64,000 nucleotides of DNA, taken from Limisphaerales bacterium. Lineage in GTDB: Bacteria > Verrucomicrobiota > Verrucomicrobiia > Limisphaerales > AAA164-E04. This document shows positions 1-64,000 of the stretch, piece after piece. A model generated the notes under the pieces. That model searched no databases and had not been told where the DNA came from. It saw only the letters and a program-made list of their open reading frames with translations. How positions within the stretch are numbered: the first letter of the stretch is position 1; each line of letters begins with the position of its first letter. The stretch lies in contig OZ242022.1 of NCBI GenBank assembly GCA_965204945.1, positions 3,797,591-3,861,590 of the forward strand. The letters are read 5' to 3'. The position numbers and the translations under genes were made by a program.

Positions 1-35
1 GTCCGCTTCAACTCTCCACGGACAAAAACTTCAGA

Positions 36-548
36 ATGTTTCCACGGCTGGAACAAGAAGGTGATGATATTGTAGGCAGAGAAAACATCGCGCCATTGCT
101 TGCCGATCCCGCTTTCTCTGATTTTCGAAGAATAAATATCTTGCCTCTAATTTATGACGAGAAAGCCCAAAGTTGCAACATTCTCGTTTTTGATTATCAC
201 CGAGCCGAAACTGAGACAGTCAGAATTTCAAGAGAAACAAGCAATCGAGGAAGAAAGCATCCTGTCTATCGATTTTACAATGCCAACAACGCCTATATTT
301 GCGAAGTGCGCTACGGAAACGCGGCCGCCAACGCTCTCCAACGCGGGCTATGGACTCACACGAAGAACGGTCTCAACTATTTTGACAGCATTACTAACGG
401 CTGGATTGACTACTCCCAAAACCATGTTCTCGTTAAACTCTTCTCTCATGCGCTTGTTTCTTCTGAAATCGGCCATAGGAATGCTCTGGACAAAATCAAA
501 GAGGACATTGTTCGCCTCAAAAAAAGCTCCTATATTCCGCCACTCTAA
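36..548 (+). CDS. putative type II restriction endonuclease (family not recognised), partner of the downstream methyltransferase
   Basis: The ORF stop (546-548) overlaps the ATG (548-550) of the DPPY methyltransferase as TAATG. The frame stays open back to nt 3, so the true 5' end may lie outside the window. No catalytic motif was recognised by eye. Confidence 0.4.
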   Translation: MFPRLEQEGDDIVGRENIAPLLADPAFSDFRRINILPLIYDEKAQSCNILVFDYHRAETETVRISRETSNRGRKHPVYRFYNANNAYICEVRYGNAAANALQRGLWTHTKNGLNYFDSITNGWIDYSQNHVLVKLFSHALVSSEIGHRNALDKIKEDIVRLKKSSYIPPL

Positions 549-1690
549 TGCAAACACAGTCTTTCCTCTTAGATAATGAGATTCCTGATATTCCTTCAAC
601 CGAAGGCATAAAATATACAGGATCTAAGCGCAAGCTTCTTCCCTATATTCTTGCGTTGTCACAGAAGACGGGCGCGCAAAGTGTTTTTGACGGCTTTGCC
701 GGTTCTACACGAGTCAGCCAAGCGTTTGCTCAGTCGGGATATAGAGTAGTATCCAACGACTTAGCGGAGTATTCCCGTGTTTTGGGCACTTGTTACCTAA
801 AAAACAGAAAGCATCCGAAAGAATATCGACCGCTCATTGATCATCTCAATTCGATGCCTCCAGAAGACGGCTGGTTTACCGAGCATTACGGCGGCGAGAT
901 CAATCCCGGCAACAGCGGCAACGCAATTCAAATCGATGGAACCAAGAAACCTTGGCAGAAGAAAAACACACGAAAACTTGACGCTATCCGAAGAGAAATT
1001 GACGCCCTGAAACTAGACAAGATTGCAAAAAGCGTGGCCTTGACAAGCCTAATTTTAGCGCTGGATCAAGTTGACAGCGCTCTTGGCCACTTTGCTTCTT
1101 ACTTGAAAGACTGGTCTCCTCGATCCTACAAAGACTTAAAGTTGCAAGTGCCTCGATTGTGGAAGAACCAAACCGCAAACACCGTGTTGTGCGGCGATGT
1201 TTTTCAAGCGCTTTCTAGCATTAAAGCCGACTTAGCTTATTACGACCCGCCTTATGGTTCCAACAACGACAAAATGCCGCCTTCCAGGGTTCGATACGCT
1301 TCCTACTATCATTTATGGACTACTGTTTGTAAAAATGATCACCCGTCCTTGTTTGGCAAAGCCTTCCGCCGGGAAGACTCGTCCGACGAAGTGGCGGCTT
1401 CAATATTTGAGGAATTTCGTACAAATGACTCTGGAAGATTCATTGCTACAGAGGCTATTGAACGACTATTGAAAGAGACACCTTGTCCATGGATTTTGCT
1501 TTCTTATGGTTCGAGCGGTAGAGCGGCGGCTGAGGAACTAAATGAAACAATAGAAAAGCATGGGAAACTTGTGGAGATTGTGGAGATGGATTACAAAAAG
1601 AATGTAATGTCATCTATGAAATGGACTCACCAATGGGCGCGAGAAATTGAGAAACCTAACAAAGAATTCCTGTTTCTAATAAGGAAGTAG
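548..1690 (+). CDS. N6-adenine DNA methyltransferase (alpha-class, D12/Dam-like motif order)
   Basis: An SAM-binding motif I-like FDGFAGSTRV lies near the N-terminus. Catalytic motif IV DPPYGS lies ~185 aa downstream, the order expected for alpha-type N6A MTases. The start is translationally coupled to the upstream ORF. Confidence 0.8.
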   Translation: MQTQSFLLDNEIPDIPSTEGIKYTGSKRKLLPYILALSQKTGAQSVFDGFAGSTRVSQAFAQSGYRVVSNDLAEYSRVLGTCYLKNRKHPKEYRPLIDHLNSMPPEDGWFTEHYGGEINPGNSGNAIQIDGTKKPWQKKNTRKLDAIRREIDALKLDKIAKSVALTSLILALDQVDSALGHFASYLKDWSPRSYKDLKLQVPRLWKNQTANTVLCGDVFQALSSIKADLAYYDPPYGSNNDKMPPSRVRYASYYHLWTTVCKNDHPSLFGKAFRREDSSDEVAASIFEEFRTNDSGRFIATEAIERLLKETPCPWILLSYGSSGRAAAEELNETIEKHGKLVEIVEMDYKKNVMSSMKWTHQWAREIEKPNKEFLFLIRK

Positions 1691-1711
1691 CATACAAAAG
1701 CGGCGGCCAGT

Positions 1712-2965
1712 TCAAGTGATTGGATCTTCAAAAATGGAGCGGAGGACTTCTTCTAGGGGAATTTCTCCGGAGGCGGCGCGAGCAATGCCTCCTTCCCAAA
1801 GTGTTTTCATGCCTTGTTGTTGGGCGATGGCTTGGAGTTTCCGGGTGCGGAACTTTTCCATCACGGCGTCGCGGATTGCCTCATTGACGGCCAGCATTTC
1901 CGTTAGGGCGGTGCGCCCGGCAAAGCCGGTTTCGTTGCAGGTGTCGCAACCGCCGCCTCGACGCCAGGTGGCATCGGCTAGCAGTGTTTTGGAAACTCGC
2001 TTGAGCAACGCCGAGTCAGGCGGATAGGGCATGGCGCAGAGAGGACAGTTTTTGCGGACGAGGCGCAGTCCGAGGATGCCAATGATGCTGGAGGCGAGGA
2101 GGAAGGGCTCGATGCCCATGTTGATCATGCGGGCGAAGACTCCGGCAGTGCTGCCTGAGTGAATGGTGCTTATGACGAGGTGGCCGGTAAGGCCGGCTTG
2201 GACGGCAATGGCGGCGGTTTCGGGATCTCGAATCTCTCCGATCATGATGACTTGCGGGTCTTGGCGCATGAGGGAGCGGAGCGCGAGAGGATAGGTGAAG
2301 TCCCTCGCGATGTTGATTTGGGACTGACTGATTTGCGAGAGGTTGAACTCCACTGGGTCTTCCACAGTGCTGATGCTGATGCTGGAGCCGTGCTGTTCCA
2401 CGAGGTGGCAAAGAGCAGCATAGATGGCGGTAGTTTTGCCGGAACCTGTTGGGCCGGTAAGCAAGAGCATTCCCGTTGGGCGGCTTAGTAGGTCTTTAAG
2501 AACGATCGAAGTGTTAACCTCGAAGCCCAGTTGATCGATGTCGAAGGCGCGGCTTTTAGGATCGAAGATGCGAATGACAATCTTTTCTCCGCGAGTGAAC
2601 GAATGACCGACGCCCCCTCGAATCACCGGAAAAAACGAAAGCCGAAGCTCCACGCCGCCCTCGCCCGTAGTCGCCCGAGCATGCCCTTCCTGCGGACGCT
2701 CGGTTTCGTAGTTAACCAGATTCGCCATGACTTTCAAACGCGCCGAGATTTTCTCGGCCAGTTCAAGAGGCAGGTGCTCAAATTCCTGGAGAACGCCGTT
2801 GAGTCGGAAACGGACGACGAGGCTCTCATCCCACGGCTCGACGTGGATGTCGCTGGAATTCGCGTCAATAGCGTCTAAAATAACGCATTCAACCATTTGA
2901 GCAATATCGATCTCTTCGAGGCTCGGACTTCGTTCGACAATCTGACGCGTTCGATTCACAATCAA
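1712..2965 (-). CDS. GspE/PilB-family secretion (type II/IV pilus) ATPase, short form
   Basis: Contains Walker A LLLTGPTGSGKTT, an Asp box MRQDPQVIMIGEIRD, a His box GHLVISTIHS and a C-terminal CPLC...CDTC tetracysteine. The start is TTG, with AAGGA 6 nt upstream. Confidence 0.85.
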   Translation of the reverse strand: MIVNRTRQIVERSPSLEEIDIAQMVECVILDAIDANSSDIHVEPWDESLVVRFRLNGVLQEFEHLPLELAEKISARLKVMANLVNYETERPQEGHARATTGEGGVELRLSFFPVIRGGVGHSFTRGEKIVIRIFDPKSRAFDIDQLGFEVNTSIVLKDLLSRPTGMLLLTGPTGSGKTTAIYAALCHLVEQHGSSISISTVEDPVEFNLSQISQSQINIARDFTYPLALRSLMRQDPQVIMIGEIRDPETAAIAVQAGLTGHLVISTIHSGSTAGVFARMINMGIEPFLLASSIIGILGLRLVRKNCPLCAMPYPPDSALLKRVSKTLLADATWRRGGGCDTCNETGFAGRTALTEMLAVNEAIRDAVMEKFRTRKLQAIAQQQGMKTLWEGGIARAASGEIPLEEVLRSIFEDPIT

Positions 2966-3963
2966 CTAGTTTCCTTATTTTTGGGCACTTATTAGTTGGT
3001 CACTATAGAACGACTTTCACCAACCGTCAAGAATTTTTCGGAAGCCAATGAATTGTAACCAGTGGTCGGTGGTTTGTTTTGTTGAGTAGGAAGTGAAAAA
3101 CAGATTTCTAAAAGAAAATCATTTCTTGAACAGCCAGCGGCTGATTAAACTGCGTCCTGAAACCGAAACAAAGTCCAGAAAATCACCAAACTGACAACCC
3201 CCAATCTATCCCGCAACCACTTGTCCGTCCCGCCCATGTTTTTAAAACTTGCTTGGGAATGAAACTCCAAACCCATATGGCGCACCCCAGACAAAGCGAA
3301 AACTACAACACATCAAAAACACCACTCTCCCAAGCTTTTCAACAAACGCTAAACCAGAAAACGAAAAACCCTAAAAACGCTATTGCCCGCCCGTTTCTTC
3401 CCACTGACGCAAGGCCTCCTGCATCCACTAATCCTCCCGCCTCATGCCCATCCTCTTCCAATCAGCACAAAGCCAAAGTAAATGTTTACCTCCAACAATC
3501 CTCCCTTGAGAATTCACTACACATCCTAAATCAATTCAGATTGGCGATAGTTTTCTCTGACAATTCCTGCTTCTGTGAATTCATCAACGCAATCTAGCTT
3601 CATCTATATCTCTCAAAACGATTTTCCCACAAACACCTACCATCTTCCCTAATTCTTCCCGGATGTGATAAACTTACCCCTCGCTTTCCATCCCTCTGCC
3701 CTATCGCGCAAGTTGCAAAGCCTATTGCCCTCATCTACTTCCCTGATGCGCATGGAAGAGGGACTCTTCACCTTAGCATGTAAGTTGTCAGAGAAGGATC
3801 TTTTGCACCCGCCCAAGCTATTTAGCGGAGTTGTTTTCTGCGGGAGGATTGGGAGCAAGTTCTGCTGGTGGCATATCCATTTCCCTATCCACGGCGCCGC
3901 CAAGAATCGGGGATAAGTCTTCTCTAACTTGCCCTGCGGCTCGCATTGTTCTATTGTGCGAAA

Positions 3964-4083
3964 CTACTCCGCTAACGATTCCGGCGAACAAAGGTCTTGC
4001 TTGATGACTTGGCCATTAGCGCGCATTTGTTCCATCTCTTCTAGCGTCGGCAAGCGAATCGTGCCGTCTTCAATCACCAACAT
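3964..4083 (-). CDS. small ORF, 39 aa (MLVIEDGTIRLPTLEEMEQMRANGQVIKQDLCSPESLAE), unknown function
   Basis: It is not in the ORF track (<60 aa). A perfect AGGAGG lies 8 nt upstream of the ATG at 4083, and the stop is TAG at 3964-3966. It sits ~370 nt downstream of galE on the same strand. Confidence 0.3.
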   Translation of the reverse strand: MLVIEDGTIRLPTLEEMEQMRANGQVIKQDLCSPESLAE

Positions 4084-4455
4084 CAGAATGGCCTCCTAAT
4101 TTGGTGCTATGGACATCCTGTTTACGGCTTTCGTGCCCCAATCGGATCACACCTTTTCCTCTCCCAAAGCGAAAAACTCAAACGAACGACACCAGTCTGT
4201 ATTGACGAGTTCTTACAATCCTCAGTAATTGTTCTCTGTCGATGGTCGCCGTCATCCCGTCGAAAACGAAGCAGACGAGCTAGATTCACCCGATGCGGAG
4301 AAAGAAATGTTGGCAGAGGAGGAAGGATCGGTTGTTCAACAGGCAAAACCCATTCTGTCGCATAGGTGCTGTGGAGGGGAAGTTTCATCGAACGTTCCTG
4401 GTGTTTCTTGTATCGTGTTAGATTGAATCGTACTGCGATAATTCGGGGATGTGGA

Positions 4456-5427
4456 TTAGGTGGGGTAGCCGTTGGGGTGGGTTTTGTGCCATTGCCAGGC
4501 GGAGTGGACGATGGTTTCGATGTTGGTGAAGGCTGGTTGCCAGCGGAGGGCGGCAAGGGAGCGGGAGGGGGCGGCGATTAATGCCGGCGGGTCTCCCGGC
4601 CTTCGGCTTTGTTCTTCGGCGGGGATTTTTGCGCCGGTGACGGTTTCACAAGCGGCGATGACTTCCCGCACGGAGTAGCCTTTGCCGGTTCCTAGGTTGT
4701 AGCAACCCACAAGGTCGGATTGGCTGGCTGTGACGTGGGCGGCGGCGAGGTCTTTGACGTGAACGTAGTCGCGCACGCAGGTTCCATCCGGCGTTGGGTA
4801 ATCGGTTCCGAAGATTTTGCAGGAGGCCTGTTGTTTCAGCGGCACTTTTAGGACGTTGGGGATGAGGTGGGTTTCGACGCGGTGGTGTTCTCCGAATTGG
4901 TTGGTGGCGCCGCAGGCGTTGAAGTATCGGAAGGCGATGAAGCGAAGCCCGTGAATTTCATGATACCAACGCAGGATTTTCTCGAAAATCAGTTTCGATT
5001 CGCCATAGGGATTGATGGGATTTTGAGGGGCGTCTTCGGAGATGGGGACTTGCTTGGGAATGCCGTAGACGGCGCAAGAGGAGCTGAAGACGATTTTGCG
5101 AACTTGGGTTTGGATGCAGGCGTTGAGCAGGTTTAATCCGTTGGCGACGTTGTTGCTGAAATATTTTTCGGGCGCTTGCATGGATTCTCCGACTAGAGCC
5201 GAAGAAGCGAAGTGGATCACCGCTTCCGGGTTGGCGGTTTGCATTGCTTGACGGATTTGTTCCGGTTGGCTGAGACAGCCTGGTAGAAAGTCCGCTTCCG
5301 GGTGCACGGCGCTTCGGTGGCCTTCGCTCAGATTGTCGAAAACGGTGACGCGATGGCCTTGTTCGATCAATTCTTGGACGCATGCGGAGCCGATGTAGCC
5401 GGCGCCTCCTGTGACGAGCGCGTTCAT
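4456..5427 (-). CDS. galE: UDP-glucose 4-epimerase
   Basis: The N-terminal Rossmann motif is MNALVTGGAGYIGS. The length (323 aa) and overall SDR-extended pattern with YxxxK (YGESK) fit GalE. Confidence 0.9.
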   Translation of the reverse strand: MNALVTGGAGYIGSACVQELIEQGHRVTVFDNLSEGHRSAVHPEADFLPGCLSQPEQIRQAMQTANPEAVIHFASSALVGESMQAPEKYFSNNVANGLNLLNACIQTQVRKIVFSSSCAVYGIPKQVPISEDAPQNPINPYGESKLIFEKILRWYHEIHGLRFIAFRYFNACGATNQFGEHHRVETHLIPNVLKVPLKQQASCKIFGTDYPTPDGTCVRDYVHVKDLAAAHVTASQSDLVGCYNLGTGKGYSVREVIAACETVTGAKIPAEEQSRRPGDPPALIAAPSRSLAALRWQPAFTNIETIVHSAWQWHKTHPNGYPT

Positions 5428-5698
5428 GTTGAAGAAGGGAAATTGCGGAAACGGCTTGGGAAGTCAAGTTTGAATTTGCGGTTGCGCGTTGCTTTTGGTT
5501 TTTCCGCGCGGCTTCGGCTTTGTTTTCCCGCGCCGGGTCGGCGGGTCTGTTTGAGGGAAATGGCATCGCATTTGTCTTTTTTGGGTCAACGGCCGCGGCG
5601 CAGATCTGTTTTTGTGACGGAGCGGCGAGAAAAATCATTCGCTTTTTTGAAGAAATGTCTCCAATCTGTTTTCGTGAAGAGTCGCTGAATTCCAAACC

Positions 5699-8164
5699 AT
5701 GGTTTTTGGGAACGTTATATTTTTGAGAGAAGAGTGGCTGTTCGCCGCTTTGGTGGGGCTGGGATTGGCGGCTGCGTTGCTTTTTGTTTCGTATCGGCGC
5801 CAGAAGGGTTCGCGGGGCGTCAAGCAAATTTGCTTTGTTCTTAAATTGTTGGGGTTTGGCTTGTTGATTTTGTGTCTGCTGGAACCGTCGTGGAGCGGGA
5901 CGCGGGCAAAACCGGGCGCCAACGTTCTGGCGGTTTTGGCGGACAACAGCCAAGGAATGCGAATCCGGGATGCGGGCTCCGCCGAGAGCCGCGGGGAACA
6001 ATTGTTGCGTTTTCTGGTGGATGAGCCGGCGCCGTGGAGGGAAGAGTTGGAGTCGCAATTTAAAGTGCGGCGCTACTTGTTTGACGCCGGCCTGCACGGG
6101 ACGGCGGATTTTGTGGATCTTCGTTTTGACGGGCGGGCTTCGGGATTAGGCTCGGCTTTGCGGTCTTTGTCGCGGCGATTCGCAGGGCAACCTTTGGCGG
6201 GCGTGTTGTTGTTTAGCGACGGGAACGCCACGGATATTGTTGACGGAAAGTGGGATTGGGACGGCCTGCCTCCCGTCTATCCCGTAGTTTTGGGAACGGA
6301 CGAGCCGGTGCGCGACATTTCTATCCAAAACATCGCGATCACGGAAACCGCCTTTGAAGACGCTCCGGTCACCATTCTGGCGGAAGTGGACGTCAATGGC
6401 TTCCGAGGCGGAAAAGTGTCGGCAAAACTGGCGCCGGCTTGGGAGGAACTAGAAAAACAACCTAAGACTCTGTCCGATGACGAAGGCCAAGCGAATGGAG
6501 AATTCGGCCTAGAGGAACAAATTCAAAAGGTTGAGAAAGATCGAGCGACGTTGCCTTTTCGGTTTCAATTTCGTCCGAAGAAGAGCGGAGTTTCCTTTTA
6601 TCAGTTGCGGGTCGCTTTGGCGGAGGCCGAAGGTTTTGGATTGTCTGGGAAAACAACCGAAGCCACCTTGGTCAACAATCGGCGAGTGTTGGTGGTTGAT
6701 CGCGGAGGCGGACCGCATCGAATTTTGTATGTCGCCGGCCGTCCCAACTGGGAATTCAAGTTTTTGAAACGAGCCCTTCAAGAGGACGATCAGGTTCACT
6801 TGGTAGGGTTGATCCGCATTGCCGAACGCGCGCCGCGATTCGAGTTCAAAGGCCGGCGCAACGAAACCAGCAATCCCCTCTATCGCGGCTTCGACAAACA
6901 AGACGAATTGACCGAGCAATACGATCAACCCGTGATGAGGCGGGACGGCGTGCGGGACAAAAGCGAGCTGTCCGGCGGTTTTCCCAAGAAGGCCGAAGAG
7001 TTATACGAATACGCGGCCATCCTTGTCGACGATTTAGAGGCGGATTTTTTCACCACGGACCAAATGCTTTTGATGCAAAAATACGTCTCCGAACGCGGTG
7101 GCGGCTTTCTAGCGCTGGGCGGATACAACTCCCTTGTGGACGGAGGCTACGACGGAACGCCCGCAGGAAACATGCTGCCGGTTTATTTAAACCAAAGCGC
7201 GAAAGACAACCCGACGGGCGAAGTGCGCATACAACTCACCCGCGAAGGCATGCTGGAACCTTGGATGCGTCTGCGTCCGAGAGAATCCCAAGAGCGAGAG
7301 CGGTTGGAATCGATGACGGCCTTCAAAGTCCTCAGCCAAGTGGGAGAACCCAAGCCCGGCGCAACCGTTCTCATGACGGCGCGAGAAGAGTCTACCGGGA
7401 CGGAATATCCCGCTCTGGCAGTGCAACGGTATGGGAGGGGAAAAACAGCGGCCATGATGATCGGCGACCTTTGGCGCTGGCAAATGCGAGACTACGCAAG
7501 AACGGGCGAACAACCAAAGGCTTGGCGGCAACTCATTCGTTGGTTAATTGCCGACGCGCCCCAACCCATCGAAATGACAATCCACCGCGTCCCGGACGAC
7601 GCCAACCAATCCGTCCAGATTGCAATTCGCGTCAAAGACAAACAATTCCGGCCGATGGAAAACGCCGCAGTCCGCTTAGCCGTAAAGTCCTTAACGCTCA
7701 AAGACTCGCGCGAAGCCGTGAATTCCGCAGTTTCCGAGACGGCGGCAGTCCATACAAACTCCGTGCAAATTACGGCAGAATCTTCGCCCCACGAAATTGG
7801 ACTTTACGAGGCTGTTTATGTGCCGCGGCAGACCGGAGGCTACGCGGTGGAGGCCGTCATAACCGATAGGAACGGATTGACGGTTGGACAGGCTGAAGCG
7901 GGTTGGAGTTCGGACCCGGCGGCGGAAGAATTCCAATCGCTTCATCCCAACCGCGAACTGATGAGGCAAATTGCCAGCCAAACCGGAGGCCAAGTGGTGG
8001 ACGCCGCCGAATTGAACGACTTCGCAAAGAAACTGCCCGCCCTCCAAGCGCCCGTGGTGGAAGAATGGACTTCCCCAATATGGCACAAATTTTGGATGTT
8101 TGCTTTGGCGATTGGATGTTTCATCTTGGAATGGGGCGTTCGCCGAGCTCAAGGCTTTGCATGA
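5699..8164 (+). CDS. large membrane protein with N-terminal double-TM (BatA-like) anchor and GATase1-like (DUF1355-type) domains
   Basis: Two N-terminal TM helices (WLFAALVGLGLAAALLF, LLGFGLLILCLL) and a C-terminal TM are present. The internal segments ILYVAGRPNWEFKFLKRAL and GGGFLALGG are typical of PVC putative-amidotransferase-like membrane proteins. The function call is from memory only. Confidence 0.6.
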   Translation: MVFGNVIFLREEWLFAALVGLGLAAALLFVSYRRQKGSRGVKQICFVLKLLGFGLLILCLLEPSWSGTRAKPGANVLAVLADNSQGMRIRDAGSAESRGEQLLRFLVDEPAPWREELESQFKVRRYLFDAGLHGTADFVDLRFDGRASGLGSALRSLSRRFAGQPLAGVLLFSDGNATDIVDGKWDWDGLPPVYPVVLGTDEPVRDISIQNIAITETAFEDAPVTILAEVDVNGFRGGKVSAKLAPAWEELEKQPKTLSDDEGQANGEFGLEEQIQKVEKDRATLPFRFQFRPKKSGVSFYQLRVALAEAEGFGLSGKTTEATLVNNRRVLVVDRGGGPHRILYVAGRPNWEFKFLKRALQEDDQVHLVGLIRIAERAPRFEFKGRRNETSNPLYRGFDKQDELTEQYDQPVMRRDGVRDKSELSGGFPKKAEELYEYAAILVDDLEADFFTTDQMLLMQKYVSERGGGFLALGGYNSLVDGGYDGTPAGNMLPVYLNQSAKDNPTGEVRIQLTREGMLEPWMRLRPRESQERERLESMTAFKVLSQVGEPKPGATVLMTAREESTGTEYPALAVQRYGRGKTAAMMIGDLWRWQMRDYARTGEQPKAWRQLIRWLIADAPQPIEMTIHRVPDDANQSVQIAIRVKDKQFRPMENAAVRLAVKSLTLKDSREAVNSAVSETAAVHTNSVQITAESSPHEIGLYEAVYVPRQTGGYAVEAVITDRNGLTVGQAEAGWSSDPAAEEFQSLHPNRELMRQIASQTGGQVVDAAELNDFAKKLPALQAPVVEEWTSPIWHKFWMFALAIGCFILEWGVRRAQGFA

Positions 8165-9180
8165 AAACGTTTCGTTGCCTCATTCTTCTTTTTCTTTTGG
8201 CGGGCATTAGGGCGTCGGCGGGCGAGCCTTCTTCTTCCGAACATCGCGCAACCCTCATCGTCGTTACCGGAATTGCCGGCACTCTCGAATACGAAACGAT
8301 CTTTGCCCGGCGATCCGCCCGTTGGCGCCGGGCGGGAAAAACCGCCAACGCCAAAGTGCATTCCATCGGCGAAGAAGAACCCAACGAACAAAGCGACAAA
8401 GAGCGATTGCGATCCCTGCTGGAAACAGAAGCGCAAAAGAAAGAGGGAACACTGTGGCTTGTTCTCAACGGACATGGAACCTTCAATGGAAAAAAGGGAA
8501 AATTCAATTTGCGGGGGCGAGACGTCTCAGCCGAAGAACTGGCCAAATGGCTTGAAACTTGTCAGCGTCCGCTGGCTGTAGTGAACGGATTCTCCGCCAG
8601 CGCACCCTTCATCCAAGCGCTTTCCAAAACCAACCGCGTAATCCTGTCGGCCACGAAAAGCGGTTACGAAATGAACTACTCTCGCTTTGGCGGCTACTTC
8701 TCCGAGTCTATCGGCAATCCAGAAGCGGACCTCGACAAAGACGGCCAAGTGTCTCTGTTGGAAGCATTCTTGACGGCAACCCGCAATACTGAGGAATTCT
8801 ACTCTTTGAACGGCCGACTGGCTTCTGAACACGCGCTCCTCGAAGACACCGGCGACCAGCAAGGCACCGAAGCTGATTGGTATCAAGGCGTCCGAGCAGT
8901 CAAAAAAACCAAAGACAACACCACGCCCGACGGACGCCGCGCTCACCAATTCCACCTTATCCAAAGCGAATTTGAGCGACGCATGCCAAAAGAACTTCGA
9001 AAACAGCGCGACGCCCTTGAATTCAAACTTCTAGAACTGCGAGACCGCAAAGCCTCCTTCAAAGAATCCGAGTATTACAAAAAACTAGAAGCCATCCTGC
9101 TACAACTCTCCGAATTCTATGCAACAGCCGAGGCCTTTATAGCAGAATCGCCAACTCATCCGAAACTGCCCGACGAATAA
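8161..9180 (+). CDS. secreted protein with caspase/legumain (C13)-like core, Cys position replaced by Ser
   Basis: The ATG at 8161 overlaps the upstream stop as ATGA. The signal peptide is MKTFRCLILLFLLAGIRASAG. LVLNGHGTF...VVNGFSASAPF resembles the His...Cys dyad spacing of C13 peptidases but has Ser at the Cys position. The fold assignment is tentative. Confidence 0.5.
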   Translation: MKTFRCLILLFLLAGIRASAGEPSSSEHRATLIVVTGIAGTLEYETIFARRSARWRRAGKTANAKVHSIGEEEPNEQSDKERLRSLLETEAQKKEGTLWLVLNGHGTFNGKKGKFNLRGRDVSAEELAKWLETCQRPLAVVNGFSASAPFIQALSKTNRVILSATKSGYEMNYSRFGGYFSESIGNPEADLDKDGQVSLLEAFLTATRNTEEFYSLNGRLASEHALLEDTGDQQGTEADWYQGVRAVKKTKDNTTPDGRRAHQFHLIQSEFERRMPKELRKQRDALEFKLLELRDRKASFKESEYYKKLEAILLQLSEFYATAEAFIAESPTHPKLPDE

Positions 9181-9185
9181 AAGCA

Positions 9186-10535
9186 ATGCGCGCAACTTTG
9201 CGAAAACAAAGAAAATCAAAAGAGATTCCTCCGCAAAAATCCCCTCCCTCTTTCTGGCGACGGGCCGCGGGCAAGGCCTTATTGCTCTTAGCCGGAACTG
9301 CCTTCGCCTGTGCGGCATTAGAAAGCTATCTCCGTCTCCAATGGCCCTTCCTAACCAACAAAGAATCGACGCACTTCCATCCCAAAGCCGGTAGCATCAG
9401 AAAGCCCAACGCAGAGGTGCGCTCGACAAATAACCACGGCGAATTCTTTACCATCCAACGCGTCAACCGATTAGGATTCTTAGACCGCGAGCCCATAAGC
9501 CCGGAGCAAAGAGGAACAGGTTGTCATATTACCATTATCGGTGACTCTTTTGTGGAAGCCAGACAAGTGGCCATCGCCGATAAATTCCATGTTCAATTAG
9601 AACGGCTCGCCGCCAAAGAATTGCCCCATCTGAACATGACCGCATCAGCCTTCGGACGCGGCGGCACCGGACAAATTAATCAATTGCCTTATTATGACGA
9701 GTTTGCCCGGCATCTGTGCCCCTGCGTTTTAGTGCTGGTGTTTGTGATCAACGACTTCGGCAACAACCATCCGATTCTCTCCTCATTGCAAAAGTCCGAA
9801 GCGTGGGATCCAGAGCATCCCCCATTCGCTACTGCGGAAAAAAATGCGGACGGCGCCTTTTGTTCGCATTCGCCGGATCGGAATTTCCGCAGGCACATGT
9901 TGCCTCGCCCGCCTATGTCTTGGACTTCAAGATTGAGAAACTATTGGACCCAAAAATTCTACCTTGCCAAGTGGCTGTACTCCAAGCGCTTGTTATGGAA
10001 ATACGCTCGCGCAGAGGCCGCTAAAGAAGGCCGCAAGGAGTCTGAAGATCTCCAAATGACTGCGCGGGTAAAACTTTTGAGCCAGCGCCCCCGTTATGCT
10101 TCTCTGACAAAAGAATGGCCGCCCATATCGAGGATAAATAGTGTGTTTGAAAGAAAAAATTTGCCGCCGATATTTGAGGAAGCCTTAGAATTTACGGCCT
10201 ACGCCTTAGATCAATTCAAAACTCGCGCGGATCAAGATGGTGTTTCGCTGATTATATTGTCCACGCATACTATGGGCGCCCGAGGAAACCTGCCTTTTGA
10301 TCGGATGAACGCATTGGCCAAAGAGCGCGGCATCTCCATCATCGATCAAGCGGATTACATTCGCCGCCAAGGCGGCCGAATTCCGGATGTGCATTGGAAA
10401 CATGACCGACATTGGAACGCAACCGGCCATCAATGGGCGGCGAAAGCCTTGTTAGAATACTTGAAGGAAAACCCGCATATTTGCCGCGCTGAATCCAACA
10501 ACTACAATTCCGCAGACACGACGCAACAAGACTAA
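9186..10535 (+). CDS. membrane-anchored SGNH/GDSL-like hydrolase (paralog 1)
   Basis: The N-terminus is basic and followed by a TM helix. A GDS block (IIGDSFVEAR) and a C-terminal HDRHWN (DxxH-like) are present. It is collinear with the next gene. Confidence 0.6.
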   Translation: MRATLRKQRKSKEIPPQKSPPSFWRRAAGKALLLLAGTAFACAALESYLRLQWPFLTNKESTHFHPKAGSIRKPNAEVRSTNNHGEFFTIQRVNRLGFLDREPISPEQRGTGCHITIIGDSFVEARQVAIADKFHVQLERLAAKELPHLNMTASAFGRGGTGQINQLPYYDEFARHLCPCVLVLVFVINDFGNNHPILSSLQKSEAWDPEHPPFATAEKNADGAFCSHSPDRNFRRHMLPRPPMSWTSRLRNYWTQKFYLAKWLYSKRLLWKYARAEAAKEGRKESEDLQMTARVKLLSQRPRYASLTKEWPPISRINSVFERKNLPPIFEEALEFTAYALDQFKTRADQDGVSLIILSTHTMGARGNLPFDRMNALAKERGISIIDQADYIRRQGGRIPDVHWKHDRHWNATGHQWAAKALLEYLKENPHICRAESNNYNSADTTQQD

Positions 10536-10564
10536 CCTCCAATCCCCCAATCAATATCTCTAAT

Positions 10565-11887
10565 ATGCGCCAAGCCGACAAGAGTAAAGAAATACGCGGA
10601 ATAAAAAAGCCATCCCTCGCGCAACGTCTTCGCAAGATTGCGGGAAGAACTTTGTTGTTTCTAGCTGGAATAGCCTTCGCCTGCGCAGCATTAGAAACCT
10701 ATCTCCGCCTCAAATGGCCATTCCTAAACGGCGAAATCCTCTCGGACTTCCATCCCCAAGCGGGCATGATCCGCAAACCCAACGCAGAAGTGCGCTGGAC
10801 AAAAGAACACAGCGAGTTCTGGACGGTTCAGCGCGCCAACAGCTTAGGCTTCTTAGACCGGGAGCCTCCAAGCCCGGAACAAAGAGGGACAGGTTGCCAT
10901 ATTGCCTTTATCGGCGATTCTTTTGTAGAGGCGAGAGAAGTCTCCCTCTCCGAAAAATTCCACATCCGTTTGGAAGAGATTGCATCCAAAAGCTTGCCAC
11001 ATCTCAAAATCACCACTTCGGCCTTCGGGATTGGCAACACCGGGCAGATTAATCAATTGCCCTATTACAATGAGTTTGCCCGACCTCTGCGCCCCTGCAT
11101 TTTGATTCTTGTATTCGTCCAAAACGACTTTGCCAACAACCATCCAGTCTTGCAGGCATTAGACAGCGGAGGCTGGGATCCCAATCACAATCCGTTTACT
11201 ACCGCGGCAAGAGGCAAAGACGGAAGACTGCAATTGGAGGATCCCGATTCAAAGTTTATGGAGCGCAGATTGCCGCGGCTGCCAATGTCTTGGGCTTCGC
11301 GGGTAAGAATCTACTCGTCTAAAAGATCTTATCTGGCCAAGTGGCTGCATTCCAAGTTGTTATTATGGGAATATACTCATCCGGGGGCGAACGAGGATCC
11401 GGAGTTGAATATGTGGGTAAAGCATTTGAGTAAGCTCCCCGGCTATGATTCGCTGGCCAAGGAATGGCCGCCTTTAACCGAAAAAGGAAAACATGATCAT
11501 CCGTACTCCATATATAGTGTTTTTGGGAAGAAAGATTTGCCGCCGGTTTTTGAGGAAGCCTTGGAATATACGGCCTTCGCCTTAGATCAATTCAAGGCAC
11601 GCGCCGAGCGAGATGACATTCCGCTACTCATCTTGTCCACGCATACTATGGGCACTCGCGGAAACTGGAATTTTGACCGCATGAACGCTTTGGCCAAAGA
11701 GCAAGGCATTCCCGTTATTGACCAGACAGCCTACATCCACCGCCAAGGCGGGCAGATTGAGAATGCGCATTGGAGGCATGACCGACATTGGACTCCGCTT
11801 GGCCATCAATGGGCAGCGGAGGCCTTACTGGAATACTTGAAGGCAAACCAGCATATTTGCCGCGATCAGCACGGCGAACTGGAGTAG
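10565..11887 (+). CDS. membrane-anchored SGNH/GDSL-like hydrolase (paralog 2)
   Basis: It shares blocks with 9186-10535: RGTGCHI, GDSFVEAR, GQINQLPYY, ILSTHTMG, FDRMNALAKE, HDRHW, GHQWAA. Confidence 0.6.
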   Translation: MRQADKSKEIRGIKKPSLAQRLRKIAGRTLLFLAGIAFACAALETYLRLKWPFLNGEILSDFHPQAGMIRKPNAEVRWTKEHSEFWTVQRANSLGFLDREPPSPEQRGTGCHIAFIGDSFVEAREVSLSEKFHIRLEEIASKSLPHLKITTSAFGIGNTGQINQLPYYNEFARPLRPCILILVFVQNDFANNHPVLQALDSGGWDPNHNPFTTAARGKDGRLQLEDPDSKFMERRLPRLPMSWASRVRIYSSKRSYLAKWLHSKLLLWEYTHPGANEDPELNMWVKHLSKLPGYDSLAKEWPPLTEKGKHDHPYSIYSVFGKKDLPPVFEEALEYTAFALDQFKARAERDDIPLLILSTHTMGTRGNWNFDRMNALAKEQGIPVIDQTAYIHRQGGQIENAHWRHDRHWTPLGHQWAAEALLEYLKANQHICRDQHGELE

Positions 11888-12087
11888 ATTGGCCATGTTA
11901 AGAACAAGATGTAGGACTTGTTTAAATTACAAAATCCACAATTAGTTTCTCCACAATTTTTCAACGCGGCGCATTTTGCAGAGCTTTTTAAGATATGGAT
12001 ACTTTTGTGCAGACTCAACTCAATGATTATCTTTGCCCTCGTTTGTAAAGATATAATAAGGTCTTTAGCGTTGTAGTATCTCGTCGA

Positions 12088-13623
12088 TTAATGAGTTATT
12101 TTTACCCGCCATTTAGGCGCTTCAATGTTGTGAACTTCAAACGTCCATTCGGAAAACTTTTCCGCCGTCGTGACAATGGCGTAAGCATCGAAGTTATAGT
12201 GGCAGCCGGCTCCGTAAACACTGTCCGGTGCGGCGTTAAGCGTGAACACGCATCCATCGGTGAACCGCTGTCGTGGATCGGATTCAAGGGTTGTTTCCAG
12301 CGTCCGCCGATCGGCATTCAATAGCGAGGCCCCGTCCCCTTCTTGCCAATGGCGGTGAACGCCTTTGCCGGCAATCAGACGGCGCATCATAGGGTTCAAG
12401 ATGCTGGAATGTTGATGCGCTCGGATCACGGCGCGGAGTTTGTGCGACTCGGTGCCTGAGTGGATAAGAATGTGCTCCGTGGCATTCTTCCCGTAAATCC
12501 AAGATCGACCGGGATTGTAGGCAAGGGAAGGTTCACTACTCAAAAGAGAAAAATCATTCCACATAAATCCCAACGTTGCCGGAGACACCGGACTAGTAGG
12601 CGTGAAGTCTTGAAGTTGAGACATAAATTGCCTTCGCGCCGCGGGATCCAAGTCGCTTAAAAAATCTGGATGCTTTCTAATATAATTTTGTTGTCGTAAA
12701 ACACCGAGAAGTTGAAAGCCGATCAGGTCCTCTTGCATCAATAAACGAGCGGGATTATAGCCCGGTTCCATGCCTCCGTGATTGCATTGAGCATAATTAG
12801 TTCCACAACCTAAATAGAGGACGACGGGAAGAAAATCATAAAGCCGCATCGGTTTCCGCACGTCGTAGCGGCGACCAAACTTTGCCGCAAGTTCCGCAAA
12901 AAAGCCATATCGCGCCGTCAGTGAAATGTCTTCGTGATTTCCTCGAACAAGAAACACCTTTTCCGGATTGGCCAGCAAAAGACGCAACAAGGTATAAACT
13001 ACTTCGACACCATATATTCCTCGGTCCGTGTAATCGCCGAGAAAAAGAAAAGAAGTTTTTGGAGCGGTGATTTTAAAACCTTCCAAAATGTTTTGTTTGT
13101 TGAGCGTCCAGAGAAAAGAAAGTAGCGAGTGAATGTCTCCATGAAAATCTCCGTGAATGAACAACTTCGAACCTGAAGAAACATCCAACTTTTGCGCGAA
13201 TGGACTAAAAGAAAGTCCGTTGCGCTCGAAATAAACTCGCGAAGTGTCGAAAAAGGCGCCGAATTCAGGCGCTTCGCCAACCCAAAGATCCGCCTTGGCC
13301 AATCGACTCGATTGAAAATGTCCGAACGCCGCTTCCAACGCTCGGTCAAACTCCTGCGAAGTTTGGAAGGGAAGGGTATTTCGAGGAGGAAAACGGCCGT
13401 TGAGTGCCCGGTTTGCCGGCAAGCGATCACATGCGCTTTTCCAATCAGCAAACGACGCATAACTCCAATCGACGCTGGCGCGTTCTTTGTCAATCAGCGA
13501 AATTTGCGCCGAGACTTCCTCCCACAAAACAACAGCCAACGATACGACCAAAAAGCCAATTCTTGCTTTAATCATAAACCAAAGAATAAAGTCTTTTCTC
13601 TCCTCATGCAATCTTTTTTTCAT
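12088..13623 (-). CDS. PPP-family metallophosphoesterase (Ser/Thr phosphatase-like), membrane/signal anchored
   Basis: PPP signature motifs are present: GDFHGD, GDYTDRG and RGNHE (LVRGNHEDI). There is an N-terminal hydrophobic anchor. Confidence 0.75.
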   Translation of the reverse strand: MKKRLHEERKDFILWFMIKARIGFLVVSLAVVLWEEVSAQISLIDKERASVDWSYASFADWKSACDRLPANRALNGRFPPRNTLPFQTSQEFDRALEAAFGHFQSSRLAKADLWVGEAPEFGAFFDTSRVYFERNGLSFSPFAQKLDVSSGSKLFIHGDFHGDIHSLLSFLWTLNKQNILEGFKITAPKTSFLFLGDYTDRGIYGVEVVYTLLRLLLANPEKVFLVRGNHEDISLTARYGFFAELAAKFGRRYDVRKPMRLYDFLPVVLYLGCGTNYAQCNHGGMEPGYNPARLLMQEDLIGFQLLGVLRQQNYIRKHPDFLSDLDPAARRQFMSQLQDFTPTSPVSPATLGFMWNDFSLLSSEPSLAYNPGRSWIYGKNATEHILIHSGTESHKLRAVIRAHQHSSILNPMMRRLIAGKGVHRHWQEGDGASLLNADRRTLETTLESDPRQRFTDGCVFTLNAAPDSVYGAGCHYNFDAYAIVTTAEKFSEWTFEVHNIEAPKWRVKITH

Positions 13624-15682
13624 TCCTCCACGGCCCCATTGCGTCCAGTTCGTAAAGACCTCTCTCCTAACAAAATCTTAGAAACAACTTGCCGTCGACG
13701 TCTTCCCATACTGGAAAGAAAAAATAAAAAATTGCCCCATTGTTGCTTTGCGCCTTTCCAATCTTTAAAAGTGTTTAACGGGGCGATTCACCTGAGTCTC
13801 TCATCCTCAACCGCGATGGAGGGAATTCCTCTCCTCCAACAGCCGATCGAGGAGATCAACAAAGCACAAGGTAAAAACGGAAAACAGCAACGACTTAAGT
13901 TCTTTATGACGACGAGAGGCCGGTGGCTTTTGGGATTATGTTTGCCATATTGCCTCCATCCCTCATTCTCCTTGCCGTACACATCTCGAAATTACGACCT
14001 CCACTCTCAACAACTCTTTAGCCCATATTGATGGATTTGTGGGATTTGGGTGGGAGGCTTTCTGTCGATGGTCTTCGGAGAAGGCTTAAGGGATTACGCT
14101 TCTAATGAGGTAGAATTATGATTGCGCGGCGGCGGCGCGCTGTGGCCGATAATCTAACCCAAACAACAAGAACTCAAACACGCCTCTGACAGACCACCCA
14201 AGCCCAACAGCCAAGTCGTTCATCTAATCTGTCACAAGAACACCAAGCGCAAGAAACGGGAACTTCTGAAGCCGAAGAGCTGTCACTAATCCCCAAAGCC
14301 GTCTTATATCAAGCACACGACAGGATTGCCATAGCGGAACTTGCCCTATGAGTTCGGTGACTGAAACTCGCCTCAAATGGAACTCACAAGCAAGCGTTCT
14401 TGGATAGCGCGACTTTGTTCGATGAGTTAGGCAACTGGAACGCCGTCTAGTATCGCTTTTGTCCTTGCACGAAGAGCGCAAGATGTAGAAACGACTCTGG
14501 CAGTGATCTCCACGCAATCGACGATGCACAACTCCATGCCCTGTTTCTTCGATTGTTGTATAACTATTATGTATGAGTGAGTGAAATGTCTTTGCGCAAG
14601 AGGCATTTCGCGCGCTGTTTGGTTCGGCTCAGGGAAGTTCGCTATCAATGAGAATAGGTTGATCTGGCGCAATGCGCGCTCTACTATGGTTATTCCAGCG
14701 CAAACATCCGTTCTTCATACATTTTCATGCTACTGGCAGGGGAAAAACGATCATGTTCTGTTGAGATTTGGAGGCATTGAGAATGGGGATGGTTGTTCTT
14801 TCCCGAAGCGCAGCGAGTGGATTCATTACAATGCCGGGAAGTGTCAGTTGCGAATGGCGCGGAATTCCGCTGTCTATTATAGAAGATAAGGGGAACGATT
14901 CATTAGGATGAGGAAAAGTGCAAGTTATCAGAGGAGGCAGAGCGGATTGTTCAGGGAGCGCAAGGAAGTTTTTTATGATCCTTGTCAAAGAGGGGGTCGG
15001 TTGGGGAAGTGATTAGATAGGGTTTGGGCGAAGAAGTTGGGATGGCATTAGGAAATTTAGGGGAAAGCGTTTATGCGAGGGTTTCTACTCAAGTCATTTC
15101 GTCGCATCGTGATGTCTTTATAGGAGAAGTTTCACTGGATAATATGGCAAGTTCTGCACTCTACTAGAGGTTTTTAGTGTTTGTTTCTCTCGTGGTTTCT
15201 TGGATTATGCTTCGATAATTCGCTAACTCGGTTTAGTCAGTAGGGATTTCGTCTCATGCCGATTTTTCCAGAGGTAGTAATCAGCAGGGCTGTCAACTGG
15301 ATTTTGACTTGGCTTCGGGATTCCTAAGGCGGAGTTTTTTTGTTGAGGAATGGTGGGGGCGAGAGGAAAAATAGAACGGAATATGGAGAAGGGAGATAAG
15401 TGGGATGCGGAGAAGACGGTGGGGCTTCCTCCGTTTTTCACTTCTTTATCTCTTACTGTATATGTTCAATAATATAAAATCTAAACTCACAATTTCTAAT
15501 TTAGCGGATTGTGTAAAAGGGGCTAACCCATGGTCATAATATCGGAAAAACTATTTCTTCAGGTAGAGTAGGGACGCTCGCTGCTTTTGAACAGAAAAAG
15601 GACAGAGAAGAATGCCCGAGCCGCTGCGTAATCTGCCGAAGAAAACATTGTCAAAGGCCGGCAAAAATGTTACCCACGAGAC

Positions 15683-16525
15683 ATGGCGTTGTACAATTCC
15701 ACCGTTTTGTGGCAGAAGCTTGAAAAACGCTTCTTCCTGATTGCCGGACCGTGCGTTATCGAAAGCGAAACTCTCTGCTTGGATATTGCCGCCTTTCTGG
15801 CGGAAATCTGCAGACAACTAGAAATTTTCTGCGTTTTCAAAGCTAGTTACGACAAGGCCAACCGTTCTTCGGCTAAGTCGTTTCGAGGTCCCGGTTTGGA
15901 GGCCGGCCTCGCCGTGCTGGAGACGGTGAGGACAAAGCACGACCTTTCCTTGCTTACCGACGTTCACACCGAATCCGAAGCCAAAGCGGCTGCCTCCGTC
16001 GTTGACATTCTTCAGATTCCCGCTTTCCTTTCTCGGCAAACCGACCTTCTTCAAGCGACAGCCGAAACCGGTCGCATCGTGAACGTCAAGAAAGGCCAGT
16101 TCGCTTCTCCGCAGGAGATGAGAAACGTCGCCAACAAATTGGCCGACTTTGGCAATCGTCGCGTTTTATTGACTGAACGAGGCGCCTCCTTCGGCTACCA
16201 CAACCTTGTGGTCGACATGCGCTCTATTCCAATTATGCGACAGTTCGGCTGTCCAGTAGTTTTTGACGCTACCCATTCCGTGCAACTTCCCGGCGCCGGA
16301 GGCAGTCAATCCAGCGGGCAACGCGAGTTTGCGCCCGTCCTTGCCAAAGCCGCTGTAGCCGCCGGCGCCGACGGCATTTTCATAGAAACGCATCCAGAAC
16401 CCGAAAAAGCGCTTAGCGACGGCCCCAACATGATCCCGCTTTGCGACCTGCCTCAACTGCTCAGGCAACTGCTGGTTATACGAAGAGCCGTCGAACAATC
16501 CCAAAATGATATCGACGCCGGATAA
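15683..16525 (+). CDS. kdsA: 3-deoxy-8-phosphooctulonate synthase
   Basis: FFLIAGPCVIES, FKASYDKANRSS and the QIPAFLSRQTDLL blocks are characteristic of KdsA. Length is 280 aa. Confidence 0.9.
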   Translation: MALYNSTVLWQKLEKRFFLIAGPCVIESETLCLDIAAFLAEICRQLEIFCVFKASYDKANRSSAKSFRGPGLEAGLAVLETVRTKHDLSLLTDVHTESEAKAAASVVDILQIPAFLSRQTDLLQATAETGRIVNVKKGQFASPQEMRNVANKLADFGNRRVLLTERGASFGYHNLVVDMRSIPIMRQFGCPVVFDATHSVQLPGAGGSQSSGQREFAPVLAKAAVAAGADGIFIETHPEPEKALSDGPNMIPLCDLPQLLRQLLVIRRAVEQSQNDIDAG

Positions 16526-16601
16526 TTGCTTCCTCATCCCAGACGGCAAAGCGAATTTGACTGTTCCCAATCCCTTGAATATTAGTTAAATTGCTCTTTA
16601 T

Positions 16602-17168
16602 ATGATACTCGTCGTCGACAACTACGATTCCTTTACCTACAACCTCGTCCAATACCTCGGCGAGATGCAGGCGGTCATGTCCGTCCTCCGCAACGACGAA
16701 ATCAACGTCGAGAAAGTTCAAGAACTAAATCCCTCTAGAATCCTAATCTCTCCCGGTCCTTGCACACCCAAAGAAGCCGGACAATCCAACAAAATCATCC
16801 AAGCCTACGCCGGCAAAAGGCCGATTTTAGGCGTTTGTCTTGGACACCAGTGCATCGCCCACGTCTTTGGCGCCCAAGTGCGCGTCAACTACCGCATGAT
16901 GCACGGCAAAACTTCCCCAATAAAACATAACAACCGGGAACTCTTCAAAAACCTCCCCAATCCCTTCACCGCCACACGCTACCACTCCCTAATCGTGGAA
17001 CGAGAAAACCTGCCCGACTGCTTGGAAATCACCGCCGAAACCGAAGAAGGCGAGATCATGGGAATCCGCCACCGCCAACTACCCCTCTGGGGCGTCCAAT
17101 TCCATCCCGAAAGCATCCTTACCGAACACGGAAAAGAACTTCTCAAAAACTTTCTCCACCTTTGCTAA
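16602..17168 (+). CDS. trpG: anthranilate/aminodeoxychorismate synthase glutamine amidotransferase component II
   Basis: [28 protein letters not shown] (catalytic Cys) and the triad end GVQFHPES are present. Length is 188 aa. TrpG and PabA cannot be told apart from sequence alone. Confidence 0.9.
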
Positions 17169-17715
17169 ATTGCCGTTCCCAGTTTCTCTTCCTTTAGGCC
17201 GTCGCTCACCGCCCCACAAATCCGCTCTCTTCCTCGCTCTTTTACAACTCCCTCAACGAGCATTCGCCAGACAAGGCATCCAAGGAAAACCGCTTCTAAA
17301 AAAACCACCGCAACTCGCCAAAACCATCACTAAGCCGTTGCAAAACGATCCAAAAACCAAAAAAAACAAATCGCCATCCGCCAACGAAAAACGAAGAAAA
17401 AGTCGAAAAGAGGCAAAAAAAGTTAGGAAAATCGAAAAAAGGGTTGAGCTCACGGTTGTTTTTTGATTTTCTTGCGCTTGTCAACACACGGCGAGTTGAT
17501 TCCTCTATCGGGTCTCCCCGCTGAAGTGTCACAGTTTGATATGCACAACGCGTCGGGAGATTCGATCGTCTCTTCCTGTTGGCTTCGGCAAACAGGCAGG
17601 AACTCGCGCTTTTTAATCCGCTGTGTGTTGACAACCGGCCTGGCGCGGGAAGAGGGTTTCCCAAAGGCGCCGGCCAACTCGGAGAATACAGAACAGATCA
17701 GATACGCAACTCGAC

Positions 17716-18630
17716 ATGAAGAAAGTAACATTTTACTCGAAACCGCTTGACGATTCCAACGGATTGGTCAAGGATTGCTCCAACGAATTCATGGAGCAGA
17801 ACGAATCAGCGATGCAGAAGCTTGCGATGCCTAGCCACTCCACTGCCGGGCTTTTGGCGCGCATGGTCAAAGGCGTTGTTTCCTTCCTCCAAAACCTCCT
17901 TTCCCCGCTGACGCGCAAGGAGGGCGTCAGCTGCGGCCAAGAAGTCTTCCGCTTGCGCGAACTTTCCCAAACCGCCGCCATCGGCGCGATTTACGGCCTG
18001 CTCTTCGCCGGCCTCCTGCTCGCGCCGTTCCAAATCAAATCTTCCGTACGTCCATGCTCTAAAATCTACGCTTGGAACATACACTTGTTCCCAGTTACCC
18101 CGGAGAACACAATTCCGCTTGACCTTTGCTTGGAAGATTTTGGCGAATTCATTCCTGCCTATCATCAGATTGGCACGGATTTGAGCCGAGAAATCCGAGA
18201 AATCAAAATTGACTGGGCAGAATGCCGAGAAGACGCAACAGTTGACGCTGCGATATGTTTGGGTGCATGCGGGTTAACTAGTATCCCGGTTGGTAGCAAA
18301 AGGGTTAGAGATTTGATTAGGGACATAATCAAAAATAATGCAGTTCCCGAAGCGCATCTTCCTCCATTAAAACCGGGAAACCCGGGAAGAAACTACATAA
18401 CCGGATGCGCTTTGATCTGCACAGCAAATTGGGCACTTGCCCGGCGCGCATGTTGGACAGCGCATAATCGAGCGTACGACGAAGCTCATCGAAGAGCCAA
18501 CGACAAGGTGAAAGATTTAGTGGATAGTTGGCATCAAAATCAAACCAGTCAAAGCGTGGAATGCGGATCCGATTTGGGTTGCGGCCCCGAAGGAGCATGG
18601 GAGGGAACAATTAGACCCAGAGGCCATTAA
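17716..18630 (+). CDS. hypothetical Cys-rich protein with one central TM segment
   Basis: This is the longest ORF in the region, with a hydrophobic segment AAIGAIYGLLFAGLLLAPF. No family was recognised. The next ORF follows 17 nt later on the same strand. Confidence 0.45.
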   Translation: MKKVTFYSKPLDDSNGLVKDCSNEFMEQNESAMQKLAMPSHSTAGLLARMVKGVVSFLQNLLSPLTRKEGVSCGQEVFRLRELSQTAAIGAIYGLLFAGLLLAPFQIKSSVRPCSKIYAWNIHLFPVTPENTIPLDLCLEDFGEFIPAYHQIGTDLSREIREIKIDWAECREDATVDAAICLGACGLTSIPVGSKRVRDLIRDIIKNNAVPEAHLPPLKPGNPGRNYITGCALICTANWALARRACWTAHNRAYDEAHRRANDKVKDLVDSWHQNQTSQSVECGSDLGCGPEGAWEGTIRPRGH

Positions 18631-18647
18631 GGAAAGGAGAGAAAACC

Positions 18648-19493
18648 ATGAACAAAGACAACACATTTCAATATGTTCGCCAAATTATGCTCGCTACGGT
18701 ATGTAGCGTCGTCATTTGCGCAACAATAGCGGCAATCGTCGCTACTCAGACACGAAAGGATTACGCTACTCTGGAACACGTCGAGGAAAGCCTTGCCCTT
18801 GCCCGTTCTTCATTAGCCAACGCAATTCAGCAAGAGGCAAAAACTACGGGCGAGAAAATCGCTACATTAAGTGAGAAAATCGTTGCGTTGCAAAAAGCCA
18901 TTGAATCGCTGGAAATCCCGCAAAGATCAACAACAGCAGAATCAACTCAAATGGACGAAACTTCCCATCCAGATTCTGTGCCTTGTTGCGGCGGAGATGA
19001 GCAGATCAATTCTTCCGAATCCGCATCAGCACAAAACGCAGATGAAGGATTAATTAAGAAAGAAATGGCTGAACTCATGACGGAAGCCATGGGGGAAATG
19101 GAAAATGACGCCGCAGAAGCCGACTTATTCCGATCCATGCTCGACGAAGAGGAACTCATTATCCTTGCTGAGAAAACCACAAGAATCCAGGCTGATATTG
19201 AGGAAACTTTTGCCCCGATATTGGAACTTATTCCCGGGCCCTATAGTGAAGAAGATAGGAAGTACATGGGGTTTATTAATGCTATCTTTGCAAATATAGC
19301 CGAATCGGAGGCAATGATGGAAATGCAAATTGAGCAAGATGAGCAAGAAATGGCTGTGCCCCTCGAAGAGAGAATGAAACTAATTCCACCAGAAAACCCT
19401 ACGGAAGAAGAAATGGAGGAATTTGAAAGGATTCAGCAGGAAACAGGGCGATTCATGCGCATGCTGGAAGAAGCGGCAAGCCAACAAGAATAG
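18648..19493 (+). CDS. hypothetical N-terminally anchored, highly acidic coiled-coil protein
   Basis: GGAGAG lies upstream of the ATG. There is an N-terminal TM (IMLATVCSVVICATIAAIVA) and a Glu/Met-rich C-terminal half. A hairpin terminator follows. Confidence 0.5.
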   Translation: MNKDNTFQYVRQIMLATVCSVVICATIAAIVATQTRKDYATLEHVEESLALARSSLANAIQQEAKTTGEKIATLSEKIVALQKAIESLEIPQRSTTAESTQMDETSHPDSVPCCGGDEQINSSESASAQNADEGLIKKEMAELMTEAMGEMENDAAEADLFRSMLDEEELIILAEKTTRIQADIEETFAPILELIPGPYSEEDRKYMGFINAIFANIAESEAMMEMQIEQDEQEMAVPLEERMKLIPPENPTEEEMEEFERIQQETGRFMRMLEEAASQQE

Positions 19494-19528
19494 CTTGCCT
19501 CTTCGCCACTGCCGTTGACCTTTTTCAA

Positions 19529-19555
19529 CCGTCGGGTTTTGCTCGGCGGTTTTTT
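19529..19555 (+). terminator. putative rho-independent terminator
   Basis: The stem CCGTCGGG/CTCGGCGG includes G-U pairs, has loop TTTTG, and is followed by TTTTTT. Confidence 0.5.
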
Positions 19556-20016
19556 CGCATTTAGTCCTTCAATCAAAAACAAATTCAAAACATCGCCAAA
19601 TCATAAGGCCGCTGAATTCTATTAGCCCTAGATGCCAACGCCAATTTCACCATTTACAACCACCCTCCGACGTCCATATCTCTTGGATCGCGTCAAAATC
19701 AATAAAGACGATGCCAAGTAGAATAATCGCCAAAATGATCCCAAAAACAACTCACACATTATTAATATACATTCAAAACATTGCCCGAATCAAAATGAGG
19801 ACTATAAGCGCAACTAACGGCAAAGCAAACAAACACAAAATAGACGCTATCTTTTCTCTCTCGCATCATTCCGCATTAACTTGCCGTTCTTTTTTCAATC
19901 CGTCAGAATTTGCCCTGCAGTTTTTTGTTGTTTGCTTTTGGATTTTGAGTGGGCAGAGTGTTTGGAAACGGTCGATGAGAGATCGCCTATTGCCAAATCG
20001 TCCTTCGTTACATTTC

Positions 20017-21861
20017 ATGAAAATTTGTTTGTTGTCGTTGGTCTTTTTGTTTTCGACCGTCGCCGTTCTTTCCGCCGAAACCAACAAACCCGCCTTGCGC
20101 GGCCGTCATTGGATTGCCATTGCCGGCAAGCCTCTTGCAGCCTCAGCCGGCGCCAAAATCTTTGATCGGGGAGGCAACGCCGTGGACGCGGCCTGCGCTA
20201 TGTTGGCGGCAGTTTGCACGATGTACGACGATCTGAGCTGGGGCGGGGAAACCCAGGCGTTGCTTTACGATCCGCGGTCCCAAAAAGTTCAGGGCATCAA
20301 TGCGCTTGGCGTGGCTCCCGCCGAGGCGACGGCGGAGTTTTTTCTTCAAAAAGGGCGCCATTATCCGCCGGGCAAAGGCCCTCAAGCGGCGGTCACTCCC
20401 GGCACTCCGGGCGGATTGATGGTCATGCTGGCTGAGTTTGGCACTTTGTCGCTTGCCCAAGTGCTGGAACCGGCTATGGAACTGGCCGCCGGCTATCCCA
20501 TAGAAGCCGCCATTGCCGACCGCATGGAAGAAGACAAGGCGATAATCAAGCGATGGCCTTGGTCTAAAAAAGTCTTCTTGCCGCACTTGGGCGAAGAGAG
20601 GGAAGCGCCTTATCCCGGAGAGATTTTCCGGCAAGCGGATCTTTGGGGAACATTGCAGCGGCTGGTGGAAGCGGAAGCCAAGGCTAAGGCGGCCGGCAAA
20701 TCCCGCGAAGAGGCCATTTTGACCGCTTATGACCGCTTCTATCGTGGCGACATTGCTCTGGAATTTGTCTCGGGATCTCGGGCGCAAGGCGGATTGCATA
20801 CGCTCCAAGACCTTGCCTCATGGGAGGTTCACGTCGAGACGCCTCCCAAAGTTTCTTACAAGGGTGTGGAAGTGTATAAGCTGAGTTGCTGGACTCAAGG
20901 GCCGGCACTGCTTCAAATGTTAAACATCTTGGAAAACTTCGACTTGGCCGCGCTCGGCTACAACAGCGCCCGCTACATCCACACGCTTTACCAAGCGATG
21001 AATTTGGCCTTTGCCGACCGCGACTTTTACTACGGTGATCCCTATCATCCGCCGAAAGAACCCATCAACGGCCTCCTTTCTAAAGAATACGCCAAGTCGC
21101 GGGCCTCTTCAATCCAGTGGAAGGAAAACAATCCCGCCGTCCTTCCGGGCGATCCTTATCCTTACGAAGGCCGCGTCAATCCCTACCAAGACTTGATCGA
21201 CAACTGGCATCAGACGGGCAAAAACCGCCCTTTGTCGCCCAGTCCCGAATCCATCACCCGCTATCATCAAAGCTTTCTGGCCGGCACCACCACCATTCAA
21301 GCCGCCGACGCTGATGGCTGGGTCGTCTCCATGACGCCCAGCGGCGGCTGGCTGCCGGCCTGCATCGCCGGCAAGACCGGCATCGGCATGAGCCAGCGCA
21401 TGCAGAGTTTTGTGCTGCGCAAAGAAGAAAGCCCGTTCAACGTCCTAACGACCGGCAAAAGGCCGCGAGTGACGCTCACCCCAAGCATCGCGCTAAAAAA
21501 TGGAAAACCTTTTTTGGCCTTCGGCGTTCAAGGAGGCGATGCGCAAGACCAAAACCTTTTGCAGTTTTTCCTCAACGTCGTCGAATTTGGAATGGACGCG
21601 CAAGAAGCCTGCGAAGCGCCCAACTTCAACAGCAAACAACTGCGTTCCTCCTTCGGCGGACACCAAAGCGATCCCGGCAGACTCATCCTCCAAGAAGACA
21701 CCCCAAACTGGGTGCAAAAGGAACTTACCAACATGGGCTATCGGCTTGACTACGAGCGCAAAACTTCAGGCCCCATCACCGCAATCCAGTTCCATCAGAA
21801 ACTCGGCACATTCCAAGGAGGCGCCAGCGATCACGGCGACGACTACGGCATAGTTTGGTAA
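20017..21861 (+). CDS. ggt: gamma-glutamyltranspeptidase
   Basis: The autoprocessing nucleophile context is FLAGTTTIQAADADGW, and there is a C-terminal GGASDHGDDYG block. The start was trimmed to ATG 20017, which gives the signal peptide MKICLLSLVFLFSTVAVLSAE. The track ORF from 19711 has an implausible leader. Confidence 0.85.
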   Translation: MKICLLSLVFLFSTVAVLSAETNKPALRGRHWIAIAGKPLAASAGAKIFDRGGNAVDAACAMLAAVCTMYDDLSWGGETQALLYDPRSQKVQGINALGVAPAEATAEFFLQKGRHYPPGKGPQAAVTPGTPGGLMVMLAEFGTLSLAQVLEPAMELAAGYPIEAAIADRMEEDKAIIKRWPWSKKVFLPHLGEEREAPYPGEIFRQADLWGTLQRLVEAEAKAKAAGKSREEAILTAYDRFYRGDIALEFVSGSRAQGGLHTLQDLASWEVHVETPPKVSYKGVEVYKLSCWTQGPALLQMLNILENFDLAALGYNSARYIHTLYQAMNLAFADRDFYYGDPYHPPKEPINGLLSKEYAKSRASSIQWKENNPAVLPGDPYPYEGRVNPYQDLIDNWHQTGKNRPLSPSPESITRYHQSFLAGTTTIQAADADGWVVSMTPSGGWLPACIAGKTGIGMSQRMQSFVLRKEESPFNVLTTGKRPRVTLTPSIALKNGKPFLAFGVQGGDAQDQNLLQFFLNVVEFGMDAQEACEAPNFNSKQLRSSFGGHQSDPGRLILQEDTPNWVQKELTNMGYRLDYERKTSGPITAIQFHQKLGTFQGGASDHGDDYGIVW

Positions 21862-22050
21862 CACAATTCTACCAACCCGCATTCCCACCGCGCGAAATTT
21901 GAATTCATCACTTTTTAGAAAACAAAAAACCTTCACTTTCATAAAAAAGATGAAAGCGAAATTAAAAACCCAATCGTCGTTTGCAGGCAACAACCCCTGA
22001 TTGCGAACGAACCCCGAATCAAAAATCACAAACTAAACTTCCGATGACGG

Positions 22051-22806
22051 CTACAAAGTGGCGGCTTGGCGGCGTTTCTTTTGCATTCGCCGGCGATAAA
22101 AGAGGACAAAGCCCAAGGCAAACAAGCCAAACACAAGCGCATATTCCTCCGGTTCTGGAATCAAGGCTGCGGGAGTGCTGGAAACCATTACTCGAAAACC
22201 GCTAGAACTCGGCGTGCCCAAAGTGCCGGCCGCCGCAAAATAAGGGCCGAAGATGTAGTTGTAATAATACTCGCCGGCGGTGTTGACAGCAAAGTTGGTG
22301 ATGGATTGAGACAAAGTGCCTTGCCCCCTCCACGAGACGACGTCGTTGGTGGAATAGCTGAGCGAACTTGCCGCGACTCGAATGCCCACGATGTCCACAC
22401 TTCCGTCTTTTTCCATATGAATGTGACTGATGGTTCTGGTGACGGAAGGCGTGGTAATCTGCGGCAAGCTGGCAGAGTTGGCAGTTAAAGAATAATCGAC
22501 CGCACTGCGATTCCCTGCAAAGAATCTAGTGCCGCCGGAGGTGTAGGGTAATATGCTTCCTACTGTCTCGAAACCTGCGACCGATTCCGTTGTGGAGATG
22601 GTGACGGCGCCGGATCGAGAAGCAGTGGAGCTGCCGGAGAACGTCCAGATGGTTGTGTTGGTGTCGCTTTGAAGGGGATTGATGGTGAGAATCAACTGCG
22701 CTTGGCTCTGCTCCAAAGAAACCAAGAAAGCGCCGACACTACCAACGCCACGAAAAGAGACCTATGCCCGCTTGCCGCTTGCATATTGTAAGGATAGCTT
22801 TTTCAT
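22051..22806 (-). CDS. PEP-CTERM surface protein, paralog 3 (5' end disrupted: leader and mature domain not in one clean frame)
   Basis: The C-terminal sorting signal is IPEPEEYALVFGLFALGFVLFYRRRMQKKRRQAATL. The mature ORF runs 22051-22725. ATG 22806 (MKKLSL, like the paralogs) is in frame but hits TAG after 14 codons. A hydrophobic leader (MQAASGHRSLFVALVVSALS, ATG 22784) lies in another frame. Confidence 0.6.
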
Positions 22807-22873
22807 CACTTCAAACATAAAAATAACCGTTAAATAACTGTTCTCCTGACTTTCCTTAAGGAAAGTTTCTTTA

Positions 22874-22902
22874 TTTATAATCTCTTTTCCGCCTCATGTC
22901 AA
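22874..22902 (-). promoter_or_regulatory. sigma70-like promoter of PEP-CTERM paralog 3
   Basis: The minus strand reads TTGACA, a 17 nt spacer, then TATAAA. The other two paralogs have the same geometry. Confidence 0.45.
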
Positions 22903-23154
22903 CCCTCAAATCCACAAAAAAGTGAAGAAAAATTCGTTGAAAACGGCAAAATCCACAAGAAAAGAGCGCGAAAGGAAGTTCGAGATGGGGAATTTTCCTT
23001 TGCCTTGTCGTCAAAATAGTCGGCATCCAATTTTTCTCTCCGCAAGCCCGCGGAATCATCGGGGCGTGGTTTCGCCAAAAAAAGAAATTTCGCCGCATCT
23101 TCTTCAATGCGCTTGTTTAGCGGTTGCCGCTCTGCTTGAGCCGGGAACGTTCCG

Positions 23155-25746
23155 TTATGCGTCTGCTTTCTTCGGGATGACTCGCACTGGACTGTTTTCG
23201 GAGGCGGATTGGGAGTCTGGGGATTTTTCGGATGTCGGAGGAGTTTCTTCCGGCGTTTCTGTAGCCGGTGGTTCGGGGGATGCGTCAACGGGATCGCTTT
23301 CTTGGCTGGCGGATGTTTCCGGGATGGTTGTATCTGCCGGGGCGGATTCATTCGGCGGCAGATCTGTTTCGTCTTTTGTTTTTTCGGCGGGTTCCTCTTT
23401 TGAAGCGAAGGACTCTGGGGCGTCATCCTGCGTTGTGTCGGAATTTTCCTCGGGAAGAACAGGGATTGCGTCCCCTTTGTCTTCGATCAGGGATTGGGCG
23501 GGTTCTTCCGGTTTTTCGGTCGACGGCGCTCTTTCCGGCGTTAATCGGATTCCTCCGCAGTAAGGCAGTGTCCATAAGCTGAATGCCCCAACCGGGCTTT
23601 TGATTACAAACCCTCGGGCCAACCGGGCGGAGCGCAGGAATTTGTGCCGCAGAAGGGTCATTTCGTTTTCCAATTCGGAGATTGCGGCGTCTAGATTCTC
23701 GAAAGTTTTTGAAATTCGTTCGTTGGCTTGAATGCGGGCTTCGAGATTCTGTTTGGCGGCGTCCAGTTCCGCTTTGCGGGATTGCAGCAGGCTGGCAAAG
23801 TTCTTTTTGAACTGCTGGATGTAAGTTTGCAGAAAGTCTTTTGAAGAGCGGGCGGGCACTCTGGGAAGGATGCTTTTCAGGTGGGTTTCGACGCATTTTT
23901 CCAACGCCGCCTTGCCTTCGGGCAGGAGACGTTTCCGCTTCTTTTGCGGCGCAAGCGCATTTGCGTTGTTGGTGCCGAGCAGACGGCGGCGCACTTTTGC
24001 CCGGCTTCGAAAAAGAATTCGATCCCAAAAGGTTCTGTTGACGGGGATGGATTCGGCATCCAGTTGGATGGCGCATTCTCCCGCCGGCGCGGCCGAGGCG
24101 TTGAAGGACTGGACGGAGCGGTGGTAGACGTCGTGTAGGGAGAGTCGGGCGCGGTCGAGCGCGATGACGAATTCGGGCGACGGACGGGCGCCGCCGGAAC
24201 TGGTGTCGAGTGTATTTCTTACCAAAGAGGCTGTTTTTTCGCCGATTTGTTTTTGAAGTTGTTCCATCCGGCGTTGCCAGGTTTTGCCAACTAAGTCGGC
24301 GAGGCAGTCGTCGGTTTCAAACCAGTCGTCGATTCCGGCCAGCATGGATTTTTGAAGTTCTTCGCGGATTTCTTCGGCGAATCGCGAGGCTTCTCGGCGG
24401 GCGTCCGCGTGCGTGTCTTCAAAAGCCTCTTCCCAATCAAATTGGGCGAGTTTCTTCACTGCCAGCAGTTGTTGATCCACTTCCTCGGCCTCTGCCTGCA
24501 AGCGCCGTTGCTGTTCGCGGAAACGAACCACAGAATCAGCCGAACAATGGCGCGACATTTCGTCCCGAAGATCGTCTCCTTGCCGGAAGCTGTCGTTCAT
24601 CAAATCGAAAAGATAGTCGCTACTGTTCAGATATTCCGTCAGGTCTTCTAGAAAAGCGCTGAAGTCATTCGGCCTCTCGGATTGGAGCGGCTGGATGGGC
24701 GGTTCCTCTTGTGTCGGGACGTCGGAAGACTCTCCGTCACTTGCTTGGAAATCGCCCGTCTCTGCTTGTTTTTCGTCTTCGGCCTCTTCATGGACGGCAT
24801 CTTGTTCGTCCGCGCTGCCGGTCTGAAGATGTCGCGAGGCCGCGTTCAACAGGTCGATGGGATAGATTTTGAGGCGGCCTTCTTGGGACGCCTTTCGCAG
24901 CGCCGCGCTCATGGTCAACGATTGAAAGGCGTCAATGATTTTTTGCGGGCTCTGGCTTTCCAAGCTCGGCTGCAAACTGCCGTCCGGCCTCAGGTCTCGC
25001 TTGGAGGAGTCTATGTTGACGACCAGAAAGACGCGGCTGAATAGTCCCAGCAGGTCGTTGAACTCCTGAAAGACTTGCTCCAGAAACAGATTGTCGGTTT
25101 TTACGACGAAGACCGCGCAGGCCGCGCTGTTGCGGAACTCCCTGGTCATCAAGTCGTAGCCAAACTTCATGCGGCTGTAAAGACCCGGCGTGTCCACCAG
25201 CACGATGCCGGACTCATTCAACTCCTTTGCCGCCAAACCGATGTCAATCCGTCGAATCGCCTCCGGGTAGTCCAAGCCGGGGTCAAATTCCCTTCCTTGT
25301 TCTTCCGCTCTTCGGATGCGGTCTGCCAAGTTGGCGTGGGAATCCTTGATCAAGACCTCCATCCCGACCTTGTCCGTATTAGTTTCGCGCCCATTATAGC
25401 GGGTCAGCCGGATTACGGATTTTTCCCCGTGACGCACGTAAACTAAGCACGGATAGGCGGGAAGCGAGGTCACTTCGCTCACATAAGCGCCGCTGATGGC
25501 GTTCATCAAGGTGGATTTCCCGCTTTTGAGGGGGCCGAAAATTAGAAGATAGGCCTGTTGCCCCTCCACCTTGTCGATCAAAGATTTGAGGCGGTGCTTG
25601 ACTTCGTTGAAACCGGCCAAATTCAATCGCAGCACGCCTTCCTGCGAATCCCGCTCAATCCGGCCGATCACAGCATCCAAAGCCGCGCCCGCAGGAATCA
25701 AGGCCCTTGAATACTCCTTACAAAAATCTGATATCTCTGTTTTCAT
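23155..25746 (-). CDS. bacterial dynamin-like GTPase (BDLP family) with long acidic/Pro-rich disordered C-terminal tail
   Basis: G1 P-loop FGPLKSGKSTLMNAISG and G3 VLVDTPGLYS are followed by a long helical stalk region. The last ~130 aa are E/P/S/T-rich low complexity. Confidence 0.8.
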   Translation of the reverse strand: MKTEISDFCKEYSRALIPAGAALDAVIGRIERDSQEGVLRLNLAGFNEVKHRLKSLIDKVEGQQAYLLIFGPLKSGKSTLMNAISGAYVSEVTSLPAYPCLVYVRHGEKSVIRLTRYNGRETNTDKVGMEVLIKDSHANLADRIRRAEEQGREFDPGLDYPEAIRRIDIGLAAKELNESGIVLVDTPGLYSRMKFGYDLMTREFRNSAACAVFVVKTDNLFLEQVFQEFNDLLGLFSRVFLVVNIDSSKRDLRPDGSLQPSLESQSPQKIIDAFQSLTMSAALRKASQEGRLKIYPIDLLNAASRHLQTGSADEQDAVHEEAEDEKQAETGDFQASDGESSDVPTQEEPPIQPLQSERPNDFSAFLEDLTEYLNSSDYLFDLMNDSFRQGDDLRDEMSRHCSADSVVRFREQQRRLQAEAEEVDQQLLAVKKLAQFDWEEAFEDTHADARREASRFAEEIREELQKSMLAGIDDWFETDDCLADLVGKTWQRRMEQLQKQIGEKTASLVRNTLDTSSGGARPSPEFVIALDRARLSLHDVYHRSVQSFNASAAPAGECAIQLDAESIPVNRTFWDRILFRSRAKVRRRLLGTNNANALAPQKKRKRLLPEGKAALEKCVETHLKSILPRVPARSSKDFLQTYIQQFKKNFASLLQSRKAELDAAKQNLEARIQANERISKTFENLDAAISELENEMTLLRHKFLRSARLARGFVIKSPVGAFSLWTLPYCGGIRLTPERAPSTEKPEEPAQSLIEDKGDAIPVLPEENSDTTQDDAPESFASKEEPAEKTKDETDLPPNESAPADTTIPETSASQESDPVDASPEPPATETPEETPPTSEKSPDSQSASENSPVRVIPKKADA

Positions 25747-26275
25747 TCCTTTGCGTTCACTTTAAGCCTTTCCCAAGACAAACTGCAACGAGAATTTTGA
25801 AGAACATGGAAGTCTCGACTTTCCTGAACGCTAATCTTTGCCTTTCGCAAAAAGAAAACATTTTTGCCGTTCAGATTGGCGACTTTGTAGCAGAACTGTG
25901 GAAAACAAATCCGACTTTGGCCATTTTCTCAACCGCAATCGCAATCAGCGCAACGGCGGCCTCCCATAAAAACCAGCAGCGGCTAACCGCGCGTTCCCAT
26001 AATCCGAATTCACCGCTCTTTCCGAAACAAGAAAAACTCCGCTTGGGAAATCCCAAAAGCGGTTGCTCTTGAAAAAACGAGGCCAACCTCAATCCAAAGG
26101 CCAATAGCCCAAACCACAGACCCCCAACACTAGCCAGAGGACTTTGACCCCCAAAATCACTAGCCACAAATCCTCAATCCCCTATCGCCCAGCCTTCTTC
26201 TGCCTCTTCTTGAAAAAGCCCTAACCCCCCCAAAAGCCTCCGACCACTTGGTTCGCCAGCGCAGCAAGTAGCCGG

Positions 26276-26410
26276 CTACAAAGTGGCGGCGGCTTGTCGT
26301 TTCCTTTGCCAGTGGCGGCGATGAAAGAGAACAAAACCCAGAGCAAACAAGCCAAACACAACTGCGCATTCTTCCGGCTCAGAGATGATGGTGCCGCCAT
26401 GAAAGCGAAG
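26276..26410 (-). pseudogene. orphan 3' fragment of a PEP-CTERM paralog (sorting-signal tail only)
   Basis: The minus strand translates as ...RFHGGTIISEPEECAVVFGLFALGFVLFHRRHWQRKRQAAATL*, which is collinear with the tails of the three full genes. No matching upstream body or start was found. Confidence 0.55.
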
Positions 26411-26619
26411 CGAACGGCAAACTCAATACAACCAATTCCCATCAGCGCAGCAACTAGCCAGCTATATGTCACCAGCCGTGGATCCCCGCAAATACCCGGC
26501 TGTTGGAGGAGGCAGGAGAATCTACAAATCACAAGATACCGACCACGAAGCTATGGTGGTTTGTCGTTTTTGTCGCTTGCCGCACAAACAGCCAAAAAAT
26601 CCGCATCGCCAAACCAAGG

Positions 26620-27370
26620 CTACAAAGTGGCGGCTTGCCGTTTCTTTTGGAAGTGGCGGCGGAAGAGGACAAAACCCAAAGCAAACAAGCCAAACACAAG
26701 CGCGTATTCCTCCGGCTCAGGGATGATCCCGCTGTGAATGCGCAAAGTCACTCCGTCTCTGGCAAAGTTCGGCTCCAACGTCGCCCAGGCCCCCACATTC
26801 TTGATGAAGAAATCCCCAATCGGCTTCTCCAACAAACCTGAACCCACCCAAGAAGACGCCTGCCCATTAAGAAGCCCATAGTTGAAAGTGCTGCTCACCC
26901 GAATGCCAATATTATCGGCGGCAGTCACATCGTTCATGAACATCCGATTAATAGTTCGGTTGACGGGCGTCGTGCCGATGGTGATGGTGGGCGTGTTGGT
27001 GGCGGTGACGGCAAAGACGATGTTGCTCTTGCCGCCGCCCGGAATTCGGGCATTCACTGAAGCGATGTCTAGGCGGTTGGTGCTGGAAGAGAGGGGAGAG
27101 AGGGTGATGGTTTGGTTGGAAGGCTTGTTGGCGTTGTAAATGTCGCTGGCCGTCTGCCAACCATCGGCGCTAGAAGCGTTGCCGCTGGTGCGTAGCGTGC
27201 CGGGGGTTGCGACGGTGGAGGAGCCGGAGAAGATCCAGATGCTGTTAGTGGGGGTATCCTGGCTGGGATAGACATCAAGGATCAACTGCGCCTGGGCGTT
27301 GTCCCCCCCCCCCCCCCCCCCCCCCGCAAATGCAGGCGACGGCGGCCAATAAAGATAGTTTTCGTTTCAT
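26620..27370 (-). CDS. PEP-CTERM surface protein, paralog 1, with poly-G tract in the signal-peptide region (frameshifted as sequenced)
   Basis: ATG 27370 encodes MKRKLSLLAAVACIC, followed by G(23). The mature frame continues DNAQAQLILDVYPSQD... to IPEPEEYALVFGLFALGFVLFRRHFQKKRQAATL*. The track ORF 26620-27285 is the mature part only. The tract must be 3n+1 long to join the frames, and 23 is 3n+2. Confidence 0.75.
27303..27325 (-). repeat. homopolymeric G(23) tract (C23 on plus strand) inside a coding region
   Basis: Counted directly: C at every position from 27303 to 27325. Confidence 0.95.
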
Positions 27371-27401
27371 AGGAATCTAGTTTGTTGTCAAAAATCTCTT
27401 T

Positions 27402-27430
27402 GTTTCTAATCCTTCCTCCGCAACGAGTCA
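27402..27430 (-). promoter_or_regulatory. sigma70-like promoter of PEP-CTERM paralog 1
   Basis: The minus strand reads TTGACT, a 17 nt spacer, then TAGAAA, ~31 nt upstream of ATG 27370, preceded by T-rich tracts. Confidence 0.5.
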
Positions 27431-27540
27431 AGCCCTAAATCCACAAAAAAATGAAAAAAGTTAAGAAAAGTTCTTTGTAAAACGGGAAAAAGCGCAACAA
27501 AAGGGAATTCGGGCTGGGAAAATTCATAGTCTTTCCCCTT

Positions 27541-27756
27541 GCCGTTGCGGAAAAAGAAAGTTTTTGGAGCGGTTGCCGCTTGTTGTGGTCGTGATTTCTT
27601 TCTTCCGCAGCCAAGTAGTGAGTGGGATTCGATTGAAGGATTGGCGAGCAGAAGAGCGAGAACTGGTTGTTTTGGCGCGCAGTTTGTCGGCTTGTGGATT
27701 CTTTGGGTTTGGAGAGTTTTGACAAATCCAAAAGCCATCTGAGACAGATTAGTATT
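27541..27756. repeat. conserved ~220-bp upstream element, copy A (partner 58511-58738)
   Basis: Manual alignment to 58511-58738 shows about six substitutions, one 1-nt indel and one 12-nt tandem duplication. It contains a long imperfect hairpin (27547-27608), with arms GCGGAAAAAGAAAG/CTTTCTTTCTTCCGC enclosing AGCGG-TTG-CCGCT. Confidence 0.85.
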
Positions 27757-27940
27757 GGCTTAGTCATGGATCCTCAGCGGTTTTGCCGATGGAAGAGGAT
27801 TTTGCGGTATTCTATTAAAAGCGACTCTGTAAGGGTGATCTCGTTTTTAGAATGGCAAAGTCTCGTTGACTTGCGCGGGGGCAGGGACTATGCTCGGCTT
27901 TGTGTTGTCTGAAGGTCGCCAGTCAGCGAAGGAAAAGTTT

Positions 27941-28378
27941 ATGGAGTTTATTGCTACCAAGGGGCTTCGGTTGACGACTCAAAGAAGGGCCATTATCGAC
28001 ACGGTTTTCAACACCGAAGAACACTTTACCGCCGAACAATTGCTGGATTGGTCTCGCCGAAGAGATAAATCGGTTTCTCGGTCGACTGTTTATCGGACGC
28101 TTCCTTTATTGACGGAGAGCGGGTTGGTTCGGGAGATAGATTTTGGCAAAGACTACAAGTTTTACGATCCAAACTACGCAAACCACCCTAATCACAACCA
28201 CATTGTCTGCCAGGATTGCGAGCGCATTGTGGAATTTGAGAGCGAGAAAATCGAAAAACTGGAGGCGGAAATTACGCATAACCTGGGATTCCGCCTCAAA
28301 TCGCAACGAATCCAAATTACCGCCAACTGCGAAGAACTCAAGAAGTTGGGAAGCTGCCGCAATAAAGAATGCTCTTGA
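27941..28378 (+). CDS. fur: Fur-family transcriptional regulator
   Basis: The winged-helix region is LRLTTQRRAIIDTVF...HFTAEQLL, with metal-site residues HNHIVCQDCERIVEF. The start was set at ATG 27941 (GAAGGA 8 nt upstream). The track ORF begins at 27866. Confidence 0.8.
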   Translation: MEFIATKGLRLTTQRRAIIDTVFNTEEHFTAEQLLDWSRRRDKSVSRSTVYRTLPLLTESGLVREIDFGKDYKFYDPNYANHPNHNHIVCQDCERIVEFESEKIEKLEAEITHNLGFRLKSQRIQITANCEELKKLGSCRNKECS

Positions 28379-28425
28379 CCAATCCCCGGTTCTTTGCCGA
28401 TGCCCTCGTTGCGCGCTTGGCTGAG

Positions 28426-29517
28426 TCAAACTTCGAAAGGCAGATTTGAGACCGTGGCTTTATAGCGGGAGATTCCAGATTGCGTTTTGAGGTGGAGAGA
28501 CGTTCCCGGTTCCCAGAAGCCCCGTTTGACAAATGCCAACCCGATTGTTTGTTTCCCAGCGTCTGAGTAGGCCGCGCTGGTCAAGAATCCGACGGCCTTC
28601 TCTTCGGTGTTGAGAAGCGCGCCGGTTGCGCCGGAGAGATTGTCGTCGCAGGCCTCCAACACGACGCCGACAAGACGACGATTGATTTTTCCGACGCTCC
28701 GAATGCGGTTGATCACTTCCTGTCCGATGTAGCAACCTTTTGAGTAGCTGATTGTTTGCTCTTCCCGGCCAAGTTCCGGCGCGAGAATAGCGGGGGACAT
28801 GTCGATGGGATGCCGGGGAATTCCCGCTTCGATTCGGAGGATTTCCAAGCTGTTCCAACCGCAATGGCCGCCGCCGAGTCGCAAGGCTTGATCCAGCAGG
28901 CGCGCTTGGAGTTTTTCCAAGGATTTCCGGGGGACGAAAACATCGTAACCGTCGCTTCCCGTGCGCGGATGCTTGGCGAAGTAGCATTCGCCGATGGCCG
29001 GGATGGTTTTGCGGAGGACGTTGCGCAGATTTTGCGGTTCGCGCGCGGTGTCGACGTCCAAAGATTTTAGAAGATTATTAGAAAAGGGGCCTTGAATCGA
29101 GAGCATCCCAAAATGAGGGGCGGCGTCTACAATTTCGACGTCGTCGGCAACCATGAATTTTTGAAAGCGCGCTGTGAGAGGTTTGGCGGTTCCCGGCTCC
29201 AAATCCAGCAGAATTTCTTCCGGCAGGCGGTAAATGGAGGCGTCGCCTTGAAGGATTCCTTTGCGGTTGGTGATTAGGGTGTAACAACCGGCGCCTTCTG
29301 CCAGCCTAGCGACGTCGTTGGTCACCTGGCCGTTTAGAAAGCGGTGACGATCTTCGCCCAGCAAGCAAAGTCGTCCGCGGGAAGAAAGATCCAAAACGCC
29401 CACGCAATCCCGCAAGCGTTTTGCCTCGCTGCGCGTCGATCCGTAGTCCAGAATGATCTCAACGCCGTTCAGTTTGCCGAAGTTTGGGGCGTTGTTCTGT
29501 TGTTTGTCTTGGGTCAT
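28426..29517 (-). CDS. folate-binding GcvT/YgfZ-family protein (aminomethyltransferase-like)
   Basis: GcvT-fold blocks include GRLCLLGEDRHRFLNGQVTNDV and KGCYIGQEVINR. The start was trimmed to ATG 29517 (MTQDKQQ...). The upstream 108 codons of the track ORF are low-complexity and run into the divergent gene's upstream region. Confidence 0.7.
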   Translation of the reverse strand: MTQDKQQNNAPNFGKLNGVEIILDYGSTRSEAKRLRDCVGVLDLSSRGRLCLLGEDRHRFLNGQVTNDVARLAEGAGCYTLITNRKGILQGDASIYRLPEEILLDLEPGTAKPLTARFQKFMVADDVEIVDAAPHFGMLSIQGPFSNNLLKSLDVDTAREPQNLRNVLRKTIPAIGECYFAKHPRTGSDGYDVFVPRKSLEKLQARLLDQALRLGGGHCGWNSLEILRIEAGIPRHPIDMSPAILAPELGREEQTISYSKGCYIGQEVINRIRSVGKINRRLVGVVLEACDDNLSGATGALLNTEEKAVGFLTSAAYSDAGKQTIGLAFVKRGFWEPGTSLHLKTQSGISRYKATVSNLPFEV

Positions 29518-29689
29518 GATTTTGGCGCCGGGCGCGATCGGTTCCTTTTTCCAAATACTGGACGTTTGCCGAAGACAAGGCAACGGTGGATTTGGAGACG
29601 ATTTTGGAGATAATAATTGTTCATTGGGAAATGAGGAAGCAGCTCTTTCGATTGTGATTTCGGTTCCCCTGCGGCTAAACTCCTTCGCT

Positions 29690-32158
29690 ATGAATCTTGA
29701 ATCCCGAGTTTTTTGCTTGGCTTTGTTCGTATGGTTGGGAGGTGTTGCGTTTTGTTGCGGCGCCTCAGACGTTTCTTTGCCCGATCCGTTCGCCGGGGAG
29801 ATTGATTTTGGCCGGGACATCGCGCCGATTCTTGAGTCCAAGTGCGTGAAATGTCATGGGAAGGGCAATAAGAAAGGAGGGTTTAACTTGGACAGCCGGG
29901 AGAAGATTCTGCAAGAGGCGGATTCCGGCCCCGCAATTCAATTGGGAAATAGCGCAGAGAGCTATCTCGTGCAACTGGTGGCGGGAGTGGATCCGGACAA
30001 CGTAATGCCGCAAAAGGGTTCGCGGTTGACGGAGAAGGAAGTCGGATTGATTCGGACGTGGATTGATCGGGGGTTGCCTTGGGAGGAAGGTATCCGTTTT
30101 TCCAAAAAGCCCTCTTTGAATCTCAAGCCCAATCGTCCGGCCATTCCAAAGAAGGGAAACGGCTTTACACAAGGAAACCCCGTGGACGCGTTTATGTCGG
30201 CCTACTTTGAGAGGGAGGGGTTTGTTCCTCCTAATTCGGTGGATGATCGCACTTATGCCAGACGGGTTTATTTGGATGCCGTTGGGTTGCTTCCTTCGGT
30301 GGAAGAGTTGAAGGCGTTTATTGCCGATCGCAGCTTTGACAAACGGCGGCGCTTGGTGGAGCGTCTGTTGGAAGACAAACAGAACTATGCCGAACACTGG
30401 TTGACTTTTTGGAATGACTTATTGAGGAACGACTATCGCGGAACTGGCTTTATCGACGGCGGGCGAAAGCAGATATCGGCTTGGCTGTATCAAGCGCTGG
30501 CAGACAACCAGCCTTATGACATGTTTGTGCGAAGCCTGATCACCGAAGCGCCCGGCGCAGAAGGATTCCTCAAAGGAATTATCTGGCGCGGCGTTGTTAA
30601 CGCCAGCCAAACCCCCAACATGCAGGCAGCCCAAAATGTGAGTCAGGTTTTTCTGGGAGTTAATTTGAAGTGCGCTTCCTGCCACGACAGTTTCATCAAC
30701 GATTGGAATCTGGAGGATGCCTATGGAATGGCGGGAATCTTTGCGGAAGAGCCTTTGGAAATATTTCAATGCGACAAGCCTACGGGGAAAACTTCCCAAG
30801 CAAAATTCCTGCATCCCAATCTGGGAACGATGGACGCGAAAATGCCGCGCAAAGAGCGCATGAAGACATTGGCAACCATAATGACCAGTCGGGAAAACGG
30901 CCGTCTGAGCCGAACCATCGTCAACCGATTGTGGGCGAAGTTCTTCGGACGCGGCCTGGTGCCAACGCTGGACGATATGGAGCAACCATCCTGGCATCCC
31001 GATCTGTTGGATTGGCTGGCTGCGGACTTGGCGGATCATGCCTACGATTTGAAGCATACCATGTCTTTGTTGCTTACTTCTCAAACGTACCAACTGCCCT
31101 CTTTGCCGTCCCCAGAACGCACGGAAACCGCAGAAGTGTTTCGCGGGCCGCTGATACGTCGGATGACGGCGGAGCAATTTGTGGACGCTTTGGGTTCGTT
31201 TACGGGGAGGGGCTTCCAAACTCCCGCCAACGACGAGATTGATTTGAGCGCCGGCCTCCCAATTGACCGCATCCATTTCCTGCGGGAACAGACTCGCAAA
31301 GCCCATTGGATTTCGGCGCCGGCAAACGATGGCAACAAAACAGAGACCGCGTTTTTTCGAAAGCGCTTTCAAACGGACGGCCCAATGGCCGACGCCTACA
31401 TTGCCGCCGCCGATTCGTTCCATTTATTCGTCAACGGAAAACTAGCGGGAAAAGGAAAGGGACAAACAAAAGTATTCCGGTTTGATCTTCAAAATTACCT
31501 TGCGGCGGGATCGAATCTGATTGCGCTAAAAGTCGCCCGTTCCGAAGAACAAACAAAGCCGGCGGCAGTATTTGCTTTGCTTCGCCTGGCGCAGGGCAAG
31601 CAGAGCAAAGAGAAATTCCGATATTTAGGCTCCAACGACACTTGGATTTGCCATACCGAATCTTCGCCCGGCTGGGAAAAGGAAAATTTAGAAACCTTGG
31701 ATTGGAACCGGGCGGCAGAACTGGGAGACGCTCGCAGAGGCCCGGCAAATATCGAGCCGCGGTTGATCGCCAAAATCAGCGCCGCCGATCAATTCGGCGC
31801 AATCCGCGCTTCTTTGGCGACCGCGGATGCTTTGACTCGCGCTCTTGGGCGGCCGAACCGCGAGCAAGTAGTAACCGAACGCGCTTCCACCGCAACGACG
31901 CTCCAAGCTCTTGAATTGACAAACGGGAACACATTGGCGGAGAAACTTTCCGCCATCGCAAGCGATTTGATCGCCCAAAAAATGAGACAGCCCCAAAAAA
32001 TAGTTGAACACCTGTTTGGGGTCGGCTTGGGACGAGCGCCTTCCCAATCCGAAATGAAAGCCTGCGCCGCCTTTTTCCGCGAAGGCCTTACCCAAAACAC
32101 AGTCGAAGACTTTCTTTGGACCGTCATAATGTTGCCCGAATTTCAACTTGTCTTGTAA
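29690..32158 (+). CDS. PSCyt1 (planctomycete cytochrome c-like) / DUF1549 / DUF1553 domain protein
   Basis: The signal peptide is MNLESRVFCLALFVWLGGVAFCCG, with a CxxCH site CVKCHGKGNKKGGFNLDS. CASCHDSFINDW is DUF1549-type, and the C-terminal end PEFQLV is typical of DUF1553. Confidence 0.8.
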   Translation: MNLESRVFCLALFVWLGGVAFCCGASDVSLPDPFAGEIDFGRDIAPILESKCVKCHGKGNKKGGFNLDSREKILQEADSGPAIQLGNSAESYLVQLVAGVDPDNVMPQKGSRLTEKEVGLIRTWIDRGLPWEEGIRFSKKPSLNLKPNRPAIPKKGNGFTQGNPVDAFMSAYFEREGFVPPNSVDDRTYARRVYLDAVGLLPSVEELKAFIADRSFDKRRRLVERLLEDKQNYAEHWLTFWNDLLRNDYRGTGFIDGGRKQISAWLYQALADNQPYDMFVRSLITEAPGAEGFLKGIIWRGVVNASQTPNMQAAQNVSQVFLGVNLKCASCHDSFINDWNLEDAYGMAGIFAEEPLEIFQCDKPTGKTSQAKFLHPNLGTMDAKMPRKERMKTLATIMTSRENGRLSRTIVNRLWAKFFGRGLVPTLDDMEQPSWHPDLLDWLAADLADHAYDLKHTMSLLLTSQTYQLPSLPSPERTETAEVFRGPLIRRMTAEQFVDALGSFTGRGFQTPANDEIDLSAGLPIDRIHFLREQTRKAHWISAPANDGNKTETAFFRKRFQTDGPMADAYIAAADSFHLFVNGKLAGKGKGQTKVFRFDLQNYLAAGSNLIALKVARSEEQTKPAAVFALLRLAQGKQSKEKFRYLGSNDTWICHTESSPGWEKENLETLDWNRAAELGDARRGPANIEPRLIAKISAADQFGAIRASLATADALTRALGRPNREQVVTERASTATTLQALELTNGNTLAEKLSAIASDLIAQKMRQPQKIVEHLFGVGLGRAPSQSEMKACAAFFREGLTQNTVEDFLWTVIMLPEFQLVL

Positions 32159-32239
32159 ATTTATTCCTCTACAAGCGAACGTCTCGCGCCAATTCCTCGA
32201 AGAGCCTTGTCTTCCGCAAACCGCCAGCCAGATTGCCCG

Positions 32240-33364
32240 CTATTTTGCGAACGGAACATTTGGCGGGCGCTTTTGGATCAAAACGGAGAAAGATCGGCCA
32301 AAGTGGTCTGGATGAATCAAGGATTGAAGTTGGCGAATCCTGGACGAAGTGAGGACGTCTGCCAGCCTTCCGTCTTTTGAGAGACGGCGAAGAATGTCCG
32401 TCAAAAACTTTTCTTGAGGCTGAATGCCCACGGTTTCCAACCCCTTTGATTGACCGGCTTCTAGAAGGGCGGTGTAATTTACATGGCTAGTCAAGTCTTG
32501 TTGCCCTGGATTTTCAAGCAAATTCAAGGTTTGTCGATGCTGGGAATAGGCGCGAAGCGTTCCTTGACGCCGGCAAGGCGCGAAGAATTCTTGAGCTGCA
32601 AGGCCGTAATCAATGGTGAACAAATAACCGACGGCAAGACGGGAGGCCGCTTGCCTCCACCAATGCGAGGCCGCAACGCTAACCTCCGTGGTAAATCCGT
32701 CCGGGAGATGCTCAAAAATCTCCTCAGAGAATTCCTCTCCCAAGCCGGCCGCAAGACTAGAAAACGTCTCAGGCAAAATGCACCAATGCAAATTCCCCTC
32801 CTTCGCAGTCACCCCCCATCGCCGCCAAATTCGCTTGACCGCGTCCCAACAAACGCGTTCCACCGGAAAGGCGTCCAGCAATTCGTTAGAAAAAATGACG
32901 CCCGAAATGCTTCTTCGACGGCATTCTTCCCAAGATTTCATCCACTCCACCTTGGAAGAATGCCGTTCCAGCCGGCGGTTCTGGCGGCATCTCCGGGTTT
33001 CCGACGGTTCCATAATAAGATACCTGACCCTTTCGTAAGTTTGAGGATGGTGTCTTCGGCAGTGATTTAGGATATCGCAAGCCAACCGGCCGTCATGAGC
33101 GCCGGCCTCAACCCAGATCGGGCATTCGTCGACTTGTTCTTTCGTCCACCGCCGCAATTGCTCGCAAAGAAGCGCGCCAAACAAATCGCCCACGCTTACG
33201 CTGGTGATGAAATCGCCGGATTTGCCAATCCGATCTTCGGCCTCGTAATAACCGTGCAGAGGATGATAAAGAGCCAATTCCATAAATTGAGCCGTCGAAA
33301 TCGGCCCTTGCCGGGCAACGGTCTCGGCGATAATCGACTTCAATCTGCCATCCTCGCTCTGCAT
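32240..33364 (-). CDS. class I SAM-dependent methyltransferase, MidA/NDUFAF7-like (DUF185)
   Basis: YYEAEDRIGKSGDFITSVSVGDLFG and the WVEAGAHDGRLA (SAM-binding loop) blocks match my recollection of the MidA family. Confidence 0.65.
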   Translation of the reverse strand: MQSEDGRLKSIIAETVARQGPISTAQFMELALYHPLHGYYEAEDRIGKSGDFITSVSVGDLFGALLCEQLRRWTKEQVDECPIWVEAGAHDGRLACDILNHCRRHHPQTYERVRYLIMEPSETRRCRQNRRLERHSSKVEWMKSWEECRRRSISGVIFSNELLDAFPVERVCWDAVKRIWRRWGVTAKEGNLHWCILPETFSSLAAGLGEEFSEEIFEHLPDGFTTEVSVAASHWWRQAASRLAVGYLFTIDYGLAAQEFFAPCRRQGTLRAYSQHRQTLNLLENPGQQDLTSHVNYTALLEAGQSKGLETVGIQPQEKFLTDILRRLSKDGRLADVLTSSRIRQLQSLIHPDHFGRSFSVLIQKRPPNVPFAK

Positions 33365-33573
33365 CCTTCCGCATTCCTTAATCGATTCGGTTCATAAACC
33401 AAAGCATCCATCTATTCAATGAGGAGTCAACGGCCACTTTTTTTGCGGGCAAAAACAAAAAAACACAGCGAACAAATTTTGGCGGCAACGCAAACCGTTT
33501 CGGCAAAAAAAGCGCGGAAAAATTCGGGGAAAAATGATTCGGCAACGAAAAAGCTCAAATAACAAAGGAAAAT

Positions 33574-33729
33574 GGCTTCAAAAAAAATCGAAAAAATCGA
33601 AAAAAAGTGTTGCCAAAGCATTGGAAATTTGATTTAAAAGTTCCCGTCGATGAAACGGCTTCAAAAAAAATCGAAAAAAAGGTTGACTTTGGGGTTGTTT
33701 TTGCCGAAATTGATCGCGCACACGATAAT
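33574..33729 (+). promoter_or_regulatory. A-tract-rich duplicated promoter region upstream of the 33744 operon
   Basis: The direct repeat GGCTTCAAAAAAAATCGAAAAAA occurs at 33574-33596 and 33657-33679. Each copy is followed by a -35-like box (TTGCCA at 33610, TTGACT at 33683). Candidate -10 boxes are TTTAAA (33633), GAAATT (33706) and GATAAT (33724). Confidence 0.3.
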
Positions 33730-33743
33730 CAGATAATAGACAA

Positions 33744-34373
33744 ATGAGAACAAAAACGTTACTTATCGCGGCTGTGGTGGGTGCAGTGAGCATGGCTACT
33801 GCCTTGGCACAGGAAGTAACCTCGGTGAACGCCGTTGGTTACGTAAACAAGGAACTGGCTCCCGGATTCAACTTGATCTCGAATCCGCTGAGCAACGGAG
33901 ACAACGCGCTCGCCGATGTGATTCCTAGTCCTCCGGATGGCTCGGTAGTCTACCTGTTCCAAAACGGGCAGTGGGTGTCGTCCGCTTTCGACAGTCTTAT
34001 TGGAGGTTGGGCAACGCCTCTGAATCTTCCGGTTGGCGTTGGCTTCTTCTTCAACAACAAAGGAAACGAGGCCGTCACGGTCACGTTTGTCGGAGAAGTA
34101 TTGCAGGGAGATGATACCAACAAGACGGTTCCCGAAGGTTTGAGCATCCAAGGCTCCTTGGTGCCTCAAGAAGGCGCGCTGACGACCGACCTCCAATTTC
34201 CGGGAGCAGACGGCGACGTCGTCTATTCGTGGGTCAACGGCTCTTGGGCTACGGCCTCATTCTCTTCCTTAGTAGGTGGATGGTCGCCAGAACCCAGTTT
34301 GACCGTCGGCGGCGCAGTTTTCGTTGACAAATCTGCGGAAGCGGAATGGGATCGGAATTTCACAATCAACTAA
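33744..34373 (+). CDS. secreted protein with internal two-fold repeat, unknown function
   Basis: The signal peptide is MRTKTLLIAAVVGAVSMATALAQ. Two related modules are present (VVYLFQNGQWVSSAFDSLIGGW and VVYSWVNGSWATASFSSLVGGW). Confidence 0.6.
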   Translation: MRTKTLLIAAVVGAVSMATALAQEVTSVNAVGYVNKELAPGFNLISNPLSNGDNALADVIPSPPDGSVVYLFQNGQWVSSAFDSLIGGWATPLNLPVGVGFFFNNKGNEAVTVTFVGEVLQGDDTNKTVPEGLSIQGSLVPQEGALTTDLQFPGADGDVVYSWVNGSWATASFSSLVGGWSPEPSLTVGGAVFVDKSAEAEWDRNFTIN

Positions 34374-34419
34374 CTTTTCAATTCGAAACAAACAACAAAA
34401 CTAGATACATTAACTCGAC

Positions 34420-34902
34420 ATGAAGAAACTACTGTTTGCTACATTTTGTGTTGTGGTTGCTTTGAGTGCTAATGCTCAAGGAACTCTCGACTTTAACAAC
34501 ATTCCGTCTCGGGCTCAGGTGAGCGGACCTGACGGGGTTCTCGGAGAGGGCTTTACCGCTCAATTGCAATTGACAGATGGAACCAATGTTGGGGCTCCGG
34601 TGAATTTCATCGTCAATCCAACTACCGGTGCCGCCACCGGCCTTTTCAATGGAGGCTCTCGCACCATTGAAAATGTTGCGGGGCCCGGTCCGGTGAACTT
34701 GCAGGTTTTCGTCACCAATGCGGATGGAAGCCTCTTTGGAACGTCAGCTCCTTTCTCTCAACCGTTGGGAGGCCATGGAGATCCTCCTGCCACTCCCGGT
34801 GCTCTTGCGATGCAGTCGTTCACCGTGGTTCCTGAGCCTTCCACGATTCTGTTGACGATTCTTGGCGGCGGAGCGTTGTTGATGTTGCGTCGGCGCAAGT
34901 AA
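34420..34902 (+). CDS. PEP-CTERM sorting-domain protein (distinct family from the poly-G paralogs)
   Basis: It has a signal peptide and the C-terminal VPEPSTILLTILGGGALLMLRRRK (PEP motif, TM, basic tail). Confidence 0.75.
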   Translation: MKKLLFATFCVVVALSANAQGTLDFNNIPSRAQVSGPDGVLGEGFTAQLQLTDGTNVGAPVNFIVNPTTGAATGLFNGGSRTIENVAGPGPVNLQVFVTNADGSLFGTSAPFSQPLGGHGDPPATPGALAMQSFTVVPEPSTILLTILGGGALLMLRRRK

Positions 34903-34930
34903 CGCGGCACTCCCAATTGATTTCCAGTTC

Positions 34931-34961
34931 GGCCGTCCTTTTTGAAGGACGGTCTTTTTTT
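34931..34961 (+). terminator. rho-independent terminator
   Basis: The 8-bp stem CCGTCCTT/AAGGACGG has loop TTTG and is followed by TCTTTTTTT. Confidence 0.75.
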
Positions 34962-35018
34962 ATTTTCTTCGAGGAGTTGACGAAAGTTGGATAGGAAATG
35001 TAAATTCTTCAGATCCGA

Positions 35019-35093
35019 GGCGCGTTCGTCTATCGGTCAGGACACGGCCCTCTCAAGGCCGAGAGACGGGTTCGATTCCCGTACGCGCTGCCA
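35019..35093 (+). tRNA. tRNA-Glu (anticodon CUC), CCA encoded
   Basis: Manual cloverleaf: acceptor GGCGCGT/ACGCGCT (G1-U72 wobble), D stem GTCT/GGAC, anticodon stem CGGCC/GGCCG with loop CTCTCAA, T arm ACGGG-TTCGATT-CCCGT, discriminator G and CCA. Total length is 75 nt. Confidence 0.85.
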
Positions 35094-35102
35094 TATTACT
35101 TC

Positions 35103-35519
35103 GTGGAGATGACGCCGTTTCAGATTATATTCAATCCTTTGAGCGCCAAAGAACTTGCCGGGATGCCCAAGAACCTTCAGTTGAGCATCATGGGAGATTT
35201 TCGGGGTTTTCCTCAAGATATGCGGTCGGTAGATATGGATCGCTTTGGGAAGCTCGAGCGGAACGGAAAAAAACTATATCGATACCGCTTGGGTGATTAT
35301 CGGGTTTATTTTGAACGAAACGAGCTTGGAATTGTGATTCATCGGATTTTGAACCGAAACACGCTCAAGGATTTTTTGTTTCGGTCGAGTCTGCCAACGG
35401 GAGAAGATGAAGCATTAGAGCAAAACCCGAAATTCTGGGATTTAATAGAAGCCAAAAAGTTGCGAAAAATTTCCCGGACGGAAAGAAAGTCGTTGCCGGG
35501 TGGTTCCAGAAAGCGGTGA
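35103..35519 (+). CDS. RelE/ParE-family toxin-like protein with ~50-aa C-terminal extension
   Basis: KLYRYRLGDYRVYFERNELGIVIHRILNR matches the RelE/ParE core signature (R-x-G-D-Y-R-hydrophobic-x-Y ... hydrophobic strand ... R). The start is GTG 35103 or ATG 35109. Confidence 0.55.
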   Translation: MEMTPFQIIFNPLSAKELAGMPKNLQLSIMGDFRGFPQDMRSVDMDRFGKLERNGKKLYRYRLGDYRVYFERNELGIVIHRILNRNTLKDFLFRSSLPTGEDEALEQNPKFWDLIEAKKLRKISRTERKSLPGGSRKR

Positions 35520-35590
35520 TAAATCCCTTCGCGCTTCTTTTAGGATTGCGCCATCCAAAGCGGAGTCGCGCGAGGGAAATTCTGAGAAAG

Positions 35591-36217
35591 TCACTTGAGT
35601 TCTTCTCCCAACTCCACGTTCCAATAAGCAACGTCCAGAAAGTGCTTCCAGCTGGAGTGGTTGTGTGTCTTGAGGTTGACTTGCATAAAGGGTCGCCATT
35701 TGGGTTGCGTTGGCTTTCGGATCAGCTTCATGTTGGCTTCCCGCGGCGTTCGATTCGCTTTTTTTGCATTGCAGGGGATGCAGGAGCAGACAATGTTTTC
35801 CCAATGAGTTGCTCCTCCTTTTTCGCGGGGGACGACGTGGTCTAAGTTTAAATCTTTTCGCTCGAAAACCGCGCCGCAATACTGGCAGGTGTTCTTATCT
35901 CGCTCGAAGATGTTGTGGCGGGTGAATTTGACTTCTTTTTTTGGAAATCGGTCAAACATAACTAGAAGGATCACTTGCGGGATGCGGATGCGAAAAGAGA
36001 CGGTGTGGATGTGGTTTTCTTTTGTCTCTTGTCGGGAAAACGAGCGCCACTGGCAGAAGTCAAAGGTCTGGAAACTTCCTTCCGCATCTTGATAGACCAC
36101 TTGAGCGCGGCCTTCAAAAAGCAAAGTTAACGCTCGTTTGGCAGTGCAAATATTGACTGCCTGCCACAATCGGTTCAACACCAACACCGGACTTTGTAGT
36201 AAAATGGAAGGTCTCAT
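35591..36217 (-). CDS. HNH endonuclease family protein
   Basis: The HNH motif reads CQYCGAVFERKDLNLDHVVPREKGGATHWENIVCSCIPCNAKK. Confidence 0.8.
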   Translation of the reverse strand: MRPSILLQSPVLVLNRLWQAVNICTAKRALTLLFEGRAQVVYQDAEGSFQTFDFCQWRSFSRQETKENHIHTVSFRIRIPQVILLVMFDRFPKKEVKFTRHNIFERDKNTCQYCGAVFERKDLNLDHVVPREKGGATHWENIVCSCIPCNAKKANRTPREANMKLIRKPTQPKWRPFMQVNLKTHNHSSWKHFLDVAYWNVELGEELK

Positions 36218-36379
36218 TGGACTGCGATGAGCGAAATCATTATCATAAACGGCAAGGATTCGTCAAATGAAACGACACTCACTGTAAAGATTTGAGTGGC
36301 AAAAATTTCTCGCTTTTGACTTTCTTAACTTATAGCCTTCAGGAATCTGTGGATTAGAATCCTCAATTGATTTGGGAAA

Positions 36380-38233
36380 ATGAAAAATTGCTTTCGAAAA
36401 TTGCTGTTTGTTCTTCTGTTGATATTCGGCGGCTCTGGAAATGCTTCGGAGGTCGGCGAGGAGTATGTGTCTATTTACAGACTGATTAACAAGGGCGACG
36501 AAGCTCTGGATGCCGGGCTCCGAAGCGAGGCGGCGGAATTCTACAATGACGCTCGCCAAAATCTGGTTGATTTCAAGGACAACTATCCGTCTTGGAACCG
36601 CCAAGTCATCCATTTTCGGCTCAAATACCTGGATGAAAAACTGGCGAACCTGCCGCCGGTAGATGATTTCTCTTCGATCTTGCCCATTGCCGATGATGGC
36701 GCTTCGGCTTCTGAATCAGACGGAGTTCCGTCTTCGGATCTAAACAAGCAAACGAAACTGCTTGAAGGGCAGTTAGCGGCCGCCAACGAACAATTGCGCC
36801 AACTGACGACCGACAACGCTTTGTTGTTGTCAAAATTGAGAGAGGCCATGTCTGCCCGACCGGCGGATTTGAACCCGGCCGAATTCCAAAAAGCCAAAAC
36901 CAAGATATTGGAACTGGAGAAGGAAAAAGAACTTATCGAAGTACATTTGCAAAAGGCAACTGAATCCAACGCCAAGAGCGAGCAACCGAAAGAGGAATCA
37001 TTGACGATTTCGCACTCCGACTTGATGGAGAGAATAAAGCGAATGCAGAACGAGAACGAAATTCTTAAACAGAGCGCCAGCCAATTTATTCAAGAATCCG
37101 AAGCCGCATCCACCGCCTCGCTCCAAAGACAGAACCAGACGCTTTTACGAGAAAGAGAAAAGCTGCGGCAACAATTGGCGGATGCCGAATCTGCAAACAA
37201 AAGAGATTTGACGCAAAGCGAACCGGCTCAGGCCTCCCCGCCAAGCGGCAGCGATTCAGAACAAACAATTCAGGAGTTAGAAAAGGAAAACGGCGATCTT
37301 CGCGTTGCTAATGAAGCGCTGATGCAAGAGAATGCCATCCTCAAAAAGGCCGCCGCAAAAACGGTTTCTCCCGTCGAGCTAAATGCCTCCGTGTTCGAGG
37401 CGCGGATTCAGTCGTTGGAAAAGGAGAAAAATGATCTTCAGGCGCAACTGACCAAAGCTCGCCGAACGCAACCTCGAGAAAAACGAAGATGGTTGCCGAG
37501 AATCGGCCGCCAAGGGCCTCAAGAAGTCAATTTTTTAGAAGCCCGCCTTGCCGTCTTCGAAGCGGAAAAAGAGCCTTATACCGCAGAAGAGCTAGCGTTG
37601 CTTGGCGACGATTGGGATGTTGCGTCCGTTTCGGAAAAAGCGGACTCAATCTCGATTGAGGACGCGCAGATTTCACCGGAGCTGGTGCAGTTAGAGTCCT
37701 CCGCTCGCGCCGCGGCCCGAGAAGGACGGTTTGACGAAGCCGAGAGCCAGTTTCGCGAGATTCTCCAATTGGTTCCCAATCATGCGCCGAGCTTAGCCAG
37801 CTTGGCCTTGACGCAAATGAAGCAACAGAAATTTGAGGAAGCGCAAACCAACTTGGAGACTTCTCTTGAGTTATCTCCGGAAAATTCGTACGCCTTGTTT
37901 CTCATGGGGCTTTTGAAAGTTAGTCAGGAACGTTACGACGATGCCGTGACGTTTCTCAGCCGGGCAACGGTTTTGGATCCAGACGACGCCGAAGCCCAGA
38001 ACTATTTGGGAGTGGCCTTGGCTGAAGTGGGGCATCGCAGTCCGGCGGAAACAGCCTTGCGAAAAGCCATTCGGTTGCGGCCGCAATACACGGATGCGCA
38101 CATCAACCTAGCCATTGTTTACGCCTCGCAAAGCCCGCCCTTCAAAGCATTGGCCAAGCATCATTACCAAAAAGCGATCAACGCCGGACATCCTCCCGTT
38201 CCCCGGATTGAGCAGTTGTTGAACCAAAACTAA
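36380..38233 (+). CDS. secreted coiled-coil / TPR-repeat protein
   Basis: The signal peptide is MKNCFRKLLFVLLLIFGGSGNA. A long Q/E/L-rich coiled-coil centre is followed by C-terminal TPR-like repeats (AEAQNYLGVALAEVGH..., YTDAHINLAIVY). Confidence 0.75.
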   Translation: MKNCFRKLLFVLLLIFGGSGNASEVGEEYVSIYRLINKGDEALDAGLRSEAAEFYNDARQNLVDFKDNYPSWNRQVIHFRLKYLDEKLANLPPVDDFSSILPIADDGASASESDGVPSSDLNKQTKLLEGQLAAANEQLRQLTTDNALLLSKLREAMSARPADLNPAEFQKAKTKILELEKEKELIEVHLQKATESNAKSEQPKEESLTISHSDLMERIKRMQNENEILKQSASQFIQESEAASTASLQRQNQTLLREREKLRQQLADAESANKRDLTQSEPAQASPPSGSDSEQTIQELEKENGDLRVANEALMQENAILKKAAAKTVSPVELNASVFEARIQSLEKEKNDLQAQLTKARRTQPREKRRWLPRIGRQGPQEVNFLEARLAVFEAEKEPYTAEELALLGDDWDVASVSEKADSISIEDAQISPELVQLESSARAAAREGRFDEAESQFREILQLVPNHAPSLASLALTQMKQQKFEEAQTNLETSLELSPENSYALFLMGLLKVSQERYDDAVTFLSRATVLDPDDAEAQNYLGVALAEVGHRSPAETALRKAIRLRPQYTDAHINLAIVYASQSPPFKALAKHHYQKAINAGHPPVPRIEQLLNQN

Positions 38234-38310
38234 GCCAATTTCGGATTGTTTACCTTGGCGAACTGCATAAGTTCTTTGGCGTCGAATCCAGAATTCCTTA
38301 CAGGCAGGTT

Positions 38311-38730
38311 GTGAAACAAGCGATGGAAGAGCTACTCGTCCCCACAAGCGGGCGAGGATTCTACGAAATCACCGGCGAGGTGAGTCGTTGTTTGTCGTTG
38401 CACAAATTCTCTTTGGGATTTATTGCTCTTCACGTTCAGCACACCTCGGCGTCTTTGCTCATTCAGGAAAATGCGGATCCCGAAGTGCGTCGCGATCTGG
38501 AGAGATTTTTTGCCCGGCTTTGTCCGGATGGGGATCGATTGTTTCGGCACACTTGCGAGGGTCCGGACGACATGCCTGCTCATATTCGGACGGCGCTTAC
38601 TTGCGTCAATGTGACGATTCCCGTCAAAGAGGGGATGCTTGCGCTGGGGACTTGGCAGGGCGTTTATCTTTGGGAGCATCGCCTCCGCGCTCATCGTCGC
38701 CGCATCCTTGTCTATCTCTGCGGAGAGTAG
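38311..38730 (+). CDS. YjbQ/UPF0047 family protein (secondary thiamine-phosphate synthase-like)
   Basis: HTSASLLIQENADPEVRRDLE and GPDDMPAHIR blocks are present. Length is 139 aa. Confidence 0.8.
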   Translation: MKQAMEELLVPTSGRGFYEITGEVSRCLSLHKFSLGFIALHVQHTSASLLIQENADPEVRRDLERFFARLCPDGDRLFRHTCEGPDDMPAHIRTALTCVNVTIPVKEGMLALGTWQGVYLWEHRLRAHRRRILVYLCGE

Positions 38731-38776
38731 TCGATGTTTTGCAGAGGATATGCAAACGGAGCGGCGGTAAAACTTT

Positions 38777-39493
38777 GTGAAGATTCTAGCCTCTCATTTC
38801 AGCGATCCTTTGGAGAATTTGGCTTGCGATGAAGTATTGCTGGATTTATGCGACTCCGGCGCCGTCGAATCGGCTCTCCGCTTTTGGGAATCCCAGGAGC
38901 ATTTTGTCGTGTTGGGTTACGGAAACAACTTGGAGGCCGAAGTGAACCGCGCCGCTTGTCTTCAGCGAGGAACTCCGGTATTTCGCCGATGCTCTGGCGG
39001 CGGCGCCGTGCTTCAAGGGAAAGGTTGCCTCAACTATTCTCTGGTAATCTCTTTGACGGCGAATGAGGCTTTGGCGACGGTGGACGGAGCCAACGAATTC
39101 GTTATGCAACGGCATCGCAAGGTAATGGAGAAGTTGATTGCGGCGCCGGTGTTCGTTCAAGGGCATACCGACCTCGTTGCAGACGATTGCAAGTTTTCCG
39201 GGAACGCGCAGCGGCGAAGGAAGTCCAGCCTGCTCTTTCACGGCACTTTTTTGATGGATTTCGAGATTCCACTGATGGATCGGCTCTTGTTGATTCCCTT
39301 GCGCGAGCCAAGTTATCGATTGGGACGTTCCCATTCCCGTTTCACCCGAAATCTGCGACTGCCCCGAGAGCAAGTCGTCGCCGCGCTGCGCGAGCATTGG
39401 GAGGCGGAAGAGGAGTTGGAATCCTTTGACTTTGCCGCCGTGCGGTCGGTTGCTTTGGCTCGACGCGGCGATAAGCGATGGTGTTGTTTGTAG
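38777..39493 (+). CDS. lipoate/biotin protein ligase family (LplA/LipB-type BPL domain) protein
   Basis: RRCSGGGAVLQG and KFSGNAQRRRKSSLLFHGTFLMDF resemble the LplA catalytic-domain blocks. Confidence 0.65.
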   Translation: MKILASHFSDPLENLACDEVLLDLCDSGAVESALRFWESQEHFVVLGYGNNLEAEVNRAACLQRGTPVFRRCSGGGAVLQGKGCLNYSLVISLTANEALATVDGANEFVMQRHRKVMEKLIAAPVFVQGHTDLVADDCKFSGNAQRRRKSSLLFHGTFLMDFEIPLMDRLLLIPLREPSYRLGRSHSRFTRNLRLPREQVVAALREHWEAEEELESFDFAAVRSVALARRGDKRWCCL

Positions 39494-39536
39494 AAAAAAT
39501 TATACGAATTGTTCGCCGAATAGTTGTTTCATAACA

Positions 39537-42500
39537 ATGCGTTCTTGCTTGATAACAACTAGAAGACTGGCCGCCGGCCTTGCGGGTTCGCTGTTCGGGG
39601 TCGCGCTTTTGACTTGGGGATGGATTTCGGTTTGTTCAGAGCCTATCATTTCCGAGTTTCTTGCCTCGAATGCAACGGGATACAGAGATGACGACGGCGA
39701 CCGAAGCGATTGGATTGAACTGCACAATCCCGATTCGACGGATATCAATCTTGAGGGTTGGTTCCTCACCGACGACCGCCAAAATCTGCAAAAGTGGGTT
39801 TTCCCTTCCACACCGTTGGTCGCCAATCAGTATGGACTCGTCTTTGCTTCGGGGAAAGATCGATCTCAACTGGGGGCTCCTCTGCACACAAACTTTCGAT
39901 TGCGTTCAGAAGGAGAGTATTTGGCTTTGGTAAATCCGCAGGCGGAAGTCGTCTTCGAGTTTGCCCCTCAATATCCGAAGCAATTCTCCGATGTATCCTA
40001 TGGGGAACAGGCGAATTCGGAAACCGCGCCGTCTAATGGATTTATGTTCTCTCCTTCCCCAAGGATGCCCAATCGTATGGTGGTGCGAAGAGTCTTGGAT
40101 TCGCCGGTATTTTCGGTTTCCAGCCGGCTGTTTGTGAACAATCTGGAAGTGCGTCTCTCCAAACCGAACTCCGCGCCCGAAGACTCCGTCATCCAATACA
40201 CCCTCGACGGCAAGTTTCCCGGCAATGACTCGCCTCTGTATGTCCGGCCTCTAATTCTGGATCAAACGACCCAACTGCGCGCCCGATTGTTGGGAATCGA
40301 CGGAAGCGCAAGCCCCGTAGTAGGCGAGTCTTACATTCAGTTGCATCGAGAAACAGCCGGATTCACTTCGGATTTGCCTTTGATTGTCTTGGAGAATTTT
40401 CAAGGCGGGAGGCCGCCGCAAAATGCCTTTCAACCCGGCTTCATGGCCATAATAGAAAAAGGAGCAAACGGCCGATCCGCCTTGTCGGAAACGCCAAAAA
40501 TATCCACGAGAGTGGGTTTGAAGGTGCGAGGCTCCAGCACAGCCGGCCGGCCAAAACCATCCCTCTCCCTAGAAGCATGGGATGCTTATGATCAAGGCCG
40601 AGGCATTGCCCCGCTTGGCTTGCCCCGGGATCCCGATTGGGTGCTTTGGGGGCCTTACAACTTTGATTTGACGTTAATGCACAACCCTTTCATTTACGAG
40701 TTGAGCAATCAGATTGGACGCTACGCGCCGCGAACCCGCTTCGTGGAAGTGTTTTTCAACATGGGCCGAGGCCCCCTTCGATCCAACGACTACTTTGGCG
40801 TTTACGCGCTGACGGAGAAAATCAAACGCGACGGAGATCGCGTGGATTTGGACGAGCTTTTTCCCGAACACGATCGCGAGCCGAATGTTACCGGAGGATA
40901 CTTGCTCAAAATCGACCGCGCAGACCCCGGCGATTCGGGATTCCGAGCAGCCGGGCAGACTTTGCGTTACGTCTATCCCAAAGAAAAAACCATCGAACAA
41001 CCCGACCGGAAAGCGCAAAAGGATTATCTAAATCAATTTTTTGCCGCAATGGAACGATCTTTGAGTAGGAGGAATTTTAGAGACCCGCAACGAGGCTACG
41101 CCCAGTTCATCGACGTCGGCGCCGCCCTTGACCACCACTTGCTTAACGTTCTAGCCTTGAACGTCGATGCCTTTCGGCTGAGCGGATACATGTTTTTGCC
41201 CCGAAACGGCAAACTGACGTTCGGGCCGATTTGGGATTTTGACCGAGCGCTGGGTTCCACAGACGGCCGCGATGCCTTCCCAAGCGCTTGGCGCGGGAGA
41301 GGCCAAGGAGGGACCGATTTTTTCAATTATCCTTGGTGGAAGCGAATGTTTCAGGACGTTGACTTTTTTCAAAAGTACATCGACCGCTTTCAAATCTTGC
41401 GGCGGCAACAATTCAGCGACTCGCACATCAACCAAATCATTGATCAAATGGCGGACGAGTTGCGCGAGGCGCAGGAGCGAAATCTGGACCGTTGGAAACA
41501 AAATCCCCGCAGACGCTACGGACGCAGCTACCAAGGCGAAGTGGATCACATGAAAGACTGGTTGGCCGAGAGAATCCAATTCATGGAAAGCCAGTTTGTC
41601 GATCCTCCGATCTTTAGATTTAGAGCCGCAGGCCGTGCGGATCCGGGCAATTTGCTTCGTTTGACATCCCCAGAAGGCGGAGACATCTACTACACGCTTG
41701 ACGGAAGCGATCCTCGCAAGCCGGGCGGCGACGTTTCCCAATCGGCACGAAAATACTTAAGCCCCATCGCATTGACCGAAAGCGCGAAAGTGACTGCACG
41801 GGTGCGAAATCAGGGACACAAAAGCCTGACGGGCGCCAACAATCCGCCGCTTTCCAGTCAATGGTCGGGACCGGTTTCTGCCCTTTACTCTCTGGATAAA
41901 CGCCCGCAACCCGGAGACCTGCGCATTGCGGAACTGCACTACAACCCCTTGCCTCCGAGAGCCAAAGAGTTGAAATCGCATCCAAACTTGCAAGCCAGAG
42001 ACTTTGAGTTTTTTGAGCTGCAAAATCAAACCAACCAACAATTGGAACTGGCCGGCTTGCAAATCACCGGCGGCGTTTTCTTTGCCTTCCCATCAGATGA
42101 TTCGAACCTCTTGACTCCCGGAAAAAGCGCAGTTCTCGTTGGAAACCAAGAGGCCTTTGCGCTTCGCTACGGCCTTGTGGATGCGCTGGTTGTGGAATAT
42201 CGCGGCGCGCTTGATGACGATGCGGACGAGATACAAGTTGCAAGCCTGGACGGGATTGAGTTGATTCGAGCGGCTTATAGCGATGAACGGCATCCGGCAA
42301 CCGATGGCCACGGATTTAGTCTAAAACCTTTGGCAACGGCAAATCCTGAAATGTTAGGCGTTTTGGATTGGGCGGCCGGCTTTCAAATAGGAGGCAATCC
42401 CGGAATGGCGAATTCTTATGGAACCAATCGCTTCGCAGTGCGCGTCAACGAAGTGCTGAACAACTCCGATCCGCCGGAATTAGACGCAGTGGAACTGGCA

Positions 42501-43655
42501 AATTTCGGCGACGAAACCACATCCATCGGAGGCTGGTATTTGACGGACGATCTGCGGGTTCCGCGCAAATATCGCATTCCGGCGGGAACGACAATGGAAC
42601 CGGGAAGTTTCTTGGTTTTGGATGAAACCGATTTCGGGCAGTCCACCGAAGAGAATATCGGCTTTCGATTTAGTTCGCTGGGCGAAGAAGTCTATTTGTT
42701 TGCCGCTTCCAACGGGGAGTTGCAAGGCTATGCCGACGGCTTTCGATTCCGCGCGCTTCCGCCGGGCCAAACCCAAGGGCCTTGGATGGGAATGGATGGG
42801 AAACGCCATATTGTAGCCTACCAATCTCCCACTTTGGGCGCCGCCAACTCAGATCCATTGATTGCCCCGATAGTCATTTCAGAAATTTTTGCCACCCCAC
42901 AAAGAAAGCCAACCACCGCAACGGAATCGGATTTCGAGTTTGTGGAAATCGTCAACATCCATTCCTCCGCCATAGCCTTGCGCGATGCGGAAAACAGCAA
43001 CGTCGGCTGGCGAATTCGAGGCGGCATCCGTTTTGATTTTCCCGCCCAATGGGTTTTAGAACCCGGAGAGCGTTTGTTGATAACGCCCTTTGACCCCAAT
43101 GCGGAAAGGAGGCAGTTGGCCGCATTCCAAAACCATTGGGGAATTTCCCATTCCGTCAAAGTGGCGGGGCCGTTTCTCGGACGACTGGAAAATTCCGGCG
43201 ATTCTATTCTATTGGAGCGACCGGATTTCCAATTGTCTCCAAAGGCAAACGAAGATGGCGAGATTCCTTTTGTGATGGTGGACTTCGTCGATTATCTAGT
43301 TTCCGATCCTTGGCCGATGCCGGCTTCCGCGAACGAATCTTTGCAACGAATTCGAAACAACCAGTTTGGCGGCGATCCTTCCAATTGGCTTTACGATTTT
43401 CCAACGCCGGGCAAACCGCGGAAGAATCGGGCGCCGTCCATTTTCTCTATTTCCATAGAAAACGATGGCGTTCGGCTGGAAATCGCCTTCAACGATGCCG
43501 GCGCGTATTCTGTGCAACGAACTACTCAACTAAACGGCCAATGGGAAGAAATGCAACAGATTGTTATAGAATCGGAAACCAGTTCGATAGTCGAAGTGAA
43601 AGACCCATCCCCGCCGTTTAGCCAACAGTTCTTCCGCGTAGTTTTGTTGCCCTGA
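39537..43655 (+). CDS. giant secreted CotH-kinase-family protein with multiple lamin-tail (LTD) domains
   Basis: Several LTD-type starts are present (ISEFLASN...DWIELHNP; IAELHYNP...FEFFELQN; VNEVLNN...AVELANFG; ISEIFATP...FEFVEIVN). A central CotH-like region includes YFGVYALTEKIKRD and GPIWDFDRALG. The start was trimmed to ATG 39537, which gives a TM/signal segment. Confidence 0.8.
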   Translation: MRSCLITTRRLAAGLAGSLFGVALLTWGWISVCSEPIISEFLASNATGYRDDDGDRSDWIELHNPDSTDINLEGWFLTDDRQNLQKWVFPSTPLVANQYGLVFASGKDRSQLGAPLHTNFRLRSEGEYLALVNPQAEVVFEFAPQYPKQFSDVSYGEQANSETAPSNGFMFSPSPRMPNRMVVRRVLDSPVFSVSSRLFVNNLEVRLSKPNSAPEDSVIQYTLDGKFPGNDSPLYVRPLILDQTTQLRARLLGIDGSASPVVGESYIQLHRETAGFTSDLPLIVLENFQGGRPPQNAFQPGFMAIIEKGANGRSALSETPKISTRVGLKVRGSSTAGRPKPSLSLEAWDAYDQGRGIAPLGLPRDPDWVLWGPYNFDLTLMHNPFIYELSNQIGRYAPRTRFVEVFFNMGRGPLRSNDYFGVYALTEKIKRDGDRVDLDELFPEHDREPNVTGGYLLKIDRADPGDSGFRAAGQTLRYVYPKEKTIEQPDRKAQKDYLNQFFAAMERSLSRRNFRDPQRGYAQFIDVGAALDHHLLNVLALNVDAFRLSGYMFLPRNGKLTFGPIWDFDRALGSTDGRDAFPSAWRGRGQGGTDFFNYPWWKRMFQDVDFFQKYIDRFQILRRQQFSDSHINQIIDQMADELREAQERNLDRWKQNPRRRYGRSYQGEVDHMKDWLAERIQFMESQFVDPPIFRFRAAGRADPGNLLRLTSPEGGDIYYTLDGSDPRKPGGDVSQSARKYLSPIALTESAKVTARVRNQGHKSLTGANNPPLSSQWSGPVSALYSLDKRPQPGDLRIAELHYNPLPPRAKELKSHPNLQARDFEFFELQNQTNQQLELAGLQITGGVFFAFPSDDSNLLTPGKSAVLVGNQEAFALRYGLVDALVVEYRGALDDDADEIQVASLDGIELIRAAYSDERHPATDGHGFSLKPLATANPEMLGVLDWAAGFQIGGNPGMANSYGTNRFAVRVNEVLNNSDPPELDAVELANFGDETTSIGGWYLTDDLRVPRKYRIPAGTTMEPGSFLVLDETDFGQSTEENIGFRFSSLGEEVYLFAASNGELQGYADGFRFRALPPGQTQGPWMGMDGKRHIVAYQSPTLGAANSDPLIAPIVISEIFATPQRKPTTATESDFEFVEIVNIHSSAIALRDAENSNVGWRIRGGIRFDFPAQWVLEPGERLLITPFDPNAERRQLAAFQNHWGISHSVKVAGPFLGRLENSGDSILLERPDFQLSPKANEDGEIPFVMVDFVDYLVSDPWPMPASANESLQRIRNNQFGGDPSNWLYDFPTPGKPRKNRAPSIFSISIENDGVRLEIAFNDAGAYSVQRTTQLNGQWEEMQQIVIESETSSIVEVKDPSPPFSQQFFRVVLLP

Positions 43656-43746
43656 AAAATCGATCTAGTTTGTCCGCTCCTCTTTCCTGTTCATCAGGCC
43701 GGCAAAGCCTCCTCAAGCAATGGAAAGAATAGAAACAATCCCACAA

Positions 43747-43786
43747 CAAAAAACCGCCGAGAAACCAATCTCGACGGTTGTTTTCC
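43747..43786. terminator. bidirectional hairpin terminator between convergent genes
   Basis: The stem ACCGCCGAGA/TCTCGACGGT has one G-U pair and loop AACCAA. It is flanked by an A-run on the left and a T-rich run on the right. Confidence 0.5.
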
Positions 43787-43797
43787 TATCGACAAAA

Positions 43798-44925
43798 CTA
43801 TTTGATGAGCAATTTGTCACCGGTTTTTAGATTGGCGTAGTATGAACGAACGTAACCGAATTCTGGATCATCCATATTGATGAAGCCTTCCGCTGGGATT
43901 TCGTTGATCAAGCGTTCTCGAATGGCTAGAGCTTGTTCTATTGGAATCCATAGCTGATCGGAGTTTTCGTCGTTACCCGTCAAAGCACCAAGGATACATT
44001 CTTCTAAGCTTTCCACCTCTTCTCCCCAAGTGATGTCCCTAGTTTGTGATTGAAACGAGTTTTCGTAGGCTTGAACTTTTTCTTCCCACTCTTTGATTCG
44101 GCTGGCTCTGAGCTCTGCTGTCATCTTTCTTTTCTCTCTTTCGGGGAGGGCTGTGTAGGTATTTAACTGCTCTGGTATTAGCCCTGCCAGCATGTCAGGC
44201 ATGCTGGGTGGAGGAGTTTGGGGAACTTGAGTTGTTTTTGCGTTTTTCTGATAGACATCATCAGGGTCTTGCTTTTTCGCTTGATGATACTTCCGAAGCG
44301 TGTTAAACGTCCATCCAAGATTGACGGTGCTATCCGCTTTTTCTTCTCCGATCTCTTCCTTGACGATGTCGTACAACTGCTCGAACTCTTCGGTGTAAGG
44401 CAGACGGCTTTCATAGAACCTCTGCAGGAAGCTGTGATTTCTAGCCAAACCGAACATTTTCCAGTAATCATCGTCCATCTCTTCTTCCGCTTGCCTCCTA
44501 GTAGGATCGTAAACACTAGAGTCGAAGGTAATTTCTGGATGTGGAGTTGGCTCGAACGGGAATCGATCCACCCAATCTTGCCTGCTCTCCCACCATTCTT
44601 TTTCTGCTTTTTTGCTGGCTAACCGCTCGGCTTCTTTCCGTTTGAGTTCTTCTTCGTAAGCCTCGCCTGCATCGATTTGTTCTTGAGTGACGTAGACTTT
44701 GTTTCCATTCGCATCGAAATAGAACGCGAAGTAGCCATTTTCTAGTTGCGGTGGCTCGTCTACCGGCGGCGAGCCTGCTTCTGTTTGTCGTTCGATTTGC
44801 GGCGTCTCGACGGTTTTTTCCGCTGCTTGTTTTTGCGGAGAGAAAACCGACACCAGCAATGTGACAACGCCTCCGAGTGCGACAACGCCAAATCCGCCGT
44901 AAAGGAATTTATCTACTTTACTCAT
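43798..44925 (-). CDS. hypothetical N-terminally membrane-anchored protein
   Basis: A single long ORF with TM GGFGVVALGGVVTLLVSVF and a charged helical remainder. It starts 20 nt downstream of the preceding ORF. No family was recognised. Confidence 0.55.
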   Translation of the reverse strand: MSKVDKFLYGGFGVVALGGVVTLLVSVFSPQKQAAEKTVETPQIERQTEAGSPPVDEPPQLENGYFAFYFDANGNKVYVTQEQIDAGEAYEEELKRKEAERLASKKAEKEWWESRQDWVDRFPFEPTPHPEITFDSSVYDPTRRQAEEEMDDDYWKMFGLARNHSFLQRFYESRLPYTEEFEQLYDIVKEEIGEEKADSTVNLGWTFNTLRKYHQAKKQDPDDVYQKNAKTTQVPQTPPPSMPDMLAGLIPEQLNTYTALPEREKRKMTAELRASRIKEWEEKVQAYENSFQSQTRDITWGEEVESLEECILGALTGNDENSDQLWIPIEQALAIRERLINEIPAEGFINMDDPEFGYVRSYYANLKTGDKLLIK

Positions 44926-44945
44926 TTTGTTGTTCTTCTTTTTGA

Positions 44946-46175
44946 TTATCGGGCTCCTTTTTCGAAATGTACTACAAGGCGTTTGTACCCGTTATGGATT
45001 CGCACCCATTTCCAATAGCTCCGGGTTCTAGCTCCAGTAATCCCTCCGTTTCCGTCATGGAATTGTACCCACATATTTGTATAAGTGGGTTCGGTTTTAA
45101 ATTTCCGGGAGATGCTGTTGCTAATGTCGGGGCCTTGTGTAATCACTTGGTTTTTTTTTTTTGCAAACCATATAGTTTGTTTTTGAATTTGTGTAGGATT
45201 TGAAGTCAAAGAATTCCTGCCGTGGCCTACAATTCCTAATCTTCCGCTAGACAAGAAATTACGGAACTTCCAGTAAAGTTTGCCTTCGTATGTGTTGGCT
45301 TCAGGGTCTTCGGCATCTGCGTGGCCGAGTGCTGACCATCCATCAGAATCCCATATGCTTTTCATCTCATAGTCGTCGACTTTGCGCTCGAGTGTTCGGA
45401 TGTAAGTTTCAGGTCCAAAGAAGAGGTGATTGCCATAAATTCCTCGCCATATCCTAAGCTCTCTCGCCTTATTTCTTGCGTAAGCGTCTTCTCTGCCGAA
45501 AACAGCTGCATCTTGTTTGTAGTACACTGTGCCATCTGGGTTGCGTCCGAACAATTCCAGCATTGAGTTTTTTACGGTGTATCTTGCAGGTGAGAGAAAA
45601 CGCTCAGCTTCCGCAGTCCGCATAGCTGTTCCGTCGATCCGAGTTCCCACTGGGGAGGTATCCCATTGATGTCCTTGACTAGCGGTTTTTCTTCCAGTCG
45701 TCGTCCAGTTTCTTGACCAACTTTGACTAGCAGGGTACCATGTTTTTCGCTTACGGATTTCCGTGGTGGAATTTCCTGTCCACCAAGCCGCGTTGACTTC
45801 GGCTGTGCCTTCTGCGTCGTCGTCAAGTGTTATGCCTCCATGGTGTTCCAGCAATTTCCTTTTAGTCTCGCTCAATGTTTCATTAATGCCCCAACGGACA
45901 GCGGTCAGAACAACGAAGTAGGTAGCGGAAAGTATCAATTGGAGAGGAGTCGCCTTGGCTTCGTTTTGCGTCACTTTGGTTGGAATCAGCAAAATGCCGA
46001 TGACCAACAGGAAAGTGAGTCCAATCAAGCCAATGCGCTTGCGTGTCCAGCGCGATTCCTTCGCCGTTGCCGGCGATTCCGTTATTTCCGATGCAATTTG
46101 CATGGCTTCTTTGGAGACATTTTTCCCCGCGCTGTTGGCGTGGTCAAGATTAATTTCGTTATTTAATGTGCGCAT
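44946..46175 (-). CDS. hypothetical membrane-anchored, Trp-rich protein
   Basis: A single long ORF with TM IGLIGLTFLLVIGILLI and a second hydrophobic segment. It contains an in-frame A(12) run (45151-45162). No family was recognised. Confidence 0.55.
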   Translation of the reverse strand: MRTLNNEINLDHANSAGKNVSKEAMQIASEITESPATAKESRWTRKRIGLIGLTFLLVIGILLIPTKVTQNEAKATPLQLILSATYFVVLTAVRWGINETLSETKRKLLEHHGGITLDDDAEGTAEVNAAWWTGNSTTEIRKRKTWYPASQSWSRNWTTTGRKTASQGHQWDTSPVGTRIDGTAMRTAEAERFLSPARYTVKNSMLELFGRNPDGTVYYKQDAAVFGREDAYARNKARELRIWRGIYGNHLFFGPETYIRTLERKVDDYEMKSIWDSDGWSALGHADAEDPEANTYEGKLYWKFRNFLSSGRLGIVGHGRNSLTSNPTQIQKQTIWFAKKKNQVITQGPDISNSISRKFKTEPTYTNMWVQFHDGNGGITGARTRSYWKWVRIHNGYKRLVVHFEKGAR

Positions 46176-46614
46176 AAAACGGTCTTTCTTTGCTTAGTTA
46201 CAGTAATGTTTATTCGATAATTTCAAGCCGATGAACAAATAGATAGAGCAAAAAGCGCAAGTTCCCGCCCGTTCGCCAAAGCCAACGGGAAAGAGAATAT
46301 TCGACTCTCCCAGAGCAAAAATCATATTTAAACTGTGATATTCAGCAGGGAGACTCGACAAACGAATCGCCCCATCTATCTATTCAAAACCGAGAAAATC
46401 AAAAATCCAGCTGGAGCGCAAGCTTTTTTTTCAAAAAATCTCAACTTTTTTTGAATTTTTTTCGCAGGCTGGCGAATGCAGGCAAAATTCTGGGTTTTGT
46501 TTGGGTTTTGGCGCGGTTTGTCGGCTGGCGGATTCTGTGGTTTTGGGGATTTTGGGGAGGTTCAAAAAGCGGTCTGAGGCAGCTTAGTAACGGCTTCGTC
46601 TCGGTTTTGTTGAG

Positions 46615-47721
46615 TTATAGTTGGCGGCTTTTGAGAGCGCTGTAGTTGTTGCCGGGGGTTTGTTCGATCAAGCGTTTCATTTCTAGTTGGAGGAGCGCTG
46701 CGCTGATAACGGGCACGGAAAAACCAGATTGGCGAACGAGTTCGTCCACGTGCAAGTCTTCTTCGCAAAGCAGTTCGTAAAGTTTCCGCTCAGAATCGGA
46801 CAATGAACTAAGAGAAGGCGGTTCGGAGGCCTCGCTTTTGGCGGAAGGAAACAAGTATTCAAATTCGCTAAGGATGTCTTCGGCGTTTTCGCAAAGTTTG
46901 GCGCCGTTCTTAATCAGATTGTGGCAGCCTTTGCTGCGCGGAGAGTAAACCGGACCCGGCACGGCGAAGACTAGCTTTCCGCAATCCAGAGCCTGATTGG
47001 CGGTAATGAGCGCGCCGCTTTTTGCGCCCGCCTCCACAACGACGACGCCCAGTGAAATGCCAGCGACGATTCGATTGCGGATGGGAAAGTTTTGGCCCGA
47101 CGGCGGGCGGTCAAAGGGAAACTCGGTAAGGATGGCGCCGCGTTCGATGATTTGTTCAAAGAGTTTTCGATTTTCGACAGGATAAACCCGATTAATGCCG
47201 TTTCCCAAGATGCAAAGAGTTCTGCCTTTGGCACTGAGGGCGCCTTGATGGGCGCCGGAGTCAATTCCTCTGGCGCCGCCGCTGATGACGGTCACGCCGG
47301 CCATGCCTAACTGATAGGCGAGTTTTCTCGCTGTTTCTCGTCCGTAGTTGGAGGTGATGCGCGAGCCGACGATGGAAATGCTGGTGCGGTCGGATTCTTG
47401 AATTTCGCCCTTCACATACAAAACAATTGGCGGGTCGTAGATTTGTCGCAATGGTTCTGGATAAGATTCGTCTAGTTGGGTAAGAACATAGCAACCGAAG
47501 GATTCGCAGTTGGAGACTTCTTTTTTGAGGTCAATTTGGCTTTCCCAGTTGGCAATCGAAGAGGCAATCTCTGGGCCGATTCCATGAATTTTGGCAAGGC
47601 GGCTTTGGCTGGCAGTTAGAATCTTCTCCGGCGCGTCAAACTCCTCAAGAAGGCGGCGCACGGTAACCGGACCAACCTTTTCTAGCATGTTGAGCGCCAT
47701 CATTGCTTCTTGAGAAGTCAT
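46615..47721 (-). CDS. dprA: DNA-processing protein DprA/Smf
   Basis: The Rossmann-like core has VISGGARGIDSGAHQGAL and VVVEAGAKSGALITA. There is a C-terminal winged-helix-like tail. Confidence 0.9.
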   Translation of the reverse strand: MTSQEAMMALNMLEKVGPVTVRRLLEEFDAPEKILTASQSRLAKIHGIGPEIASSIANWESQIDLKKEVSNCESFGCYVLTQLDESYPEPLRQIYDPPIVLYVKGEIQESDRTSISIVGSRITSNYGRETARKLAYQLGMAGVTVISGGARGIDSGAHQGALSAKGRTLCILGNGINRVYPVENRKLFEQIIERGAILTEFPFDRPPSGQNFPIRNRIVAGISLGVVVVEAGAKSGALITANQALDCGKLVFAVPGPVYSPRSKGCHNLIKNGAKLCENAEDILSEFEYLFPSAKSEASEPPSLSSLSDSERKLYELLCEEDLHVDELVRQSGFSVPVISAALLQLEMKRLIEQTPGNNYSALKSRQL

Positions 47722-47852
47722 GGCATTGCATTCATAGTCTTTGGAATGGCGGAGTCAATGAAGAACGCCTATGAACCAATCCTTCTCACGGATTCTTCTT
47801 ATTCCCCACTTGCGCAAACTGCGACAAACATTGCCTATTTTCCCAAAAATCC

Positions 47853-48431
47853 TTGAAAATGCTCCCGATGCAGACGGCGTTTAAAGAATGGGCCGTAGTC
47901 GTGGACGCTTTGATACGCGGCAGGCAAATCGCTATTTTGAGGAAGGGAGGAATTCGCGAAGGGAAGGCGGGATTTCGTGTGAAGGCAAATCGCTTTTGGC
48001 TGTTTCCGACACAATTTCATCAACAACGAGAATCGGTCGTGAAAAGCGCATGGCAACAGTTTCAAGCAGCTCAATCCGCCTTTGGTTGCGAGAAAGAAGT
48101 TCCGATTTATGCGATGGCGGAAATTGCGCAGTCTTGGGAATTGGTGGATTGGTCTCGGATTGCCCGGCTAAACGGCCAACATATCTGGCGGGAATCAGTC
48201 GTCAAAGAGCGTTTTGAATGGGGGCGGAAGAAAGCCCTCTTTGCGTGGATTGTTCGGGTTTATCGGCTGGAGCGTCCGGTTTTGATTCCCGTGATTGCCA
48301 AATACGGCGGATGCCGCTCTTGGATACATCTTGATCCGCCGATGCCCTCCGGAGAAGGTCTGATTCCGGTATTATCCGATGCGGACTTTGCTCGGCAAGC
48401 CTCCCGCTTTCGCCAAATAGTTTGTAAATGA
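47853..48431 (+). CDS. DUF1802-like protein
   Basis: The FKEWAVVVDAL...LRKGGI...FWLFPTQFHQ pattern was recalled from DUF1802 proteins. The stop overlaps the maf start as ATGA. The start codon is uncertain (TTG 47853, ATG 47859 or ATG 47868). Confidence 0.5.
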   Translation: MKMLPMQTAFKEWAVVVDALIRGRQIAILRKGGIREGKAGFRVKANRFWLFPTQFHQQRESVVKSAWQQFQAAQSAFGCEKEVPIYAMAEIAQSWELVDWSRIARLNGQHIWRESVVKERFEWGRKKALFAWIVRVYRLERPVLIPVIAKYGGCRSWIHLDPPMPSGEGLIPVLSDADFARQASRFRQIVCK

Positions 48432-49000
48432 ACGCTCCGATCATTTTGGCGTCGGCCTCGCCTCGGCGGCGGGAATTACTGGAAGCGTTGGGACTTCGTT
48501 TCGAGGTGATTTCCAGTGGATCCAAAGAAATATCGGATCCGCATTCGCATCCAAAAGATTTGGTGTGTCAGAATGCGAAAATCAAGGCTTCCGACGTTGC
48601 GCGAAGGTTTCCGGACCGTTGGGTTTTAGGAGCGGACACCGTTGTCGCCATCGGCAATCGCCTCTTTGGCAAACCCGCTTCACCCCAAGAAGCCGAGACC
48701 ATGCTTGCCGCTTTGCAAGGACGCGTCCATTGCGTTTATACGGGGCTTTGCCTCCTTCATCGTTCGTTGGCGCAGTGCGATGTTTGGCATGAAAAAACGC
48801 AGGTTGGTTTTCGAACCTTGTCGTTGGATCAAATTCGGAATTACTTGAAGCGCATTCATCCTTTGGACAAGGCCGGCGCTTACGCTATTCAAGAGGGTGG
48901 CGAGCGAATCGTTAGTTGGATGAAAGGATCGCTTAGCAACGTCGTCGGATTGCCGTTAGAATCTTTGGAATCCGCGCTACAACGACGGGGCATTCTATAA
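48428..49000 (+). CDS. maf: Maf-family nucleoside triphosphate pyrophosphatase
   Basis: ILASASPRRRELLEALGL, GADTVV and KAGAYAIQE blocks are present. Confidence 0.9.
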   Translation: MNAPIILASASPRRRELLEALGLRFEVISSGSKEISDPHSHPKDLVCQNAKIKASDVARRFPDRWVLGADTVVAIGNRLFGKPASPQEAETMLAALQGRVHCVYTGLCLLHRSLAQCDVWHEKTQVGFRTLSLDQIRNYLKRIHPLDKAGAYAIQEGGERIVSWMKGSLSNVVGLPLESLESALQRRGIL

Positions 49001-49178
49001 AATGCATAAATAGGAAAACATTATATTGTTACACATTTTTGCAAAAGCATATTCTAATTCCGCTTAGCTTGCTCCGTCCTTTTTTGCCCGCCGTCCAATA
49101 ATGTTTGACAATACTACGGCAAAGCCTCATTCAGTCGTCTATAAGATAGTAGACTAAGGCTTGCAAGATGTTATGGCG

Positions 49179-50465
49179 TCAAGAAGAGGCAAGACGCAGC
49201 GCTGCATTATACAATCGCTCGAAGTCTGACACGCTGACAATCCGCGGATTGAATCCAGCCGTCCATTGCCCGGCGGCTTCCCGCGCCAGAAGGGAAATTT
49301 GAGAAGGTTTTATATCTGGAAAATTCTCATTGCCCAGCAGTTCGGCCGAGTTTGCAATCTGTTTCAAGTAATGGATTAGTCTTTCCACCGCATCCTCGGC
49401 ATTTGAGCCGGGTTGGGTTAGATTTCCAGCCGCCAAATTGGCGTAAATCGCCCGCGCGGATGGATCGGCGGCGTTGAATTCTACTACATAAGGCAACATG
49501 AGGCCGACCGCGCGCCCGTGGATCATGCCAAAATGCGCGGTGAGTGGATTGGCGGCGGCGTGAGCTGCGCCGAGCATGCTGTTTTCAATGGCCATTCCGG
49601 CTAAAGCGGCCCCAAGCAACATATTTCCTCGCACTGCCAGGTTGTTATCATTGGCTAGAACTTTGGGAAAGGCGATGGCGAGCAATCGAAAGGCTTGCTC
49701 GGAGTAGATTTTTGAGAGAGGGTTTCGCTTTTTGGTGACGGCGGATTCTATCGCATGCGACAAGGCGTCCACTCCCGTGCAGACAGCCACTTGACGAGGT
49801 TGGGACAGGGTAAGAGTTGGGTCTAAAAGCGCCGCCTTTGCGGCCGCCTTTGCGTCTCCGCAAGCCATCTTTTGGCGCGTGGATTCGTCCGCAATTAAGG
49901 CAAAGGACTGACATTCGCTTCCGGTTCCGGCCGTGGTTGGAATGGCAATTAAAGGGAGCATGGCCTGCGTTGCCTTTCCGACGCCCCAATAGTCTTTCAT
50001 TTCTCCGCCATTGCTTAGGATGAAGTTGCAACCTTTGGCGGTGTCCATGCTACTGCCGCCGCCCAGCCCAATCAGAAAGTTGATCCGCTCTTTCCGCGCT
50101 GCGGCAACGCATCGATCCACGTCGCGAGTCGTGGGATTCTCCCGGACTTGATCGAATATGGAAAAGGCGATTCCTTCGGTTGCGAGCGCTTGGGCGACTC
50201 TCCCCGCATGGCCGGCCTTCACAATTCCGGGGTCCGTGACGAGCAAGACTTTTGTCCCGCCAAGTTCCCCGACCATCCGGCCGATTTTTTCCACAGAATC
50301 ATTGCCGAATACCAAGCGAGGCGAAGGAGGCGATTCGAAATGGGAAAGGCTTTGCGCCGCCGCCGATTTTTGGGAATCACTCAGAATGGTCGACCAAAGG
50401 TCCATCATGCGCGCGGTTTTGCTGGGAACGGTTGCCCGGAGCGGATTCGCCGATTCAAAAAACAC
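49179..50465 (-). CDS. iron-containing (group III) alcohol dehydrogenase
   Basis: It has the GGGSSMDTAKG motif and a His-rich metal site region (HAIES, AAHAAANPLTAHFGMIHG). The GTG start at 50465 lies 17 nt after the upstream gene. An alternative start is ATG 50408. Confidence 0.85.
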   Translation of the reverse strand: MFFESANPLRATVPSKTARMMDLWSTILSDSQKSAAAQSLSHFESPPSPRLVFGNDSVEKIGRMVGELGGTKVLLVTDPGIVKAGHAGRVAQALATEGIAFSIFDQVRENPTTRDVDRCVAAARKERINFLIGLGGGSSMDTAKGCNFILSNGGEMKDYWGVGKATQAMLPLIAIPTTAGTGSECQSFALIADESTRQKMACGDAKAAAKAALLDPTLTLSQPRQVAVCTGVDALSHAIESAVTKKRNPLSKIYSEQAFRLLAIAFPKVLANDNNLAVRGNMLLGAALAGMAIENSMLGAAHAAANPLTAHFGMIHGRAVGLMLPYVVEFNAADPSARAIYANLAAGNLTQPGSNAEDAVERLIHYLKQIANSAELLGNENFPDIKPSQISLLAREAAGQWTAGFNPRIVSVSDFERLYNAALRLASS

Positions 50466-50482
50466 ATTTCAACCGTCCCGGA

Positions 50483-51931
50483 TTACGGCGTTATTCCTTT
50501 ATCGGCCACTTCGATGGAGCGCCGACGATAGAGAAACTCGAACATGTTTCCTTCGTGTGGTTGATCCCAAGAGACCTTGGTCGTCGTCACCGGTCCCAGG
50601 TTCAGCCGCTCAATCAAAGGCGAATTTAGCAACTCTGCGGCAAAGGCTTTGTCCCGAGTGATGGCGCTGACAACCAAGGACGGGCCGATTCGGTTCAACA
50701 TCTCCGATTGCGGCGCCTCCACAACGCTGACATAAGGGAAAAGAAACTCGCGGTTGTAAAGCGGATGATCGGCCGTCTCGCAATACACAACCGTCGGTCT
50801 GAGGTAAACGCCGCCGTCAAACTCCACTTTGCGATCCCCGTCTCGGTAGCGGGACGCGAAGTCTTCGGCGCCCGGCGTTTTTAATCCATTTTTGATGCAT
50901 TGGTCGATATGCTCGGCCATTCGAGGATTCGCAAAGCCGGAAAGACGCGCCCCCTCGTCCATCGCCGCAGCGGGTTGCAACGGCCCCAAAACTCGCCCTA
51001 ATGCGTTGGCAATTTCCCTGCCGTGACGGGGCACCACAATGGCCGAAGCATTAATGCAGCTTCGCCCGCCGTTTTCCGCAATGCTGGAGGCCATCAAGTC
51101 CAAATACTTTTCCCACTGATCGGCCTCGTCTTCGCCCAAGAGGATTTTGCTAAACCCCGGTCCGTGCACTTGAACGGCGGGATTGTCGGCGTGCCGCTCG
51201 GTCGTGCTTTTGTCTCCAAAGATCAAAGCGCGGCCGCATTGTCGCAAGACGGCCTCCGCGCCTTCATGATCGGTGGGATAAAAACCAAAGGCTTCCGGCG
51301 GGCAACCTGAGGCAATAAAGGCCTGAATCAAGCGATACGGCGTCCAAGGCTCTTCTCGACCCGGTTTGAGAACGACGGGGATTTTCAGCGCAATTGCGGG
51401 CAACCACAAGGAGTTCACGGCCGGCGAATTGCTCGGCATCACCAAGCCAAGCGCCCTCGTAGTGGGAAAGAAACTGATCCTCGTGCCAAACTGCTCGCCA
51501 ACGCTCCGGTCAATAATGCGGAAATCCAACCCCCGAGTCAGCCCGGTCAAAATGGCGCGCATATGGGTAAGCGCGTAGTGAATTTTTTGCATGTTCCGCC
51601 GCGCCATTCCATGCGGCAGTCCGCTCGTGGCTGAAAGAGCGGAAATATAATCCTCTGCGGATTGCCGTCGCCCGCAATCGCCCAACGGCAAGTCGCCGTT
51701 CAAAAAACGCTCGCCCGCTTGGGCGGAAATTTCGATCAACTCTTCCACCGAACGCCGCCGCAAAACGGCCCGCGCCTGCTCCGCCTTTCGCAAGTCGCGC
51801 CGAATGACGCCTGCGTTGACTTGGCTCACCGCGGCTAATGGACGGCGATTGCGATAGTCGAAGACGAGTTTCTGTCGCAGGCTAACATAAGGGACGCCTT
51901 GTCGCAGGCAGGGAATGTGAGGCAGTTTCAT
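50483..51931 (-). CDS. aldehyde-dehydrogenase-superfamily protein, LuxC/acyl-CoA-reductase-like
   Basis: VVLKPGREEPWTP (ALDH LKPS-type block) and the catalytic-Cys context ENGGRSCINASAIVV are present. Length is ~482 aa from ATG 51931, which lies 4 nt after the upstream stop. Confidence 0.65.
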   Translation of the reverse strand: MKLPHIPCLRQGVPYVSLRQKLVFDYRNRRPLAAVSQVNAGVIRRDLRKAEQARAVLRRRSVEELIEISAQAGERFLNGDLPLGDCGRRQSAEDYISALSATSGLPHGMARRNMQKIHYALTHMRAILTGLTRGLDFRIIDRSVGEQFGTRISFFPTTRALGLVMPSNSPAVNSLWLPAIALKIPVVLKPGREEPWTPYRLIQAFIASGCPPEAFGFYPTDHEGAEAVLRQCGRALIFGDKSTTERHADNPAVQVHGPGFSKILLGEDEADQWEKYLDLMASSIAENGGRSCINASAIVVPRHGREIANALGRVLGPLQPAAAMDEGARLSGFANPRMAEHIDQCIKNGLKTPGAEDFASRYRDGDRKVEFDGGVYLRPTVVYCETADHPLYNREFLFPYVSVVEAPQSEMLNRIGPSLVVSAITRDKAFAAELLNSPLIERLNLGPVTTTKVSWDQPHEGNMFEFLYRRRSIEVADKGITP

Positions 51932-51935
51932 CTCT

Positions 51936-53024
51936 TTAATAAACTCCTTCCACAATATTTTCTTCCATTGCGCCAAAGGGACGAACTTCCGCCACGCCGT
52001 CCCAAGCGTAGGGCGTTCGAGGTGCCCTGCGAATTGCCTCATCGCGCTCCAAAAAGCGAGGCATAAAGAACTCTTTGGTTAAGGTTGTCAGCTCTACCCT
52101 GCCCCATTCTTCATATCCCTTGACTTGCGCTGTTTGATCAGGGTCTACCACTCGCAATACGGCCCGCGGTTGCGGCGCATAGTAGGTAATGGAAAAATGG
52201 TCTTCGGGAAGCAGGGGAACACTGGCCGCCAACCCCATTAAGGTATTGCCGTAGGTAGGGTAAAAACCAATCTTTCCCTCCAGAACTTCCTCTATAAGGA
52301 AGCGCGTGTATTGCGGATCCATCGTCGTTCCCCCGCAAAACACTCCTCGGAGACCCGCCTTCCAAAGGTCTATGCGCTCGGACAACGCTTCCAACAGCTT
52401 CGGCGTAGTAAACAGCGCGCTAACCCGCCGGTGCTTAAATATAGTTATTGCCTGAGAGACGACGTGGTCCATATAAGATCGAGCTATGTCAAATTTGCGC
52501 TCTCCTATCATCTTCTTCACAAAGCGAGGGTCCAGATCAATAAAGTAGCATGAACACCCCCGGAAGTTGGCTAAATGTTCAATGGCTAAACGCAATCTCC
52601 TCGGCCCCGTCGGCCCCATCATTAGCCAATAGTGGTTTCTTGGAAAGTGGCGGTCGGCAATCTTTTGAGAAAACTCGCTGTAATCCACCTTGTAATCGTT
52701 CCAGCCAATGCGTTGTTTGGGCATTCCGGTTGTCCCGCCGGTTTCAAAAACATTAAAAGGTTGCCCCGAAAACGCCTTCGGCACCCACACTTCAGGTTGC
52801 AAGTCGCGCAGCCACTCATCCTGGAAATGGGGAAAATTCTGAATAATATCGTCGAAGGATTGTATTTTCTCCGCCGGATTCCATCCAGACTTCTCCGCCC
52901 ATTCCAACCAGAATCGGCATCCGGTTTCCGGCGAGAAATGCCACTTCACAATCTCCCGCGCGTGGGCGTCTAGTTGTTCCCTCGCCTCTTGCAAGGCGGC
53001 CTGCGATACAGTGCAATCTTTCAC
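51936..53024 (-). CDS. PaaK/LuxE-like adenylate-forming enzyme (acyl-AMP/acyl-CoA or acyl-protein synthetase)
   Basis: The phosphate-binding loop is FETGGTTGMPKQ and a later block is FCGGTTM. The size (362 aa) fits the short PaaK/F390-synthetase/LuxE branch of ANL enzymes. Confidence 0.6.
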   Translation of the reverse strand: MKDCTVSQAALQEAREQLDAHAREIVKWHFSPETGCRFWLEWAEKSGWNPAEKIQSFDDIIQNFPHFQDEWLRDLQPEVWVPKAFSGQPFNVFETGGTTGMPKQRIGWNDYKVDYSEFSQKIADRHFPRNHYWLMMGPTGPRRLRLAIEHLANFRGCSCYFIDLDPRFVKKMIGERKFDIARSYMDHVVSQAITIFKHRRVSALFTTPKLLEALSERIDLWKAGLRGVFCGGTTMDPQYTRFLIEEVLEGKIGFYPTYGNTLMGLAASVPLLPEDHFSITYYAPQPRAVLRVVDPDQTAQVKGYEEWGRVELTTLTKEFFMPRFLERDEAIRRAPRTPYAWDGVAEVRPFGAMEENIVEGVY

Positions 53025-53099
53025 AATCTAATTTGTAATGACCAAGTTCTAATTTATAATTCGCAGTTCATTTACCAAGAAAGGAAAAAAGTTCTTCTC

Positions 53100-54797
53100 T
53101 TATTTGGGGAAGAACCTCGTCAAAATTTCATTGCCCGGCGGTTTTGTCCACAAAGACACTAGCGCCAAAGCCCCCCCCGCGGCCAAAACGCAAACCGCCG
53201 CCGGCACAATGCCCGGCCCAATCGCATACGCTCCGCCATAATCGGATTTATAGAAGAAATACAACAAACTCAGCATCCCAATCGCTATGGACGCATACGC
53301 TCCCGCCAACGTCGTCCGCCGCCAGTAAAGACTCCCAATCACAAGAGGCGTCAAGGCCGAAAAACCAGTGAAACACCAGACCGCTAAGTCGAAAATATTC
53401 TGCGGCGCAATCCTCGACAATAAGTAGGCAATCACAACCACTCCCAACACAAAGGCGCGGGCAATCCAAAGAATCTGCCGATCCGAGAAACGCCGAGACC
53501 CCGCCGCATGCAACACGACGTCGTTAGTAAACATAGTCCCCAAGCTGAGGAACTGCGAGTCTAGCGAAGACATAATCGCCGCCAAAATGCCGGCCGTCAG
53601 CAGGCCGGAAAGAAGCGGACTGTCCACCAACGTGCTTACCATTGTTCCCAACACGGCGCTGACCTTGTTAGGCTCCAGTGGAGGCAAAATACCCGTCGCC
53701 CACGTCCCGATTAGAACGCACGGCACCCATACCGCTAAAATGCACAGCGGATGAGCCACAAAGGTCAAACGAAACGCCTTAGCGCTCCGCGCCGTCAACC
53801 AATGTTGAAACAAATGAGGAAACATGCCCGCGCTGAGCGGAATAAACAAATAGCTGAAAAACATCCACGTTCCAATCCCGTATTGCCGGGCAAACAGGGT
53901 CTCCTCGCCGGTTGCCGCGTCTTGAACGTAAAGTTCCACTGGAGTCGGCCTTCGCGCCAGAAGCGGCCGCCTGCCGTCCACATCCATTGCTTCCCCCGCA
54001 TACTTCCCAATCACTTTGGGAGGATTGTTTTCCCGCAAAACGCCCGCTTCCGGATCATAGCGGTGAGTTTGCACCAAAAAACCTTCCGCATTGAACTTGG
54101 CGGACAACTCGGTCGCCTGCCGAAAGCCTCCCAAACTTCGAGCAATGAGAAAGAACGCCAAAACGCCCATCGCCATAAATACCAGCGTCTGAAGCGTGTT
54201 GGCCCAAGCCGCGCCGCGAGAACCTCCAAAAAACACATAGGAAAACGCCACGCCGCAAACAATCAGGCCGGTCAGCCACTCCGGAATCCCTCCCGTCCAC
54301 TGCGGCGTCTCCGGATTGGGAAACACTCCGGGCAAGGCGCCCGCCGTGACCGGCAGCAAGGTTTTTCCCGCGCCCACAATGCCGATCAATAAATACGGAA
54401 TCATCAAAAGCGCCAACACGGGAAACAAAACATAACCGATGCCCGCCGAACCAAACCGCGCCCGAAAAAACTGAACCTGCGTCACGAAACCGTTCCGCTT
54501 GCCAATCGCCCAAAGCCGCATTCCAATAAAGAAAAAAACCGCCGCGTGAACCAAACCGCTCATCGACGCCATCAAACCGTAAACGCCGATGCCCCGTTCA
54601 AACGCCTTGCCCGTGGATCCCACCAAAGCAAAGGCCGTCATCGTCGTCCCAAAAACGCTCATCAAAAGCAAAAAAGGGCCGATGGAATGGCTGGCGACGA
54701 AAAAATCGCGGCTCGTGCCTCGAAAAAAACGACGGCTCCAAGCGCCCAGCCCCAACAGCAAACCGAGATAAACCAAAACGACAATCAACGGCGCCAT
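53100..54797 (-). CDS. sodium:solute symporter (SSS/SSF family) permease
   Basis: A 565-aa polytopic membrane protein. The N-terminal block GLGAWSRRFFRGTSRDFFVASHSIGPF and the mid-protein block GGSRGAAWANTLQ are typical of SSS carriers. Confidence 0.85.
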   Translation of the reverse strand: MAPLIVVLVYLGLLLGLGAWSRRFFRGTSRDFFVASHSIGPFLLLMSVFGTTMTAFALVGSTGKAFERGIGVYGLMASMSGLVHAAVFFFIGMRLWAIGKRNGFVTQVQFFRARFGSAGIGYVLFPVLALLMIPYLLIGIVGAGKTLLPVTAGALPGVFPNPETPQWTGGIPEWLTGLIVCGVAFSYVFFGGSRGAAWANTLQTLVFMAMGVLAFFLIARSLGGFRQATELSAKFNAEGFLVQTHRYDPEAGVLRENNPPKVIGKYAGEAMDVDGRRPLLARRPTPVELYVQDAATGEETLFARQYGIGTWMFFSYLFIPLSAGMFPHLFQHWLTARSAKAFRLTFVAHPLCILAVWVPCVLIGTWATGILPPLEPNKVSAVLGTMVSTLVDSPLLSGLLTAGILAAIMSSLDSQFLSLGTMFTNDVVLHAAGSRRFSDRQILWIARAFVLGVVVIAYLLSRIAPQNIFDLAVWCFTGFSALTPLVIGSLYWRRTTLAGAYASIAIGMLSLLYFFYKSDYGGAYAIGPGIVPAAVCVLAAGGALALVSLWTKPPGNEILTRFFPK

Positions 54798-54800
54798 ACT

Positions 54801-55040
54801 TCAATCCCGTTTTGAATCTTCCGAGGAATCTCCCGCCGTCTCTTCCCAATCTTTCGGCCATGCAAACCCCGCCGCCCACCACCAAAAAACCGCCACAACA
54901 ACCGAATAAACCGCGTGATACGCCAAACCAACGGGAAGGAAGCCCAACAACAGCGTCTGGTCGTCATCCCAAAACCAAACATCCTGATGCAAAACTAGAA
55001 GCACCAAACAAGCCAAAAAAACTACAGCGGACTTGGACAT
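54801..55040 (-). CDS. small two-TM membrane protein, DUF3311-like SSS accessory subunit
   Basis: The protein is 79 aa and ends 3 nt before the symporter start. The small-protein-then-SSS arrangement and its Trp-rich TM segments match DUF3311 as I recall it. Confidence 0.5.
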   Translation of the reverse strand: MSKSAVVFLACLVLLVLHQDVWFWDDDQTLLLGFLPVGLAYHAVYSVVVAVFWWWAAGFAWPKDWEETAGDSSEDSKRD

Positions 55041-55137
55041 TAGCCATCTACATTAACTTCATAATTGCATTCACTGCTAGAGAACCCAAAAAACCCAAAA
55101 CAACGCCATAATATCCAACCGTCCAACACCATAATGA

Positions 55138-55353
55138 CTATCTTCTAGCTTTCTTGAATGGCAACACCAGTCCCGCAAATAAACATAAAACTGCTCCAAA
55201 GAACACACAAGCAATCGGGTATACAGCAACAAACTCTTCAACAGTCCATCCAATATCCACGCTCCCAAGAATCATAAGGACAAACACACCAGCAAAGTAC
55301 GATATTATCGACACATGCTTTCGTCTAAGCTCTTCTCTCCTTTTCTCAATCAT
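55138..55353 (-). CDS. hypothetical small two-TM membrane protein
   Basis: A 71-aa ORF with a basic N-terminus (MIEKRREELRRK) and two hydrophobic helices. There is no other support. Confidence 0.3.
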   Translation of the reverse strand: MIEKRREELRRKHVSIISYFAGVFVLMILGSVDIGWTVEEFVAVYPIACVFFGAVLCLFAGLVLPFKKARR

Positions 55354-55490
55354 TCTTCACTTTTCGATCTGTATCCCTCATTCTCTAATAATATGTCCGA
55401 TTATTGCGCCGCATCGTTGGGTTTTATGGCATTACAAGGGGCCAAGTTTTGAGAGTTTTTCCATTCTGGCAAAACTTCCTTCCCCGAACT

Positions 55491-57044
55491 TTATTCTTTC
55501 TTTTCCAACTCGGCAATGGCGTAGAGATGCGTCTGCGTTCCCACGTACAGCGTTCCGTTGGCGACGATGGGCGTGGAATAGATTGGCGCTCCGAAGTTGA
55601 CTTCCATCAAAACTTTCTCCTTCTTTGCCGCCTCAAGAATCACAAAGTCGCCGTCCTCGTCTCCCAAAAACACCTTGCCGTCGGCCACCAGCGTCGAACT
55701 CCACATATGCGCCTTCATGTCGTAAATCCAGTATTCCTTTCCCGTGTTGGCGTCTAGGCAGTAGAGAAAGCCCGAATAATCGCAAAGGAAAAGCAAATCA
55801 GTTTCCGGGTCGATGGACGCCGTGGAAATGGTTCGATTGATTTTGTCGTACGTCCAAACGGCGCCGCTTTTGGAAATGTCGCCTTTCCCAGAGGCGTCAA
55901 TGCAGGAAAGCATGCCCAGTCCTTCGCCGTGTTCCGGGTCTTGGCCGATGGCCACGTAAACCCGATCTTTGTAAAACACCGGGGTGCTGATGATTTCGCT
56001 GGGGCCGTCCGCATGCGGATATTTGATTGGTTTGCCGTCTTTGTGCCGATACTTTTCCGGCACGCCGTCGTATTTCCAAATCTCCCGCAGTTCCATAAGA
56101 CCGTCTTCGCCGGCGATTGGTTTCGGATCAAAGGCGTACACAAATCCGTCTCCGGCGCCGAAGAAAACCATCTCCCGGCCGTTCACGTTCCCAAAACCCG
56201 GAGAAGACCAGTTGCAGTGCAGCAAGTTTTGGCTGATCCCTGAAGCCTCCTCGCCCAAGAGCGCTCCCGTGTTTTTGTCCAAAGCCACCAAGCACGGCGC
56301 AAACGGCGACGGAATGTTCAAGTGCGACCAATCCTGCCCGTTGGAAGTCGTCGCAAAAAGCCGATCCCCGGCAATCACCACCGAACTGCTGGCAATGTTG
56401 TGCGGAAACACGCCCAACTCCGCCCGCATGTCAAACACCCACAAAATGTCCGCATCCGTGCCGCCGGGAGACATCGGCGGCTTTCCCTCGCCCGCCATAT
56501 ACTTCGCCTCGTCTTGGAACGGCCCGTCGTTGCCGTCGCTCATCCCCTCGGCGTCCAAACAAAGCACCTCGCACCGGTTGGAAACCACGTAAACCCGCTT
56601 GCCCTCCACAGTTGGCGAAGAGCAAATCCCCAGATATTCCCAATCGCTCACCTTGCCCGCGCCCAACTTCGGCACCACCAACTGCCAAAGAAACTTTCCC
56701 GTCTCCTCTTCCAGACAATAGACAATCCCGCGATCCCCTTTGTGCTTTGGATCGCGCGGCGACTCGTTGTTCGTGCCGACAAACACCTTGCCGTTCGCCA
56801 CCGTCGTGTTCCCATACGCCTGCGAACCCAACTTGGCCACCCACTTCACATTCCGAGTCGTCGACAAGTCCACCTCCTCCGTGCCTCGCTTGAACTCGCC
56901 CGGAGCAAACTCGTGCGGAATCCCCTTCTCCGGAGAATAAAGATTCTTGCTTTGATTTCGCCCCCACTGCGGCCAATCCTCAGACCAAACGGACGACAAA
57001 CAAAAAACCGAAACCAACAAACACTGCGCTTTCCTAGCCTTCAT
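55491..57044 (-). CDS. PQQ-like beta-propeller repeat protein (secreted)
   Basis: The signal peptide is followed by EDWPQWGRN. Repeated propeller blades include GKVFVGT, RVYVVS, DRLFATT, DRVYVAIG and GTLYVGT. Confidence 0.8.
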   Translation of the reverse strand: MKARKAQCLLVSVFCLSSVWSEDWPQWGRNQSKNLYSPEKGIPHEFAPGEFKRGTEEVDLSTTRNVKWVAKLGSQAYGNTTVANGKVFVGTNNESPRDPKHKGDRGIVYCLEEETGKFLWQLVVPKLGAGKVSDWEYLGICSSPTVEGKRVYVVSNRCEVLCLDAEGMSDGNDGPFQDEAKYMAGEGKPPMSPGGTDADILWVFDMRAELGVFPHNIASSSVVIAGDRLFATTSNGQDWSHLNIPSPFAPCLVALDKNTGALLGEEASGISQNLLHCNWSSPGFGNVNGREMVFFGAGDGFVYAFDPKPIAGEDGLMELREIWKYDGVPEKYRHKDGKPIKYPHADGPSEIISTPVFYKDRVYVAIGQDPEHGEGLGMLSCIDASGKGDISKSGAVWTYDKINRTISTASIDPETDLLFLCDYSGFLYCLDANTGKEYWIYDMKAHMWSSTLVADGKVFLGDEDGDFVILEAAKKEKVLMEVNFGAPIYSTPIVANGTLYVGTQTHLYAIAELEKKE

Positions 57045-57388
57045 AATTTAAAACCAAAAAAGGATTACAAATCGCAACCGCCTTTGTCAACCCAACTCCA
57101 CAGTGGCAAAAAGGAAATCGCTTTGGATTTCCCGCCAACCGGAAGACAAATGGAATCCTCTCAATCCATTTCCCCGCCGCAGAACTCCCGCCAACCCCCA
57201 AAGCCTGCTCAAAGCACGGGTTTCCGCAATTCCAATTCCCCGCTCTTTCCGAAACAAAAAACTCCGATCCCAAAAAGATGGAAGCGAAGTTGCTTGAAAA
57301 AACGAGGCCAATTTTTAGCGGAGGCCGAAGCGCAAAGCATATAAGCCGCTAGCATGCATTGCCGGCCTCTGTTTGCCAGCAACGAAGG

Positions 57389-58166
57389 CTACAAAGTGGC
57401 GGCTTGTTGGCGTTGTTTCTTTTGCATCTTTTGCCGGTGGCGATGAAAGAAAACAAAACCTAGCGCAAAGAGGCCGAAGACAAGCGCGTATTCTTCAGGT
57501 TCGGGGATGACTTGGCTGTTGATGGTGACCTGTATGCCACTAAGCGACGTAAAAAGAGATCCGCTAGTGTAAGTTCCCGCAAAGAAGTCCCCAATGGGTT
57601 TGCCGATTATGCCGGCGCCCGTCCAAGCCGAAGATTCGTTCTGGGAATAAGACAAACTGCTCCCAGAAACACGAATCCCTAAGTCATCTGCACTGTTGTT
57701 ATCATCATCCATAAAAAGATGGGAAATGGTTCGGTTGCCGCTGCCGATGGTAATGGTCGGCGTATTGGTGGCGCTGGCGGCAAAGGTGATGTTGGTTCGG
57801 CCGCCGCCCGGAATTCTGGATCTCACCGAGGCGATGTCGTCGGTATTGGAGCTGGAGAACAGGGGAGACAGAGAGACGTTGAGGTTGCTGGGCGAGTTCG
57901 CGATGAACATCTGTCCGCTATTCGCGGAAGCGGAGTTTATCCAATCCCAAGAGTCTTGGAGAAGGAAAGTGCCGCCGCCGCTTGCGGTTCGGATGGCACT
58001 ATTACCCCGAGCGGTAGAAGAGCCGCTAAAAATCCAGAGGGTTTCGCTGGTGGGGTTATCTTGGCTGGGATAGACGTCAATCACCAACTGCGCTTGGGCG
58101 TTGTCCCCCCCCCCCCCCCCCGCAGATGCAGAAGATGGCGGCCAATAAAGATAGTTTTCGTTTCAT
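57389..58166 (-). CDS. PEP-CTERM surface protein, paralog 2, with poly-G tract in the signal-peptide region (frameshifted as sequenced)
   Basis: ATG 58166 encodes MKRKLSLLAAIFCIC, followed by G(17). The mature frame continues DNAQAQLVIDVYPSQDN... to IPEPEEYALVFGLFALGFVFFHRHRQKMQKKQRQQAATL*. The tract must be 3n+1 long to join the frames, and 17 is 3n+2. Confidence 0.75.
58105..58121 (-). repeat. homopolymeric G(17) tract (C17 on plus strand) inside a coding region
   Basis: Counted directly: C at every position from 58105 to 58121. Confidence 0.95.
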
Positions 58167-58201
58167 AAGAATCTATTTATTAACTGTTAAAAATTTCTTT
58201 G

Positions 58202-58230
58202 TTTTTAATCCCTCCTCCGCAACGTGTCAA
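58202..58230 (-). promoter_or_regulatory. sigma70-like promoter of PEP-CTERM paralog 2
   Basis: The minus strand reads TTGACA, a 17 nt spacer, then TAAAAA, with the same spacing to the ATG as in paralog 1. Confidence 0.5.
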
Positions 58231-58510
58231 CCCCAAATCCACAAAAAAGAGAAAAAAGTTAAGAAAAGTTCTTTGGAAAACGAGAAAAAGCGCAAAAAGC
58301 GCAAAAATTCTGCTTTTTTCCGGTTGCGGGAAAAAGTTTTGAGGCGGTTGGCCATCCAAGCGGCAAGGTGGCTTTCGTGGATGAGATGGGCAAGCCAAAA
58401 TGATATGGGTGAGCCAAAGCTGACTTTGGCGTGAATTGGAGGAGCGGGCAAGACAAGGAAACCTCGAAAAGCGCGCAAATTCCATCTTGCTGTTAGCCAA
58501 GCGCCTCCTT

Positions 58511-58738
58511 GCTGTTGCGGAAAAAAGAAAGTTTTTGGAGCGGTTGACGCTTGTTGTGGCCGTGATTTCTTTCTTCCGCAGCCAAGTAGTGAGCGGGATT
58601 CGATTGAAGTATCGATTGAAGGATTGGCGAGCAGAAGAGCGAGAACTGGTTGTTTTGGCGCGCAGTTTGTCGGCTTGTGGATTCTTTGGGTTTGGAGAGT
58701 TTTGACAAATCCAAAAGCCATCTGAGGCGGATTAGTAT
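58511..58738. repeat. conserved ~220-bp upstream element, copy B (partner 27541-27756)
   Basis: See copy A. A partial extra copy of the element's first ~35 nt lies at about 58323-58355. Confidence 0.85.
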
Positions 58739-58786
58739 CAGATAAGTAACGGTTCTGCCGATGGGAAAGGAAGGTTGCGGCGGCGT

Positions 58787-59245
58787 TTATTTCGGGTCTA
58801 AGTCTGACTTTTTCCTTTCTTCCAGCATGACGCAGGCCTCCAGCGCAAGGAGGTAGGAGGCGACGCCGAATCCGCAGATTTGGCCTTGACAGACGGGCGC
58901 GATCAACGAGCGATGCCGAAATTCTTCGCGATTGTGGATGTTCGAAAGGTGAATTTCGATGCTGGGAATACCTGTTCCGCAAATCGCGTCGCGCAACGCA
59001 ATGCTGGTGTGCGTGTAAGCCGCGGCGTTGATGACTAGATAGTCATGGTCGTTGGAAATCTCGTGAATCCACTCGACAAGTTGTCCTTCGGAGTTGGATT
59101 GGCGAAATCCGACTTCGATGTTGCGACTGGCGGCCCGTTGGCGCAACAACGAGGCAATGTCGCTGAGGTTGGTTCTGCCGTAAACTTCCGGCTGTCGGAC
59201 ACCCAGTAGATTCAGATTGGGGCCGTTGAGGTAACAAACTTTCAT
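58787..59245 (-). CDS. aroQ: type II 3-dehydroquinate dehydratase
   Basis: LNGPNLNLLGVRQPEVYG, INAAAYTHTSIALRDA and IEIHLSNIHNREEFRH blocks are present. The start was trimmed to ATG 59245 (152 aa). The track ORF extension overlaps the upstream gene. Confidence 0.9.
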   Translation of the reverse strand: MKVCYLNGPNLNLLGVRQPEVYGRTNLSDIASLLRQRAASRNIEVGFRQSNSEGQLVEWIHEISNDHDYLVINAAAYTHTSIALRDAICGTGIPSIEIHLSNIHNREEFRHRSLIAPVCQGQICGFGVASYLLALEACVMLEERKKSDLDPK

Positions 59246-59270
59246 AATGCATGATTCCAACGAAGAGAAT

Positions 59271-60719
59271 TTAAGCGTCATCCGACGCGTTGGACTGGAA
59301 AGAATCTTGCCTAACTGCCCAGCCGAGTAAAAGAAAAAAAATCCAGGCCAGCGCGGGAATGTAAAGACCAAATTCCACAAAGCTCTGAAGAGAAAAGCCA
59401 AGCAAACCAAACCAAACCGCCCGCCGCACGGGAGACGCCCTCGCGTCTCGGCGCGTTTGAAAGATGCCCCACCAAACAATCCCGGCGTAAAGAAAGGCTC
59501 CCGGAAAACCGGAATCCGAGGCTTGCTGAAGATAGTCGTTATGCGCCAAGCGGGCCATTTCCGCCTCAGGCGGTTTGATTTTTTTGTAGCTTTCCTGAAA
59601 AGTCCCCGGCCCCGCGCCCAAGAAAGGATGGCTTGTCGCGGTGAACCAAGCGGCGCGCCAATAATCAAACCGAGCAACGACGCTGGTGGCGCCTTTCTCG
59701 AAGTAGCCGGAATACTTCCAGAAAAATCCAGCCAAGCCGCCAAGCAACACCAGCGCCAAACCCGCCATCTTCATCCAGTTCGAAATCCGCCGCCGCGTCC
59801 AAATAAAAACCAAAACCAACGCCAAACTCACCAACCAACCAGATTTGGATTCCGTCCAATAAAGACAAGCCAAAGCCGACAAAAACAAAATTCCAACAAG
59901 CAAAACGCGGCTCGGAACTTGAAGAAACGCCGTCATCCGCCAAAGCGCGACAGAGCACAACGGGGTCAGCAAAATAAGGCCGCCAGCCAATGCGTTCGGA
60001 TAAAAAAGCGTGGAAAAAATGCGATTCTTGGCAATCTTTTCCAAAAAAGCGGAATCGTGTTTTTCCCAATCAGGCGACGCATAGAGCATTTCTCTCGAGG
60101 CCTCCAAACCTCCAAAACGTTGACTGAATCCGCCCCAAAGAACCAATAGAAAGCCGATCAAAAGCGCGGTTCGAAATCCGCGGAGCTCTTTTTCCCGGCC
60201 AAGAACAAAGTATCCCAAATAAAAAAGAACCACCAAACTGGAAAAATGATCCAGAACCGCCGTCGTCCATTCGTTGTGGACGGTATGGATCGCGCTGAGG
60301 CATTGCCACCCCCACCAAAGCGCCGGCAGAAAAAGGAACCACCAAACAGCATGAGAACGAGGCCTCGCCCGAACTTGCAAAACGGCCTTCATCCGCCGAG
60401 ATGATTGAAAGAAACCGAAGAGCAAAGCCGCCGCCAGAACCAAAACGGCCAGCAATCCGTAACCGATAACGGTTGGCCACAGAGGAGAGAAGAACCATTC
60501 GATCCCTGTTTTTGGAAAGCCGACCCGATGCGCCAGTATTGCGGGCGTGCCAAACTTCAAAATGGCAAGCGCGGCAAAAAAGCCAGCGAAAACAGCCCAC
60601 AACCGAAACCAAAGCGCTTCGGCCTCTTGGCTTGGATCCCCGCAGAACGAGCGGATTGCTTGGGCTTCGGATCTTTGCCGGATTTCACGAGCCCCTTTCT
60701 TTGCCTTCTTCCGCCTCAC
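59271..60719 (-). CDS. O-antigen ligase/polymerase family (Wzy_C-type) polytopic membrane protein
   Basis: It has about 10-12 TM segments and a periplasmic-loop block ARLAHNDYLQQASDSGFPG. The proposed GTG start at 60719 overlaps the holB stop as GTGA. Confidence 0.7.
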   Translation of the reverse strand: MRRKKAKKGAREIRQRSEAQAIRSFCGDPSQEAEALWFRLWAVFAGFFAALAILKFGTPAILAHRVGFPKTGIEWFFSPLWPTVIGYGLLAVLVLAAALLFGFFQSSRRMKAVLQVRARPRSHAVWWFLFLPALWWGWQCLSAIHTVHNEWTTAVLDHFSSLVVLFYLGYFVLGREKELRGFRTALLIGFLLVLWGGFSQRFGGLEASREMLYASPDWEKHDSAFLEKIAKNRIFSTLFYPNALAGGLILLTPLCSVALWRMTAFLQVPSRVLLVGILFLSALACLYWTESKSGWLVSLALVLVFIWTRRRISNWMKMAGLALVLLGGLAGFFWKYSGYFEKGATSVVARFDYWRAAWFTATSHPFLGAGPGTFQESYKKIKPPEAEMARLAHNDYLQQASDSGFPGAFLYAGIVWWGIFQTRRDARASPVRRAVWFGLLGFSLQSFVEFGLYIPALAWIFFLLLGWAVRQDSFQSNASDDA

Positions 60720-62182
60720 AAGGAAATTTTGCGAATGGCAACCTCTATCGCCAACACCTCTTGAACATTTGTGTTCTGCAGCTGCCACAAGGACTTCTCC
60801 ACAATCTCGATGTTTTTCAGAGCCTTTGTCGGCGAGATTCGGTCTGCAATCCACCGGCTTTCCTGGGCGAGCTGGGGAAACCGCAAGAGCGATTCGTCAG
60901 CGCGAAGGGTATGAAGCCAAACATCGCGAAGAAACCATTGCAGTATCGATAGCAAATCTGCGCGTTGGCGGCGATATTCAGCTTCAATCGCGGCCGCCAG
61001 TTCCCGTTCGATGCGTTTGCGGAGATCAGGTTCGAGGTTGTCAGAATCCTGAGGAGGTGGTTTCTTGGCCGGCGTTTTTTTAGTCTTCTTTTTTTTCTTA
61101 AGAGGCGAGGCAGCGGTAAGCGTTTTCTCAATCTCCGTTTTTTTCTCATTCAAAATATCGACCAAATTGCCGGTGATTTTGCCGCGAGCGCCTTTGCGCC
61201 GGCCTTCTTCATACAGGCTAACTAGCCACATCACGGCCATCAGTTCCTGATCGCTTAGGAGAGAAATATGAGAGTCAGCGTCGGCACTGGTTTCGTCATT
61301 CCGCATTCTTTCGCACAGACCAACTAGCCACATCGAGGCCTTCACCTTCAGTTCCTGATCGCATAGAAAAATATGGGGGACAGCGTCGGCGCTAGTTTTG
61401 GTATTTTGAATTCTTTTGCACGAGTCAATTAGCCATTTCACCACCTCCAGTTGTTGTTCGCAACGTTTGCGGAGCTTCAGGGCTAGGCTATCAGAAGCCT
61501 TGCGAGATGAGGCGTCTTCAATCTTTTTTTCAGCCTCCGATTTTTTCTCATCCAACCAAATTTTGTCATTCCGGATTCTTTCGTACAGGTCAACTAGCTG
61601 TTTTTGGTCGGCCTCATTCAAAGCAGCCGCCCCGCCTCCGAGACGCAGTCGCTGGCATCGGGAGATAATTGTGTCCAACAACCGCTGCGGTTCGGTGCTC
61701 AATAACAAAATCACAGAACGCGCGGGCGGTTCTTCCAAAGTCTTGAGAAAGGCGTTTTGTGCCTGGACGTTCATCCGATCCGCTCCGGAGACAATAACCA
61801 CCTTGAAAGGCGAAGAGCGCGCTTTCAAGTGAACCGCATCCATGATTCCCCTTCTCGAATTCTCCTTTCTGCCCCGGATTTGGTCAATAGTAATGATTCT
61901 CGATTTGGATTCCGGCCGCACCCAGCTCACATCCGCTTGCTGAAAAGCGTCGATCTGTCGGCAAATCCGACATTGGCCGCAAAAGTCCAGTCCAACGCCC
62001 GAAGACGTCCGTTGGGGAGGCGTCTCGCAATTCAAAATTTTTGCCAAACGAATGGCAAAGTGATCCAGCGAGTCAATGTTCTTGCCAGAGATCAAATAGG
62101 CGTGGGCAAGACGATCCTTACGCAGACTCTCCCGAAAAATTTGGAGAGACCCTTCCTCGCCGGAGAAATCCGTAAACACCAT
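60716..62182 (-). CDS. holB: DNA polymerase III delta-prime subunit with an internal tandem-repeat insertion
   Basis: AHAYLISG, a Zn-module-like CGQCRICRQI and the SRC-type block ISRCQRL are present, along with VVIVSGADRMNVQAQNAFLKTLEEPP. At 488 aa it is longer than typical. Confidence 0.8.
   Translation of the reverse strand: MVFTDFSGEEGSLQIFRESLRKDRLAHAYLISGKNIDSLDHFAIRLAKILNCETPPQRTSSGVGLDFCGQCRICRQIDAFQQADVSWVRPESKSRIITIDQIRGRKENSRRGIMDAVHLKARSSPFKVVIVSGADRMNVQAQNAFLKTLEEPPARSVILLLSTEPQRLLDTIISRCQRLRLGGGAAALNEADQKQLVDLYERIRNDKIWLDEKKSEAEKKIEDASSRKASDSLALKLRKRCEQQLEVVKWLIDSCKRIQNTKTSADAVPHIFLCDQELKVKASMWLVGLCERMRNDETSADADSHISLLSDQELMAVMWLVSLYEEGRRKGARGKITGNLVDILNEKKTEIEKTLTAASPLKKKKKTKKTPAKKPPPQDSDNLEPDLRKRIERELAAAIEAEYRRQRADLLSILQWFLRDVWLHTLRADESLLRFPQLAQESRWIADRISPTKALKNIEIVEKSLWQLQNTNVQEVLAIEVAIRKISL
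61229..61435 (-). repeat. in-frame tandem repeat (units of 105 and 102 nt) within holB
   Basis: The ACTAGCCACATC/ATTAGCCATTTC unit starts recur at 61221, 61323 and 61428. The encoded units are WLIDSCKRIQNTKTSADAVPHIFLCDQELKVKASM and WLVGLCERMRNDETSADADSHISLLSDQELMAVM. Degenerate flanking copies are LVDLYERIRNDK (near 61597) and WLVSLYEEGRRKG (61228). Confidence 0.8.
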
Positions 62183-62921
62183 AAATCAAGGATAAGGGAA
62201 AAAGAAAGGCTTGTCCAAAGGAAAGTTGACACTTCCACGCACGCAACATTCCGCCAAGCCGGGTTCAACACCGGCTTCCACCAGCATCGTCACATAAATT
62301 AATCTCTACCCGCCGCTCACCAGTCGTTGGCAAGTAGCCAGCGGTGCCGATAATTGCAGTGAAAACGCACCAACAAACCCAAAAGCCACCTTCTCCCATC
62401 CCTCCTTCTAATCCCCAACTGCCGCCCAAATCAAAGAATTCCCTGCAAGCCCACTTACTCCCCCAATTCACCAACCACAAATAACCAACACCAAACCCCT
62501 ACTCAATCCACAAAATACTCCTTCATATAAAAGACGCCCTTCGCTACTCGAACAACCGTAAGTCACTAACCGCCATAACCTTCCTTTCTCTTGCATGAAC
62601 AATCACCAGCAATAAAAATATGTTCATCGCATCATTTGTTCTACAACATGGCAATCCCAACAAAATGCCATCGACCATCCAACCTCTCTCCAAAACAACA
62701 CCCCCAACACAAAGAAAAATCCACAACCAGCAATCAACTCCAACCGTTGACCATAAAGCCTAAAAAACACTTCCCTCCCACTAGCCACCCCAACAACGCC
62801 TACTCCCCATTTACCAAACACTAATCACCAAAACTTTCTTTTTGACAACGGCAAGGTGGAATTTCCCACCTCTTTGGCGAATTCAGCGACCAACTCGGCA
62901 CCAATAACCAATGAAACTCCT

Positions 62922-63708
62922 TCAAAGCGTAACCATCCATCTTCCCACACTTTGCAGTTTTACCATCCCTTTCCATTCTTCCCGTTCCACAAAACTTTCT
63001 TTCCCGCAACAGCAAAACAGACTAGTGAGTGTTGGCGCTAATGGAGCATGGCAAAGATGAGGGGGGAATGCGATGAGCCCCGTGAATATCCCCTCCAGTT
63101 TGTCCAAGCGGGAGAAGACTCGACGATAGCCTTTTAACCCCCAAAACAATCTCTCTGCTTCGTTGCGCTTTTTATACAATTCCTTGTCGTATTGCCAAGG
63201 ATGGCGACAGCTTTTCAAAAGAGGAACTACCGGATCCAATCCCATTGCTTAGGCTTGCTGGCGGTTCTCCTCGCCTTCATAATACGCCCTATCCATCAGC
63301 AAACAGAACTTTGGCCAGACGATTTCCTATCTTGCGAAGGAGTTTTCTCCCCGCAGGCGCATCATGCCCGTTTCCCGGAGACAAAGAAGAACTTCCCCCC
63401 GTGCGCTTCTTTGCGGCAAGCATGGGAATTTTAGTAGTCCAGCCTTCGCTGGACTTTCTGATGGACGGCGCGCCTTTTTTAGCGCGCTTGTTCCAGCGGG
63501 ATGAACCTTTATGCTCGCGCTGTCCGGCATCCGTTTTTCTGGCGGAGCGTCCGTCTGCGTCTTTGCCTTTAACTTTTCAAGCACTCTATTCCAAACGCCG
63601 CTTTTCGTCCAGCGGTTCACATGCGACAGTAAATGGTATTCCACTTTTTCTCTTTGTTTGGGCAAATGCGGCGCGATTTGTTAATATTGTTCTTCCGTGA
63701 ACTGCATA
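62922..63708 (-). mobile_element. decayed IS5-family (DUF4096 + DDE) transposase remnant
   Basis: Minus-strand fragments lie in different frames. MQFTEEQY*QIAPHLPKQREKV...HVNRWTKSGVWNRVLEKL is the N-terminal helix-turn-helix region, with an in-frame stop and an internal deletion. DSASIKVHPAG is DDE region 1. YDKELYKKRNEAERLFWGLKGYRRVFSRLDKL is the C-terminal DDE region. No inverted repeats were identified. Confidence 0.6.
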
Positions 63709-63754
63709 AATTCTAACAAAAAAAAGCCGCCGCGCCTAACACCATTAATGAGAT

Positions 63755-63988
63755 CTAATACACTCCGATATTGTGCTTGGCCGCAAATTCTTCGGGAGTG
63801 GGCGTCGGTTCGTATTTGGGAGGCTCAACGATACCTCGGCGCACCCAATCCTCGTATTTTTCATGCAAGCGTTCAATGTGCGCAATTCGCTCCGGTGACA
63901 ACGAAGTGGGCATTTCCTTGCCGACGGTTTTTTGGACTTGATCGCCGATTTTAGAACCAGTTCCTGCTGTGGAGGAATATGTATCCAT
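63755..63988 (-). CDS. hypothetical small protein (77 aa)
   Basis: The ORF is complete in the window and has non-repetitive composition. No family was recognised. Confidence 0.35.
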   Translation of the reverse strand: MDTYSSTAGTGSKIGDQVQKTVGKEMPTSLSPERIAHIERLHEKYEDWVRRGIVEPPKYEPTPTPEEFAAKHNIGVY

Positions 63989-64000
63989 GACGAGTAATGT

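Follow-up and report, generated by a model that had tools for sequence, protein, structure and literature searches.

A candidate phase-variation switch in a repeat-gated family of PEP-CTERM-type proteins from Limisphaerales

A run of 23 consecutive G residues in the signal-peptide region of a gene for a ~250-aa PEP-CTERM-type protein is, judged from sequence comparison, very probably the hypermutable repeat of a candidate contingency (phase-variation) locus. The slipped-strand reading first proposed from the DNA alone is backed by comparative evidence, namely a G13 ON allele, length polymorphism at related loci and in-frame forms of the same leader. Limisphaerales is an order of Verrucomicrobiota within the PVC group, and there is also a reasonable, though lesser, likelihood that its free-living members possess, across the genome, at least 40-70 genes for PEP-CTERM surface proteins that are each gated independently by a repeat. 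Several repeat classes would share one 5' position, recombination would reshuffle leaders and mature domains, and the resulting combinations of surface variants would probably serve against phage or grazers. No larger repeat-driven phase-variable family would then be known outside host-adapted pathogens, and no earlier one for exosortase cargo.

The G tract and its frame logic

The window, that is, the whole 64-kb stretch of DNA analysed, contains the gene with the following parts.

27371..27500, minus strand: family-conserved upstream region, TTTTCTTAACTTTTTT...TTTTTTGTGGATTTAGGGCTTGAC..., presumed promoter and 5'UTR, kept upstream of every leader type in three genomes
27326..27370, minus strand: start codon and leader n- and h-regions, MKRKLSLLAAVACIC, the first 30 nt identical in the second window copy
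27303..27325, minus strand: poly-G tract G23, which sets the frame and would encode a poly-Gly spacer in the signal-peptide c-region if ON
27286..27303, minus strand: junction D-N-A-Q-A|Q, a signal-peptidase-I-like AQA|Q site common to all family leader types, with predicted cleavage
26725..27285, minus strand: mature domain, a predicted beta-sandwich (AF2 model) for which a solved structural relative was not found
26620..26724, minus strand: PEP-CTERM-type tail IPEPEEYALVFGLFALGFVLFRRHFQKKRQAATL and stop codon (TIGR02595 13.6 bits; AF2 helix 201-225)

A run-length census of the 64-kb window identified C23 on the plus strand at 27303-27325, equivalent to G23 on the coding (minus) strand, as its longest homopolymer. 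This agrees with the sequence-only reading, which had placed a G(23) tract between the start codon and signal peptide and the mature domain. That reading had also drawn attention to so long a homopolymer standing exactly at this junction in DNA of balanced base composition; the window is 51% G+C and its G/C runs are otherwise at most 8 nt, with the exception of C17 (58105-58121). Since no other run exceeds 8 nt, chance is excluded as the origin of the two tracts, both of which are well above the length of ~8 nt at which a G/C run is taken to be hypermutable.

The coding strand from 27370 to 27286 reads ATG AAA CGA AAA CTA TCT TTA TTG GCC GCC GTC GCC TGC ATT TGC, 23 G, AC AAC GCC CAG GCG CAG. 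The frame opened by the ATG at 27370 runs through MKRKLSLLAAVACIC and GGG codons to a TGA at 27277-27275, yielding MKRKLSLLAAVACICGGGGGGGGQRPGAVDP followed by the stop; the leader frame thus terminates with 23 G, as had been claimed. The neighbouring frame, GGGGGGG-DNAQAQLILDVYPSQ..., is open through the PEP motif, transmembrane helix and basic tail to the stop at 26620. Re-derivation of both frames reproduced the rule that the two halves join only at a tract length of 3n+1 (22, 25 and so on), and an in-frame G13 allele from another metagenome (L084) obeys it. The description of the gene as OFF as sequenced stands insofar as the tract is 3n+2 in the assembly; the call itself is uncertain, since the source is a MAG and every sequencing platform is prone to error in homopolymers of 17-23 nt. 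The G23 and G17 lengths in the window may be off by at least one base, or G23 may represent the commonest allele in a mixed population.

In the proposed switch, slipped-strand mispairing at replication would reversibly add or remove G residues. At 3n+1, MKRKLSLLAAVACIC, a poly-Gly spacer, DNAQA|Q and the mature domain would be joined, allowing export and presumably handover to an exosortase, while at other lengths translation would stop 31 codons after the ATG and the mature domain would be left without a signal peptide. The Gly run precedes the predicted cleavage site, so that in-frame changes in length would leave the mature protein unchanged. With dozens of paralogs per genome, each apparently gated at the 5' end by its own repeat, one population could show many combinations of surface variants.

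Approximately 120 nt upstream of the start codon are conserved among the family copies of the window. The conserved box within this region was not flagged by a sigma-70 consensus scan, and a sigma-54 -24/-12 motif sought there by eye was rejected, its spacing fitting the second window copy and not the first. A second conserved non-coding element lies 200-400 nt upstream of family genes (27551-27772, 58522-58755 and 46505-46600); it shows 92-96% identity between the two window copies, lies upstream of many family copies in the other two genomes as well, and has no match in Rfam.

Signal peptide, fold and PEP-CTERM tail

The C-terminus of the first window protein, IPEPEEYALVFGLFALGFVLFRRHFQKKRQ, contains a PEP motif, a transmembrane helix and a basic cluster. 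Its score against TIGR02595 is 13.6 bits, just under the curated cut-off of 16, so that the assignment as a PEP-CTERM surface protein made from the sequence holds for the architecture of the tail and falls short by the model's own threshold. Among 34 family members, 12 match TIGR02595 at E<=1 and 24 match the FxDxF PEP-CTERM model (best E 1.8e-4); matches to PEP-CTERM models other than TIGR02595 are weak. No exosortase gene was detected among the 20 large window ORFs scanned. AlphaFold2, supplied with a 40-sequence alignment, predicts a beta-sandwich followed by a C-terminal helix (201-225) with a pLDDT of 82.4 and a pTM of 0.75. A Foldseek comparison of the modelled mature domain with the PDB returned nothing below an E of 0.05, and a Pfam search with this domain gave no match.

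A putative signal peptide can be recognized by eye in the ON frame only, with MKRK as n-region and LSLLAAVACIC as h-region, followed by AQA|Q. The signal-peptidase-like nature of this site, already suggested, gains from the family alignment, where the junction residues A27 and Q28 are invariant across leader types, a pattern that fits cleavage by signal peptidase I. An alternative reading of the leader as that of a lipoprotein, based on the Cys in VAC|IC, was set aside in favour of the conserved AQA|Q; many paralogs have V or F before the Cys, and there is therefore no consistent lipobox.

A large, lineage-restricted family

A protein search whose query was the first window copy restored to frame matched 222 proteins, and a profile search recovered only 325 clusters among 1.84 billion cluster representatives, indicating that the family is small and lineage-restricted. 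The window ORF is identical to database protein P0122, encoded on a contig of 4,313,451 bp. A genome scan found at least 135 relatives; the best 80 of these all derive from the closed Limisphaerales MAGs OZ241891.1 and OZ251460.1, and their DNA was fetched as 80 related loci totalling 298 kb.

Among the N-termini of database members, each of the three frames of a variable G tract is represented. In-frame forms, of which there are ~35, follow the pattern MK.KLSLLAAVxCxC-G(2-9)-[DY]xAQAQ; they include P0012, P0014 and P0025, which carry the leader of the first window gene in frame. Out-of-frame forms are annotated as ...YETKTIFIGRRRLHLRGGGG, MRGGGG or ..PAFAGGGG, and truncated gene calls begin at M[IL].DVY. 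Orthologs lacking an MKRKLSLL-type leader, or translation starting downstream of the tract, would have spoken against the proposed switch. The abundance of in-frame leader forms in the databases indicates that the leader is real and that initiation downstream of the tract is not the normal case.

The window itself contains two further family genes and a remnant, which the sequence-only reading of this tract did not mention.

57389..58166, minus strand: second family gene, leader MKRKLSLLAAIFCIC, G17, DNAQAQLVIDVYPSQ..., PEP-CTERM tail, out of frame
58105..58121, minus strand: poly-G tract G17 of the second gene, 3n+2 like G23
22051..22810, minus strand: third family gene, of the MFEVMKK / MQAASG leader type with a two-copy 7-nt motif GCAAGCG, disrupted
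26288..26413, minus strand: C-terminal family remnant ISEPEECAVVFGLFALGFVLFHRRHWQRKRQAAATL, an orphan PEP-CTERM tail directly 3' of the first gene

The same 30 nt open the leader in the first and second genes, giving two occurrences in the window. In the third paralog the reading frame is broken by a TAG in frame and by the loss of 1 nt, both outside any repeat; with intact relatives known (P0035, P0045), it is either a pseudogene or the product of an assembly indel.

Repeat classes at the 5' end

The repeats of the 80 fetched loci fall into several classes. Poly-G of 9-27 nt follows the leader h-region, and in one subfamily poly-C of 10-32 nt, encoding poly-Pro, lies in the leader n-region. 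In L018, L045, L051 and L038 the poly-C is preceded by two ATGs that overlap and lie in different frames (ATGAATCATGAAAAT). Both are used among in-frame copies (MNHENPPPP... and MKIPPPP...), meaning that two thirds of the tract-length classes can be ON. Heptanucleotide repeats, comprising (TCGGGCA) in up to 14 copies, (GAACAGC) in 20 copies and (GAACTGC) in up to 13 copies, stand directly after the start codon, as does an 8-nt repeat (GAACAGCG) in 17 copies. Finally, in L032 (G16), L039 (G14) and L040 (G9), poly-G is located upstream of the ATG, right after a conserved, -35-like TTGAC box (~1331-1346); from its position this arrangement looks like a promoter-spacer (transcriptional) repeat switch, with the box as a putative promoter element.

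Long G/C runs are strictly confined. All 47 runs of at least 9 nt in the 298 kb of the 80 loci fall inside a 371-bp 5' zone, with none in the other 268 kb.

In-frame and out-of-frame copies

Under a rule requiring an upstream ATG to read into the repeat, 19 copies are in frame against 39 out of frame, both window copies belonging to the latter. A share of 33% in frame equals the expectation for random lengths, or for random length errors. The genome of the window departs from this proportion. None of its at least 15 poly-G copies in the databases is in frame (P0001, P0002, P0009, P0011, P0017, P0022, P0027, P0030, P0058, P0067, P0085 and P0121-P0124), for which the probability under a one-third expectation is ~0.002; ~10 poly-G copies are in frame in the related MAG OZ241891. 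The out-of-frame copies fall into two different classes, so that a constant miscall offers no explanation. The all-OFF set is predicted by no simple error model, and a mixed population in which OFF is the modal allele at each locus would explain it.

A uniformly OFF set would also be tolerable if frame mattered less than supposed. RNA-polymerase slippage or ribosomal frameshifting on the G run could restore the frame in some of the messages, making expression largely independent of the DNA frame and the tract a dimmer instead of an on/off switch, possibly acting also through a G-quadruplex; tracts of 17-27 G, much longer than the 8-13 nt usual in known switches, lend this some plausibility. 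We nevertheless regard it as unlikely to replace a switch set by the DNA frame, given that the 7- and 8-nt repeats and the poly-C tracts with start codons in two frames are sensible only if that frame matters, and it could coexist with DNA-level switching.

Length polymorphism and exchange between copies

One syntenic family locus, which follows an ACR_tran efflux gene and a gene of 174 aa, was found in three assemblies.

L001, OZ241891: G18, in frame
L081, ENA ERZ26167651 contig_63: G17, out of frame
L082, ERZ23496207 scaffold_153: G11, in frame

Comparison of tract length in related strains or MAGs, which had been put forward as a check of the switch, thus gave G18, G17 and G11 at a single family locus. 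L001 and L081 are identical over 2417 bp, the single gap being the tract, and this G17/G18 difference may be sequencing noise rather than biology. Within one genome, the duplicates L039 and L040 have no mismatches over ~1.1 kb and differ internally only in the tract, G14 against G9. The aforementioned L084 (ERZ23495697) has the exact 45-nt leader of the window gene, G13 and ACAACGCCCAAGCGCAG, with the same DNAQAQ junction in frame. A second assembly of the window's own locus was not found by exact-protein look-ups with P0001, P0122 and the Fur neighbour, and a scan of metagenome DNA with a degenerate leader pattern retrieved only an unrelated low-GC contig (L083).

These lengths bear on the reading of G23 as an assembly error, under which the true tract would be in frame and stable and the gene constitutively expressed with no switch. 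The source is a closed MAG, and G17 versus G18 at one locus in two assemblies is typical of homopolymer error in size. There is, however, little probability that this accounts for the family, as paralog tracts range from 9 to 27 nt, the syntenic locus has 11, 17 and 18, far beyond +/-1, and the L039/L040 duplicates lie 5 nt apart. Copies with 7-nt or 8-nt repeats are likewise OFF, with 10 of 12 out of frame, and homopolymer sequencing error is no explanation there. A stable gene would moreover have no reason to maintain a 23-nt homopolymer, and the long G/C runs are confined to one site. Assembly error touches the OFF call and not the hypermutability of the tract.

Leaders and bodies also appear to have been exchanged between copies, as suggested by flank matches and by mixed leader types among close mature domains. 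The Fur-side flank of the first window copy has a 96% match to the flank of L008 in OZ241891, whose own leader is (TCGGGCA)8, and its flank on the side of a dynamin-like GTPase has an 87% match to that of L040 in OZ251460. The upstream flank of the second window copy matches L020 (G24, disrupted). More generally, mature domains that are nearest neighbours often bear different leader types. In OZ251460, the flank matching the remnant at 26288-26413 holds L040, a family gene that is intact, pointing to a deletion or to recombination at the first window locus.

Selection on OFF copies

Nearly all 39 OFF copies retain an open mature frame of 217-249 codons and a PEP tail. By the Nei-Gojobori method, median dN/dS is 0.42 among OFF-OFF pairs and 0.39 among both ON-ON and mixed pairs, with dS at ~0.8. 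The intact OFF ORFs and equal dN/dS imply that OFF copies are maintained as genes under purifying selection and that the OFF state is transient on the time scale of divergence. A decaying family, in which OFF copies are dead and their repeats mutational debris, would account for two thirds of the copies being out of frame, for the frameshift and stop outside any repeat in the third window copy, for the tail remnant and for a few truncated loci (L020, L021, L037, L070 and L073), but is highly improbable in view of the full-length frames, the similar dN/dS of OFF and ON copies and a disruption confined to the repeat.

Relation to known systems

Textbook examples of repeat-driven contingency loci come from pathogens adapted to a host (Neisseria, Haemophilus, Campylobacter, Helicobacter and Mycoplasma, among others), and immune evasion accounts for them there. 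In Neisseria pilC and the poly-G genes of Campylobacter jejuni, the frame is set by a run of G near the 5' end of the coding sequence, which in pilC is the part for the signal peptide. The window family shares this design of a 5' mononucleotide G tract whose length decides the frame. In pilC and C. jejuni the usual tract length is 8-13 nt, and the genes concerned are single or few and diverse in function, whereas the tracts of the window family measure 9-27 nt and belong to one large paralogous family. In promoter-spacer switches, including Neisseria porA and opc, Bordetella fim and Haemophilus influenzae hif, the repeat lies in the promoter spacer. The poly-G after the TTGAC box of L032, L039 and L040, a putative promoter, occupies the same position; both window loci differ in that their tracts sit inside the ORF.

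The sequence-only reading named pilC as the known case, and this matches part of the design; the closest analogue is Neisseria opa, not pilC alone. Slipped-strand contingency loci are a well-known class of mechanism, and opa genes carry CTCTT pentamer repeats in the signal-peptide coding region, with 11 independently switching copies in N. gonorrhoeae (PMC11868660). Like the window family, opa is a multigene family of small surface proteins with a conserved framework and variable segments. In both, the repeat lies in the leader-peptide coding region, such that in-frame changes would leave with the leader, and each copy has a separate repeat number and ON/OFF state. Opa proteins are beta-barrels, in contrast to the predicted beta-sandwich and C-terminal PEP/TM anchor of the window family, and the two are not homologous; membership in the Opa family was rejected on the absence of a Pfam match and on the predicted beta-sandwich and C-terminal helix, leaving opa as an analogue only. 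Further differences are that opa has one repeat class and the window family four or five, that the window family has several-fold more copies per genome, and that it occurs in environmental Verrucomicrobiota and not in a pathogen with a human host.

PEP-CTERM/exosortase cargo (Haft 2006; TIGR02595) has the PEP motif, hydrophobic helix and basic cluster in common with the window protein, which differs by its sub-cut-off TIGR02595 score. The literature searched contained no report linking PEP-CTERM cargo or Limisphaerales to repeat switching, in accord with the initial remark that no description of switching was known for PEP-CTERM/exosortase cargo in PVC bacteria. An Akkermansia genome paper lists homopolymers >8 bp in 17 genes and mentions PEP-CTERM proteins separately.

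The mechanism is hence familiar, and what is new is the lineage, the cargo, the copy number, the tract lengths and the presence of several repeat classes at one site. If the proposed switch is real, it would extend the contingency strategy to free-living bacteria, pointing to phage or protist pressure as the driver, and would offer a first regulatory handle on PEP-CTERM/exosortase cargo. It would be directly testable, because long-read metagenomes for such organisms already exist. Two cautions apply to family annotation: gene callers mis-annotate most copies, either truncating them at M[IL].DVY or fusing them to sequence further upstream, and polishing of homopolymers can reverse the ON/OFF state that the copies seem to have.

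Other features of the window

The genes of the window are otherwise those of an ordinary chromosome and include DprA, DNA polymerase III delta', Fur, a T2SSE ATPase, a Wzy_C ligase and a CotH protein. An Rfam scan of the window identified only a tRNA. A T12 run on the plus strand (45151-45162) corresponds to an in-frame A12 (..FAKKKNQ..) in a 409-aa ORF at 44946-46175 on the minus strand that has no Pfam match; this tract may be another slippage-prone site. Two tandem paralogs on the plus strand, at 9186-10535 and 10565-11887, share 75-78% DNA identity, and each has a weak match to an AlgX-like SGNH hydrolase.

Follow-up and report, generated by a model that had tools for sequence, protein, structure and literature searches.

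The stretch of DNA analysed here (64,000 nucleotides, termed the window) contains two genes for PEP-CTERM-like proteins that carry long poly-G tracts--gene 1, next to fur (locus 1), and gene 2, next to aroQ (locus 2)--as well as a further member of the same family (termed paralog 3). All three are preceded by promoter-like sites that share a single geometry, namely TTGACW, 17 nucleotides and TAnAAA (Table 1); this is as the first-pass annotation had described it, and all three sites lie on the minus strand. The same geometry is found in paralogs of three other genomes or strains. A generic promoter scanner misses such sites because the second hexamer ends in A rather than in T. Further upstream of the two poly-G genes lies a sequence (termed here the element) that is far more similar between the two loci than are the genes themselves.

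The genes belong to a large family: at least 309 PEP-CTERM-like homologs were found, and each of three complete 4.2-4.5 Mb genomes contains more than 10 paralogs. The C-termini of the family read IPEPxEYALVFGLFALGFV..RR/KK (in motif form, IPEPxEY-ALVFGLFALGFV-RR/KK), and, judged by sequence, these surface proteins appear to be PEP-CTERM substrates sorted by an exosortase; TIGR02595 scores 14.3 bits, which is under its 16-bit cut-off, and Pfam has no match for them. Compared with the copies at 26274-26389, 22049-22161 and 57381-57510, the C-terminal 110 nt show identities of 84%, 83% and 72%, respectively, and the coding regions of the paralogs form a mosaic, with identities ranging from 0.28 to 0.90. 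The poly-G tracts differ in length between strains: 23 versus 9 nt in one case, and 17 versus 8 or 6 nt in the other. As regards the host, its Pfam content (PSCyt/PSD1, DUF1501 and N_methyl+SBP_bac_10) suggests the PVC group.

Table 1. Features of the element, of its copies and of the associated genes (window coordinates).
Feature	Position	Strand	Remarks
Promoter-like TTGACA-17-TATAAA, paralog 3	22874-22902	-	reverse complement read
13-mer AGCGGTTGCCGCT, upstream of paralog 3	23119-23131		sequence read directly
Poly-G tract, 23 nt, signal-peptide codons of gene 1	27303-27325	-	gene out of frame in this assembly
Promoter-like TTGACT-17-TAGAAA, gene 1	27402-27430	-	reverse complement read
Core tract, copy 1	27537-27755	- (sense strand)	upstream of the fur-adjacent PEP-CTERM-like gene; BLASTN and alignments
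Family upstream motif AAAACTTTCTTTTTCCGCAACGGCAA	27539-27564	-	107 nt upstream of -35
Long imperfect palindrome (hairpin)	27546-27609		arms formed by the family motif in two inverted copies
Distal conserved block	27730-27764	-	ACTAAGCCAAT/ACTAATCTGTC/TCAGATGGCTT, 11-nt periodicity
Copy 1, distal extension	27756-27815	-	lower identity; start of locus-specific flank
Third, partial copy	46505-46604	-	distal block and start of core, ~77% identity
Poly-G tract, 17 nt, gene 2	58105-58121	-	gene out of frame in this assembly
Promoter-like TTGACA-17-TAAAAA, gene 2	58202-58230	-	reverse complement read
Second family motif, locus 2	58318-58340	-	87 nt upstream of -35; within the ~190-bp extra spacer
Core tract, copy 2	58507-58738	-	upstream of the aroQ-adjacent gene; carries the 12-nt duplication 58600-58623
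Family motif within the element, locus 2	58509-58535	-	motif search
Copy 2, distal extension	58739-58786	-	11-nt deletion relative to copy 1; abuts aroQ stop codon 58787-58789
Family motif copy	62830-62854	+	orphan C/A-rich upstream region 62200-63030, ending at an IS5-like remnant
Second family motif copy, same orphan region	62991-63015	+	motif search

When 26500-27900 is compared with the window by BLASTN, the two core tracts align with 6 mismatches and 2 gap openings, one of which is a 1-nt indel within an A-run and the other a 12-nt gap that, in a MAFFT alignment, corresponds to a tandem duplication (of TCGATTGAAGTA and TCGATTGAAGGA) in copy 2. The near-identity reported at first pass--six substitutions, a 1-nt indel and a 12-nt tandem duplication--is exactly what these alignments recover, and the greater divergence of the coding regions is likewise confirmed: the adjoining 5' gene region (26950-27500 versus 57725-58298) is just 73% identical, with 16 gap openings. 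A recent segmental duplication that also has near-identical coding sequence, which the first-pass annotation had named as the refuting case, is not the pattern seen. Overall, identity is ~97% within the element core and ~86% within the promoter/signal-peptide block; in sliding windows it is 0.90-1.00 over the element, 0.78-0.92 over the promoter and signal peptide, and 0.28-0.78 over the mature coding part. The 116-nt stretch 27640-27755 is nearly invariant across five copies. On the distal side the homology continues, at lower identity, to ~27815 at locus 1 and to ~58786 at locus 2, and the site partitions within 27756-27815 track locus orthology (i.e., copy 1 with strain L007 versus copy 2 with strain L016). 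On the proximal side, locus 2 has ~190 extra bp between element and promoter, which include a second copy of the family motif and which are absent from locus 1.

The window also contains a third, partial copy, which follows closely on the dprA stop (46615) and precedes an unrelated gene (44946-46175); a 21-nt element pattern has 3 matches in the window versus 0.02 expected. Pattern scans for the element gave no matches within metagenome_contigs and viral_contigs, and 6 matches within genome_contigs (19 specified bases), all in unrelated taxa and, by estimate, about as many as chance would give. The copies termed here L007 and L011 were found through a protein search with an open reading frame (ORF) that overlaps the element; two others, L013 and L015, represent another genome.

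The element is modular, consisting of a distal block, a core, a palindrome that varies among strains and a family motif ~90-130 nt upstream of the -35 hexamer. Of these parts, the distal block has the widest distribution among loci and genomes, and it also precedes unrelated genes. The family motif, searched for as a regular expression with shuffle controls, has 14 matches in 178 kb versus 0.03 in shuffled sequence; it is always oriented in the sense direction, and its nearest copy lies 86-129 nt upstream of the -35. Given this enrichment, orientation and spacing, parts of the element may plausibly act as cis-regulatory sites. The sense strand of the upstream regions is, moreover, unusual in composition: C makes up 29-35% and G 11-17%, versus 26% and 25% in the window as a whole. 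Judged from these patterns, the motif, the distal block and the C-rich, G-poor strand are most likely regulatory or insulating sites that act at the DNA level. The ACTAAGCC repeats are, beside the family motif, candidates for protein binding. Two other readings were rejected: that of the family motif and -35 region as a sigma-54 or ECF promoter, inasmuch as, on inspection by eye, either the GG/GC spacing or the -12 GC does not fit and the distance between the motif halves ranges from 13 to 19 nt; and that of GCCGTCTCAG, which resembles the Neisseria DNA uptake sequence (DUS), as such a sequence, because its copies are far too sparse.

Comparison of the fur locus with that of strain L007 indicates how the element changes relative to its surroundings. 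The fur coding sequence is 99.5% and gcvT 98.8% identical between the two, and the distal flank 97.3%, whereas the element core is 95.0% identical with 58 gap columns, the spacer 82% and the mature coding region 52%, a locus-2-like allele having replaced the latter in L007. That is, the orthologous element in L007 is more diverged than its flanks, and it carries paralog-like variants. The 12-nt duplication and a 45-nt insertion occur in all four combinations: neither in copy 1, both in L007, only the duplication in copy 2 and only the insertion in L016. Likewise, by the four-gamete test, the informative sites of five copies at three loci define at least 5 mutually incompatible partitions across ~500 bp. 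In L011, a unit of the copy 2 type is found in a changed genomic context, behind a ThiS-like gene; in L016, which comes from the same sample, the copy at the aroQ locus is a mosaic of copy 2, copy 1 and L007 sequence that has neither promoter nor ATG. Four metagenome contigs terminate within the element, which is the expected behaviour of a repeat. The second genome presents a similar picture: L013 and L015 share 90-98% identity across the homologous ~100 nt, and their coding regions are a mosaic of 30-90% identity. Gene conversion or recombination between copies is well supported by such comparisons, the copies being few and mostly on metagenome contigs of uncertain strain linkage. Because the element is homogenised within a genome, only ~73% identical between genomes and diverged in a strain that is otherwise 99% identical, its conservation points to concerted evolution rather than to exceptional purifying selection.

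The long imperfect hairpin described at first pass is borne out by folding, at -26.2 kcal/mol on the plus strand (z -2.8) and at -18.9 kcal/mol on the sense strand (z -3.3). What occurs at locus 1 is the short form: in strains L007 and L016 the palindrome includes the 45-nt insertion as an apical segment and reaches ~115 nt. The AGCGGTTGCCGCT 13-mer of this hairpin (27568-27580) does recur upstream of paralog 3, as had been claimed; because a diverged version of the next motif follows it there, it looks like residual homology rather than a chance match, and probably represents what remains there of the element's proximal part.

These folds raise the question of whether the element is a structured plus-strand RNA that is antisense to the surface-protein gene (that is, an sRNA or antisense regulator) and under purifying selection, which we consider unlikely. 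In its favor, the plus strand folds at lower energy than the sense strand both in copy 1 and in the long form of L007 (-61.0 kcal/mol, z = -7.2, 44 pairs, as against -35.4); 7 G.U pairs form within the hairpin on the plus strand only, and the basal stem of L007 shows one compensatory change, from GCGG..CCGC to GCGA..TCGC (G-C to A-T), both of which hint at constraint at the level of RNA or structure; and an alifold consensus of the plus-strand core includes 5 pairs with double changes. However, the G+T-rich composition that the plus strand has in all upstream regions confounds the G.U bias, and the consensus folds of the conserved core are weak (-4.5 and -8.8 kcal/mol), several of their pairs being broken. 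In L013 and L015 the homologous elements lack the hairpin; some strains have its apical 45 nt and others do not, and L016 carries uncompensated changes; and, from one strain to another, the flanks are better conserved than the element. Rfam 15 yields no match either at the gathering threshold or at E<=10, there being only noise at E>7 within 27300-27900. On the plus strand, no promoter-like site other than that of fur (27866-27894) occurs in the element or upstream of it, and the scanner reports no terminator-like site at the 3' end of the element: its only calls inside the element, at 27569-27592 and 27575-27589, sit within the hairpin and have no equivalent in copy 2, for which it calls no terminator-like site at all. 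A promoter scan of the minus strand of the element returned just a weak TTGTCA-16-AAGAAT, and the diverged copies do not preserve it. The small RNA that the first-pass annotation offered as one possibility thus finds no good support here: neither an Rfam match, nor a promoter or terminator of its own, nor a consistently conserved fold speaks for it.

The distal part might instead act on the sense strand as a transcriptional insulator, that is, as a Rho-dependent or weak intrinsic terminator that blocks read-through from the upstream gene ahead of the surface-gene promoter. The upstream gene is co-oriented in ~6 of 9 contexts, and the distal block begins 0-40 nt past the stop codons of aroQ, dprA and UDG (and ~270 nt past that of the ThiS-like gene); the sense strand, at 31% C and 16% G, fits the composition of Rho-dependent rut sites and, at 27725-27750, reads ATCTG-TCT-CAGAT followed by GGCTTTTGGATTTG. 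Yet this explanation seems quite improbable: on the minus strand the scanner calls no terminator at the distal block, whose predicted folds differ among six copies (the one at 46505 being without a stable hairpin); at locus 1 and in L013 the upstream gene is divergent, so that there is nothing to terminate; and the near-identity of the copies would be left unexplained. Still harder to sustain--indeed, scarcely credible--is the notion that the element encodes a small protein, in the form of the 110-aa sense-strand ORF at 27435-27767. To be sure, a gene caller annotated its counterpart in L007 and L011, the ORF is open in copy 1, L007, L011 and L013, three indels among close copies leave the frame intact (one of 12 nt, one of 45 nt, and +2 combined with +1), and within the first 10 codons several third-position differences look synonymous. 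But a search with the ORF protein found 2 matches among 5.8 billion proteins, both of them near-identical copies of the element; the start ATG is missing in copy 2, L016, L013 and the copy at 46505; the frame is lost between lineages after ~20 codons; a 1-nt indel alters the C-terminus even among close copies; and variable sites over 40 nt fall on the three codon positions 6, 5 and 2 times, with no clear periodicity. Another frame of that strand likewise contains an open 110-aa ORF, so that open frames here reflect a stop-poor composition.

Two further explanations invoke mobile or invertible DNA. ERIC, REP and Correia sequences are intergenic repeats, and the element resembles them in that it is intergenic and multi-copy, contains an imperfect palindrome of ~65-115 nt and breaks assemblies, which in some cases end inside it. 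A MITE- or ERIC-like palindrome could have entered the region in front of a single family gene and spread from there; both the occurrence of the distal block upstream of unrelated genes and the targeting of these upstream regions by IS5-like elements would accord with this. Nevertheless it is very unlikely, given that the element, unlike those repeats, is tied to one gene family, always sits at one position and in one orientation with respect to the gene and fades gradually in homology at both ends rather than at a sharp boundary; moreover, the palindrome (~115 nt in its L007 and L016 form) is internal, neither terminal inverted repeats nor target-site duplications were seen by eye at the ends, and another genome has a diverged homolog in the corresponding place. 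Inversion of the promoter, for its part, has a precedent in Akkermansia muciniphila, where invertible promoters occur near PEP-CTERM genes and inverton group 138 is enriched near such genes (PMC11892184). The likeness consists of a phase-variable promoter region upstream of a PEP-CTERM gene, in a phylum that may be related, and, at locus 1, of an inverted repeat--TTGTCAAAAATCTC (27385-27398) and GAGAGTTTTGACAA (27712-27725), matching at 13 of 14 positions and 313 nt apart--that encloses the promoter; in an inverton, the element would contain recombinase or accessory sites. When the two systems are compared by arrangement, however, they differ: the repeat here is not conserved, since by direct reading of the sequences locus 2 and L011 match its left arm at only ~10 of 14 positions and L013 and L015 show no recognisable arm, and the five assembled copies share one orientation, with no inversion among them. 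The only inverted repeat kept in both loci (AATCCACAA/TTGTGGATT) leaves the promoter outside, and these genes already possess a switch in the form of poly-G. An inverton at this locus is, accordingly, a highly doubtful proposition.

The explanation that we favor, and that we regard as probable, treats the element as a block of non-coding homology on the 5' side of the genes of a large, recombining and phase-variable (poly-G) family that encodes PEP-CTERM-like surface proteins, and attributes its near-identity to conversion. Recent homologous recombination or gene conversion between paralogs would keep the two tracts in the window alike; and the element, the promoter/signal-peptide block and the C-terminal anchor would together provide the homology needed for exchanging variable coding segments between loci and between strains. 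The block at the same time holds cis sequences specific to the family, namely the motif upstream of a sigma-70-like promoter, the 11-nt-periodic distal block and the C-rich, G-poor sense strand. The long hairpin, as a lineage-specific palindrome of two inverted motif copies, may be a recombination hotspot. Of the interpretations offered at first pass, then, gene conversion is retained and a cis-regulatory role remains plausible for parts of the element, whereas neither a structured or small RNA nor purifying selection as the cause of the near-identity is retained.

One feature goes beyond what conversion alone would lead one to expect: the most homogenised tract is the same homologous segment in both genomes, which neutral conversion does not predict. 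This recurrence could reflect selection for identity within a genome, for example to match a co-evolving trans factor. A further reading, which we consider unlikely, is that the element is a dedicated recombination module, in which a long, unstable palindrome beside the nearly invariant ~116-nt core would cause breaks and guide homology-templated repair between paralogs, or else that its identity is selected to match a trans-acting RNA or protein. If such a module did exist, it would imply a programmed shuffling of PEP-CTERM cassettes, layered on poly-G switching.

Conserved 5' homology blocks are known from several families of variable surface proteins whose genes undergo gene conversion, as exemplified by the upstream homology sequences of Borrelia hermsii vsp/vlp, the flanks of Neisseria pilE/pilS and opa, and the donor sites of Treponema tprK. 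The homology block proposed here shares with these its setting: a family with many paralogs and mosaic variable coding regions; conserved 5' non-coding and signal-peptide blocks along with a conserved 3' end; paralogs that are more alike within a genome than between genomes; and cassette replacement from strain to strain, with breakpoints in the conserved block. Unlike in single-expression-site systems, every full copy found here has its own promoter, with L016 and L011 carrying promoterless or truncated copies; and unlike in the Borrelia, Neisseria and Treponema families, the products are PEP-CTERM-like, putative exosortase substrates of a putative PVC-group organism, and exchange is read from sequence comparison. 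The poly-G genes of Campylobacter, Helicobacter and Neisseria are homopolymeric-tract contingency loci, to which the present genes correspond in that the poly-G falls within signal-peptide codons, varies in length among strains and leaves both window genes out of frame; the tracts of the present genes, at 17-25 nt, are unusually long, and the near-identity described here concerns the non-coding block upstream rather than the tracts. Long mononucleotide tracts have also been noted in Akkermansia (PMC3048395). A literature search found no paper that ties PEP-CTERM families to homopolymeric switching plus gene conversion.

For genome scans more generally, this case illustrates that an upstream region better conserved than its gene need not be a functional RNA, inasmuch as concerted evolution gives the same pattern. 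For this family, the motif and the distal block are candidate sites for binding of a regulator or for insulation. And for the organism, an uncultured bacterium, the analysis suggests a large repertoire of switchable, recombining surface proteins, of the kind that contingency and antigenic-variation systems provide in pathogens.

The surface-protein genes of the window lie on the minus strand, and the tract termed here the element is their upstream region. When 26500-27900 is compared with the window by BLASTN, copy 1 of the element (27537-27755, next to fur at locus 1) and copy 2 (58507-58738, next to aroQ at locus 2) differ by 6 mismatches and two gap openings, one caused by a single-nucleotide indel within an A-run, the other by a tandem duplication of 12 nt (TCGATTGAAGTA, then TCGATTGAAGGA; 58600-58623) in locus 2; the same query aligns the 5' regions of the genes (26950-27500 with 57725-58298) at only 73% identity. 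Within 50-nt windows, identity between the loci is 0.90-1.00 in the element, ~0 over a ~190-bp insertion in locus 2, 0.78-0.92 from the promoter through the 5' UTR to the signal peptide, and 0.28-0.78 over the mature coding part; homology of lower identity runs on distally to ~27815 (locus 1) and ~58786 (locus 2), where it adjoins the aroQ stop codon. The first-pass annotation was thus right that the two tracts are nearly identical and the coding regions more diverged. The hairpin it described, the apical 13-mer upstream of a third PEP-CTERM-like gene (paralog 3) and the promoter geometry common to the three genes, TTGAC(A/T)-17-hexamer, were likewise located; this geometry (TTGACW-17-hexamer) recurs in paralogs of other genomes. 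A generic promoter scanner passes over these three promoter-like sites owing to the terminal A of their second hexamer. The fur gene has a good promoter-like site of its own, and its start codon is likely the ATG at 27941 rather than that at 27890.

Coordinates of the element's relatives, promoter-like sites and leader copies (window positions unless a contig is named)
Feature	Position	Strand	Remark
TTGACT-17-TAGAAA	27402-27430	minus	promoter-like, gene 1
TTGACA-17-TAAAAA	58202-58230	minus	promoter-like, gene 2
TTGACA-17-TATAAA	22874-22902	minus	promoter-like, paralog 3
TTGACT-17-TATGCT	27866-27894	plus	promoter-like, fur; outside element
Hairpin	27546-27609		
Apical 13-mer	23119-23131		upstream of paralog 3
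Third, partial element copy	46505-46604		77% identity; directly after dprA stop, upstream of unrelated gene
Short motif from element's proximal end, further copies	58318-58340, 62830-62854, 62991-63015		
Candidate leader	46176-46420	minus	
Candidate leader	17470-17715	plus	
Candidate leader	L011 13684-13900	minus	
Candidate leader	L011 18975-19240	plus	
Candidate leader	L015 18425-18665	plus	

Purifying selection had been offered as one cause of this near-identity, and comparison with L007, a related strain's fur locus, speaks against it. Identity to window locus 1 is 99.5% in the fur coding sequence, 98.8% in part of that of gcvT, 97.3% in the distal flank, 95.0% with 58 gap columns in the element core, 82% in the spacer, 88% in the signal peptide and 52% in the mature coding region, which in L007 has been swapped for a locus-2-like allele. 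These values and the swap place the element in a fast-changing, recombining part of the locus; the ~97% identity between two paralogs of one genome exceeds the value for orthologous copies in two strains of 99% identity. In a second genome (4.23 Mb), loci L013 and L015 are 90-98% identical over ~100 nt homologous to the element core, and their coding region is a mosaic; between genomes the element is only ~73% identical. High within-genome identity together with between-genome divergence is the signature of concerted evolution, not of strong purifying selection at the sequence level. By these alignments, the element is not specially conserved.

Gene conversion acting on the element, also proposed earlier, or other recombination is well supported by this homogenization within the second genome and by the element's indels: copy 1, L007, copy 2 and L016 (a metagenome aroQ locus) between them show every combination of presence and absence, four in all, for the 12-nt duplication and an insertion of 45 nt, and informative sites over ~500 bp yield at least five mutually incompatible groupings. 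L016 is itself a mosaic: copy 2-like distally, without the duplication (as copy 1), with the insertion (as L007), and with a copy 1-type spacer. Its gene copy (4460-5140) has lost promoter and ATG, and shares the first ~240 nt of coding sequence with a locus-2-type unit that lies behind a ThiS-like gene on L011, from the same sample (SAMN12291663), and is truncated after ~72 codons (10268-11160); the pair may represent either silent cassettes or the two ends of one rearrangement. Four independent aroQ-carrying metagenome contigs (L017-L020) end within the element, at window-equivalent 58741, 58684, 58655 and 58706, which, since assemblers stop at repeats, implies a multi-copy repeat in those populations. 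Insertion sequences seem to strike the family's upstream regions repeatedly: IS5-like transposase remnants (63040-63990, minus) adjoin an orphan C/A-rich family upstream region (62200-63030) with two motif copies, and in paralog P0007 (L014 9800-9960) an IS5-family transposase has taken the place of the promoter and the initial codons. In addition, ~458 bp of C/A-rich DNA (62402-62859) is missing in the orthologous contigs L016 and L017, an indel polymorphism within a family upstream region.

Read in gene orientation, the element has five parts: (i) a distal block of ACTAAGCCnnT-type 11-mers followed by CTCAGATGGCTTTT, found also upstream of unrelated genes (window, L011, L015); (ii) a core of ~116 nt, almost invariant across five close copies; (iii) a palindrome, lacking in L013 and L015, that is built from two copies of the family motif in inverted orientation, one per arm; (iv) the family motif AAAACTTTCTTTTTCCGCAACGGCAA, with 14 matches in 178 kb versus 0.03 in shuffles, always in sense orientation, the nearest copy 86-129 nt upstream of the -35; and (v) a promoter region with an A/T-rich tract ahead of the promoter. 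Along its whole length the element is rich in C and poor in G on the sense strand. The aroQ (58787-58789) and dprA (46615-46617) stops are in frame with an open frame crossing the element copies behind them, judged a coincidence of stop-poor composition.

That the element acts as a structured or small RNA, as first suggested, is unlikely. The hairpin is strong (in its long form -61 and -48 kcal/mol on the plus strand of L007 and L016, versus -35 and -32 on the sense strand), with one compensatory change and G.U pairs on the plus strand; it is, however, polymorphic and lineage-specific, the core consensus folds weakly, and strand composition confounds the G.U bias. Rfam gave no match, and the plus strand has neither a promoter-like site inside or upstream of the element nor a terminator-like site at its end. 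A terminator or insulator is quite unlikely: inconsistent folds, and an upstream gene that is divergent at some loci, weigh against a composition and a location after stop codons that would suit a Rho-type site.

Neither terminal repeats nor sharp ends were seen when the ends were inspected by eye, which makes a MITE improbable. Akkermansia is known to have invertons close to PEP-CTERM genes (PMC11892184), and an inverted repeat matching 13/14 encloses the locus-1 promoter; an invertible switch is nevertheless very improbable here, as other copies have not kept that repeat and all copies share one orientation. Least credible is a small ORF product, given only two database matches, both near-identical, missing start codons in copies and a frame not kept between lineages.

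The locus-2 protein has 309 homologs, and each of three complete genomes of 4.2-4.5 Mb carries many paralogs; their C-termini combine IPEPxEY with a hydrophobic helix and a basic cluster, and score 14.3 bits against the PEP-CTERM model, slightly below its cut-off of 16. Pfam families in neighbouring genes include PSCyt1/2, PSD1, DUF1501, and N_methyl with SBP_bac_10, a content that suggests a bacterium of the PVC group. Most copies have a G-tract within the signal-peptide codons, of a length that varies between strains (23 versus 9 at 27303-27325; 17 versus 8 or 6 at 58105-58121), and in this assembly neither poly-G gene is in frame, both reading MKRKLSLLAAVACICGGGGGGGGQRPGAVDP*. Paralog P0084 (L022 2960-3060, 4.23 Mb genome) carries, directly after its ATG, a poly-C run of 25 nt on the sense strand, and its promoter region differs from that of the poly-G subfamily, so homopolymer switching is not confined to that subfamily. 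An isolated C-terminal anchor copy (26274-26389; 84% identity to 26618-26727), probably a gene remnant, lies in a long non-coding C/A-rich stretch (25760-26620); a weak family-motif copy occurs at 25838-25862.

Separately, a conserved, structured-looking leader precedes unrelated hypothetical genes (44946-46175, 17716-18630 and others). Its stems include GTCTCCC...GGGAGA and CCTGTTGGC..GCAAACAGG, its alifold energy is -28 kcal/mol with compensatory changes in 12/35 pairs, and a sigma-70-like promoter precedes the L015 copy; an Rfam search of 46150-46650 gave no match at E<=5. The leader is a candidate for a new cis-regulatory RNA.

In two genomes homogenization is strongest in one and the same segment, a hint at a dedicated recombination module or at selection for copies that stay identical so as to fit a trans factor; we consider this reading only a slim possibility. 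Judged by patterns of sequence likeness, the element is probably a 5' homology block that recombines and evolves in concert: recombination among family copies would keep it alike, and the same block would also bear family-specific cis sites. The element would thereby count among a known kind, the homology blocks that flank variable surface-gene families with phase switching.

Follow-up and report, generated by a model that had tools for sequence, protein, structure and literature searches.

Work on repeat-driven phase variation has, to our knowledge, dealt almost exclusively with pathogens and commensals adapted to a host. The tracts of Campylobacter, for instance, are mostly G8 to G13 and lie in unrelated genes, many of which encode glycosyltransferases; Helicobacter pylori carries CT repeats in the signal-peptide region of its Hop outer-membrane genes; and the tpr genes of Treponema pallidum and the fim genes of Bordetella have poly-G/C tracts in the promoter. 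Neisseria gonorrhoeae and N. meningitidis possess 11-12 opa paralogs with CTTCT/CTCTT pentamer repeats, the number of which differs at each locus between strains (PMC5320596). Chlamydial PmpG comprises expanded paralogs, some with poly-G and others with poly-C, and frameshifts scattered among them, along with pseudogenes and gene conversion (10.1101/506121). NanH3 of Gardnerella is reported to have a homopolymer in its leader region (10.1101/2020.09.16.300947). Slipped-strand phase variation is a known mechanism; what is unusual about the locus described here is its scale and its taxon. A literature search found no paper linking PEP-CTERM, exosortase, Verrucomicrobiota or Limisphaerales with repeat-driven phase variation. 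An Akkermansia genome paper covers both topics, but separately.

The locus lies in a 64-kb stretch (64,000 nucleotides, hereafter the window) of an uncultured Limisphaerales bacterium (Verrucomicrobiota; GCA_965204945.1, OZ242022.1:3797591-3861590). A G tract splits the leader of one of its genes, here termed gene B, and is very probably a slippage-prone on/off switch, like those of dozens of other genes in the same family. The features of gene B, with positions counted from the first letter of the window and listed from 5' to 3' along the coding strand, are the following.

58167..58300, minus strand: upstream cassette conserved family-wide (86% identity between paralog A and gene B against 55% further out; conserved in the loci of other genomes).
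57389..58166, minus strand: gene B, a PEP-CTERM-like secreted protein of 258 aa at G16, split as assembled by a +1 frameshift at the tract (tract resizing, 307 homologs, ORF 57389-58087).
58122..58166, minus strand: start codon and signal-peptide n- and h-regions, MKRKLSLLAAIFCIC; DNA 91% identical to paralog A (A/B alignment; AlphaFold2 helix at residues 3-14).
58105..58121, minus strand: G17 homopolymer, the proposed slipped-strand switch, giving poly-Gly between the signal-peptide h- and c-regions; ON at 3n+1 G, 17 being OFF (homopolymer scan, resizing, G9-G27 in 33 related loci).
58088..58104, minus strand: signal-peptide c-region (D)NAQAQ in the downstream frame, 94% identical to paralog A (putative signal peptidase I site after AQA, placed by inspection; xAQAQ/QSQAQ family-conserved).
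58077..58079, minus strand: TGA terminating the ATG frame at G17, for a 29-aa product (sequence and resizing).
57392..57511, minus strand: C-terminal sorting-signal-like tail, VIPEPEEYALVFGLFALGFVFFHRHRQK..., with PEP motif, hydrophobic helix and basic cluster (IPEP..Y columns invariant; AlphaFold2 helix 223-257; TIGR02595 below cut-off).

The tract is a C17 on the plus strand (58105-58121) and a G17 on the coding strand. The ATG (58166-58164) opens MKRKLSLLAAIFCIC, followed by the tract and then by ACAACGCCCAAGCGCAG. At the DNA level, the 5' end ATG AAA CGA AAA CTA TCT TTA TTG GCC GCC ATC TTC TGC ATC TGC is followed by 17 G (58121-58105) and then by ACAACGCCCAAGCGCAGTTGGTG, with the tract beginning directly after codon 15 (TGC), 45 nt past the ATG. 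At G17 the ATG frame reads GGGGGGQRPSAVGD / MKRKLSLLAAIFCICGGGGGGQRPSAVGD and stops at TGA 58077-58079 with a product of 29 aa, and the downstream ORF as assembled spans 57389-58087. Resized in silico to G16 or G19, gene B becomes one ORF of 258-259 codons with its stop at 57389-57391; in this in-frame allele, which reads ...GGGGG-DNAQAQLVIDVYPSQDN..., the start is joined to the 232-codon downstream frame. Resizing to G15 or G18 leads to termination after 27-28 codons. A first-pass annotation of this DNA had stated that the join needs 3n+1 G (16 or 19), as the resizing bears out, and that G17 gives a stop after 10 codons; the early stop is there, and the count is off by a trivial difference, as nine codons follow the tract.

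Among all homopolymers in the window, two stand apart: the C17 at 58105-58121 and a C23 at 27303-27325, the next longest being C8 and G6. With a composition of ~25% G and ~26% C, the expected number of G/C runs this long (17 or more) is about 1e-5 per 64 kb, so a chance origin of the tracts is excluded. A poly-G read artefact of Illumina sequencing was considered and rejected, as the tract is internal, has continuous coding flanks and turns up at this very codon in numerous genes across several independent assemblies. Gene B thus has what characterizes a contingency locus, namely a homopolymer within the 5' part of the coding region that is long enough (about 8 or more) to be hypermutable, and a repeat length that toggles between the full ORF and an early stop; in-silico resizing gives the same toggle for the gene that holds the C23. 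Assembly homopolymer lengths can err by one base, and the 17-versus-16 call alone is unreliable.

The second tract belongs to paralog A, one of three further family copies in the window.

26620..27370, minus strand: paralog A, with G23 at 27303-27325 after codon 15; ON at G22 or G25; -35-like TTGACT at 27426-27431 (tract resizing, A/B alignment).
22051..22816, minus strand: distant paralog C, of the other leader type (..LEQSQAQ), without a tract and with the same upstream cassette (codon 19 is an in-frame TAG; the h-region lacks 1 nt that is present in related locus L039).
26279..26413, minus strand: orphan 3' remnant of a family gene, consisting of the PEP-CTERM-like tail alone (by synteny, its place corresponds to that of the complete gene L032).

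Paralog A begins at ATG 27370 and stops at 26620, with a downstream frame of 226 codons. Its G23 is 3n+2 and places it OFF by the same +1 base as the G17 of gene B. In both genes the tract comes right after the TGC of codon 15; the first-pass annotation had rightly remarked on this shared codon position in a diverged paralog 31 kb away and on the different lengths of the two tracts. It had also described the mature domains as substantially different, and in the alignment DNA identity is 60% over the mature part, compared with 86% over the 134 bp upstream of the ATG, 91% in the leader and 94% in the c-region; the tail has 78%, the outer flanks ~55%, and the restored proteins are 54% identical. 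The pattern of A/B conservation along the DNA is a mosaic. Besides the tract, the downstream frames of gene B (232 codons) and paralog A (226 codons) contain no lesion. Paralog C is probably a pseudogene because of its TAG at codon 19 and the 1-nt h-region deletion relative to L039. Other window genes include a PSCyt1/PSCyt2/PSD1 protein and a CotH/LTD protein, and the genes of the window outside this family fit a PVC-group bacterium.

According to inspection by eye, the restored gene B N-terminus has the putative parts of a Sec signal peptide: a basic n-region (MKRK), a hydrophobic h-region (LSLLAAIFCIC), the tract-encoded poly-Gly and then DNAQA-Q, with AQA-Q as the putative cleavage motif and an AlphaFold2 helix at residues 3-14. 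A lipoprotein reading of the CIC/CLC motif was discarded on inspection, as the residues preceding either Cys do not fit a lipobox. The mature domain of ~190 residues is followed by the tail VIPEPEEYALVFGLFALGFVFFHRHRQK..., which has the tripartite PEP-CTERM-type arrangement of PEP motif, hydrophobic helix and basic cluster; its I-P-E-P and Y-A columns are invariant in the family alignment. With the PEP-CTERM HMM TIGR02595, gene B had no match at E up to 10, paralog A reached 13.6 bits against a cut-off of 16, and 4 of 21 family members matched (best E = 0.018). Since the curated cut-off (TIGR02595 / PF07589) is not reached by genes A and B, the protein is named PEP-CTERM-like: what the first-pass annotation called a PEP-CTERM paralog has the tripartite tail and scores below the HMM threshold. 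The restored A and B proteins gave no Pfam domain at E up to 0.01, and no exosortase was found among the 18 window ORFs scanned against Pfam. An AlphaFold2 model of the gene B protein (21 sequences; mean pLDDT 69) is mostly beta, with terminal helices that correspond to leader and tail; a PDB fold search with this model returned nothing better than E = 0.02 and TM ~0.2, and no credible neighbour. The protein is presumably located at the surface and anchored by an exosortase.

The cassette upstream of gene B (58167-58300) contains a T-rich stretch, TTGACA (58225-58230), a 17-nt spacer, TAAAAA (58202-58207) and a leader ending in agattcttATG. A strict sigma-70 and terminator consensus scan around gene B found no sites; the conservation of the cassette points to a promoter role. 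RNA folding of the gene B 5' region, in a model without G-quadruplexes, gave z = 0.21 and no structure signal.

A search of 5.8 billion proteins recovered 307 relatives of gene B, none of them more than 69% identical to it, so the source genome is absent from that collection. Most of the 307 N-termini follow the pattern ..C(L/I)C-G(3-9)-(Y/D/V)xAQAQ.., with a varying number of Gly residues. Many of the relatives' gene calls begin with 'MRGGGG..' or '..YETKTIFISGRRLPLRGGGG', which is the leader in the wrong frame. The mature domain matches just 120 clusters (50% identity) among 1.84 billion proteins, and by these searches the family is lineage-restricted. In JGI metagenome contigs, an exact DNA search for the gene B leader and tract gave no match, and a family search gave two weak matches only, both to the C-terminal tail. 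Among GTDB species representatives 136 relatives were found, the best 80 of which are all from two complete Limisphaerales chromosomes, OZ251460.1 (4.52 Mb) and OZ241891.1 (4.23 Mb), both labelled 'MAG: Limisphaerales bacterium'. Each of these genomes carries at least 40 paralogs, and the family shows mosaicism and fragments.

The 5' repeats were counted in these best 80 of the 136 relatives, all in OZ251460.1 / OZ241891.1. About 58 of the 80 have a repeat that changes frame or spacing, if the remaining short G runs are counted in, and the main designs are the following.

Pure G tract exactly at gene B's site: 33 loci, G9-G27.
Poly-C in the n-region of the second leader type (MNHEN-Pro(n)-..LEQSQAQ): 13 loci, C10-C32.
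Tandem repeats of 7 or 8 bases directly after the start codon, (GAACAGC)20, (GAACAGCG)17, (GAACTGC)9/13 and (TCGGGCA)7/8/11: 7 loci, 7-20 copies.
Poly-G immediately past the -35-like TTGACA (L028, L031, L032): 3 loci, G9/14/16.
Poly-G ahead of the h-region: 1 locus, G14.

The repeat designs number at least six (poly-G after the h-region, poly-G before it, poly-C, three heptamers, an octamer and promoter poly-G). Across the 252 kb of these related loci, only one G/C run of at least 9 lies elsewhere than at a family 5' end. That one gene family has gained six or more designs at varying sites in the leader is hard to explain unless switchability itself is selected, and the independent origin of several of them is, as a convergence, strong evidence for such selection. 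The search of clade relatives for G/C tracts of 9 or more just after the start, which the first-pass annotation had proposed, found them at gene B's site in 33 of the 80 loci, where a lack of homopolymers in relatives would have spoken against its reading. Its two switchable copies are indeed two tracts; the number is greatly understated, given a family of dozens with several repeat designs.

A demand of the protein could in principle account for the same poly-Gly: a flexible helix breaker before the cleavage site would be selected, and the DNA homopolymer would be incidental. The tract does fall between h- and c-region, where signal peptides often have helix breakers, and in-frame members encode G3-G9. 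However, GGG makes up just 16.6% of Gly codons in the 14 Pfam-supported window genes, against 48% for GGC, and the Gly triplets inside mature B (SGGGT, PGGGR) are written GGC GGC GGC. Because GGG is a minority codon, codon chance does not account for stretches of 5-9 GGG codons in over 30 genes, and the tract is a feature of the DNA. Out-of-frame tracts moreover make up two thirds of the total, and some family members are without a Gly run, having poly-Pro or 7/8-mer repeats elsewhere in the leader, or no repeat. Selection for poly-Gly as such is therefore extremely unlikely.

All three frames occur among the tracts. At gene B's site, in the 33 loci and in window genes A and B, 11 tracts are in frame, 11 are at +1 and 13 at +2, that is, 24 are out of frame; about one third in frame is as predicted if length is randomized with respect to frame. 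All seven genes with 7/8-mer repeats are out of frame as well. Repeats of this type are well resolved by assemblers and not miscall-prone, so OFF copies in the family are real and not only consensus errors. For homopolymers of 15-27 bases, the hardest sites for long-read assemblies, a single ON or OFF state may be 1 base off.

Tract length also differs between near-identical copies. Three pairs of paralogs have 13 versus 14 (L023/L025, 99.6% identity over 1093 bp), 18 versus 14 (L024/L034, 98.7% over 1059 bp) and 14 versus 9 (L031/L032, zero mismatches in 1097 bp); two further near-identical pairs have equal tract lengths. At syntenic loci of the two species, where flank identity is 85-92%, pure tracts are kept and their lengths differ: 21/18 and 16/14 where both flanks are common, and 13/16, 20/27, 9/14, 9/15, 19/21 and 20/12 where one flank is. 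For gene B, the sequence towards aroQ (58723-59073) aligns at 90% with the stretch upstream of L012; this positional ortholog has G24 at the same site, versus G17, and contains an internal TGA. The positional ortholog of paralog A, L039, has (TCGGGCA)8 in another leader type. The same locus could be compared at three loci between OZ241891 and independent long-read contigs of essentially the same strain. At the first, G19 versus G21 is the sole difference in 3156 bp; at the second, G16 versus G15 is among three differences in 3155 bp, the others being a SNP and an A6/A7 indel; the third has G15 in both assemblies. Short-read-type contigs showed G9 versus G8. Such same-locus differences could reflect heterogeneity of biological origin or a consensus that is wrong where the sequence is difficult, and under either cause the tract is the least stable position of the locus. 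Length thus varies among close copies and assemblies with conserved flanks, subject to the caveat of long-read homopolymer miscalls. The first-pass annotation took the tract for a maintained functional feature, no random artefact, and these data support it, with G9-G27 at the same site in 33 of 80 relatives, the G24 of L012, the syntenic pairs and the low share of GGG (16.6%).

These comparisons also weigh on a miscall of length, according to which the tract is real and has a stable in-frame length, G16 in gene B and G22 in paralog A, and both genes are constitutive with a poly-Gly leader. In its favour, each of the two window tracts exceeds an in-frame length by exactly one base, the genomes of the relatives are MAGs built from long reads, and one of the same-locus comparisons differs at an A6/A7 run too. 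One-base errors, however, cannot give 18 versus 14, 14 versus 9 or 19 versus 21 between near-identical sequences, OFF(+2) is as common as OFF(+1), seven 7/8-mer repeat genes are out of frame, and G9 stands against G8 in short-read-type contigs; even an in-frame G16-G22 would be intrinsically unstable through slipped-strand mispairing. A stable true length is for these reasons unlikely. The gene B locus, taken singly, could be a stable-length miscall.

Genes A and B might instead be dead copies of an expanded family, with the frameshift at the tract as the first inactivating lesion. The damaged paralog C and the orphan 3' remnant in the window, the internal TGA of L012, and the mosaicism and fragments across the family are all in keeping with decay. 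Against this, A and B are otherwise intact over 226-232 codons with all family-invariant residues present, and conservation is highest in the promoter cassette and leader. At orthologous loci whose flanks have diverged by 8-15%, pure tracts are still present, where neutral decay would interrupt them. Pseudogene decay of A and B is very unlikely.

A further possibility concerns expression. RNA polymerase or the ribosome may slip on the G run, each allele then yielding mixed products and a low, graded expression instead of a heritable ON/OFF state. At 13-27 bases, and up to C32, the tracts far exceed the 8-9 bp RNA-DNA hybrid and also surpass most of the phase-variable tracts characterized so far, and transcriptional slippage on long homopolymers is established, although it is best documented for A/T runs and less so for G/C runs. 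Such a rheostat leaves unexplained the 7/8-mer repeats and the promoter-adjacent tract, which can act only at the DNA level, as well as the near-identical DNA copies of different length, in which the DNA itself changes. As the main explanation it is rather unlikely. Slippage in expression and slipped-strand switching are not mutually exclusive, and the former is plausible as an overlay; RNA polymerase slippage on long G runs could blur strict ON/OFF states.

The preferred and likely reading, classical slipped-strand phase variation, is that the G17 is a hypermutable simple-sequence repeat which acts as a translational phase-variation switch of a secreted PEP-CTERM-like surface protein. Slipped-strand mispairing at replication would add G residues to the tract or remove them, the rate and reversibility of this slippage being presumed. 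At 3n+1 lengths, the start codon and hydrophobic core would be joined to the cleavage region and mature domain, and the product would be exported and presumably anchored by an exosortase for display at the surface. At other lengths, translation would end after 27-29 codons, with no export. As the tract lies within the cleaved leader, the poly-Gly would be removed with it, and the mature protein would be the same at all in-frame lengths. With a conserved promoter cassette of its own, gene B would switch without regard to the state of paralog A or of the numerous further members that the genome is expected to contain, and the population would be mixed in surface composition.

On a wider scale, there is about an even chance that this Limisphaerales clade runs one of the largest known stochastic surface-protein repertoires of bacteria, with at least 40 paralogs that share the same cassette, each with its own 5' repeat switch, most copies OFF at a time and recombination reshuffling them. 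If so, classical host-restricted pathogens would not be the only bearers of an antigenic-variation-type system; the pressure behind it would presumably come from phage or grazers, and a host is another possible selective agent. The same logic would operate in uncultured Verrucomicrobiota, attached to a PEP-CTERM-like family without a Pfam domain, and could be of use in the study of bet-hedging against phage and grazers in environmental bacteria and of exosortase-cargo biology. Such loci will be systematically mis-annotated as truncated genes or pseudogenes, as the gene calls of the relatives show, and the tracts mark sites where a MAG consensus hides population heterogeneity.

Among the known systems, the likeness to Opa is close in organization: surface proteins encoded by a multigene family whose scattered members each have a promoter of their own, a leader-coding repeat that sets the frame, and variable mature parts with mosaic recombination, the Opa copies switching independently (PMC5320596). 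On the other hand, Opa has a pentamer repeat, ~11 copies and a host-restricted pathogen as its bearer, whereas here at least 40 copies per genome and at least six repeat designs are found. Opa is also a beta-barrel outer-membrane protein, and the gene B family is without homology by Pfam, NCBIfam or PDB fold search; with no Pfam or NCBIfam match and a fold search that stayed at the level of E 0.02/TM 0.2, membership among the eight-stranded Opa barrels is not indicated, and the comparison is one of analogy only.

PmpG belongs to the same PVC superphylum and likewise consists of expanded surface-protein paralogs with tract length scattered across the tree (10.1101/506121). The Pmp proteins, however, are autotransporters of ~600-1700 aa (PF02415, PF07548, PF03797) from obligate intracellular pathogens, and tracts occur in only some Pmp paralogs. 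None of these three domains was found in A and B by Pfam at E up to 0.01, so that this comparison too is an analogy.

Campylobacter jejuni resembles the present genomes in having, as is reported for it, dozens of poly-G/C switches per genome, combinatorial 'phasotypes' and lengths that vary between and within strains (PMC6321876, PMC8437040); here, in contrast, tract lengths range over G9-G27, with C up to 32, and one protein family contains most of the tracts, at one leader position. The promoter tracts of tpr and fim resemble those of L028, L031 and L032, which have G9-G16 right after the -35-like TTGACA, and not that of gene B, which is coding. Hop and NanH3 share with gene B a repeat in the signal-sequence coding region, where switching would abolish export and not merely activity, and differ from it in comprising single or few genes, other repeat types and host-associated organisms. 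By analogy, placing the repeat in a cleaved leader would follow the same design principle as in opa and H. pylori hop, on a scale (~58 of 80 paralogs in two genomes) that rivals or exceeds Neisseria opa and chlamydial pmpG.

Several kinds of length-variable repeat occur around the start codons of related family loci on two Limisphaerales chromosomes, OZ251460.1 and OZ241891.1 (L-numbers; positions are those within each locus):

L014, L016, L017, L038, L044, L049-L051, L056, L060 and L073-L075, each at about position 1100-1130: poly-C tracts (C10-C32) in the n-region
L015, 1000-1139; L027, 991-1126; L035, 1072-1134; L053, 1044-1134; L039, 1147-1202; L061, 1059-1135; L065, 1087-1135: heptamer/octamer tandem repeats of 7-20 copies
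L028, L031 and L032, about position 1030: poly-G tracts of 16, 14 and 9, respectively, directly 3' of the -35-like TTGACA of the conserved upstream cassette, a putative promoter

The poly-C tracts encode poly-Pro in a second type of signal peptide, and their length varies among near-identical copies (12, 13 and 14 in L049, L050 and L051; 10, 13 and 13 in L073, L074 and L075). The heptamer/octamer repeats lie immediately 3' of the start codon, and, as assembled, none of the seven genes that carry them is in frame. The poly-G tracts precede the ATG by about 85 nt, and L031 and L032 are identical over 1097 bp apart from the length of this tract. The arrangement resembles a spacer-length switch acting on transcription, but no convincing -10 element was found at a workable distance.

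Besides the G17 and G23 tracts of gene B and its paralog A, the only long homopolymer within the 64-kb window is a T12 run (45151-45162, plus strand; A12 on the minus strand). It lies inside a mechanical ORF (44946-46175, minus strand) for which no Pfam match was found, and its surroundings look AT-rich and are possibly non-coding.

Three further features of the window:

22051-22816, minus strand: distant third family member (paralog C), 33-36% amino acid identity to A and B
26279-26413, minus strand: orphan 3' remnant downstream of A, a PEP-CTERM-like tail only (..SEPEECAVVFGLFALGFVLFHRRHWQRKRQAAATL, then stop)
55491-57044 and 57045-57130, minus strand: gene for a BamB/PQQ-like beta-propeller protein, downstream of gene B, with a promoter-like site of its own (TTGACA-17-TAATCC)

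Since this downstream neighbor has its own promoter-like site, gene B appears to be monocistronic. The positional ortholog of gene B in OZ251460, L012, carries an out-of-frame G24 tract as well as an internal TGA (about 1638-1640) that replaces a Trp conserved in the family (SSAW), making a pseudogene or a sequencing error possible.

Paralog C shares the family's upstream cassette and has a leader of another type (..LEQSQAQ). It is probably a pseudogene: codon 19 is an in-frame TAG, and its h-region is 1 nt shorter (a deletion) than that of L039, the positional ortholog of A. One GGGCAT unit is retained at the site of the (TCGGGCA)8 repeat in L039. The downstream flank of L032 matches window positions 24968-26047 at 87%, and by this synteny the orphan remnant is what survives of a family gene that is intact in OZ251460.

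Members of four 90%-identity protein clusters (P0020, P0012, P0026 and P0057) have a common mature domain, whereas their leaders, tract contexts and C-terminal tails differ, which indicates that paralogs exchange segments by recombination or gene conversion.
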